Shown here: one piece after another, positions 1 through 39,927 of the stretch
How positions within the stretch are numbered: position 1 is the first letter of the stretch
Layout of the letters: each line of letters begins with the position of its first letter
Source: a virus
Taxonomy: Duplodnaviria > Heunggongvirae > Uroviricota > Caudoviricetes
Virus record (IMG/VR): IMGVR_UViG_2711768036_000007
Length of the DNA stretch: 39,927 bases
Direction: 5' to 3' (one strand)
Made by a program: the position numbers and the translations under genes
Notes under the pieces: model-generated
The model's input: only the letters and a program-made list of their open reading frames with translations
Databases searched by the model: none
Told to the model about the DNA's origin: nothing

Positions 1-1248
1 ATGGCACTGAATATTCCATTCAGAAATGCGTACTATCGTTTTGCATCCAGTTACTCATTTCTCTTTTTTATTTCCTGGTCGCTGTGGTGGTCGTTATACG
101 CTATTTGGCTGAAAGGACATCTAGGGTTGACAGGGACGGAATTAGGTACACTTTATTCGGTCAACCAGTTTACCAGCATTCTATTTATGATGTTCTACGG
201 CATCGTTCAGGATAAACTCGGTCTGAAGAAACCGCTCATCTGGTGTATGAGTTTCATCCTGGTCTTGACCGGACCGTTTATGATTTACGTTTATGAACCG
301 TTACTGCAAAGCAATTTTTCTGTAGGTCTAATTCCGGAGGCGCTATTTTTTGGCTTGGGGTATCTGGCGGGATGCGGTTTGCTTGATAGCTTCACCGAAA
401 AAATGGCGCGAAATTTTCATTTCGAATATGGAACAGCGCGCGCCTGGGGATCTTTTGGCTATGCTATTGGCGCGTTCTTTGCCGGCATATTTTTTAGTAT
501 CAGTCCCCATATCAACTTCTGGTTGGTCTCGCTATTTGGCGCTGTATTTATGATGATCAACATGCGTTTTAAAGATAAGGATCACCAGTGCGTAGCGGCA
601 GATGCGGGAGGGGTAAAAAAAGAGGATTTTATCGCAGTTTTCAAGGATCGAAACTTCTGGGTTTTCGTCATATTTATTGTGGGGACGTGGTCTTTCTATA
701 ACATTTTTGATCAACAACTTTTTCCTGTCTTTTATGCAGGTTTATTCGAATCACACGATGTAGGAACGCGCCTGTATGGTTATCTCAACTCATTCCAGGT
801 GGTACTCGAAGCGCTGTGCATGGCGATTATTCCTTTCTTTGTGAATCGGGTAGGGCCAAAAAATGCATTACTTATCGGAGTTGTGATTATGGCGTTGCGT
901 ATCCTTTCCTGCGCGCTGTTCGTTAACCCCTGGATTATTTCATTAGTGAAGTTGTTACATGCCATTGAGGTTCCACTTTGTGTCATATCCGTCTTCAAAT
1001 ACAGCGTGGCAAACTTTGATAAGCGCCTGTCGTCGACGATCTTTCTGATTGGTTTTCAAATTGCCAGTTCGCTTGGGATTGTGCTGCTTTCAACGCCGAC
1101 TGGGATACTCTTTGACCACGCAGGCTACCAGACAGTTTTCTTCGCAATTTCGGGTATTGTCTGCCTGATGTTGCTATTTGGCATTTTCTTCTTGAGTAAA
1201 AAACGCGAGCAAATAGTTATGGAAACGCCTGTACCTTCAGCAATATAG
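1..1248 (+). CDS. cscB: Sucrose:H+ symporter (LacY-family oligosaccharide permease), host gene
   Basis: 415-aa polytopic membrane protein; N-terminus MALNIPFRNAYYRFASSYSF and overall layout match my recollection of CscB/LacY family; no search run. Confidence 0.75.
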   Translation: MALNIPFRNAYYRFASSYSFLFFISWSLWWSLYAIWLKGHLGLTGTELGTLYSVNQFTSILFMMFYGIVQDKLGLKKPLIWCMSFILVLTGPFMIYVYEPLLQSNFSVGLIPEALFFGLGYLAGCGLLDSFTEKMARNFHFEYGTARAWGSFGYAIGAFFAGIFFSISPHINFWLVSLFGAVFMMINMRFKDKDHQCVAADAGGVKKEDFIAVFKDRNFWVFVIFIVGTWSFYNIFDQQLFPVFYAGLFESHDVGTRLYGYLNSFQVVLEALCMAIIPFFVNRVGPKNALLIGVVIMALRILSCALFVNPWIISLVKLLHAIEVPLCVISVFKYSVANFDKRLSSTIFLIGFQIASSLGIVLLSTPTGILFDHAGYQTVFFAISGIVCLMLLFGIFFLSKKREQIVMETPVPSAI

Positions 1249-1689
1249 ACGTAAACTTTTTCCGGTTGTTGTCGATAGCTCTATATCCCTCAACCGGAAA
1301 ATAATAATAGTAAAATGCTTAGCCCTGCTAATAATCGCCTAATCCAAACGCCTCATTCATGTTCTGGTACAGTCGCTCAAATGTACTTCAGATGCGCGGT
1401 TCGCTGATTTCCAGGACATTGTCGTCATTCAGTGACCTGTCCCGTGTATCACGGTCCTGCGAATTCATCAAGGAATGCATTGCGGAGTGAAGTATCGAGT
1501 CACGCCATATTTCGCTATCAGGATTCTGTGTGATGGTTACATCGCCCGGCTCAGGGCTGTTTAGTCATCAGCGCTTTCTGACAGTGCTGAGATTTCAACC
1601 TGTTGCAGTAAAAATGAGTAGATATAAGGCAAGTGTGCTGCCAAACCCATCTTTTACGGGGTGAAGGTAGATTTCGTTTGAAGGGTATC

Positions 1690-1704
1690 TGGTGTCCCCT
1701 GCAG
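1690..1704. repeat. Left attachment-site core (direct repeat, copy of argW 3-prime end)
   Basis: Exact 15-nt match to 38887..38901; its reverse complement CTGCAGGGGACACCA is the 3-prime end of tRNA-Arg argW as I recall it. Confidence 0.7.
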
Positions 1705-1763
1705 ACATCTACTTGACTCGGCAGGGGATTGATTAGAATGGTGTTTTTTAGATGTGAGAAATA

Positions 1764-1783
1764 TTTTACCCGCTATTTTACCC
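1764..1783 (+). promoter_or_regulatory. Putative integrase arm-type binding repeats (2 x TTTTACCC)
   Basis: TTTTACCC at 1764..1771 and 1776..1783; same octamer (both orientations) recurs next to the right att core at 38726..38770. Confidence 0.4.
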
Positions 1784-2023
1784 ATTGGCGCGGCTTAAGA
1801 GCTTATTTTTGAATTCACAATGATCACGATATAACCATCTTGCTCGCCCGTGGATAACTTTGGCTTTAGGCAGGTCTCCGGACTTAATCCGGTCATAGAT
1901 GAAGGTTTTACCGAAGCCAGTATCGGCCATGATGAATTTCAAATCAACCAGTGAATCAGGTTGTAGTTCGTGTTGCATGAGTGCTATCAGGTCTGGATAT
2001 CTTGATAAATGAAAATGCCTCAT
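1778..2023 (-). CDS. AlpA-family DNA-binding protein, probable excisionase/Xis
   Basis: Small ORF beside att site; motif TGFGKTFIYDRIKSGDLPKAKVIHGRARW resembles AlpA/Vis HTH; true start may be the internal Met (near 1978). Confidence 0.55.
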   Translation of the reverse strand: MRHFHLSRYPDLIALMQHELQPDSLVDLKFIMADTGFGKTFIYDRIKSGDLPKAKVIHGRARWLYRDHCEFKNKLLSRANG

Positions 2024-2038
2024 CGAGTGTGAGGCGGG

Positions 2039-2410
2039 TTAGTCCTTGCGTAGCTCGCTGATTCTTCTGTAAGTCTCTGGTGCTTTGTTCCCGTACGTCT
2101 TCATTTCAGACTTCAACAGAGCAACGAGTGAATCCCATTCGTTGAGGATTCCTTTGAATGCCGGAACGCGCTTTGCAACCTTGTCGAATGAATCTCTGAT
2201 TTCTGGAATCTGCTCAACAAGTGCAACGCATCGCCGAAAGTCTGCTGCGTCATGGGGAGCGCCGAAGTGATGACCATAGATATTCTTTTTCAGGCCACAT
2301 GCGATTGAGGCAAGAGTTGCGCTACTGATGCCGACATCGCCAGTTGATTGCCATTTCAAAACCTTCATAGCCAAATCTGACATTTCTTGTCTCCAATAAA
2401 AAACCGCCAT
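2039..2410 (-). CDS. Hypothetical early-left (ea region) protein, 123 aa
   Basis: ORF in track; start codon overlaps stop of upstream small ORF (TGATG coupling). Confidence 0.5.
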   Translation of the reverse strand: MAVFYWRQEMSDLAMKVLKWQSTGDVGISSATLASIACGLKKNIYGHHFGAPHDAADFRRCVALVEQIPEIRDSFDKVAKRVPAFKGILNEWDSLVALLKSEMKTYGNKAPETYRRISELRKD

Positions 2411-2577
2411 CAGGCGGCATGGTGTTCTTTCAGTTCTTCAATTCGAATATTGGTTACGTCTGCATGCGCTATCTGCGCCCATATCATCCAGTGGTCATAG
2501 CAGTCGTTGATGTTCTCTGCTTCGATAACTCTGTTGAATGGCTCTCCATTCCATTCACCTGTCACCCGGAAGTGCAT
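2410..2577 (-). CDS. Hypothetical small protein, 55 aa (MHFRVTGEWNGEPFNRVIEAEN...)
   Basis: Hand-translated; GGAG 8 nt upstream of ATG; stop overlaps start of 2039..2410; below the track 60-aa cutoff. Confidence 0.4.
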   Translation of the reverse strand: MHFRVTGEWNGEPFNRVIEAENINDCYDHWMIWAQIAHADVTNIRIEELKEHHAA

Positions 2578-2649
2578 TTATCATCTCCATAAAACAAAAC
2601 TCGCCGTAGCGAGTTCAGATAAAAGAAATCCCCGCGAATGCGAGGATTG

Positions 2650-2934
2650 TTATTCAGTGCCGATATTCACCTTTATCGCGAACACCTTTACCGGTTTATC
2701 GCCGAAGTGGGGATGTGTGATTGTCTTGATTTCATATCCGTCATACGGGACATCAATTCTGCGGCTGGAGTCGTCGCGCTTCGGATATCCCTTTGTGATA
2801 ATCAGGCGGTCATACTCGCGTAACATAATTCGCTTATTCCAGTAGTCATTACACAGGCGATACTCTTCCGTTTTCTCTCCGCGAATCATGGCATCGAAGT
2901 ATTCACCTTTAACGGCAAGTTGCAGGTTAGCCAT
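2650..2934 (-). CDS. ASCH/PUA-like (DUF3850-type) domain protein
   Basis: From internal Met: MANLQLAVKGEYFDAMIRGEKTEEYR resembles ASCH-like motif; GGAGG upstream; start overlaps upstream stop by 1 nt. Confidence 0.5.
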   Translation of the reverse strand: MANLQLAVKGEYFDAMIRGEKTEEYRLCNDYWNKRIMLREYDRLIITKGYPKRDDSSRRIDVPYDGYEIKTITHPHFGDKPVKVFAIKVNIGTE

Positions 2935-3194
2935 TACCGCACCTCCAGTTTCCATACCGCCTGACCAATCCGGCTGGCATAGGTATCTTTGGATACTGCT
3001 CCGTCTTTAGCCAGCTCCATAAGAATTTTGCGCAAATCTGCCGAACGCCATTCTTCATCAGGAAATTCCTTCTCCATTGCCAACCGCAGATTCCAGGTTG
3101 CTATCGTGAATGGATATTCCCCGCCGAGAGCTTTCTCTTGCAGGGCAGAACGGGAACGCATCACCTGCAAAACCTTCTCTTTTACATCCATCAT
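2934..3194 (-). CDS. Hypothetical ea-region protein, 86 aa
   Basis: ORF in track; ATGA-type overlap with upstream gene. Confidence 0.45.
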   Translation of the reverse strand: MMDVKEKVLQVMRSRSALQEKALGGEYPFTIATWNLRLAMEKEFPDEEWRSADLRKILMELAKDGAVSKDTYASRIGQAVWKLEVR

Positions 3195-3829
3195 TTTGCC
3201 TCCTGCGGCGGTTCTGGTAGTGGCATCCAGTGTGTGACATTGCTAATCAGACCATATTCATTAGTTTGAGGATGGTTGCCGTTATCGTCTCCATATTTAA
3301 GACTCTCCATAAAACCATAATGCTTATTCCCATTAACGCGCACAAAGCCGTAATAAGCTGGTATAACGCCGATCTCACACGTAATCAGCAAAGGAAAACT
3401 AGTTCTCCAATTTAGCTCGCCGATTACAGGCATTCTCTCACTACAGCTTATCCAACCATCCGGAGTTACCGGATTGTTGCCAGATAGCTCGTTCAACCTG
3501 TAAGTTTGGCTTACAGGTTCGGCTTCCAGTTCTGCTATGCGCTTCTCTGCGGCTTCCAGCTCAACACGCAGCTTCCCTACCGTTAGCGCAATTTCCTCGT
3601 TCTCCTGATCGCGGCGTTTTATGTATTGCTGGTCATCCAGTAGTGCCAGCACGGTTTCTGGTCCGGCCAGAAATTTGAAGGCGTTGAGCGCATCAATATC
3701 CACACCGTAATCTTTAAGTTCCTGTTCACTTAACAAATCATCATCAACTGGCAACATTAACAGGCGTTCCATTGCTTGAGTTGCACGTTCTGCCGCCATT
3801 CGCAGTGCCTGATAGTCAATCTTGCTCAC
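3191..3829 (-). CDS. Ead/Ea22-like protein with C-terminal DUF551-like domain
   Basis: 212 aa; coiled-coil N-part; C-terminal motif THWMPLPEPP typical of DUF551 prophage proteins (recollection). Confidence 0.5.
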   Translation of the reverse strand: MSKIDYQALRMAAERATQAMERLLMLPVDDDLLSEQELKDYGVDIDALNAFKFLAGPETVLALLDDQQYIKRRDQENEEIALTVGKLRVELEAAEKRIAELEAEPVSQTYRLNELSGNNPVTPDGWISCSERMPVIGELNWRTSFPLLITCEIGVIPAYYGFVRVNGNKHYGFMESLKYGDDNGNHPQTNEYGLISNVTHWMPLPEPPQEAK

Positions 3830-4133
3830 TGGTTGCCTCCTTTGCTGGGCTTTCTATCTTCTGAGTGGTTGTATCAAACTCAAACAACTTAACCACGTCA
3901 TCAAACAGGACATAATCGCCATCAGAATCTTCAGTCATGTCAGCGCCACAATCCTGACCGCACGAGTCACAACCACCCATATCAAGTTCGTATCGCTTCA
4001 GGTTTGCGATATTTGATAAATTCAGCGCCAGTACAGCCAGGTCATAAACCTCGTCAGCGGTATACCCTGCACCATGCCCATACATTTCAATGCGGGATAT
4101 GATTTCTTCTACACGTTGTTTTGTGATTGTCAT
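3816..4133 (-). CDS. Hypothetical ea-region protein, 105 aa, acidic Cys-rich
   Basis: ORF in track; start ATG overlaps stop of upstream small ORF. Confidence 0.45.
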
Positions 4134-4294
4134 TTTTTCCCACTCCGTAACATCGCATTCAGATATTTGTTTTGATTCACTGATGGAAAAGAATTTCTCT
4201 TAAGCAATTCCTCTCTCGATGGCATTGGCTTTACGCGTTGGCGAATAATCATTTCTGCCGGAAGAATGCCGGGATTGTATGCAAGTCCTCTCAT
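4130..4294 (-). CDS. Hypothetical small protein, 54 aa ([23 protein letters not shown]...)
   Basis: Hand-translated; AGAGGA RBS upstream; ATGA overlap with downstream gene. Confidence 0.4.
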
Positions 4295-4310
4295 GGTAAA
4301 TTCCTCTTTG

Positions 4311-4625
4311 TTAATTTATTCGTATGCCTGCTCTTTCTTCATCGAGTTTTTTTAGCTTGTATCGCATAGCTCTTACTGAATAAATTGAGCGGCAGGTTGC
4401 AATTGCTATTTCTTCTGCGGAGAACTTACCGAAAAGTGATACTTCGGCTCTTGTCCAGCGTCTTCCACGAAGTCGGCTAACAATGTCAGCGCCAATCCTT
4501 GTTGCTTTCGCCATTACTGCTTTTTCAGTCCTTTCCAGTTTTTCAGCGATAACTTCAACTGGCATTGTCGCCGCTACTTCGCGCAAGAAATCGACTTCCC
4601 ATTTCTCCCATGGAGTCTTTTTCAT
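4311..4625 (-). CDS. Hypothetical protein, 104 aa, internally repeated, possibly DNA-binding
   Basis: ORF in track; two similar W..E..L...IA segments. Confidence 0.45.
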
Positions 4626-4636
4626 AGTCGATACCG

Positions 4637-5125
4637 TTATTTGATAAGAAGTGAAGGTTTCCCAACTTTGAGTTGAGCGCCGGGGATATTTATTCCTGCT
4701 TTTAGTTGGTGTTTGATTGCCAGTTTGTCGGCTTTAATTGTCGTTTCAAACTCAACGTATTCAGGAGGAAGGGCGCTTGAGTCGATGATTTCTACAGTTT
4801 CTGACGGTTTGCGGATTGTTACCTGGTGAATACCTGCTCGAATCTTTTTCTTGCCAACCATTTCAAGCGATGACGCTATATACGCAATAATGCTGTCAAT
4901 CTTATTTTGAATTACTGCGGCTCGCTCATTTAGTGACTTTGCCTCTTCCTTGAGGCGTTCAGCATAACCAGATTCATTTTTAATAATGGCAAGAAGTTGC
5001 TCTATTTTATCGGTAAATTCTCCTTCCATGCCTTCTATTGTGTCAGCAATCATCTCTGGTTCTAAATCTGAATCCATCAATTTTGCGTATTCATTGGCAA
5101 TTTCATACAGTTTGCTCACTGGCAA
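4637..5125 (-). CDS. Coiled-coil protein next to recombinase (possibly Gp157-like accessory)
   Basis: 162 aa, directly downstream of RecT-like gene; family assignment is recollection only. Confidence 0.45.
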   Translation of the reverse strand: MPVSKLYEIANEYAKLMDSDLEPEMIADTIEGMEGEFTDKIEQLLAIIKNESGYAERLKEEAKSLNERAAVIQNKIDSIIAYIASSLEMVGKKKIRAGIHQVTIRKPSETVEIIDSSALPPEYVEFETTIKADKLAIKHQLKAGINIPGAQLKVGKPSLLIK

Positions 5126-6005
5126 CCTCCAGCTTCGCTTTGCATTCTATGTAAATGGCTTGTACGTTCTGCTGCAATTTCATTCCAGATGTCAGGCGAT
5201 ATGCTTCTGCAAAATATCGCTTCAAATCATCCATGTTTTCTGCCTGAGCCATTTCATCGCAAAGAAGTTGTGCTTTATCCATTATTTCCTGCTGGCGTTT
5301 CCGTTCATCTTCGCGGATATCTTCCTCTGATTTGTGCGGCATAACTGGTTCCTGATGCATACCTTCATCTTCGTTAAGAAGGTGAATGGCATTATCCAGT
5401 CGCTGGGCTTTAGGCCAGTATTTGCTGGCGCGTTTAACTATTGTTTTACGCGCCATCTCTTCCCAGAATGTTTTCCACGGTCCATTCTTTGCCTTGCTCG
5501 TTGCTTCCACAGCTTTAATTTCTGCCAGACTCATTTCTTCAGTCAGGTAGTCACCATCTGCTGTTTTAACCGTGCAATAACCTCCAACAATAGAGCCTCG
5601 CTCACCAAATGCGTTGTATTTGTGGGTTGGTGCTGAATCAAGGCCATTTGATTCATAGGTGTCGTTTGAGTACACCAGTTTGCATTGCCCCCACTTAATT
5701 GATCCTGTCGATTGCGCAAGATGAAGTAATCCCATGTAACTGATATCAAGGCACACCATGCCGTCGCGAGGAACCAGATAAGCCAGTTTGCTGGCCGGGT
5801 TTAAGGTGATGCCGATCGCCGCAACATTGATGATGGCGTTCTGTGCGCTGGTTGGATTTGCCAGTGCTGTTTTAGCCAGGTAATCGTTTTTCTGGAAATA
5901 CTGAATTGCAAACTGGCTTTCCTTAGCCCATGTCACCGTCTGTTCAGTCAATGCTCCGCAGAATAATTGCTCTTGCTGTTTAACGAATTCAACGATATTG
6001 CTCAT
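5103..6005 (-). CDS. RecT-family single-strand annealing recombinase
   Basis: Motif KNGPWKTFWEEMARKTIVKRASKYWP matches RecT conserved NGPW..HWEEMAKKTA region. Confidence 0.8.
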   Translation of the reverse strand: MSNIVEFVKQQEQLFCGALTEQTVTWAKESQFAIQYFQKNDYLAKTALANPTSAQNAIINVAAIGITLNPASKLAYLVPRDGMVCLDISYMGLLHLAQSTGSIKWGQCKLVYSNDTYESNGLDSAPTHKYNAFGERGSIVGGYCTVKTADGDYLTEEMSLAEIKAVEATSKAKNGPWKTFWEEMARKTIVKRASKYWPKAQRLDNAIHLLNEDEGMHQEPVMPHKSEEDIREDERKRQQEIMDKAQLLCDEMAQAENMDDLKRYFAEAYRLTSGMKLQQNVQAIYIECKAKLEVASEQTV

Positions 6006-6313
6006 GCAGCTTCTCCATAAATATGTCTGCGTTTGAATATTGCGAAGGCATATTCAGCCTTAACTCTTTCGGTTATTGCATCCCAGAACCATTCAGCTGC
6101 TTTTTCCTGATAGTTACAGTCATCATCTTCCAGCCAGTCGATAGCGTCCTTAGTGTGTTCATCTGGTTTATATGAGCGAAGCATTTCGCTTATTGGGTCG
6201 CAACGTTTGCAGAGACGATCAACTTCACTGTTGATTCGTTCGTAATCTTCATCGGTAAAACTTGCGATGATTTGCGATATTTCACGCTTATCATTCAGAG
6301 TCAGAATCATCAT
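6002..6313 (-). CDS. Hypothetical protein upstream of recT, 103 aa
   Basis: ORF in track; position of kil/gam-type accessory genes. Confidence 0.45.
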   Translation of the reverse strand: MMILTLNDKREISQIIASFTDEDYERINSEVDRLCKRCDPISEMLRSYKPDEHTKDAIDWLEDDDCNYQEKAAEWFWDAITERVKAEYAFAIFKRRHIYGEAA

Positions 6314-6394
6314 CTTTCTCCTGTTCTTTGTGCTGATTGAGCATTTCTTTCATCTGACGAATGAATTCTTCGTCTGACCAGTTATCTGTAAAAC

Positions 6395-6565
6395 TCATGG
6401 ACGGCCTTGTTGTTTCAAAATATCCCAAAGCTTTTCGAGCAAACTTTTCATTCTTGGTTGTTTAAAGTCTGCTCCGGTTAAAATATTTTTTCGTGAATGC
6501 TGTACCGATAAAATCGGGTTGAAAGGGCGAACCGATGCCGCCCCTGCAATAGCGAACTGTTGCAT
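6395..6565 (-). CDS. cIII: cIII-like protein (FtsH inhibitor), 56 aa
   Basis: From internal Met: MQQFAIAGAASV...SLLEKLWDILKQQGRP resembles lambda CIII (MQYAIAG...SLLERITRKLRDGWKRLIDILNQPGVP); AGGAG RBS upstream. Confidence 0.6.
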   Translation of the reverse strand: MQQFAIAGAASVRPFNPILSVQHSRKNILTGADFKQPRMKSLLEKLWDILKQQGRP

Positions 6566-6631
6566 AGGATGCTCCTTCTGTTTGATTGCATAACGAAAAC
6601 GCCTCTCGTGAAGCGTTATTGGTATGCATAT

Positions 6632-6655
6632 AAAAAGGCCCTCACATTGGAGGGC
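6632..6655 (-). terminator. Rho-independent terminator in the leftward operon (tL-like)
   Basis: Minus-strand hairpin GCCCTC-6nt-GAGGGC followed by U-run. Confidence 0.45.
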
Positions 6656-6791
6656 AAAGAAGATTTCCAATAATCAGAACAAGTCGGCTCCTGTTTAGTT
6701 ACGAGCGACATTGCTCCGTGTATTCACTCGTTGGAATGAATACACAGTGCAGTGTTTATTCTGTTGTTTATGCCAAAAATAAAGGCCACCG

Positions 6792-7043
6792 TCAGGCAGC
6801 CTTGTTGTAAATGTTACAGGTATCAAGTAAGTAATTAGATGGAGCGCCATAAATTATGAATTCATCGTTTGTCGGGTCCATCTCCATCTCTTGGCCTATT
6901 GCCATTCTTGCGTCAGTGTCATCAGCGGCGAAGCATAAAACAGCCCACGCACCCATTGTTTTAAAAAGAACTGCAATTGGCTGTGGTTTTACTGAATTTG
7001 CGTTAGCGCGAAAATCATAAATCGCACTTTCATGAAATTCCAT
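6792..7043 (-). CDS. Hypothetical protein between N and cIII, 83 aa
   Basis: ORF in track. Confidence 0.45.
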   Translation of the reverse strand: MEFHESAIYDFRANANSVKPQPIAVLFKTMGAWAVLCFAADDTDARMAIGQEMEMDPTNDEFIIYGAPSNYLLDTCNIYNKAA

Positions 7044-7051
7044 ATCTCACC

Positions 7052-7357
7052 TCAATCGTAATAAGCTGGAATTGATTTTCCGCGTTGCTTCTGGCGGCCT
7101 GAGCATGTCACACCCATTTCACTGCGTGGCTTGCGGTAGTAAATACGATTCTGTTTACGATCGACTTCTTCTGCCTTCTTGCAGCGAAGGCTTCCGAGTG
7201 ATGCTGCTTTATCTGCCCTGACGCAACCAGAGAGCTTTAGCGCAATTTTTCGCGCCAGTCGCTGCTCTTGCATTGCCTGTTCACGTTGAGCCTGTCTGCG
7301 TGCTCTGCGGCGATTTCTGGCGTTATCGTCAGCCAGATATGTAATGACTACTGTCAT
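7052..7357 (-). CDS. N-like transcription antitermination protein
   Basis: From internal Met (GGAGG RBS): arginine-rich motif DNARNRRRARRQAQREQA near N-terminus; first large gene downstream of nutL. Confidence 0.65.
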   Translation of the reverse strand: MTVVITYLADDNARNRRRARRQAQREQAMQEQRLARKIALKLSGCVRADKAASLGSLRCKKAEEVDRKQNRIYYRKPRSEMGVTCSGRQKQRGKSIPAYYD

Positions 7358-7689
7358 GTTGACCTCCGGGAAGGTACACATCCTTGTGTGTCGATGATTA
7401 TTTGTTTTTGCGTTCCCACATCCAGTCATCTACTTCAGACCAGATGGTGAAACCGAAGCCGATGGCGAATGTGGTAACTAAACCACCGAGAATTGGGTTG
7501 GTAATGATGTCTAACATTTTCTGTTCCTCAGATGATTAGCTTTGGTGGTGTGGTCGGTGGGAGACCCATTTCGACCCGCTTCGTCCGACTTCAATTCGGC
7601 AATAGTCCCGCAGGCCTCGCCGCTTTACGTGCGACATATTCCCGTCCATGAACCCTTCACCACACCCCAAAGCCAACTACTCTTTGGTT

Positions 7690-7729
7690 CCCGCATTTCG
7701 GCGGGACAATCCCATCAATGTTAAAGAGC
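7690..7729 (-). promoter_or_regulatory. nutL (boxA GCTCTTTAA plus boxB hairpin CCCGCCGAAATGCGGG)
   Basis: Same boxA/boxB pair, same 15-nt spacing, as the rightward copy at 9359..9401. Confidence 0.6.
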
Positions 7730-7777
7730 CTGCCAATCTGTTCCGTTTGGCTTCCAGCGTCCTGCTGATGGCTAAAG

Positions 7778-7863
7778 AATACTGTAGGTATTTTATTGTG
7801 TAAATACCCAAGGTATTTATTTTTGATGAAATAATGATAAACAAATGAATACAAAGGATATTT
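7778..7863. promoter_or_regulatory. OL operator cluster / PL region (AATAC-N5-GTATT sites)
   Basis: Palindromic 15-mers at 7778..7792 and 7803..7817, degenerate third at about 7849..7863; same motif in OR. Confidence 0.55.
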
Positions 7864-7948
7864 ATTTTTTCGCTGTCTGCTTGTTCAGTGATTTTTATGC
7901 GGGATATGTGAAGTGGATCCCGATAGCTATTGCTGCCGGGATTATGGG

Positions 7949-8317
7949 TTAGTCAGCGAAGGTTAAGACGAGAATTACCTTAATGATGTCTGCTACAACA
8001 GACACGGCCATAGATAAACCAAAGACGATCCAAGCCACAGTGATGTCTTCACTACCATCGTATAGAGTTCCGTAATCACTGGTGTAAGGCGTAAATGTCG
8101 CGCCTTGATACAATAGGTATAAGCTTGATTCATAGAGGATAAATGCAGATATCCCTTGTATTGCTATGATCACAAGAATCATGAAACGAGCTGATCTATG
8201 CGCCCAAGCCTGGCTTATTTTTTCTGATAGAGATTTCGCAATAAAAGCATGCGCTAAGCCGTAAATTGTCGAGATTGCCAACATCCCAAAAAAGCTTGCT
8301 ATAGCGGTTCCAACCAT
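7949..8317 (-). CDS. Small polytopic membrane protein co-transcribed downstream of cI (rex/sieB position)
   Basis: 122 aa from ATG with AAGGGG RBS (track ORF starts at TTG overlapping cI stop); about 4 hydrophobic helices; rare codons visible. Confidence 0.6.
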   Translation of the reverse strand: MVGTAIASFFGMLAISTIYGLAHAFIAKSLSEKISQAWAHRSARFMILVIIAIQGISAFILYESSLYLLYQGATFTPYTSDYGTLYDGSEDITVAWIVFGLSMAVSVVADIIKVILVLTFAD

Positions 8318-8334
8318 AATCGCCCCTTGCGTGA

Positions 8335-9051
8335 TCAAACCAGCCTTAGTTTTGTCTCAATTGCAACGCCTATAATCTTGCAGTTTCCATTGATTGGCAC
8401 GAGAGGCCATGCAGGATTAAGTCCCTTGAGGTATTTATTTCCGCCGTCGATTATCAGCTTCTTGAATGTTGCTTCGTTAGAGTCAGAAAGTTTTGCTATG
8501 ACCAAGCTGCCGTTGATCGCCTCCCTTCCGGTATCGAAAAGAACGAATGTTCCCTCTGGAATGCTTAACCCAACCGGTGCCGTCATTGAATCACCTTCCA
8601 CTTTAAGCCAGAACGCATTACCTTGAATATGCGCGTCAGACTCAAGCCAAACATCTATGTCTTTAATGGTGTATGGTTCGCATGCTTCACACCACGAGCC
8701 AGCCTGGATACTGCTTAACACCGGATACCTCTTTCCTGCTCTGTATTCCCCTGCATACCTTACGTTGGCATCGCTCTTAAGGCTTTCTGCCTGTTCTGCA
8801 ACCTTGGCAGCAATTGACTGGCTAAAATCAGCAATTGAGACTTGCAACAGTCGTGCAAAACCAGATGCAACCTCAACGTTTAGCGCGTTTCTGCCATTAA
8901 GATAATGCCCTACCGCTCCTTGGGTGATACCCAGTTCATCAGCGATTGAGTATTGGGTTATCCCCAATTCTTTCTTTTTTGACTCATACAAAGCCTTAAG
9001 CCGCTTAGCGTCTTCGAGCTGTTCTGTCGTCAGTGATTTTTTATTTTCCAT
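8335..9051 (-). CDS. cI: cI-type prophage repressor (N-terminal HTH, C-terminal S24 LexA-like domain)
   Basis: 238 aa; HTH segment ITQYSIADELGITQGAVGHYLNG; C-terminal GDSM and K motifs of S24 peptidases; divergent from cro across operators. Confidence 0.85.
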   Translation of the reverse strand: MENKKSLTTEQLEDAKRLKALYESKKKELGITQYSIADELGITQGAVGHYLNGRNALNVEVASGFARLLQVSIADFSQSIAAKVAEQAESLKSDANVRYAGEYRAGKRYPVLSSIQAGSWCEACEPYTIKDIDVWLESDAHIQGNAFWLKVEGDSMTAPVGLSIPEGTFVLFDTGREAINGSLVIAKLSDSNEATFKKLIIDGGNKYLKGLNPAWPLVPINGNCKIIGVAIETKLRLV

Positions 9052-9086
9052 AGCTTAATTCTAATAGCTAAGGTACTTAAACTAAA

Positions 9087-9126
9087 AATACCCTGAGTAT
9101 TGATTGCTTTGAATACCTGTAGTATT
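9087..9126. promoter_or_regulatory. OR operator sites / PR-PRM region
   Basis: AATACCCTGAGTATT (9087..9101) and AATACCTGTAGTATT (9112..9126) between divergent cI and cro. Confidence 0.6.
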
Positions 9127-9157
9127 CTTTGTTCATGGTTAATAACGGAGAGTGCAT

Positions 9158-9352
9158 ATGATTCGAATGACACTTGCCGATTACGCCAAAATCCATGGAC
9201 AGGCTAAAGCAGCCAGTGACTTTGGTGTAATCCAGTGCGCTATCAGCAAGGCCATTCTGGCAGGCCGTAACATTATGGTTACGGTAAAGCCTGATGGCAG
9301 TGTGATTGGAGAGGAGGTTCGTCCTTTCCCAAGCAACAAGAAAAACAAATAG
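9158..9352 (+). CDS. cro: Cro repressor
   Basis: [33 protein letters not shown]... resembles lambda Cro; GGAG RBS. Confidence 0.8.
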
Positions 9353-9358
9353 TAACAC

Positions 9359-9401
9359 CGCTCTTTAACAGTCATGGTCCTCATTCCCGCCGAAATGCGG
9401 G
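9359..9401 (+). promoter_or_regulatory. nutR (boxA CGCTCTTTAACA plus boxB CCCGCCGAAATGCGGG)
   Basis: Between cro and cII; boxB identical to nutL copy. Confidence 0.65.
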
Positions 9402-9460
9402 AATACAACGCGCATAAGTTGATGCGCATAACTTCTTATTTGTTAAGGAAATACTTACAT

Positions 9461-9754
9461 ATGGTTCGTGCAAACAAACGCAACGAGGCTCTAAGAATCG
9501 AGAGTGCGTTGCTTAACAAAATCGCAATGCTTGGAACTGAGAAGACAGCGGAAGCTGTGGGAGTTGATAAGTCGCAGATCAGCAGGTGGAAGAGGGACTG
9601 GATTCCAAAGTTCTCAATGCTGCTTGCTGTTCTTGAATGGGGCGTCGTTGACGACGATATGGCTCGATTGGCACGACAAGTTGCTTCGATTCTCACCAAT
9701 AAAAAACGCCCGGCGGCAACCGAGCGTTCTGAACAAATCCAGATGAAATTCTGA
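9461..9754 (+). CDS. cII: CII transcriptional activator
   Basis: [51 protein letters not shown]... matches lambda CII as I recall it; track ORF carries a spurious N-terminal extension. Confidence 0.9.
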
Positions 9755-9786
9755 GGTCATTACTGGATCAATCCACAGGAGTCATT

Positions 9787-9933
9787 ATGACAAAACAACT
9801 CAGTCCTTACCAGGACAAAATTCACAAACACATACTACGTGATCGCTTCCTGTCCAGCTTCAAGCAGCCTGGTCGATTTCGGGATGAGTTGGAAAAAGTG
9901 AAGCTGATGCAGAAGGAGAAAGGTCATGAGTAA
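9787..9933 (+). CDS. Hypothetical small protein, 48 aa, between cII and O
   Basis: Hand-translated; AGGAG RBS; stop overlaps start of O-like gene. Confidence 0.4.
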
Positions 9934-10786
9934 TCTTGCAACCGCAACACATTTAAGGCCTTCACAACGGCCTGTGGAGCGTTGTGTGGCAGAAGTTGAA
10001 GATGGTTATACCCGTCTTGCAAATGCCCTGTATGAAGAGCTTATCGGCGCTGATTTAACGAAAAATCAGAGTAAGGTTGCCCACGCCATATGCCGTAAAA
10101 CATACGGCTACGGTAAAAAGATGGATCGCATCTCTGATAGTCAGTTAGCTCAAATTACCAGGCTGCCAAGACAGAAGGTAAACAAGGCCAAGAATGAGCT
10201 TATCGCGATGAAGGTTATCCTTCGCGAAGGCCAGCAAATCGGGCCTAACAAGAACATCGAAGAATGGCAAATCGAAGGGTGTCACTACTCTGGTGATAAT
10301 GTCACTGCATTGGTGACAAAAAGTGTCACCAAAACGGTGACAGCGCTGTCACCAAAACAGGGACACACAAAAGAAACTATTACAAAAGAAAAAAGAAATA
10401 ATAAAAACACTATGTCCGAAAGTGTTCGGACGGAGTGTGAAAAATCACCTGACCGTCACGAAGAAACCGACAAGGCATTCGAGGAAATATTCTGGTGTGC
10501 AGGCATGCGGAAAGCCGGGAAGAAAAACGCAGCTTCGGCATTCAGAACACAGTTCAGGGAATGGCGTAAAACTACCAGGGGTACGGCAAGCGAGTTTGCC
10601 ACGATGCTGGCAGAAGACATCGCATGCAGGAATGGAAAGCAGTTCGGATTCGACAGGTTGTTACCATCGAGCTACCTGAACGGTCAACGCTGGAACGACG
10701 AGAAGCCAGAAACTATTCAACCACAATCCAAACCATCATCCGCAATCACCGTATCGAAAACTGGCTACGTGTTTTTCGACAGGTGA
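9926..10786 (+). CDS. Lambda O-like replication initiator
   Basis: N-terminal region ([49 protein letters not shown]) resembles lambda O; iterons lie inside the gene. Confidence 0.8.
10301..10412 (+). promoter_or_regulatory. Putative replication origin (iterons plus AT-rich tract) inside O-like gene
   Basis: Repeats TGTCACCAAAACGGTGACA / TGTCACCAAAACAGGGACA and a related copy, followed by an A-rich tract. Confidence 0.6.
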
Positions 10787-10893
10787 ACCATGAAATCAAA
10801 AATCAAATCGCTACTGGTCGCTGGTTATAACCACGGCTGGTTAAGTATTTCGTTTGTCGATTTCTGGTTTAAAAATCTCAATCTGAGGGAATC

Positions 10894-12774
10894 ATGACGC
10901 CAAGTGAACTTAGCGACCTGCTTTGGGCGCAGGTTGACAGGGTGGCTCCGCACCTGTTGCCAAACGGCAAGAAAGAGGGGCATGAGTGGGTTGCCGGTAA
11001 CGTCAACGGTGACAAGGGAAACAGCCTTAAGGTCAACCTTAGCGGCAAGAAAAAATGGGCTGATTTCGCTGAGGGAGACGGCGGTGACATGCTTGATTTG
11101 TGGATGGCATGTCGTGGAATTAACCTGCATCAGGCTATGCAGGAAGCGAAAGCCTTTCTCGGAATCAAGGATGACGATCACCATTTCGATGCCAAACGTG
11201 AGAAGAAATTCTCCAGACCTGATCGCAAGAAAATCGCCCGCTACGTTACCAGGACAGAATCCCATCTTGAGTACCTGCAATCGCGTGGCATATCGCCAGA
11301 AGTCGTAAAGCGCTACGAGGTTGTCAGCGGCAAGGTGTGGAATGGAGAACGAGAACTGGATGCTCTGGTGATTCCGTACAAACGCGATGGTGAGTTGTTG
11401 CAGGTCAAGCGAATCAGCACTGAGCGCCCGGACGGGAAGAAAGTCATTATGGCAGAAGGTGATTGCGAACCTTGTCTGTTCGGATGGCAGGCTCTGGACG
11501 CTGGCGTGAGGGCGGTTGTACTTTGCGAAGGCGAAATTGATTGTATGAGCTATGCGCAATACGGCATCTCTGCGTTATCCGTGCCGTTTGGTGGCGGGAA
11601 AGGCGCTAAGCAACAGTGGATTGAGTTTGAGTATCACAACCTCGACAGGTTTGAGGAAATATTCATCTCGATGGACGTTGATGATGTTGGTCGTGAAGCC
11701 GCAAGGGAAATCGCAAGCCGACTCGGTGAACATCGTTGCCGTCTTGTTACTCTGCCGTACAAAGACATCAACGAATGCCTGATGAACGGTGTTACCGAGG
11801 ATGAAATCTGGCAGTACATCGGCACGGCATCCTACTTCGATCCTGAAGAACTCTACAGCGCGCGAGAGTTTTACCAGGACACTATCAACGCTTTCTACGG
11901 CAAGCAGCAGTATCTGTTTAATCCACCGTGGGAATCTCTGGCAGATAAATTCCAGTTCCGTGAGGCCGAGTTGACGCTGGTCAATGGTGTGAACGGTCAC
12001 GGAAAAACGGAGGTTGTCGGGCATATGGCACTTGAGGCAATGCGTCAGGGTGTGAAGACGTGCATCGCGTCACTTGAGCTGAAGCCAGGCATTCTCCTTA
12101 AACGACTTACCCGTCAGGCGACGTGCTGCAAGATGCCACCAGTGCTGGAAATTGACTCTGCATTTAAATTTTATGACGAAAGACTTTGGGTGTTTGGCCT
12201 GACCGGAACGGCGAAAGCCGACAGGCTGATCGAAATATTCGACTACGCTCGCCGCCGATACGGCATCCAGTTATTCATCATCGACAGCCTGATGAAATGT
12301 GGCATAGGCGACGATGACTATAACGGGCAGAAGGCGTTTGTTGACTCGATTTGCGATTTCAAAAACAAAACAAACTCCCACGTCATTCTCGTTACTCACT
12401 CGCGAAAAGGTGACAGCGAAGAAAAACCAACCGGGAAAATGGACGTAAAAGGCTCTGGAGCGATAACAGACCTGACAGACAACCTTTTCATCATCTGGCG
12501 TAACAAGGCTCGTGAGAGAGCGTTACAGAGAGTTCAGAGTGGTGAAAAGATGTCAGAGAAGGACGAACAGCTACTGGCATCTCCGGCATCTGTTTTGATG
12601 CTTGAAAAACAACGTAACGGCGAAGGTTGGGAAGGTGGTGTCCCGTTGTTCCTTGACGAGCAATCGCACCAGTTCCTGCAACTTGAATCAGGATCGCCAT
12701 ATAGCTACATCGCCAATATGCCGAAATCGGAATATGACGAGGCGTGGCGACAGGAAAACGTGACGGAGTATTAA
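10894..12774 (+). CDS. Primase-helicase (TOPRIM-like region plus DnaB-like/SF4 helicase domain)
   Basis: 626 aa; Walker A NGVNGHGKT, Walker B-like IIDSL; occupies the position of lambda P. Confidence 0.7.
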   Translation: MTPSELSDLLWAQVDRVAPHLLPNGKKEGHEWVAGNVNGDKGNSLKVNLSGKKKWADFAEGDGGDMLDLWMACRGINLHQAMQEAKAFLGIKDDDHHFDAKREKKFSRPDRKKIARYVTRTESHLEYLQSRGISPEVVKRYEVVSGKVWNGERELDALVIPYKRDGELLQVKRISTERPDGKKVIMAEGDCEPCLFGWQALDAGVRAVVLCEGEIDCMSYAQYGISALSVPFGGGKGAKQQWIEFEYHNLDRFEEIFISMDVDDVGREAAREIASRLGEHRCRLVTLPYKDINECLMNGVTEDEIWQYIGTASYFDPEELYSAREFYQDTINAFYGKQQYLFNPPWESLADKFQFREAELTLVNGVNGHGKTEVVGHMALEAMRQGVKTCIASLELKPGILLKRLTRQATCCKMPPVLEIDSAFKFYDERLWVFGLTGTAKADRLIEIFDYARRRYGIQLFIIDSLMKCGIGDDDYNGQKAFVDSICDFKNKTNSHVILVTHSRKGDSEEKPTGKMDVKGSGAITDLTDNLFIIWRNKARERALQRVQSGEKMSEKDEQLLASPASVLMLEKQRNGEGWEGGVPLFLDEQSHQFLQLESGSPYSYIANMPKSEYDEAWRQENVTEY

Positions 12775-13044
12775 ATGAATAAAAAACAATTAGCCATTCT
12801 CGAAAAGGCATGGGATGCACAAATATCATGCGCTTTGAAAGAACAGGCACTACCAATAATCCAGACCAAATCGAAAATAGCCAGGCAGTTATGCGATGAC
12901 GGATTTCTGAACGAAGTTGAGATTACGCACCAGATGGTAACGTTCAAAGGGTATGAGATAAATCATCATGGTATAGCGGCGTATTGCTCCCATCTTCCTG
13001 ATGACGTTGACATTGATGAAATGGAAAGGGAGATGAAGCAATGA
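12775..13044 (+). CDS. Hypothetical nin-region protein, 89 aa
   Basis: ORF in track; ATGA overlap with downstream small ORF. Confidence 0.45.
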   Translation: MNKKQLAILEKAWDAQISCALKEQALPIIQTKSKIARQLCDDGFLNEVEITHQMVTFKGYEINHHGIAAYCSHLPDDVDIDEMEREMKQ

Positions 13045-13117
13045 CCATCTACATCACTGAGCTTGTAACAGGCCTGCTGGTAATCGCAGGTCTTTTTATT
13101 TGGGGGAGAGGGAAGTC

Positions 13118-13558
13118 ATGAAAAAACTAACCTTTGAAATTCGATCTCCAGCACATCAGCAAAACGCTATTCACGCAGTACAGCAAATTCTTCCAGACCC
13201 AACCAAACCAATCGTAGTAACCATTCAGGAACGCAACCGCAGCTTAGACCAAAACCGAAAGCTTTGGGCCTGCTTAGGTGACGTCTCTCGTCAGGTTGAA
13301 TGGCATGGTCGCTGGCTGGATGCAGAAAGCTGGAAGTGTGTGTTTACCGCAGCATTAAAGCAGCAGGATGTTGTTCCTAACCTTGCCGGGAATGGCTTTG
13401 TGGTAATAGGCCAGTCAACCAGCAGGATGCGTGTAAGCGAATTTGCGGAGCTATTAGAGCTTATACAGGCATTCGGTACAGAGCGTGGCGTTAAGTGGTC
13501 AGACGAAGCGCGACTGGCTCTGGAATGGAAAGCGCGATGGGGAGACAGGGCGGCATGA
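13118..13558 (+). CDS. ninB: NinB recombination protein
   Basis: [55 protein letters not shown]... matches lambda NinB as I recall it. Confidence 0.9.
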
Positions 13559-13740
13559 GACGACAGCGACGAAGTATCACCGACATCATCTGCGAAAACT
13601 GCAAATACCTTCCAACGAAACGCTTCAGAAATAAACGCAAGCCAATCCCAAAAGAATCTGACGTAAAAACCTTCAACTACACGGCTCACCTGTGGGATAT
13701 CCGGTGGCTAAGACATCGTGCGAGGAAACAAGGTGATTGA
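13555..13740 (+). CDS. ninE: NinE
   Basis: [51 protein letters not shown] matches lambda NinE as I recall it; ATGA overlap with ninB. Confidence 0.75.
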
Positions 13741-13903
13741 CCCAAATCGAAGTTACGAACAAGAAAGCGTCGAGCGGGCTTTAACGTGCGCTAACTGCGG
13801 TCAGAAGCTGCATGTGCTGGAAGTTCACGTGTGTGAGCACTGTTGCGCAGAACTGATGAGCGATCCGAATAGCTCGATGCACGAGGAAGAAGATGATGGC
13901 TAA
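13718..13903 (+). CDS. ninF: NinF
   Basis: [47 protein letters not shown] matches lambda NinF as I recall it; true start may be GTG at about 13733. Confidence 0.7.
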
Positions 13904-14507
13904 ACCAGCGCGAAGACGATGTAAAAACGATGAATGCCGGGAATGGTTTCACCCTGCATTCGCTAATCAGTGGTGGTGCTCTCCAGAGTGTGGAACAAAG
14001 ATAGCACTCGAACGACGAAGCAAAGAACGCGAAAAAGCGGAAAAAGCAGCAGAGAAGAAACGACGACGAGAGGAGCAGAAACAGAAAGATAAAATTAAGA
14101 TTCGAAAACTCGCCTTAAAGCCCCGCAGTTACTGGATTAAACAAGCCCAACAAGCCGTAAACGCCTTCATCAGAGAAAGAGACCGCGACTTACCATGTAT
14201 CTCGTGCGGAACGCTCACGTCTGCTCAGTGGGATGCTGGACATTACCGGACAACTGCTGCGGCACCTCAACTCCGATTTGATGAACGCAATATTCACAAG
14301 CAATGCGTGGTGTGCAACCAGCACAAAAGCGGAAATCTCGTTCCGTATCGCGTCGAACTGATTAGCCGCATCGGGCAGGAAGCAGTAGACGAAATCGAAT
14401 CAAACCATAACCGCCATCGCTGGACTGTCGAAGAGTGCAGGGCCATCAAGGCGGAGTATCAGCAGAAACTCAAAGACCTGCGAAACAGCAGAAGTGAGGC
14501 CGCATGA
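13893..14507 (+). CDS. ninG: NinG (Rap) recombination endonuclease
   Basis: 204 aa, Cys-rich; same length and layout as lambda NinG. Confidence 0.85.
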
Positions 14508-14710
14508 CGTTCTCAGTAAAAACCATTCCAGACATGCTCGTTGAAGCATACGGAAACCAGACAGAAGTAGCACGCAGACTGAAATGTAGTCGCGGCACGG
14601 TCAGAAAATACGTTGATGATAAAGACGGGAAAATGCACGCCATCGTCAACGACGTTCTTATGGTTCATCGCGGATGGAGTGAAAGAGATGCGCTATTACG
14701 AAAAAATTGA
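14504..14710 (+). CDS. ninH: NinH
   Basis: [37 protein letters not shown] matches lambda NinH as I recall it. Confidence 0.8.
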
Positions 14711-15359
14711 TGGCAGCAAATACCGAAATATTTGGGTAGTTGGCGATCTGCACGGATGCTACACGAACCTGATGAAAAAACTGGAGACGATAGGATTCGA
14801 CACCAAAAAAGACCTGCTTATCTCGGTTGGCGATTTGGTTGATCGTGGTGCAGAGAACGTCGAATGCCTGGAATTAATCACATTCCCCTGGTTCAGAGCT
14901 GTACGTGGAAACCATGAGCAAATGATGATTGATGGCTTATCAGAGCGCGGAAACGTCAATCACTGGATGCTTAATGGCGGTGGCTGGTTCTTTAATCTCG
15001 ATTACGACAAAGAAATTCTGGCTAAAGCTCTTGCCCATAAAGCAGATGAACTTCCGTTAATCATCGAACTGGTGAGCAAAGATAAAAAATATGTCATCTG
15101 CCACGCCGATTATCCTTGTGACGAATACGAGTTTGGAAAGCCAGTTGATCATCAGCAGGTAATCTGGAACCGCGAACGAATCAGCAACTCACAAGACGGG
15201 ATCGTAAAAGAAATCAAAGGAGCGGACACGTTCATCTTTGGTCATACGCCAGCAGTGAAACCACTCAAATTTGCCAACCAGATGTATATCGATACCGGCG
15301 CAGTGTTCTGCGGAAACCTCACATTGATTCAGGTACAGGGAGAAGGCGCGTGGGCATAA
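14688..15359 (+). CDS. Ser/Thr protein phosphatase (lambda ORF221/NinI-like)
   Basis: From internal Met: MRYYEK...GDLHGC...GDLVDRG...GNHE, calcineurin-like phosphoesterase motifs. Confidence 0.85.
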
Positions 15360-15868
15360 GAGAACTAAACCTCACCAAAGAACAGCACGATTGGCTGAAT
15401 GGCTGGCTTGAACTGTGGGGCGCATGGGTTTATTCAGGCCGCTTGGAAAAGCGCATGAGCAGCGTAATAGCGAAGTTCATGGAGAGCGTAGAGCCGGGAA
15501 GAGTTATGACAAGGCCAATGTGTAATGATGATGATGGAATGTTGATTTCTCAGGTCGTCGATTCCGTCATGTACATTGACAAGAAAGCCTTTGGCATCCT
15601 CCTCAGCTACTACGCTCATGGTTCATCTAAGCGAGCAATTGCATCCTACTATCACGCGACTGCAAAGCCACGCAAGATGTGTGGACGTGGTGGCGAGGGA
15701 TGGAGAAAACCTTCACTGGCAACCTGTAGAAACGAAATTGACGACATCCTGAAAGCGTCGTTATTTGTTTTGTACCAGCCAATGCAAAATGCTTTCAAAA
15801 TGCGTAAACGTGTTGAGAAAGTTAAGCATGTTGCTGTTAAAAGCCTTGACATGCAATTATCCATTTAG
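15350..15868 (+). CDS. Late-gene antiterminator Q (QuuD-like type)
   Basis: Motifs WLELWGAWV and [11 protein letters not shown] resemble Q/QuuD proteins; last gene before PR-prime and the lysis cassette. Confidence 0.65.
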
Positions 15869-15875
15869 CCATAAT
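15846..15875 (+). promoter_or_regulatory. Putative late promoter PR-prime (TTGACA-N18-CATAAT)
   Basis: Consensus -35 and near-consensus -10 at the 3-prime end of Q, just upstream of a terminator hairpin. Confidence 0.5.
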
Positions 15876-15884
15876 TAGAAGGTA

Positions 15885-15927
15885 AGCTGCCGTTAGTGAC
15901 TCTTAAGTTGCAACGGTGGCTTTTTTT
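15885..15927 (+). terminator. tR-prime-like rho-independent terminator (Q target)
   Basis: Hairpin CCGTT...AACGG followed by TTTTTTT. Confidence 0.55.
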
Positions 15928-16107
15928 GTTTGCACAACAGGTAAGAGCATTGAACCCGCAGACCTCGCGGAATTGGTGAAAGGTGCCGCGCAGTGCTCTT
16001 ATCGTTGTGGTGAAGCTCAATGGCGAGCTAGCAGATAGGCGACAGTGAAAATACTAGTCATGTAGCTGACCGCTGCGCGTACTGCAATCGGCAGCGCACC
16101 GATGGAA

Positions 16108-16132
16108 GCCGGTTCGATTCCGGCCGCCACAA
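16108..16132 (+). other. tRNA-like 3-prime fragment (T-arm GCCGG-TTCGATT-CCGGC plus acceptor-like strand), probable remnant
   Basis: Perfect T-arm consensus; no convincing full cloverleaf found by eye upstream. Confidence 0.3.
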
Positions 16133-16377
16133 CCCAAACTGAGCCGTAGCCACTGGCTATCCTGAATTCATCAGTGATAGTTACGCTGCGGCCTTCTACA
16201 CATGATCTTCGTGAAAGCGGGTGGCAGGAGGTTGCGCTAACAACCTCATGCCGTTTTGCCCGTGCATATCGGTCACGAACAAATCTGATTACTAAACACA
16301 GTAGCCTGGATTTGTTCTATCAGTAATCGACCTTATTCCTAATTAAATAGAGCAAATCCCCTTATTGGGGGTAAGAC

Positions 16378-16701
16378 ATGAAGATGCCAGAAAAACATGA
16401 CCTGTTAGCCGCCATTCTCGCGGCAAAGGAACAAGGCATCGGGGCAATCCTTGCGTTTGCAATGGCGTACCTTCGCGGCAGATATAATGGCGGTGCGTTT
16501 ACAAAAACAGTAATCGACGCAACGATGTGCGCCATTATCGCCTGGTTCATTCGTGACCTTCTCGACTTCGCCGGACTAAGTAGCAATCTCGCTTATATAA
16601 CGAGCGTGTTCATCGGCTACATCGGTACTGACTCGATTGGTTCGCTTATCAAACGCTTCGCTGCTAAAAAAGCCGGAGTAGAAGATGGTGGAAATCAATA
16701 A
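16378..16701 (+). CDS. S: Holin S (class I, dual-start MKM)
   Basis: 107 aa; [41 protein letters not shown] matches lambda S as I recall it. Confidence 0.9.
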
Positions 16702-17161
16702 TCAACGTAAGGCGTTCCTCGATATGCTGGCGTGGTCAGAGGGAACTGATAACGGACGTCAGAAAACCAGAAATCATGGTTATGACGTCATTGTTGGCGG
16801 AGAGCTATTCACTGATTACTCCGATCACCCTCGCAAACTTGTCACGCTAAACCCAAAACTCAAATCAACAGCAGCCGGGCGCTATCAGCTTCTTTCCCGT
16901 TGGTGGGATGCCTACCGCAAGCAGCTTGGCCTGAAAGACTTCTCTCCGAAAAGCCAGGACGCTGTGGCACTGCAGCAGATTAAGGAGCGTGGCGCTTTAC
17001 CGATGATTGATCGCGGTGATATTCGTCAGGCTATCGACCGTTGCAGCAATATCTGGGCTTCACTGCCGGGTGCTGGTTATGGTCAGTTCGAGCATAAGGC
17101 TGACAACCTGATTGCAAAATTCAAAGAAGCAGGCGGAACGGTCAGAGAGATTGAGGTATGA
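16685..17161 (+). CDS. R: Endolysin R (lytic transglycosylase)
   Basis: 158 aa; [35 protein letters not shown] matches lambda R as I recall it. Confidence 0.9.
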
Positions 17162-17595
17162 GCAGAGTAACCGCGATTATCTCCGCTCTGGTTATCTGCA
17201 TCATCGTCTGTCTGTCATGGGCTGTTAATCATTACCGTGATAACGCCATGACCTACAAAGAACAGCGCGACAAAGCCACATCCATCATCGCTGACATGCA
17301 GAAGCGTCAACATGATGTAGCAGAACTCGACGCCAGATACACAAAGGAGCTTGCTGATGCTAACGCGACTATCGAAAGTCTCCGTGCTGATGTTTCTGCT
17401 GGTCGTAAGCGCCTGCAAGTCGCCGCCACCTGTGCAAAGTCAACGACCGGAGCCAGCAGCATGGGCGATGGAGAAAGCCCAAGACTTACAGCAGATGCTG
17501 AACTCAATTATTACCGTCTCCGAAGTGGAATCGACAGGATAACCGCGCAGGTTAACTACCTGCAGGAGTACATCAGGACGCAATGCCTTCGATGA
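17158..17595 (+). CDS. Rz: Spanin inner-membrane subunit Rz
   Basis: 145 aa; N-terminal TM then coiled coil; position after R; resembles lambda Rz. Confidence 0.8.
17351..17542 (+). CDS. Rz1: Spanin outer-membrane lipoprotein Rz1 (embedded in Rz, +1 frame)
   Basis: Lipobox LVVSAC followed by Pro-rich segment; fully inside Rz. Confidence 0.7.
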
Positions 17596-17770
17596 TAGCG
17601 ATAATTTTACTCATCATCCTTCACATCTGGCTCTGTAGACAGGGTGGTGATCACTTCTGGAGTAAATCCAGATTAAACATCTCATTGCTGATGCTTGATA
17701 TTGAGCATCTGGCGCGCAGTAAGGGGCTGCGTTGAGATAAGAGCCAGTTCATTACAAATACCAGGATTTA

Positions 17771-17796
17771 GCCTCGCATTCGCGGGGCTTTTTATA
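17771..17796 (+). terminator. Rho-independent terminator after lysis cassette
   Basis: Hairpin GCCTCGC-ATTC-GCGGGGC followed by TTTTTA. Confidence 0.4.
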
Positions 17797-17937
17797 TCTG
17801 AATTTCACAGCGCATCTCACGCGCATATTAACGAGAGCCTTTCAGTAAGCGAGCCTGAGAAATGCCGTTATAGGTGGCGACCTCTCTCGGGCGGCTTTTC
17901 TGTGAGACAGGCTCACTTTCTAAAAGGTAAAGACGCT

Positions 17938-18456
17938 ATGAATCATCAATTGGCTAATCTCGATTTCCGGGACATGGTGGTTGTTTCTGGTGATCGCGTG
18001 ATCACAACCTCCCGCAAGGTAGCAGCTTACTTCGACAAGCAGCATCACCACATCATTCAGAAAATCGAAAAGCTAGACTGTTCGGATGAATTTCTAACCA
18101 GCAACTTTTCGCGGGTTACCTATGAACACAAGGGTAATCAGTATGTTGAATATGAAATTTCCAAAGACGGCGCGATGTACATCATCATGTCGTTTACCGG
18201 CAAAAAAGCTGCCGCCATCAAAGAGGCGTTTATCAAAGCATTTAATTGGATGCGTGACAGGCTGATGGAGTTGGCTCACTCATACCAAAGAGAGCACAAC
18301 GAGTTAATGCTGGAGTTCATGAAGGAAAAGGATGTTGCCAGTATGTCAGGACGCTTGCTGAACCGCTGGGGAAGGATCAAAAAACCGCAACTCATAGCAA
18401 GAATCGAAAGGCTTGAGCAGCAGGCGCAAATATCGATCCCCGGACTGCCAAAGTGA
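17938..18456 (+). CDS. Rha-family phage regulatory protein
   Basis: From internal Met with AAGG RBS: MNHQLANLDFRDMVVVSGDRVITTSRKVAAYFDKQHHHIIQKIEKL resembles Rha N-terminal domain. Confidence 0.65.
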   Translation: MNHQLANLDFRDMVVVSGDRVITTSRKVAAYFDKQHHHIIQKIEKLDCSDEFLTSNFSRVTYEHKGNQYVEYEISKDGAMYIIMSFTGKKAAAIKEAFIKAFNWMRDRLMELAHSYQREHNELMLEFMKEKDVASMSGRLLNRWGRIKKPQLIARIERLEQQAQISIPGLPK

Positions 18457-18739
18457 CCATTCCAAAGCCAATCTACTGGTGGGCTTGATAATGAAACCGT
18501 GATTTACATCCCCACAATCCGGGTATGTAAAAGATAGTTCAGGCGAGAACAGATTTAACTAAATCTGTGCACCACCAGTTACGGCAGTACCACGAAACAA
18601 CCCAAGCCAGTAAGTGGGGAAATAACACTGGCAGACACTGAAAGATGAACCTCCAGCCTTATGGCAAAAAAGATTCTTTGTGGTGTCTGACTGATGGAAA
18701 GACATCCTAATCAAGCAACCACTCTACAGGGTCATAATT

Positions 18740-19120
18740 ATGAACGACCAGCAAATCGAAAAAGAAATCGTTGAGAAAGGCAAAACCGCTCCGAGAATCA
18801 CTCCGCAGCACATCGAAGACGTGATTAAAAGCGAGCATTACTTTACTGCTTATGATGGACGTAATGGTGCCATTTCCAGCAACGAATATTGTGGCAGGGA
18901 AAAACCAGAAGAAGGCGATCGTGATTTATCACCATTGAAGTTGCTCACTTTCTGCGTACTGGTGCTGAAGAATGGCTTCACCGTCACCGGAGAGAGTGCC
19001 TGTGCAAGCCCGGAAAACTTTGATGCAGAAATTGGTCGGAAGATTGCCCGGCAAAATGCTGTAAACAAAATCTGGATGCTCGAAGGTTACTTGCTGAAGC
19101 AGAAGCTAAGCGAACAGTAG
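18740..19120 (+). CDS. Hypothetical protein (possibly N4 Gp49 / Sf6 gene 66 family)
   Basis: 126 aa ORF between lysis and packaging genes; family call is unverified recollection. Confidence 0.4.
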   Translation: MNDQQIEKEIVEKGKTAPRITPQHIEDVIKSEHYFTAYDGRNGAISSNEYCGREKPEEGDRDLSPLKLLTFCVLVLKNGFTVTGESACASPENFDAEIGRKIARQNAVNKIWMLEGYLLKQKLSEQ

Positions 19121-19223
19121 TTATTACAAAAGCCATTCCCTACAGAGTGGCTTTGATAATGGCTTATACCCTACACGGGATAACTTAACTGATATCCCTT
19201 TTAACGGATAAACGGAGCCAACA

Positions 19224-19466
19224 ATGGCAGAGATTATTCCCATGACTGAAGAACAGAAATTCCAGTTAGAGATTTACAAGCTGGTCATGAACCAGAACGC
19301 AGCCGCAGAAGAAGCATTTCAATTCATCGGCACTGACGAGTTGAAGCTTGAGCTATTCAAAATTCACTTCCAGTCAGGTGGCGCTAATTCAGATATCACG
19401 ACCCGCACTATCGAAGCGGTGCGTAAATCGAAGGAAGCGTTAGACCTGTTCACTACCGGAGCATGA
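19224..19466 (+). CDS. Hypothetical protein, 80 aa
   Basis: ORF in track, upstream of terS. Confidence 0.45.
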   Translation: MAEIIPMTEEQKFQLEIYKLVMNQNAAAEEAFQFIGTDELKLELFKIHFQSGGANSDITTRTIEAVRKSKEALDLFTTGA

Positions 19467-19467
19467 T

Positions 19468-19647
19468 GTGAGCCGCGTAATCAATTTGGGTAAGGAGAAG
19501 AAATTCCCAATTACTCAAGAGCTATACGAGCGGCTGGAAAGCGTCATCCATGATTACGATGGCGAAATCAGTTTATGCGAGGCGATTGGCACACTCGAAT
19601 TGCTGAAGCAGTCACTGATTGAAGGCGCGAAAGAGTCCTCAACCTGA
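19468..19647 (+). CDS. Hypothetical small protein, 59 aa, GTG start
   Basis: Hand-translated (VSRVINLGKEKKFPITQELYERLESVIHDYDGEISL...); starts 1 nt after upstream stop. Confidence 0.35.
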   Translation: MSRVINLGKEKKFPITQELYERLESVIHDYDGEISLCEAIGTLELLKQSLIEGAKESST

Positions 19648-19670
19648 AATGATAATTAAGTGAGATGAAT

Positions 19671-20159
19671 ATGGCAGCACCAAAGGGCAACCGATTTTGG
19701 GAGGCCCGCAGTAGTCATGGGCGAAATCCTAAATTCGAATCGCCTGAGGCGCTGTGGGCTGCTTGTTGTGAATACTTCGAGTGGGTAGAAGCTAACCCGC
19801 TATGGGAGATGAAGGCGTTCTCGTATCAGGGTGAAGTGATACAAGAGCCTATCGCCAAGATGCGAGCGATGACCATTACCGGCCTCACTCTGTTCATTGA
19901 TGTGACGCTTGAAACATGGCGCACATATCGCCTGCGAGAAGATTTATCTGAAGTCGTTACGCGAGCAGAACAGGTCATCTACGACCAGAAATTCTCTGGC
20001 GCAGCCGCTGACCTTCTCAACGCTAACATCATCGCCCGTGATTTGGGCCTCAAAGAGCAGTCGCAAGTTGAAGACGTGACACCTGATAAGGGAGATCGCG
20101 ATAAGCGACGCTCTCGTATCAAGGAGCTATTCAACCGTGGAACTGGACGCGATTCTTGA
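19671..20159 (+). CDS. Terminase small subunit (P22 gp3-like)
   Basis: [48 protein letters not shown] matches P22-type TerS; 162 aa from second ATG. Confidence 0.85.
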
Positions 20160-21636
20160 TAACCTGAGCGACGAAGAGCAAATCGAGTTGCTCGAGCTAC
20201 TCGAAGAAGAAGAGAACTACCGGAACACACACCTGCTATATGAATTTACGCCATACAGCAAACAGCGTGAGTTCATCGACGCCGGGCATGACTATCCAGA
20301 GCGCTGTTTTATGGCTGGTAACCAGCTTGGTAAGTCATTTACTGGTGCTGCTGAAGTCGCGTTTCACCTTACAGGGCGTTATCCGGGCACAAAAGGCTAT
20401 CCTGCTGATGGTAAATATGGCGGTGAGTGGAAAGGTAAGCGTTTCTATGAGCCTGTTGTCTTCTGGATTGGCGGCGAGACAAACGAGACTGTAACCAAAA
20501 CGACTCAACGCATCCTGTGCGGTCGTATCGAAGAGAATGATGAGCCTGGCTACGGTTCCATACCGAAAGAAGACATCATTAGCTGGAAGAAGTCTCCTTT
20601 CTTTCCGAACCTTGTTGATCATCTTCTGGTTAAGCATCACACGGCTGATGGCGTTGAAGATGGCATTTCAATCTGCTACTTCAAGCCATACTCGCAAGGC
20701 CGTGCTCGCTGGCAGGGTGACACAATCCACGGCGTGTGGTTTGACGAAGAGCCACCATACAGCATTTATGGCGAAGGTCTTACCCGTACCAACAAATACG
20801 GGCAATTCTCAATTCTGACGTTTACCCCGCTGATGGGGATGTCTGACGTTGTTACCAAGTTCCTGAAGAGTCCCAGCAAGTCGCAGAAAGTGGTCAACAT
20901 GACCATCTATGACGCTGAGCACTACACCGACGAGCAGAAAGAGCAAATCATCGCATCCTATCCTGAGCATGAGAGAGAGGCGCGTGCTCGCGGTATTCCT
21001 ACGATGGGTAGTGGTCGAATCTTCCAGATACCGGAAGAGACGATTAAGTGTCAGCCGTTCGAGTGTCCTGATCACTTCTACGTAATTGGCGGGATGGATT
21101 TCGGATGGGATCACCCACAGGCGCAGGTTCAGCTTTGGTGGGATAAGGACGCAGACACAATCTACGTTTCACGCGTGTGGAAGGCGAAAGAAAAAACAGC
21201 CGTTCAGGCGTGGGGAGCAGTTAAATCATGGGCGCATAAAGTGCCAACCGCATGGCCTCATGACGGAAACCAGCACGAGAAGGGCGGCGGTGAGCAGCTC
21301 AAAGGGCAGTATGCAGATGCTGGTTTTATGATGTTGCAGGAGCATGCGACATGGCCTGATGGCGGTAATGCTGTTGAGCCTGGCATCACTGAATTGCGCG
21401 ACATGATGCTCGATGGTCGCTTCAAAGTATTCAACACCTGTGAGCCATTCTTTGAGGAGTTCCGCCTCTATCACCGTGATGAAAACGGGAAAATCGTCAA
21501 GCTTAACGACGACGTGCTATCCGCCGTTCGCTATGCATACATGATGCGCCGCTTCGCAAAAATGATGCGCGACATCAAAAAACCAAAAGAGAAAAAGATA
21601 CCAGCCCCAATCAGGCCCATCGCACGGAGAACTTAA
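20137..21636 (+). CDS. Terminase large subunit (P22 gp2-like)
   Basis: 499 aa; Walker A-like [10 protein letters not shown]; position and length as P22 gp2. Confidence 0.9.
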
Positions 21637-23802
21637 ATGGCCGACGAAAACAGACTCAATTCCATTCTGTGTAAGTTTGACGCGGACTGGATGGCGAGCG
21701 ATGAAGCCAGAACCGAGGCGACAAATGACCTGTATTTTAGCCGAGTGTCGCAATGGGATGACTGGCTATCAAACTACACGACCCTGCAATATCGCGGACA
21801 ATTCGATGTTGTTCGCCCGGTGGTCAGGAAACTGGTCGCAGAGATGCGCCGGAACCCTATCGACGTTCTCTTTCGACCCAAAGACGGCGCTAATCCTGAT
21901 GCAGCCGATGTGTTGATGGGGATGTATCGTACTGATATGCGCCATAACACGGCAAAAATTGCCGTTAACGTTGGCGTTCGTGAGCAGATAGAGTCCGGCG
22001 TTGGTGCATGGCGTCTGGTCACGCAGTACGAAGACAACGATCCAACAAGCAACAATCAGGTAATTCGACGCCTGCCAATTCATGAAGCCTGCTCACACGT
22101 CATATGGGACGCCAACAGCAAGCAGATGGATAAGAGCGACGCTAAGCACTGCACGGTGATTAACGCTTTGTCACGCAATGGCTGGAAAGAGTTCGCAGAG
22201 GATTACGGTATTGATCCGGATACCTTGCCATCTTTCCAGAATCCGAACGACACATGGCTGTTTCCGTGGGTATCGAATGATGTCGTCTACGTCGCTGAGT
22301 ATTACGAGGTCGAAGAGAAGAAAGAGAAAGTCTTCATCTACCGCGACCCGCTGACAGGTGAGCCGGTCAGCTATTACCAGCAGGATATCAAAGACGTCAT
22401 CGACGACCTGGCTAATCGTGGATACATTAAGGTAGCAGAGCGTAAGGTGAAGCGTCGGCGTGTATATAAGTCGATCATCACCTGCACGCAGATACTGAAA
22501 GACCGCGAGAAGATAGCTGGAGAGCATATCCCAATCGTTCCAGTGTATGGCGAATGGTCATTCGCTGGTGACAAGGAGTGCTACGAAGGAGTGGTAAGGC
22601 TGACGAAAGACGGTCAACGCCTTCGTAACATGATCATGTCATTCAACGCCGATATTGTTGCTCGTTCACCGAAGAAGAAACCGACCTTCTTCCCTGAGCA
22701 AATCGAAGGCTACGAATACATGTACGGTGGAAATGATGACTATCCGTACTATCTGCAGAACAGGACCGATGAAAACGGTAACGACCTGCCGATTGGTCCA
22801 ATCTCCTACATGGAAAACCCTGAAGTGCCGCAAGCCAACGCTTACATGCTTGAGGCTGCCACCAACGCAGTGAAAGAGGTGGCTAGTCTTGGCGTGGATG
22901 CGCAGGCGGCAAATGGTCAGGTCGCTTTCGATACCGTCAATCAACTGAACATGCGGGCAGACCTTGAGACATACGTGTTTCAGGATAACCTGGCTACCGC
23001 AATGCGACGTGATGGCGAGATTTATGCCTCAATGGTCAATGATATTTATGACGTTCCTCGTCATGTAACGCTGACACTTGAAGATGGAAGCGAGAAAGAC
23101 GTTCAACTCTATGCGCAAGTTGTCGATTACCAGTCCGGCAATGTGGTCACACTCAACGACATTCGCGGTCGCTATGAGTGCTATACAGACGTAGGACCAT
23201 CCTTCCAGAGTATGAAGGAACAGAACCGCGCAGAGATTCAGGAGTTGCTCACCAAGGTTCCGCAAGGTACTCCAGAGTTCCAGATGCTGATGCTGCAATA
23301 CTTCACGCTGCTTGACGGTAAAGGCGTCGAGATGATGCGAGAGTACGCGAACAAGCAACTGGTGATGATGGGGCTGAAGAAACCAGAAACACCTGAAGAG
23401 ATGGAGATGGTACAGCAGGCTCAACAGCAGCCGCAGCAGCCATCAGCAGAGCAAATTCAGGCGCAGGGTATCCTTCTGCAAGGTCAGGCTGAATTGCTCA
23501 AGGCAGAGAACCAACAGGCGCAGATTCAGGTTGAAGCCGCCAAGGTTGAAGCCCAAAACCAACTCAACGCCGCGAAGATTGCAGAAATCTTCAACAATAT
23601 GGACCTCGACAAGCAGGCAGAACTGCGTGAGTACCTCAAGCTCGTAGGTCAATTCCAGCAACAGCGCAGCAAAGATGCTCGTGCTAACGCTGAGCTGCTT
23701 CTTAAAGATGCAGACCAGACTCATTCACAGCGCATGGATTTCGCGAATCTTATGCGTCAAGTTCAAATCCCCTCCGGCGGAGTAGCCGAGACACCTCAAT
23801 AA
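21637..23802 (+). CDS. Portal protein (P22 gp1-like)
   Basis: 721 aa with Gln/Ala-rich C-terminal helix, as in P22 portal. Confidence 0.9.
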
Positions 23803-23815
23803 GAGAGAGTTAATC

Positions 23816-24727
23816 ATGGACCAAACCACCGACATTCAGGCTTCTGAAGAATTAACACTGCCCGGCAATCATGCAGCGGCATCTGCTGATGGCTTAGTTG
23901 TCGATAATGCCAACGACAACGCAGGTCAGGAAGAAGGCTTCGAGATTGTCCTGAAAGACGATGAGAAACCAAAACAAGACCCGGCAACTAATGCTGAATT
24001 TGCCCGTCGCCGCATCGAACGCAAACGCCAGCGTGAGCTTGAGCAGCAGATGGAAGCGGTTAAGCGTGGAGAGTTGCCGGAGCACCTGCGGGTGAACCCT
24101 GAGTTACCAAAACAACCAGACCCTAACGATTATCTTTCCGAAGACGCACTGGCTAAGTACGACTATGACCAGAGCCGAGCACTGGCTGCCTTCCAGCAGG
24201 CAAACAGTGAATGGCAGATCAAGGCTATGGACGCACGAAGCCAGGCTGTAGCCGAGCAGGGCCGCAAAACTCAGGAGTTCACCCAGCAATCAGCGCAATA
24301 CGTCGAGGCAGCCCGTAAGCACTACGACGCAGCGGAAAAGCTCAATATCCCTGACTATCAGGAGAAAGAGGATGCATTCATGCAACTGGTGCCGCCAGCA
24401 GTCGGTGCCGACATCATGCGCCTCTTCCCGGAGAAATCCGCTGCTCTCATGTATCACCTTGGTGCTAATCCTGAGAAAACACGCCAGTTGCTGGCGATGG
24501 ACGGGCAATCCGCGCTGATTGAACTCACTCGACTGTCAGAACGTTTAACTCTCAAGCCTCGAGCCAAACCTGTTTCAGAAGCCCCGCTACCTGATGAACC
24601 CATTCAGGGACACGCTGTTGCTGCAAATATATCTGCGATTGAAAAGCAGATGGAAGCGGCAGCAAACAAAGGGGATGTAGAGACATACCGCAAGCTCAAG
24701 GCGCAACTGAATAAAGGAATTCGATAA
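23816..24727 (+). CDS. Scaffolding protein (P22 gp8-like)
   Basis: 303 aa, highly charged helical; same length and position as P22 gp8. Confidence 0.8.
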
Positions 24728-26022
24728 TGGCATTAAATGAAGGTCAACTGGTCACGTATGCTCTGGATGAAATCATCGAAACCGTCCAGAACCTGACGCC
24801 AATGGCGTCCAAAGTGACAAAATACACCCCTCCGGCAGAATCCATGCAGCGTTCAAGCAACACCGTGTGGATGCCTGTTGAGCAGGAAGCGCCAACGCAG
24901 ACTGGCTGGGATTTAACTGGCAACGCAACCGGGATTCTGGAGCTCTCCGTGAAATGCAACATGGGCGATCCGGATAACGATTTCTTCGAGCTTCGTGCAG
25001 ATGACCTGCGTGATGAGCGTTCTTACCGTCGCCGCATTCAGGCATCAGCCAAAAAACTGGCGAATAACATTGAGTCAGCGATTGCCAAACAGGCAACTGA
25101 AATGGGCTCGCTTGTTGTTCACGATACCCGCGCAATTGGTCCATCTACTGGCCTGTCTGGCTGGGATTTTGTGTCTGATGCAGAGCGCCTGATGTTCTCC
25201 CGAGAACTCAACCGCGACATGGGCATCAGTTACTTCCTGAACCCTGACGATTACCGCAAAGCAGGCCGCAACCTGGTAGATGGTGACATCTTCGGTCGCG
25301 TTCCTGAAGAAGCGTATCGCAACGGTACTATTCAGCGTCAGATTGCTGGCTTTGATGAAATTCTTCGCTCACCGAAACTTCCGGCAGTTACCAAGTCAAC
25401 CGCTACTGGTGTAACTGTTTCTGGTGCGCAGAAGTTTAAGCCGCAGGCATACACCCTTGATACCGATGGTAACAAAGAGAACGTCGACAACCGTGTTGCA
25501 ACGGTGACCGTATCCTCCACCACCGGATTTAAGCGCGGCGACAAAATCAGTTTCACTGGTGTGAAATTCCTGTCTCAGATGGCGAAGAACGTGCTGACTG
25601 ATGATGCTACTTTCTCAATCACCCGTGTGATCGATGGTACTCACATCGAAATCACGCCGAAGCCTATTGCGCTGGATGACGCGTCACTGACAAAAGAAGA
25701 GAAGGCTTACGCTAACGTAAACACCTCTCTTGCTGATGCCACTACGGTAAACGTTCTGAACGTGGCAACAACCACCGCTAACGTGTTCTGGGCTGATGAC
25801 TCAATCCGTCTGCTGTCTCAGCCGATCCCGGTAACCCATGAACTGTTTGCTGGCATGAAAACGTCTTCCTTCAGCATTCCTGGTATTGGTGTTAACGGCA
25901 TCTTCGCAACGCAGGGTGATATCAATACTCTGTCTGGTAAGTGCCGTATTGCTGTGTGGTATTCAGCATGTGCTGTACGACCAGAGGCAATTGGTGTTGG
26001 TCTGCCTAACCAGACCGCGTGA
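24727..26022 (+). CDS. Major capsid (coat) protein (P22 gp5-like)
   Basis: [27 protein letters not shown]... closely resembles P22 coat as I recall it. Confidence 0.9.
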
Positions 26023-26066
26023 TAACCAGAGGGAGCTTCGGCTCCCTTTTTTATCTGGAGACAAGC

Positions 26067-26297
26067 ATGACACACATGATCTTTCGTCATGGCGACATGA
26101 AGAAGTGGAAAGGCGTTGGCTACGACTTTGAAATTGTGAAAGCCGAAGAGATTCAGGAATATCTGGATGCTGGTTGGTTTGCACATCCCGATGACCTTCT
26201 GAAGGACGTTGCGGAGCCAGAGCCAGAAGAAAAGCAGCGTAAAAAGCCTGGTCGAAAACCTAAGGCGGCAGCAGATGAACCTGACAACGAAGGGTGA
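26067..26297 (+). CDS. Hypothetical small protein between coat and gp4, 76 aa
   Basis: From internal Met with GGAG RBS; lysine/proline-rich C-terminus; overlaps gp4 start. Confidence 0.45.
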
Positions 26298-26775
26298 TTT
26301 AGTTCTTGCGGCATTACGTAAGCTCGGTGTGGCATCAAATGCCACGTTAACCGATGTCGAACCGCAGTCTATGGAAGATGGCGTCAACGACCTTGAAATG
26401 ATGATGGCTGAATGGCTTGGCGGTGATGCGTCACCAGGTATCAACGTTGGCTACATTTTCGCTGATGTAGATGTCGCTCCAGATCCTGGCGATGAACACG
26501 GTTTATCAAATAACGCTATCAATGCCGTCATTTTCAACCTTGCCTGCCGCATTGCTCCGGATTATGCGCTGGAAGCGCCTGCAAAACTTATAACCACTGC
26601 CAGATACGGGAAAGAGCGACTCGTCAAACTGTCTGCAATGGACAGAGCAAAAGCCGCTAAATGTAAGTCCGGTTATCCAAACCGTATGCCTGTTGGTAGT
26701 GGTAACCAGTTGGCGAAGTGGAACGGTTGGAATTACTTCCACCGGAAGGAACCTTGCGATAACGGGAGCGAATAA
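26275..26775 (+). CDS. Tail accessory / head completion protein (P22 gp4-like)
   Basis: From internal Met: 166 aa, [29 protein letters not shown] resembles P22 gp4. Confidence 0.8.
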
Positions 26776-28194
26776 ATGCCGATTCAGCAACTTCCGCTTA
26801 TGAAAGGTGTCGGCAAAGATTTTCGAAACGCCGACTATATCGACTATCTGCCAGTGAATATGCTGGCTACACCCAAAGAAATCCTGAACAGCAGCGGATA
26901 TCTTCGCTCATTCCCGGGCATTGCCAAACGTTCTGATGTGAACGGTGTATCTCGCGGCGTCGAGTACAACATGGCGCAGGGTGCTGTTTATCGCGTGTGT
27001 GGTGGCAAGCTGTACAAAGGAGAAAGTGAAGTCGGTGATGTTGCCGGAAGTGGTCGCGTATCAATGGCGCATGGTCGAACATCACAGGCGGTAGGCGTTA
27101 ACGGGCAACTGGTCGAATACCGCTATGATGGCACGGTTAAAACCGTCTCAAACTGGCCTGCAGACAGCGGGTTTACGCAGTATGAGTTAGGTTCGGTTCG
27201 TGATATTACGCGCTTACGTGGGCGTTATGCGTGGTCAAAAGACGGTACTGATTCATGGTTCATCACTGACCTTGAAGACGAATCACATCCTGACCGATAC
27301 AGCGCACAATATCGTGCAGAATCGCAGCCTGACGGCATCATCGGAATCGGAACATGGCGAGACTTCATCGTCTGCTTTGGTTCATCGACTATTGAATATT
27401 TCTCCCTGACTGGCGCAACCACCGTTGGTGCTGCTTTGTATGTCGCACAGCCATCATTGATGGTGCAAAAAGGCATCGCCGGGACTTACTGCAAAACGCC
27501 ATTCGCTGATTCTTATGCGTTCATCAGCAATCCGGCAACAGGTGCGCCGTCTGTATATATCATCGGCTCCGGTCAGGTATCACCAATCGCCAGCGCGAGC
27601 ATTGAGAAAATACTACGCTCCTACACTGCTGATGAACTGGCTGATGGCGTGATGGAATCGTTGCGGTTTGATGCTCATGAGTTGCTGATTATTCACCTGC
27701 CGCGCCATGTTCTTGTTTACGACGCATCTTCAAGCGCCAATGGTCCGCAATGGTGTGTGCTGAAAACAGGCTTGTATGACGATGTGTACCGCGCTATCGA
27801 CTTCATTTACGAAGGCAATCAGATAACGTGCGGCGATAAGCTGGAATCTGTTACCGGGAAATTGCAGTTCGATATCAGCAGCCAGTACGACAAGCAACAG
27901 GAACATCTGCTGTTTACTCCACTCTTCAAAGCAGATAACGCCAGAGTTTTCGACCTTGAGGTTGAATCGTCAACTGGCGTTGCGCAGTACGCTGACCGCC
28001 TGTTCCTCTCTGCAACCACTGACGGCATCAATTACGGTCGTGAGCAGATGATTGAGCAGAATGAACCGTTCGTTTACGACAAGCGCGTTTTGTGGAAGCG
28101 AGTAGGGCGCATAAGGAAAAATGTTGGCTTCAAATTGCGCGTTATCACGAAGTCACCTGTAACTCTGTCTGGTGCTCAGATAAGGATTGAGTAA
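26776..28194 (+). CDS. Tail accessory protein (P22 gp10-like)
   Basis: 472 aa, same length and position as P22 gp10. Confidence 0.8.
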
Positions 28195-29042
28195 TGGCGG
28201 ATTCATCACTGAATAATCCTGTCGCGGTTCAGGCTACGCGCCTTGATGCTTCAATTTTGCCACGCAATATATTTAGCCAGTCTTACCTGCTGTATGTCAT
28301 AAATCAAGGTGCTGATGTCGGCGCAATTGCCGGGAAGGCAAATCAGGCTGGTCAGGGCGCTTACGATGCTCAGGTGAAAAACGATGAACAGGATGTGATT
28401 CTCGCTGACCATGAGCAGCGAATTTCTGCTGCGGAAGCAACGCTTGTTAATCATGAGGAGCGAATCAGCCAGGCAGAATCAACTCTTCAGGACCATGAAA
28501 CACGAATAGCTCAGAATGAAAGCGATATTGCGTCGCTTGACACAAGAGTTCAGTCGCTGGAATCGCAGGTTTCAGACCATGAAACGCGCATCGATGCTCT
28601 GGAGTATGCCACTACTCGCAAGAAGTCAGAGGTTGTTTACTCTGGCGTATCTGTAACCATCCCGACAGCGCCGACCAACCTTGTTAGCCTGCTGAAAACG
28701 CTCACGCCGTCATCCGGCACGTTGGCACCATTCTTCGACACCGTTAACAACAAGATGGTTGTGTTCAACGAGAACAAAACCTTGTTCTTCAAGCTGTCGA
28801 TCGTCGGGACGTGGCCCAGCGGAACCGCCAACAGGTCAATGCAGCTAACCTTTTCCGGCTCTGTTCCTGATACGCTGGTCAGCAGTCGTAATGCGGCGAC
28901 AACAACCGACAACATCCTGTTAGCTACATTCTTCAGCGTGGATAAAGACGGATTTCTTGCCACAAATGGCAGTACGTTAACCATTCAGTCGAATGGTGCG
29001 GCGTTTACTGCCACAACCATCAAGATAATCGCGGAGCAGTGA
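28194..29042 (+). CDS. Tail needle (P22 gp26-like) with extended C-terminal domain
   Basis: N-terminus [35 protein letters not shown] resembles gp26; 282 aa, longer than P22 gp26, C-terminal part non-helical. Confidence 0.8.
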
Positions 29043-29497
29043 TGATTCAGTTCAAACCAACGCGAAACATCGACCTGATCGAAGCAGTCGGAAATCACCC
29101 TGACATTATCGCTGGTAGCAACAACGGTGATGGATACGACTACAAACCTGAATGCCGTTACTTTGAGGTGAACGTGCACGGGCAGTTTGGCGGCATTGTT
29201 TACTATCAGGAGATTCAGCCGCTGACCTTCGATTGCCACGCCATGTACCTGCCAGAGATTCGCGGCTTCAGCAAAGAAATAGGGCTGGCGTTCTGGCGAT
29301 ACATTCTGACTAACACCACCGTTCAGTGCGTCACATCGTTCGCTGCACGCAAATTCCGCCACGGGCAGATGTACTGCGCAATGATTGGCCTTAAGCGTGT
29401 AGGAACCATCAAGAAATACTTCAAAGGCGTGGATGACGTGACGTTTTACAGCGCCACACGCGAAGAACTAATCGACTTCCTGAATCACGGGAGATAG
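29039..29497 (+). CDS. gp14-like head/injection accessory protein
   Basis: Positional inference (between needle and ejection proteins). Confidence 0.5.
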
Positions 29498-29499
29498 CC

Positions 29500-30192
29500 A
29501 TGTTATATGCATTTAAGCTGGGCAGAAAACTGCGCGGCGAGGAACCTTATTGCCCTGAAAAAGGCGGGAAAGGTGGTAGCTCTGATAAAAGCGCAAAGTA
29601 TGCCGCAGAAGCTCAGAAGTATGCAGCAGACCTGCAAAATCAGCAGTGGCAGACGATCATGAAAAACCTTGCTCCGTTCACGCCTCTTGCGGAGCAGTAT
29701 GTTAACCAGCTTCAGAACCTTTCCAGTTTAGAAGGTCAGGGGCAGGCACTTAATCAGTATTACAACTCTCAGCAGTATAAAGACCTTGCAGGTCAGGCTC
29801 GTTACCAGAGTCTTGCTGCTGCGGAGGCTACGGGAGGACTTGGTTCGACAGCCACAAGCAATCAACTGGCTACGATCGCGCCGACTCTCGGTCAGTCTTG
29901 GTTATCAAACCAGATGAGCAATTACAATAATCTGGCAAACGTTGGGCTTGGTGCGCTGCAAGGTCAGGCAAACGCCGGGCAGACGTACGCCAACAACATG
30001 AGCAGCATTGCACAGCAAAGCGCAGCACTTGCCGCTGCTAATGCCAATAAACCATCAAGCCTTCAGACTGCCATTAGCGGCGGCACGTCTGGTGCGATTG
30101 CCGGTGCAGGTCTTGCCAGCCTTTTGGGAACATCAACGCCTTGGGGCGCTGGCATTGGTGCTGGTATCGGATTGCTTGGCTCGTTGTTTTAA
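29500..30192 (+). CDS. Ejection protein (P22 gp7-like)
   Basis: 230 aa, Gln/Ala/Gly-rich with hydrophobic C-terminus; position as gp7. Confidence 0.65.
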   Translation: MLYAFKLGRKLRGEEPYCPEKGGKGGSSDKSAKYAAEAQKYAADLQNQQWQTIMKNLAPFTPLAEQYVNQLQNLSSLEGQGQALNQYYNSQQYKDLAGQARYQSLAAAEATGGLGSTATSNQLATIAPTLGQSWLSNQMSNYNNLANVGLGALQGQANAGQTYANNMSSIAQQSAALAAANANKPSSLQTAISGGTSGAIAGAGLASLLGTSTPWGAGIGAGIGLLGSLF

Positions 30193-30201
30193 GGGGTAAT
30201 C

Positions 30202-31533
30202 ATGGCTACTTGGCAAGGAACAAACGGCGGATTGTTGGCTGGTATCGGCGGCGTCAACTCAAACGCTCCGAGCGCAAATGACATCGGCAATACGCTTCAG
30301 TTTATCAGGCAGAACAATGATATTGAGCGTTCAGGCGCTAACAATGTTGGGCTGACTGCTTTGCAAGGTCTTTCAGGTATTGCAGGGGTGTTTCAGCAGG
30401 AAAAGCAGGCTCAGCGGCAGAAAGAATTTCAGCAGGCGTACGCTAATGCTTATGCGTCTGGTGATCGCGGTGCTTTGCGTCAGTTGGCTACTCAATATCC
30501 AGACCAGATTGAATCCGTTCGTAAAGGCATGGGATTCATTGATGAAGAGCAGCGTAATTCTATCGGCACCTTAGCGGCTGGCGCACGCCTTGCGTCATCG
30601 TCTCCAGAAGCAATGCAATCATGGCTGCAAAACAACGCCGGTGAGTTAGCTCGTGTTGGCGTTAATCCTCATGACGTCGCTCAGATGTACCAACAGAACC
30701 CGCGGCAGTTCGGCGAATTTGTCGATCACCTGGGGATGAACAGTCTCGGGCCCGAAAAATACTTTGACCTACAGGATAAAATGCAGGGTCGCCAGGTTAC
30801 CATGCGCGGTCAGGATCTGGATTCGCAAACCGCCGCTCGGAATCAGGCAATCACAATGCGCGGACAAGATATCCAGGCGAATTTAGGTCAGCAGCGCATT
30901 AATCTGGACGCAGAAACAAACCGCATTAACAACGAAAATAAGCGCCTTGACCGGATGCTATTAGCAGAAACTAACGACCTGAAGCGCCAGGAAATACAGA
31001 GCCGCATAGCAGCCAACAACCAGCAGTTGCAGCAGAAGCAGCAAGCGCTAAATGATGGCTACAAAGACGGCATCAACACCCTCACAACCAGCATGTTCAC
31101 TCTGAACGATATCGTTAGTTCTCCTTCACTTAAGAGCATTACAGGCTTACGTGGAGTAATCCCCAACGTTCCAGGCTCACAGGCTGCAGACACTCAGGCA
31201 CGACTTGATACCTTTAAATCCCAAGCATACCTGACAGCGGTTCAGGCCATGCGAGGCATGGGCGCACTTTCTGATGCCGAGGGCAAAAAGCTCGACCAGG
31301 CTGTTGGTTCGCTGCAGAACTCGCAGAGCGAGGAGTCCTTTCGTCGCAACGCTGGCGTCATCCTGAACACGCTCAACCAGAAGCGTAATGAGGCGGTTGG
31401 TAAGTACGTTCAGCAAAACGGTATCAAGCGAGTGGAAGCGCCTCAGGCTTCTATAGATTACCTGAAGCAGCACCCCGAGCTGTCAATCGACTTCATTAAT
31501 CGCTACGGATATCTTCCATCTTTGGGGCAGTAA
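30202..31533 (+). CDS. Ejection protein (P22 gp20-like)
   Basis: 443 aa, position as gp20. Confidence 0.65.
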   Translation: MATWQGTNGGLLAGIGGVNSNAPSANDIGNTLQFIRQNNDIERSGANNVGLTALQGLSGIAGVFQQEKQAQRQKEFQQAYANAYASGDRGALRQLATQYPDQIESVRKGMGFIDEEQRNSIGTLAAGARLASSSPEAMQSWLQNNAGELARVGVNPHDVAQMYQQNPRQFGEFVDHLGMNSLGPEKYFDLQDKMQGRQVTMRGQDLDSQTAARNQAITMRGQDIQANLGQQRINLDAETNRINNENKRLDRMLLAETNDLKRQEIQSRIAANNQQLQQKQQALNDGYKDGINTLTTSMFTLNDIVSSPSLKSITGLRGVIPNVPGSQAADTQARLDTFKSQAYLTAVQAMRGMGALSDAEGKKLDQAVGSLQNSQSEESFRRNAGVILNTLNQKRNEAVGKYVQQNGIKRVEAPQASIDYLKQHPELSIDFINRYGYLPSLGQ

Positions 31534-34161
31534 ATGGCTAATTACCGTGATTTGTTAGAGCAGGCTGGCGCACGTTACGGTGTGCCAGAAGGGTTGATGA
31601 CTGCACTGGGTGCCAAGGAGTCTTCTTACAACCCTGCCGCAGTAAGCTCCGCCGGGGCTGTAGGATTGACTCAGGTCATGCCTGGGACATGGCGTGATAT
31701 GGGTTATACCGATGAGCAAATGCAAAACCCCGAATATCAGGCTGACGCTGGCGCGCGCTATCTGGCAAAGATGTACCAGCAGTTTGGTAACTGGCGTGAC
31801 GCTCTTCAGGCTTATCACGACGGTCCCGGCAACGTTATGAAGGCAAAGCGTGGTGAATATACGCCAGGACCTGAAGGCCGCGGTTACGTTGATGATCGCT
31901 TTGCTCAATGGGCGGGTGACCCGGTGACAGACTCAACAGTCGAACAGCGCGCCACCTCTGCAAAGGTACATCCTCAGCAAGACCCTAACAACCCGTTTGC
32001 ACAACTGGAAGTACAGTCATCCGAACAAGTATCAGCATCAGGTGTGCAGTCAGACCCAAATAATCCATTTGCTCAGATTGAGCAGCAGGCAGCCAGTCAG
32101 CAGCCACCTCAACCCGTAAGTTCTGTCGCACCGAAACCTGTTCAGCAACAAACAGTTAATCAGGCCAATAATGAACCAGCACGTGAAGAACCATCATTGA
32201 TGCAACAAGCTGGCGATTGGCTCACAGGTGGTCAAAGTGCAGGGCAAATTGCAGAGCAGGCTGGTCGTGGTCTGGTAAACATACCATTCGACGTATTACA
32301 GGGCGGCGCAAGCCTGATTAATGCAATCAGTCAGGGGCTTGGTGGCCCCAAGGTTTTGGATGATGTTTATCGCCCTGTCGATCGACCGACAGACCCTTAC
32401 GCACAAGCCGGTGAAACAATTGGTGGGTATCTCCTGCCAATTGGCACAGCGGCAAAAGCTGCTGGAGCGACAGCAAAGCTCGCAGGAGACATCGGTTCCG
32501 CAGGAAACATGATTGCCGGTTCTCTTGCTGATGCTGCAAATCAGGAGGGTGATTTTGCACAAAATGCTGCCATTAACGGTGGTATCAATATTGGTGCTCA
32601 AGGCGTTATTTCAGGTGTCGGGCGCGTTATTGCGCCAAGGGTTTCACAGGCTCTTGGTGGTGCAGCACTGAATTCTGCTAATGATGTTTCCAGGATGGCA
32701 AAGTCAGGTGCTGGGCGTCAGTCAATTGCCAGTCAGGCCGCTAATGTGTCCGAAGATGTAGCAAAAGCGGCTGAGTCTGCTGGAATTGATATAAACGCAT
32801 TAACACCAGGAATGCGATCTGGAAGTCGTGGAATTGCACAAGCCGAAGGCGCATTGGCATCAACACCAGGGATTGTTCAGGATGCCCATCAGGCAGCATT
32901 TAACGAAATATCATCAAAGTTAAGTCGAAACCTTGATGAATTTGGGGCCGCATCTGGAACGGCATCAGAAAAAAGTGCGGCTATAAAACAAAGGATTCTT
33001 CAAAATCTTGATCAGATGAAGGATGCTGAGCGCGCGGCATGGGATGACGTGCGGTCAACAATGCCAAATCAAAAAGCAAGAATGCTAAATGGTAATGCCG
33101 TTATTCAGGCAGAGCGATCTGCTGGCATACCGCTTACTCCTGAAATGAAACAGTTTGTTCAGGCAAACAATCAAGGTGGAGTAACATTTGATGGCATGAA
33201 AGCATGGAGAGCGAAATTTGCTGATGCGGAGCAAAAATATAAGCGTAGCGGAGAGGTAAATGCGGCAAGGAGAGCAGGGGAAATACGTCGGGCAATTACT
33301 GATGATATGCGCACAATGGCGGAAAACGGCGGATTTTTTGATGACTGGCAAAAAGCTAATGATCTGTCTAAAGCGAGGCTATCCGCACAAGAGAGTGCAG
33401 AGTCTGTTTTTGGGCGTGATTTGGCAACAGATGCACTGATTACGAATGGAGTAAAATCTCTTCAATCATCGTCAGCTAAAGGTCTTAATGGTCCTGCTGG
33501 ATTCCATTCTATGATCCGCGCGCTGCCAGAATCAGAGCGCGTTCCTGCTATATCATCAATGTTGCAGGATGCTATCTCGCATGGTGTACGTGGTGGCAAA
33601 TCTGATGCAGCAGGAATTAACCATATCGCAGGGATACTTACCCCACAAAATGTAAAAGCCATTAGCAGATATTCCTCAGAACTTGGAAGAATTGCTGATG
33701 CATATGGCACTCTTGCAAGAGCAGCAGTGAAACCTCAGCAGTATATTGAAAGAACAGGGAGAACTGCCAATGTACTACGCGATCTGGATGCTGGTTTATC
33801 CAACGTCACATCAACAGTGTTAAATGCAATTGCCAACTCAACATCAGGTGCCATTGTTGGTGGCGCTGGAGGGGGTATTGCAGGCGCTGCCGCGGGTGCT
33901 TTAGTTGGCGCCGGGTTAAAAGGCGCTGTATCTAAAATTGCCACCACACGTAGTGGTCGATATGCGATAGAGAAAGCTGTTCAGGAAGCCACCAAAGCAG
34001 TAAGAGCAGGCGGAAGCAAAGAAGCATTAGCGGCGGCGGAACGCAGATTTATAGCAAATAAAGCCGCCGTAAAAGCAATACGCGATGCTATTGGTAGCGA
34101 TGAATTCAATCGCTTGTCGAGAGCTGGTATTGTCGCCTCGTTAAGCGGTATGAATGAATAG
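31534..34161 (+). CDS. Ejection protein (gp16 position) with N-terminal lytic transglycosylase (SLT) domain
   Basis: 875 aa; N-terminal GAKESSYNP...[10 protein letters not shown]...YHDGPG resembles SLT domain. Confidence 0.65.
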
Positions 34162-34163
34162 CT

Positions 34164-34649
34164 TTATCTAATGTTGCTGCTACTGTTGCATGTGACGGTG
34201 TTTCCAAATCCTGAATTGCAGTTTGTATATGTGTCAACGCGCGTTGGGTAAGGTTGAGTTATAACAGGCTGGCGCGCTTTTTGCTCGATCGCTTGCATTG
34301 TGTTTACAGCCTGATAATTCAACAAAGCCTGCTGGAATGCTTGGCTTTGTGCTATTTGTTGGGCTTGTTCTTGGCTTTGTAATTGAACATAAAGATTCTG
34401 AAGCTCAAGTCTTGCCTGTGCGTCACTTATCTTGCCTTCATCGACACCTTGCCCGAGCATCTTTGCAGCAAGGACATACAGCTTAGGTGTTGGTGCTGAT
34501 GCCATGCGTGAGTCGTTCTTCACACTGGCATCAAGGCAATTAGCCATATCGCTAAGCTTTTGATAGCGTTGTTCGCAACTTGCTTGATAGTCACTTACTT
34601 TTGCGCATCCAACCAGCAGAAGCGGGATAATTAACAGTGATTTTTTCAT
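34164..34649 (-). CDS. Lipoprotein, Gln-rich, at the sieA position downstream of mnt
   Basis: From internal Met with AAGGAG RBS: signal MKKSLLIIPLLLVGC (lipobox LVGC); 161 aa; converges on end of ejection gene. Confidence 0.65.
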   Translation of the reverse strand: MKKSLLIIPLLLVGCAKVSDYQASCEQRYQKLSDMANCLDASVKNDSRMASAPTPKLYVLAAKMLGQGVDEGKISDAQARLELQNLYVQLQSQEQAQQIAQSQAFQQALLNYQAVNTMQAIEQKARQPVITQPYPTRVDTYTNCNSGFGNTVTCNSSSNIR

Positions 34650-34719
34650 ATGGTTAACTCTCCTTAGTTTTTCACAGGATATCATGAAGGCAATGCCATT
34701 TTAGCCGGAAACTAGATTT

Positions 34720-34986
34720 CTATGTTTCCTTTTTATTATTGATATACATGGTCTTAAGCGTTTCAAAAACCATTTTCTTAACCATATCAGATTGTTGTTC
34801 TGCTATACGCTCTGCATCGTCAATGTAAACGGATGCAGAGCTTTGTTTAGCCAATGATTCTTCAATCGCTGCAATTATCTCTGAGTTCAGCGACCTGTTA
34901 TTCATCTTTGCACGCTGTTTAATTTTCGCGTGGAGTTCATGCGGAAGTCTCAAGTGAAACTGCGCCTCGTCGTATTTGCTGTACAT
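34720..34986 (-). CDS. mnt: Mnt-like repressor (ribbon-helix-helix, Arc/MetJ family)
   Basis: From internal Met: FHLRLPHELHAKIKQRAKMNNRSLNSEII...DDAERIAEQQSDMVKKMVFETLK resembles P22 Mnt (NDAERLADEQSELVKKMVFDTLK). Confidence 0.7.
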   Translation of the reverse strand: MYSKYDEAQFHLRLPHELHAKIKQRAKMNNRSLNSEIIAAIEESLAKQSSASVYIDDAERIAEQQSDMVKKMVFETLKTMYINNKKET

Positions 34987-35121
34987 CCGTGATGCCTCAC
35001 CAGTTGGGTGGAATGGCATCGTAAAACCTACTGTACAAATCAACAATCGTACCATTTCGGTATGTAACAAATGCCAACCGTAGCCATGCTGCGGCGATTC
35101 CTTGTATCTGGAGCAAATTAA

Positions 35122-37359
35122 ATGACAGACATTACAGCCAATGTGATCGTATCAATGCCTTCGCAACTCTTCACTATGGCGCGTTCTTTTAAAGCCGTAG
35201 CCAATGGCAAAATTTATATCGGTAAAATTGACACTGACCCGGTAAATCCTGAAAACCAGATTCAGGTTTATGTAGAGAATGAAGACGGTTCTCACGTTCC
35301 TGTTTCTCAACCAATCATCATTAACGCTGCTGGTTACCCTGTATATAACGGACAGATTGCCAAATTCGTTACCGTGCAAGGCCATTCTATGGCTGTTTAT
35401 GATGCGTATGGTGCACAGCAGTTCTATTTTTCGAATGTGCTGAAGTATGACCCTGACCAACTCAGGCAAGATCTTGCATCTCAAGGAGGTGTTAATCTGG
35501 TAAACGGAGCTATCTCACAGGAAGATCTTGTTTTGCAGTCGATCACAAAAATTCCAAGTTATGATAATTCTAACGTAGTCCAGGCGTGGCGCGATAGTGT
35601 TGCGACCTACGGGTATGTTTACTTCTCTAATCATTCAAAAAATCAGATGGTGTACACCGTACCGTCTACAGCTGCTAACGCTTCTTTCCTTGCGAACAGT
35701 AAAGTAATCATTGATAAAAATGTCACCCTGAGATTCGACAGTGATCTGTACTCACTGTTTAAATCGTTGCAGTACGAGGGGGAGGGTACGTTTGAATTTA
35801 CGCACCTGAACTTTAAAGCAACCGGTGGAGAAGTGGATTATCTGGCTAAGCAGGCCATCCTCAACCGAAACCCTATTCGCATGAAGCGAGTGGAATGGTC
35901 AGATTGTAAAGTTTATTCCATAAATGGTGACACGTTCTTCTATGAAGGTGAAGTCACCATATCCTCAGATAGCGCAGCTATCTTCCCCTTAACTACTGAC
36001 CGTACAACAGGCCTGTTCGCACCAATAGATATTGGAGAGCATATTTCTGCACATATTCGTATGGAATCTCAGGCCGCCTCAGAAGTTGGGATTGTTCTGC
36101 GATGCTCTGGTGGTTGGATGATGTTCTATGGGGCACCAGGTGCTACACAGTGGTCTTATAGACAGAAACCAATTGGTGGTCCAGTAGCAGAAGGAACTCC
36201 ATTCCCGCTGCCAGGAGGTTTACTGTCGTACGCCCCGGGCAAAGCAACCGTTGGCGTATCACTGCAAGGTAAAAACTGGGCGCAGATAACGATGAATGGC
36301 GTTGGGATACGCTTGCCCTTTGATACTGCTGATGTAGGGGATGTATACGAAGTTGGGTTTGTTGCACTGACCCCGGCATCTGGAGGTTCTGCGCGTGTAA
36401 CTGGATTATGCAGCTACACCTCTGATAATGGTGTGCACGGTAAGCCTCCACTTAATATCCTTATCCACGGTGATAGTACAGCTGAGGATTTCATTTCCGC
36501 GTTCAGCTCGTACATTCCGCAATTAATGGATGGAGCGAACGGCCACCGTTCACATAGCATTGTAAACAAGGCAGTTGCCGGACAGACAATGAGGCAACAG
36601 TTAGATCTCCTGAAGGCTCAGGGGCCGGGTGATGCTTACATCGTTATTATGGTTGCCGGAACTAACGAAGGGCAGGCAAACCAAAACGGCGATTATATGG
36701 CGGCACTGATAGATGAGTTTGTCTTATATTGCAATGGCCTTGGTCGTATCCCTGTTTGGGTTGAGCCGTGGATGTGGTATAGCCAGTCATTTATTGGCGG
36801 TGCTGGTCAACCATCAGCAAATTACGATGGTGTTGCGGAGTTACGCGAGGCTGGTAAACGCCAGATGATGAAATATGGCAATAACGTCATTTGTGTAACA
36901 ACAACTCACCAGCTCCCGGCCCCATATCCAGAGTATTTCAACACGCAATACGACCCACTTCTGCGTGATGACATTCACCAAAGCCAGTTAGGGTATCGTC
37001 TGTATGCGGAAATTATCTGCTCTGCCATTATCGACTGGTGGTCGCGTGTTGATTACACGCCAAGAGCAGCTGTTCAATGGTGGGCTGGAACAAACGTAAC
37101 AGTACAGGAACCGTCAAGTTTAACTGCCAATTCAATTAATATTAAACTGGCAGCCACTTCATTTGCGAATGGCAATACTGTTCTAACGCTTCCGAGGTGG
37201 TGCAGACCAAAAGTAACCAAAAATGTCCCTGTACCGTTCACTGCTGATGGCGTTTCATTTGGCATGGCAATGGCCACCATTAATGCTTCAACAGGACAAA
37301 TATCGATTGAAGGGTCCACCACTACATCTCCAACGTTCTACATAGATGCGACATGGTAG
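35122..37359 (+). CDS. Tailspike: P22-type N-terminal head-binding domain fused to a domain with SGNH-esterase signature
   Basis: N-terminus [43 protein letters not shown] resembles P22 gp9; downstream blocks IHGDS, VAGQT, GTNE, DDIHQS fit SGNH blocks I, II, III, V. Confidence 0.8.
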
Positions 37360-37365
37360 TAAAAA

Positions 37366-37388
37366 CATGGAGGCAATACGCCTCCATG
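37366..37388. terminator. Perfect 8-bp hairpin between tailspike and int (U-run only for leftward transcripts)
   Basis: CATGGAGG-7nt-CCTCCATG; A-run upstream on plus strand. Confidence 0.4.
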
Positions 37389-37567
37389 CTAATAACTCAA
37401 ATGCTCTTAAAATACTCTTAAGGAGATGATCAGCGCTTTTATTAACATCAACCATCTATGTGCGTTATAGGTTAATTATCTCCATGTGATGGCAGACAAA
37501 ACTGAGACACACAAAGCTTTGCACTGGATTGCAAGGCTTTGTGCTCTTAGATAGTAGTTAAGGTGGA

Positions 37568-38761
37568 TCACTCCACCTTCCCATCAAGCCATTCCGCCCA
37601 CCACTGCATCATTTCTCTGCGCTTATCTAGATACTGAGCATGGTTGTAAATCCCGCGCACAGATCCGCCGTTGGCATGTGCAAGTTGCACTTCAATAGCG
37701 TCAGCAGGCCATTCGTGCTCGTTCATAATCGTGCTGAATTCATGCCTGAATCCGTGACCGCTTTCCAGACCCTCATAGCCGATTTGTTTAATCACAAGTA
37801 GCACCGCGTTCTCGCAGATTGGCTTCTTCTTATCGTTGCGTCCGGCAAAAACAAACTCTGATACTGGTTTGGTGATTGAGCTTAGCGTAGTGAGAAGTTC
37901 AACCACCTGGTCTGACATAGGAACCACATGAATTTTGCGTCCCTTCATCACACTGGCGTCGATAGTGATAATCCTGTTTTCAAAATCGACGTTCTTCCAT
38001 TGCATGGAACGAAGCTCTTTCGTTCTTAGGGCTGTGTAGCGTAAAACTTTGGTCGCAATGAGCGATACGATGCTTCCTGAAAATGTTGCCAGTGCTTTGT
38101 TGAATGCCGGGATCTGGTCTGCAGGAAGAAACGGGAAGTTCTTCTTGCGGTATCCCTTCATGGCGTCAGCAAGGTCAGGTGCCGGGTTATATTTAGCCCT
38201 TCCGGTGACAATAGCGTAACGGAAAACCTCGCCGCATCTTCTGCGTGCTTTGTTGGCTCGCTCCATTGCACCGCGATCTTCAAATCTGCGGATTACTTCC
38301 AGCAGTTGCATCGGCTCAATATCCTGAATCTCAAGACCGCCGATGATGGGTAAAATGTCGTCATCAAACATTTTTGCAAGTTCAGTCGCATACCCTACTG
38401 ACCAGACTTGCTTCTTGTGTTCGTACCATTCCTTGTAAATTGCACTAAAGGAATTGTTGTTAGACGAAGCCTTTTTCGCTTTTACCGGATCGATGCCAAC
38501 CGAGATGTCTTTCCTCGCAGTCCATGCTTTATCCCTTGCCTCCTGCAAAGTCATAAGCGGATATTTTCCTACGGTCAGGATTTTCTCCTTACCGTCAATC
38601 TTGTAGCGAAGCTGCCATACCTTTTTCCCTGACACAGGGACATAAAGGTACAGGCCATTACCATCGAGTAGGCGGTATGGTTTTTCTTTCGGCTTTGCTG
38701 CTTCAATCTGCTTAACGGTGAGCATGGGTAAAAATCCGGTGGGTAAAATTATTTTATCCAC
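37568..38761 (-). CDS. int: Tyrosine integrase (P4-type)
   Basis: 397 aa; C-terminal catalytic region with HGFRHEF and Y motif; next to att core and tRNA remnant. Confidence 0.9.
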   Translation of the reverse strand: MDKIILPTGFLPMLTVKQIEAAKPKEKPYRLLDGNGLYLYVPVSGKKVWQLRYKIDGKEKILTVGKYPLMTLQEARDKAWTARKDISVGIDPVKAKKASSNNNSFSAIYKEWYEHKKQVWSVGYATELAKMFDDDILPIIGGLEIQDIEPMQLLEVIRRFEDRGAMERANKARRRCGEVFRYAIVTGRAKYNPAPDLADAMKGYRKKNFPFLPADQIPAFNKALATFSGSIVSLIATKVLRYTALRTKELRSMQWKNVDFENRIITIDASVMKGRKIHVVPMSDQVVELLTTLSSITKPVSEFVFAGRNDKKKPICENAVLLVIKQIGYEGLESGHGFRHEFSTIMNEHEWPADAIEVQLAHANGGSVRGIYNHAQYLDKRREMMQWWAEWLDGKVE

Positions 38762-38770
38762 TTTTTACCC
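38726..38770. promoter_or_regulatory. Putative integrase arm-type repeats (GGGTAAAA x2 and TTTTACCC) overlapping int 5-prime end
   Basis: Same octamer as at 1764..1783. Confidence 0.4.
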
Positions 38771-38886
38771 GTCATGGAGTGCGGCTGTCAACGATCTGAC
38801 GCGAACCATTACGAACTGTGAATCTACGGAAGGCTTGATATTCAGGGGATTTTGCGGACTGGTACGGATGGGAGCGAACTGATAAA

Positions 38887-38901
38887 TGGTGTCCCCTGCA
38901 G
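38887..38901. repeat. Right attachment-site core (direct repeat)
   Basis: Exact 15-nt match to 1690..1704. Confidence 0.7.
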
Positions 38902-38919
38902 CCATTTAACTAAGAGGAC
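38887..38919 (-). tRNA. argW: argW tRNA-Arg(CCU) remnant: 5-prime 18 nt fused directly to 3-prime 15 nt (central ~42 nt absent)
   Basis: Minus strand reads GTCCTCTTAGTTAAATGG + CTGCAGGGGACACCA; both ends match argW as I recall it, but 33 nt cannot form a tRNA. Confidence 0.4.
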
Positions 38920-38994
38920 AATGCGGCATGAGTATACCCGCTAATGGACTGCGGGGTAAGTACGCTGCCGCTCGATTGCTTAAACCCTCGCCAT

Positions 38995-39927
38995 TTATGC
39001 TGGGTTTTTATCATTTTTCTTAATGTTTTCCGCACGTTCTGCTTTTTGGCGTGCTTCTGCTTTACGCTTGTTGCTCATGTCGTTACGAATCTGTGCATGA
39101 CTCATTAACGCGAAGATAAAGGTGCCGCCGCAGATGTTCCCCGCTAAAGTAGGTAGTGCGAAGGGCCAGATGAAATCGCTCCAGTGCAGCGTGCCGTTAA
39201 ACACCAGATAGAGGATTTCAACAGAACCGACAACGATGTGGGTGGTGTCACCCAGTGCAATAAGCCAGGTCATCAATATAATCACCACAATCTTTGCCGC
39301 ACCCGCAGCAGGAAACATCCAAACCATAGTGGCGATCAGCCAGCCGGAAATGATCGCGTTGGCAAACATCTCGCTGGGGGTGTTCTTCATCACATCCATG
39401 CCGATTTTGACAAATGCATCGCGAGTTTCTTCATTGAAGATAGGCATATATTCAAATGCCCATGCAGCAATACCTGTCCCGAGAATATTACCCAGCAGCA
39501 CGACGCCCCATAATCGCATAAGTAAGCCGACGTTGCTCATTGTCGGTTTTTGCATGACGGGTAGTACCGCAGTCACGGTGTTTTCGGTAAATAATTGCTG
39601 GCGGGCCATAATGACGATAATAAAACCAAAGGTATAACCGAGATTCTCCAGTAAGAAGCTGCCTGGCACTCCTTCCAGTTCGACATGAAATATCCCTTTT
39701 GCCAGTAGCGAAGCGCCCATCGACAGACCCGCCGCAATGGCTGACCACAGTAGCGCCATTGCGTCGCGTTCCAGCTCTTTTTCACCATCCTGGCGGATAT
39801 GCTCATGAATTGCCATCGCCCGGGAGGGGAGTCGGTCTTCATCTATTTCTATTTTTTTGCCGCGCTCTTTTTCTTCGCTCTCAACTTCAATTTCGTCGCT
39901 GTGTTGATCAATTTTGTCGTTGTCCAT
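38995..39927 (-). CDS. yfdC: Formate/nitrite transporter family inner-membrane protein, host gene
   Basis: 310 aa; matches my recollection of E. coli YfdC, which neighbours argW. Confidence 0.8.
   Translation of the reverse strand: MDNDKIDQHSDEIEVESEEKERGKKIEIDEDRLPSRAMAIHEHIRQDGEKELERDAMALLWSAIAAGLSMGASLLAKGIFHVELEGVPGSFLLENLGYTFGFIIVIMARQQLFTENTVTAVLPVMQKPTMSNVGLLMRLWGVVLLGNILGTGIAAWAFEYMPIFNEETRDAFVKIGMDVMKNTPSEMFANAIISGWLIATMVWMFPAAGAAKIVVIILMTWLIALGDTTHIVVGSVEILYLVFNGTLHWSDFIWPFALPTLAGNICGGTFIFALMSHAQIRNDMSNKRKAEARQKAERAENIKKNDKNPA

Follow-up and report, generated by a model that had tools for sequence, protein, structure and literature searches.

A P22-type prophage tailspike with a predicted SGNH esterase domain and its association with Escherichia coli serogroup O88

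Results

Prophage context of the tailspike gene

The window, as we call the whole stretch of 39,927 nucleotides analysed here, is a complete P22/Sf6-type prophage integrated at argW beside yfdC. Its genes include those for terminase, portal, scaffold, coat, a gp10-like protein, a knobbed tail needle, three ejection proteins and an integrase, and the same gene order is found in a prophage of E. coli PEC301. The tailspike gene (35122..37359, + strand; 745 aa plus stop in the ORF list) belongs to this set of P22-like virion genes. It follows the genes of the ejection proteins, has an Arc/Mnt-type repressor directly upstream and is the last phage gene ahead of the attachment site and the integrase gene int (37568..38761, - strand; phrog_1, E=9.8e-82). 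The tailspike genes of P22, Sf6, HK620 and CUS-3 are found at this same place, preceded by the ejection protein genes and the Arc/Mnt immunity region and followed by int. In P22 and Sf6 an O-antigen conversion gene is placed between spike and int; here the gap between the two is only 208 nt, so such a gene is absent from that position. A scan for promoters and terminators around the tailspike gene gave nothing exceeding shuffled expectation.

Several other features of the prophage were recorded. Directly past the tailspike stop codon, at 37360-37390, there is a perfect 9-bp inverted repeat (CATGGAGGC-AATAC-GCCTCCATG) with no T-run and no call in the terminator scan, which could be a transcript-stabilising hairpin or a part of the attachment site. 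The host gene yfdC (38995-39927) forms the end of the window, and the argW tRNA-Arg at the prophage junction (38887-38919) is missing 42 internal nt in comparison with the intact copy of E. coli PEC301, which explains why ARAGORN detected no tRNA gene anywhere in the window. This gap is either a real inactivating deletion or an artefact of assembly or editing. About 120 residues at the N-terminus of the 875-aa DNA-transfer (gp16-like ejection) protein (31534-34161, + strand) resemble a lytic transglycosylase, with phrog matches to transglycosylase and endolysin families, and by these matches the protein is a predicted fusion with a peptidoglycan-cleaving domain. A 173-aa ORF (34164-34685, - strand), flanked by the ejection genes and the gene of the Mnt-like repressor, has a lipoprotein-type signal (MKKSLLIIPLLLVGC) and had no match in the Pfam scan; it could represent a moron or encode a lipoprotein of superinfection exclusion.

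Domain architecture of the tailspike

The 745-aa protein matches phrog_17606 along its full length, and copies 96-99% identical to it bear the RefSeq name "phage tailspike protein". Its head-binding (tail-hub attachment) domain comprises aa 1-113 (35122..35460, + strand) and is closed by the YDPDQ hinge at aa 109-113, which likewise marks the module junction in the tailspikes of P22, Sf6, HK620 and CUS-3. The sequence-only reading had recognised a P22 head-binding domain in the first ~110 residues, and this was borne out both by Pfam (Head_binding PF09008, residues 1-113, E=1.3e-66) and by PDB sequence matches of residues 1-121 to Sf6 gp14N (7sg7) and to the N-terminus of P22 gp9. The spikes of CUS-3, HK620 and Sf6 are 88-96% identical to ours across aa 1-~125 only, and a PDB sequence search with the whole tailspike matched nothing beyond the N-terminal domain.

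Residues 121-745 were used to search for homologues, which gave 86 proteins; 36 of these, with identity down to 22%, were aligned for the analysis of conservation and for building an AlphaFold2 model. The mean pLDDT of the model is 82, and the greater part of residues 250-745 exceeds 90; confidence is low in the head-binding part because few rows of the alignment include it. Four structural units follow the hinge, all on the + strand. The first is a short alpha/beta domain that looks like the capped beginning of a right-handed beta-helix (aa 137-252; 35530..35877). It is followed by an all-beta jelly-roll sandwich of lectin-like form (aa 253-436; 35878..36429; pLDDT 89-97), by the SGNH/GDSL esterase domain (aa 444-641; 36451..37044) and by a second all-beta sandwich at the C-terminus (aa 655-745; 37084..37356; pLDDT about 95). 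Foldseek matched the jelly roll to galectin-like lectins, to the Hc domains of botulinum toxins and to the jelly-roll part of CE2 esterases, and going by its modelled fold this domain probably binds carbohydrate. The C-terminal sandwich carries an LPR..P motif conserved in the homologue alignment (L690, P691, R692 and P696) and may serve in trimerisation or in additional glycan binding.

The central parallel beta-helix glycosidase domain of P22-like tailspikes is absent from this protein. Residues 137-252 are a stub standing in its place, and Pfam scans of the query and its homologues detected no glycosidase or lyase families. A glycosidase hidden in the stub was considered and found unlikely, the matches of this region being weak and confined to beta-helix starts. 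An esterase domain had been proposed to replace a recognisable glycosidase, and the predicted structure agrees: the SGNH fold is present and a full depolymerase domain is not.

SGNH fold and predicted catalytic residues

The domain at aa 444-641 has the three-layer alpha/beta/alpha, flavodoxin-like architecture of the SGNH fold. Its structural matches include 1yzf (score 19.2), carbohydrate esterase CE3 (2vpt; 17.9), a sialic acid esterase (7pzg; 17.4), the peptidoglycan O-acetylesterase Ape1 (16.8) and two phage proteins, gp63.1 of G7C (4qnl; 14.8) and the fibre Gp09 of SFP21A (9lna; 14.5). With residues about 253-641, Foldseek retrieved two-domain acetyl esterases in which a jelly roll precedes the SGNH domain, among them CE2 enzymes (2waa, 7toh), a polyvinyl-alcohol esterase, SsfX3 and YxiM. 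The four motifs on which the esterase was first proposed occur in the right order, IHGDSTAED at 448-456, VAGQT at 485-489, GTNE at 513-516 and DDIHQS at 616-621, and in the structure prediction they sit within the SGNH fold. The region suggested for that prediction, residues ~400-700, does contain the domain but was drawn too wide, the actual span being about 444-641. An ordered minimal SGNH pattern appeared in 3/20,000 shuffles of the tailspike protein; together with the invariance in the family and the fold, this led us to reject a chance origin of the motif set.

Invariant in all 36 aligned homologues are G450-D451-S452, N482, G487, G513-T514-N515, D616 and H619, which represent blocks I, II, III and V of SGNH hydrolases. 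Ser452 of the block I GDS (codon 36475..36477, + strand) is the predicted nucleophile, and Gly487 of block II (36580..36582, +) and Asn515 of the block III GTNE (36664..36666, +) would form the oxyanion hole, while the block V DxxH, Asp616-Asp-Ile-His619 (36967..36978, +), would supply the acid and the base of the triad. A profile of the domain alone aligned with E. coli thioesterase I/TAP (1IVN) across blocks I to III with E=3e-6 (GDS with GDS, NkAvaGqT with NASISGDT, aGtNe with GGND), so that Ser452 pairs with the GDS serine, Gly487 with the block II glycine and Asn515 with the GGND asparagine; these are Ser10, Gly44 and Asn73 of thioesterase I. This enzyme was reached by the family profile, unlike in the single-sequence PDB search. 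With the query alone, Pfam Lipase_GDSL_2 is covered as a whole profile by residues 450-627, at 20.6 bits against a gathering threshold of 32.9. When the homologues were scanned one by one, 23/36 matched this family (PF13472) at E<=0.001, the best at 1e-13, and the weak score of the query therefore reflects divergence of the domain and not its absence.

Two alternative views of what the protein does were weighed. The tailspike could combine deacetylation with cleavage, with a cryptic second site in the stub, in the jelly roll or at a trimer interface. Such an arrangement is known from gp20 of epsilon15, which joins an SGNH "petal" to an endorhamnosidase (bioRxiv 10.64898/2026.07.31.742079), and in our protein the resemblance of residues 137-252 to the start of a depolymerase beta-helix, the conserved polar residues D270, E306, R327, K349 and N392 of the jelly roll and the one GH16 agarase among the Foldseek matches would fit it. 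We consider two activities unlikely. The domain could also be an acyltransferase or a lipase rather than a glycan O-acetylesterase, as SGNH proteins include acyl-transferring members (OatA, PatB, AlgX) as well as lipid hydrolases. This we regard as extremely improbable: an extracellular virion protein has no acyl donor at hand, the best-supported phage precedents are all deacetylases, and the adjoining lectin-like domain and the serogroup restriction given below indicate a polysaccharide as substrate.

Distribution of the receptor-binding module

Two related families, phrog_17606 and phrog_13362, represent the receptor-binding module. Both are listed with "unknown function", and our results allow them to be relabelled as receptor-binding proteins of the SGNH esterase type. 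Some of the E. coli copies already carry the RefSeq label "SGNH/GDSL hydrolase family protein". An exhaustive search for the module gave 245 clusters at 50% identity with E<=1e-3, 43 of them at <=1e-30, and most cluster members are 650-1,000 aa long and match the module with their C-terminal part. It is fused to at least five adaptors, namely the P22 head-binding domain, TSP1/gp66-type, T7 fibre, tail-collar fibre and Calx-beta-containing N-termini. In the deposited phage collection, distant copies were found only in Aeromonas phage phiA047 and two Enterobacter phages, all annotated as "hypothetical".

Association with the O88 serogroup

Among 5,426 complete E. coli genomes searched by blastn, 13 contain the module, at nucleotide identities from 99.8% down to 71.3%. 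The O-antigen cluster of one of them, PEC301, is annotated with O88 family wzx/wzy, and the O88 serogroup-specific core is present at >=99% identity in only 25 of the 5,426 genomes. All 13 carriers of the module are among these 25 and none is found among the other 5,401. The hypergeometric P is 9e-33, or 2e-22 when only nine acquisitions are taken as independent, and since the association is built on lysogens it tells which hosts were infected, not which molecule was bound. The module is missing from 12/25 O88 genomes, as is expected of a mobile element, and these genomes carry no weight in the case for O88.

The acquisitions look independent, judged from their genomic surroundings, because the module sits in different prophages and integration sites. 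In PEC301 it belongs to a P22-like prophage at argW, in GPEC1240 to a P22-like remnant beside ybhB and bioA, in strain 602687 to a different prophage where its gene immediately precedes a lysis cassette with holin and GH19, and in XJ55 to a lambda-like siphovirus prophage where its gene follows TipJ. This pattern bears on the possibility that the SGNH esterase is active and O88 is merely a correlate, while the enzyme really acts on some other acetylated glycan of the surface, for instance a capsule, colanic acid, ECA or an NGR-like glycan. Capsules are the targets of SGNH receptor-binding proteins in Klebsiella prophages (PMC13123978), and the fold matches of our domain take in esterases of many different glycans. 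However, the module tracks the O88 cluster exactly (13/13, with 0/5,401 others) across differing adaptors and integration sites, and conserved glycans such as ECA and colanic acid would give no serogroup restriction, which makes another substrate improbable. The O88 antigen itself stays the preferred candidate for the receptor.

The O88 cluster begins with the genes of two hexapeptide-family acetyltransferases, WP_000806394.1 and WP_000273136.1, and also contains rmlBAC, an extra NAD-dependent epimerase/reductase gene and manBC, and O88 is cited in PMC3104164 as having a 6-deoxy-L-talose-containing LPS. This gene content fits an antigen with mannose and 6-deoxytalose that is O-acetylated, the acetylation being suggested by the two acetyltransferase genes.

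Three of the carrier genomes show additional features. In XJ55 (locus L005) the SGNH tail protein of the lambda-like prophage, a module copy of 71% nucleotide identity, is encoded at 5368-7656, and its neighbours at 7687-8370 and 10141-11205 encode a small SGNH/GDSL protein and an AT3 "acyltransferase family protein". The pair looks like O-antigen acetylation (lysogenic conversion) genes beside a predicted deacetylating fibre; it is absent from the prophage of the window. E. coli NADC1036 contains the module (96.6% nucleotide identity) in the chromosome (NZ_CP076264.1, 2791571-2793223) and also in a separate record of 38,709 bp (NZ_CP076267.1), which suggests an excised or episomal copy of the prophage and, if it is one, would be a ready source of live phage. 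In PEC301 (locus L003; transposase genes at 8538-9674 and 26164-27138) an ISEc1-family transposase gene is located between galF and the first O88 acetyltransferase gene, and an ISApl1 transposase gene between ugd and wzzB; these might affect expression or chain length of the O-antigen in that lysogen.

Discussion

We consider it likely that the tailspike is an O88 O-antigen deacetylating spike of a P22/Sf6-like prophage, working through a Ser452-His619-Asp616 triad and leaving the polysaccharide backbone uncut. According to this model, the head-binding domain would anchor the spike to the tail hub, and the receptor-binding module, composed of the beta-helix stub, the lectin-like jelly roll, the SGNH esterase and the C-terminal beta-sandwich, would bind the E. 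coli O88 O-antigen and strip its O-acetyl groups, with catalysis by the predicted triad and an oxyanion hole of Gly487 and Asn515. As for the target, we would guess at 6-deoxy-L-talose or mannose in acetylated form. If G7C gp63.1 is taken as the analogue, binding coupled to deacetylation would let the virion descend through the O-antigen layer until the tail needle meets the outer membrane, while the backbone would stay intact; that deacetylation proceeds without cleavage is suggested by the restriction to O88 and by the missing depolymerase domain. The sequence-only reading had proposed receptor recognition by deacetylation rather than cleavage, and the present analysis gives this in silico support.

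The place of deacetylation in the infection cycle could also be a different one. The SGNH domain might only bind, or might be a receptor-destroying enzyme of release that is dispensable for entry and blocks re-adsorption to debris or lysogens, for which HEF of influenza C virus, a receptor-destroying enzyme, offers a parallel. Lysogens keep the O88 antigen, so destruction of the receptor at release is conceivable. Nevertheless, the strict invariance of all catalytic and oxyanion residues speaks against a role in binding only, the spike is the sole receptor-binding protein visible in the P22-like genome, and in G7C, the one system tested genetically, esterase activity is needed for infection (PMC10743462). 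We therefore judge a role confined to binding or release very unlikely, and all four of the alternatives weighed here are less likely than deacetylation of O88 during entry.

A literature search found no earlier description of a P22-like SGNH tailspike, nor of a link between O88 and a tailspike. SGNH esterase receptor-binding proteins that are swapped as modules between phages are already an established kind, and the esterase spike is not a new principle; the serogroup assignment is useful and testable. A broader interpretation is that a P22-type virion crosses the long-chain O88 layer by deacetylation alone, at acetylated 6-deoxytalose or mannose, by means of an O88-specific esterase cassette swapped among podovirus, lambda-like and P2-like adaptors (the P22-like head-binding domain and T7-like, lambda-like siphovirus-type and tail-collar N-termini). 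We offer this tentatively, as a serious possibility that falls slightly short of being probable. In the textbook picture, derived from P22, a podovirus gets to the membrane only by cleaving the O-antigen, and esterase-only spikes challenge it. Both tailspike-driven entry and LPS-triggered DNA ejection in vitro have P22 as their reference system, and for that reason crossing by deacetylation only, if true, would allow the "pulling motor" and "cutting a path" models to be tested directly against each other; the "processive motor" idea was put forward as a hypothesis in PMC10743462. The combination of such a spike with a true P22-type virion, a clearly predicted serogroup (O88) and candidate acetyltransferase genes of the host for knockout would be a convenient system for studying deacetylation in entry. 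Tailspike specificity sets the host range of phages, and the O88 link could be of direct use in phage typing or for engineered O88-specific binders.

Comparison with known systems

The functional model for our interpretation is gp63.1 of G7C (PDB 4QNL), which, in the account of Prokhorov et al. 2017 given in PMC10743462, is an O-antigen deacetylase that keeps the backbone intact and whose activity is essential for infection. Its similarity to our tailspike is at the level of the fold only: G7C was absent among the tblastn matches of the receptor-binding part in the phage collection, and the family profile matches 4qnl just through the unrelated TSP1/gp66-type adaptor of other family members. 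The two also differ in their setting, G7C being an N4-like virion with branched spikes and another adaptor while the virion of the window is P22-like, and the order of beta-helix stub, jelly roll, SGNH domain and beta-sandwich, as well as the predicted serogroup O88, are unlike those of gp63.1. Gp55 of Pectobacterium phage PP99, a podovirus spike, was shown by NMR to deacetylate the 6-deoxy-L-talose side chain of a mannose-containing O-polysaccharide (PMC6989608). This protein is kin of G7C gp63.1 and stands outside the family of our tailspike, but the sugar set of its target is similar to the one implied by the O88 cluster, with 6dTal, Man and acetyl groups.

The order of a jelly roll followed by an SGNH domain is shared with carbohydrate esterase family 2 (CjCE2, PDB 2WAA; Foldseek E about 6e-9), at 9-13% identity and with a different orientation of the domains, so that the rmsd across both is about 19 Å. 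CE2 enzymes and thioesterase I are soluble bacterial enzymes with 11-17% sequence identity to the tailspike, not virion proteins. Among prophages, SGNH receptor-binding proteins are a prevalent class in Klebsiella, with two confirmed esterases (PMC13123978). They are likened to our tailspike by description, being likewise from temperate phages, free of a beta-helix and associated with serotype, whereas their association is with the capsule (K-locus) and their adaptors are of gp11/gp12 type.

In gp20 of Salmonella phage epsilon15 an SGNH esterase domain deacetylates the O-antigen (bioRxiv 10.64898/2026.07.31.742079), and there this domain is attached as an accessory petal to an endorhamnosidase of beta-helix type, whereas the tailspike of the window has no full depolymerase domain. 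The spikes of P22, Sf6, HK620 and CUS-3 have a long parallel beta-helix with endoglycosidase or endosialidase function behind the hinge, where the tailspike described here carries a stub and a predicted esterase.

Follow-up and report, generated by a model that had tools for sequence, protein, structure and literature searches.

The window, meaning the whole stretch of 39,927 nt that was analysed, begins at base 1 with the ATG of an oligosaccharide MFS transporter gene and ends at base 39927 with the ATG of yfdC, the start codons of two genes belonging to the chromosomal flanks; its limits were evidently set by gene coordinates in an annotated assembly. Between them lies an Sf6/HK620-type prophage with the integrase gene close to one end and an excisionase gene close to the other, and the integrase end abuts what is left of the tRNA gene argW (Table 1). 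The prophage encodes terminase, portal, scaffold and coat proteins, tail proteins of the gp4, gp10 and gp26 types, ejection proteins, and a tailspike of 745 aa. The tailspike gene (35122–37359, plus strand) specifies a P22-type head-binding domain; the exact sequence of the protein occurs on only 4 contigs, and its receptor-binding part looks uncommon. One of the ejection proteins (31534–34161, plus strand; 875 aa) is gp16-like and carries an SLT lytic transglycosylase domain (PF01464 and PF26808), and the exact protein was present on only 7 contigs in a large collection. Between its gene and a Mnt/Arc-type repressor gene, in an immI-like region, is a minus-strand ORF of 161 aa (34164–34649) that has no Pfam match and could be a moron or exclusion gene.

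Table 1. Positions of the prophage, its attachment sites, the argW remnant and the flanking genes in the 39,927 nt window.
Feature	Position	Strand	Basis or remark
Oligosaccharide MFS transporter gene, chromosomal flank beyond attR	1..1248	+	
attR core, second exact copy of CTGCAGGGGACACCA, followed by chromosomal DNA	1690..1704	-	
Sf6/HK620-type (P22-like, Lederbergvirus) prophage, about 37.2 kb, structural genes complete-looking	1705..38886		
Excisionase/RDF, TorI/HkaC homologue, 66 aa	1778..1978	-	100% identical to HK620 HkaC
intS-type tyrosine integrase, 385 aa	37568..38725	-	Pfam Arm-DNA-bind_3, Phage_int_M, Phage_integrase
attL core, the last 15 nt of argW, CTGCAGGGGACACCA	38887..38901	-	Alignment; published core
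argW remnant, 33 nt, nt 1–18 fused to nt 61–75	38887..38919	-	Alignment; tRNA finders negative
argW 5′ part kept: acceptor-stem 5′ strand, nt 8–9, 5′ D-stem, first 5 D-loop nt	38902..38919	-	Alignment
yfdC–argW intergenic region with argW upstream/promoter region	38920..38994	-	100% identical to intact references
yfdC, formate/nitrite transporter family, chromosomal flank upstream of argW	38995..39927	-	PF01226

The prophage is bordered by two exact copies of the 15-mer CTGCAGGGGACACCA, both on the minus strand (38887–38901 and 1690–1704), compared with 0.04 expected by chance. The core of the window, CTGCAGGGGACACCA(T), is the same as the published core of KplE1, HK620 and Sf6, and the attP core annotated in the records of HK620 and Sf6 is CTGCAGGGGACACCAT. 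The KplE1/CPS-53 element at argW is bordered by the same duplicated 16-nt core (PMC2951348), and the IntS/TorI module is conserved among phages integrating at argW (PMC3509656). The attP of the phage was predicted by placing the core between the phage DNA on its left at attR and the phage DNA on its right at attL; the resulting sequence is contiguous in Sf6, HK620, HF4s, IME10 and others at 96–98% identity (97–98% for Sf6 and HK620). The P′ arm of attL and the int promoter region (38726–38886) are intact and identical to the reference, and attR is canonical, consisting of phage arm, core and chromosomal flank, with none of the bases missing from argW. Judged by its sequence, the locus is an ordinary Sf6/HK620-type lysogen apart from the lesion in argW. 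A crossover inside the core should regenerate full argW at attL.

On the minus strand, 38919–38902 reads GTCCTCTTAGTTAAATGG, which is nt 1–18 of argW, and this is fused without a spacer to nt 61–75 of the same gene (CTGCAGGGGACACCA, 38901–38887). A first-pass annotation of this DNA had proposed that the 5′ 18 nt of argW are joined directly to its 3′ 15 nt, that about 42 nt of the centre are missing, and that the 3′ 15-mer doubles as the att core, and all three proposals proved accurate to the base. When the 221 nt around the junction were aligned to the intact yfdC–argW–intS region of E. coli S56 (locus L001), where argW is the annotated tRNA-Arg at 1282–1356 and has 75 nt rather than 33, the missing block was exactly 42 nt, ATATAACGAGCCCCTCCTAAGGGCTAATTGCAGGTTCGATTC, corresponding to argW nt 19–60. 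This gap is the sole difference over the 221 nt and, because all of the other alignment columns are identical, chance is not an issue. Both termini match the orthologue: nt 1–18, nt 61–75 and the two flanks are 100% identical to S56 and lie in the yfdC–intS position. The end of the D-loop, the 3′ D-stem, the anticodon arm, the variable loop, the 5′ T-stem and the T-loop have been lost, together with the first C of the 3′ T-stem.

The junction, between 38902 and 38901, reads GTTAAATGG/CTGCAGGGG. The deleted block begins with A and ends with C, and the kept flanks end with G and begin with C, so the breakpoints are unambiguous and share 0 nt of microhomology. The right breakpoint coincides exactly with the left edge of the att core. 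Since the junction has neither a direct repeat nor microhomology, a repeat-mediated deletion, or the collapse of a repeat during assembly, is unlikely. Two other features of the junction may be recorded here. The att core starts with a PstI site (CTGCAG, 38896–38901, minus strand); an origin by PstI restriction cloning was considered and rejected because, in intact argW, the left breakpoint does not carry another such site. In addition, TAAATGG in the D-arm and CCATTTA at the core/P′ boundary constitute, on either side of CTGCAGGGGACA, an inverted repeat of 7 nt (38883–38908, minus strand), and the same arms are 54 nt apart in intact argW.

ARAGORN detected zero tRNA genes in the whole window and in the GenBank contig from which it comes (CXWX01000008.1, see below), and it called tRNA-Arg(cct) in two intact controls, the S56 locus and the sister assembly L012. 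Searches against Rfam gave no match in the window at the gathering threshold, and no tRNA match at E ≤ 10 in the local 401 nt. The argW remnant cannot encode a functional tRNA-Arg(CCU), in line with the first-pass annotation, and the tRNA finder reported no intact 75-nt tRNA-Arg in the window. The remnant is probably still transcribed because the upstream region is unchanged (the argW promoter is presumably within 38920–38994). For the 33-nt RNA, folding predicts a hairpin of 12 bp, made up of the acceptor stem and five weak pairs, from which a 3′ ACCA tail extends (−13.6 kcal/mol, z = −2.9). Recognition by ArgRS needs D-loop position 20 as well as the anticodon. The hairpin contains neither of these determinants, and for this reason it was not given a function, and the idea of a functional minihelix was rejected.

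Intact argW is the rule at this site. A full-length gene was found in all 12 comparison loci, and the exact 75 nt occur in 10 contigs that encode an identical integrase (L002–L011) and in L012, which shares the identical tailspike too. Among 5,426 complete E. coli genomes, with argW counted as present when at least 80% of the 75 nt was covered, the gene is intact in 5,425. The sole exception, E. coli HS-02 (NZ_CP172818.1), carries a different lesion: in this genome (locus L019, 2501–2560) argW runs to about nt 46 and continues directly as a truncated yfdM of a CPS-53 remnant, with loss of the core, intS and genes next to them. A query of 601 nt spanning the junction was covered to at least 80% by 1,711 complete genomes, and the best 30 of the matches listed aligned in two pieces spanning 643 nt (+42), with an annotated tRNA-Arg. 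The intact gene in other lysogens and in nearly all complete genomes bears out the earlier view that the truncated argW is not the normal product of integration at a tRNA 3′ end.

An unusual integration, either at a secondary site or by a phage with a shorter tRNA segment, would mean that attL never had the full argW, and the position of the lesion right beside the att core is compatible with such an event. However, all 42 of the missing nucleotides belong to the bacterial side, the attP predicted above is unbroken and 97–98% identical to that of Sf6 and HK620, and a crossover in the core would have restored argW to its full length, the state seen in each of the other lysogens examined. Secondary-site integration is excluded by attR, which is canonical and in which the missing bases of argW do not occur. 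Unusual integration is effectively refuted as an explanation, and we give it next to no credence.

The exact look-up of the tailspike led to contig CXWX01000008.1 of the draft assembly GCA_001268545.1 (locus L013), which has the identical 33-nt junction at about contig position 280.2 kb. Over its first 14,806 bases, L013 matches window positions 25122–39927 without a difference. The lesion therefore belongs to the public record and is not peculiar to the window. The distance between int and yfdC in this contig is 42 nt shorter than in the sister assembly L012. There are no Ns in either the window or the contig, and comparison of the 8,416-nt chromosomal flank beyond argW with L012 revealed 1 mismatch and 0 indels; local assembly quality looks good. 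A 39-mer query unable to seed on intact argW did not find the junction in the 5,426 complete E. coli genomes, and it was also absent from the GTDB species representatives, IMG/VR and the JGI metagenomes. When contigs were sought by exact match to the integrase, tailspike or gp16-SLT protein, the junction was recovered only in the same GenBank contig. Two Logan contigs with the same tailspike end short of argW. The Logan contig from SRR32390193 (3728 nt) encodes the identical tailspike and integrase; its end lies 52 nt upstream of the start codon of int, which leaves about 110 nt to argW. In the literature, a search with the accession GCA_001268545.1 returned no match.

We lean towards a real loss-of-function deletion of the single-copy tRNA-Arg(CCU) gene argW at attL in the GCA_001268545.1 isolate, and hold this to be modestly probable. 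It is favoured by the presence of the lesion in a deposited contig, by clean surroundings without Ns, and by a junction with zero homology. Weighing against it, the junction was seen in one assembly only among all that were searched, with no sign of inheritance, and loss of argW is very rare (intact in 5,425 of the 5,426 complete genomes).

These same observations, a junction confined to a single draft assembly and a gene that is intact almost everywhere else, including in all other contigs with the same integrase, would also be expected if argW of the isolate were intact and 42 nt had been lost in assembly or finishing, when two contigs ending at or near the att core were joined. The right breakpoint is the very base at which the attL and attP sequences diverge, and spontaneously excised phage DNA in the culture would cause a de Bruijn graph to branch at the edge of the att core. 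Such an error fits less well with a junction that has neither Ns nor homology, and with 8.4 kb of flanking sequence that is otherwise error-free. Overlap merging by scaffolders and gap closers needs an overlap of about 10–15 nt, and de Bruijn contigs contain only k-mers that are present in the reads. By reasoning from a simple de Bruijn-node model, the loss of 42 nt would require k = 58; Velvet and SPAdes accept odd k only, and k-mer bookkeeping was rejected as the specific cause because 58 is even. An artefact of assembly or finishing is a serious possibility, falling short of probable.

A deletion made on purpose can also be envisaged: argW could have been knocked out without a scar, for instance through oligo recombineering aimed at AGG reassignment. 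The blunt, homology-free deletion that spares both halves of the acceptor stem would suit such a design, and argW knockouts have been made in codon-reassignment work, but the published ones are whole-gene cassette replacements (PMC4652775). The window shows no marker, no FRT or lox scar, and no foreign or inserted base, and its flanks are 100% native. The host looks like a wild-type lysogen; it carries a full P22-like prophage, its flanks are closest to ETEC-type isolates, and the record belongs to a series of draft isolate assemblies. The lack of a scar, the context of a wild-type lysogen, and the origin from a draft isolate assembly make engineering very improbable.

A real loss of argW would be viable, since the gene is dispensable and argU also reads AGG: tRNA-Arg5 (argW, CCU) decodes AGG only, tRNA-Arg4 (argU, UCU) decodes both AGA and AGG, and argW is listed as dispensable, with lethality only in the argU argW double knockout (PMC4652775). 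HS-02 is a natural isolate without functional argW. The near-universal conservation of the gene (5,425/5,426) indicates that its loss is rare and probably mildly costly.

If the deletion is real, the phage would first have integrated normally at argW and the 42 nt would have been lost afterwards, the cell tolerating this with the argU tRNA-Arg(UCU) also reading AGG. The origin that we prefer is an aberrant IntS event, in which an illegitimate strand transfer would have taken place to a pseudo-site in the D-arm; alternatively, repair could have followed a break that IntS left at the crossover point. An aberrant IntS event of this kind would explain why the breakpoint lies exactly at the left edge of the att identity block. 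In phages that integrate into tRNA genes, the identity block is expected to extend from the start of strand exchange to the 3′ end of the tRNA, and in phage lambda, deletions promoted by Int that have one of their ends at the att crossover are a classical finding. On this reading the breakpoint would be the IntS cleavage site. The chance that one breakpoint falls on one specific boundary within a 75-nt gene is a few percent, making its coincidence with the core edge worth explaining, although not compelling.

Possible pseudo-sites were scored by comparing the left-hand 10 nt at each position within ±1 kb with the sequences that flank the core on the bacterial side (GGTTCGATTC) and on the phage side (AAGTAGATGT). 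At the left breakpoint these 10 nt are AGTTAAATGG, which in register agree with the bacterial half-site at 5/10 and with the phage half-site at 6/10 positions. By this score the breakpoint is 21st among all 1,999 positions and 2nd among the 50 that fall inside the tRNA, a weak and post hoc signal. The would-be overlap at the left breakpoint has 2/7 matches, the same as random. The reciprocal product of an unequal exchange, a 42-nt duplication junction, was absent from the complete genomes and metagenomes.

The deletion may also affect excision of the prophage. In vitro, an active attL substrate starts 20 nt left of the core, at the primer GCTAATTGCAGGTTCGATTCC (PMC3509656). All 20 of these bases are deleted in the window and D-arm sequence stands in their place, so that all of the native bacterial-arm DNA next to the attL core has been replaced through the deletion. 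Because a block of 15–16 nt cannot hold two core-type half-sites and a 7-bp overlap, the bacterial half-site probably extended into the DNA that is now missing, and IntS/TorI-mediated excision may be weakened as a result of this probable partial loss. The fullest version of events, in which the integrase promoted the 42-bp deletion, inactivated the only AGG-specific tRNA, and locked the prophage in by damaging attL, is in our judgement unlikely. If true, it would be a natural case of a phage recombinase harming its own tRNA target and ‘grounding’ an intact Sf6/HK620-type prophage.

As a real deletion, the locus would represent a rare natural loss of argW that could show the cost of AGG decoding by argU alone in the wild, and a natural attL mutant bearing on the length of bacterial arm that IntS needs in excision. 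As an artefact, it would show that the att junctions of prophages in draft assemblies can carry internal deletions that are clean, free of Ns, and open to being misread as tRNA pseudogenes. Either way, the practical consequence is limited, being a pseudogenised dispensable tRNA gene or an error in a draft assembly, and would be of little surprise to specialists.

Compared with the canonical attL of the IntS/TorI system (KplE1/CPS-53, HK620 and Sf6), the prophage occupies the same yfdC–argW site and has the CTGCAGGGGACACCA core at both ends; the integrase is of the same family, the P′ arm and int promoter region are identical, and the RDF is 100% identical to HkaC. It differs in that the bacterial arm is non-native, the 42 nt left of the core are gone, and argW is not reconstituted. 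The window and HS-02 both lack functional argW beside a prophage element integrated at argW, but the deletion in HS-02 is larger and one-sided, extending from the 3′ part of argW through the core and intS to yfdM of a cryptic prophage, whereas that of the window is an internal deletion of 42 nt that spares the core and an intact prophage.

The deletions promoted by lambda Int resemble the one described here in having one breakpoint at the edge of the att core and the other in nearby DNA of low homology. Those of lambda are kb-scale, lie inside phage genomes, and have been shown genetically to depend on Int, whereas the present deletion is 42 bp, lies in the host arm, and has a pseudo-site of weak similarity, with a role for Int that is proposed only. 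Laboratory argW knockouts share with the window the loss of tRNA-Arg5, and in these strains viability is kept by argU (PMC4652775). The knockouts, however, are whole-gene cassettes in engineered B or K-12 derivatives, while the window carries a scarless internal deletion in a wild-type lysogen.
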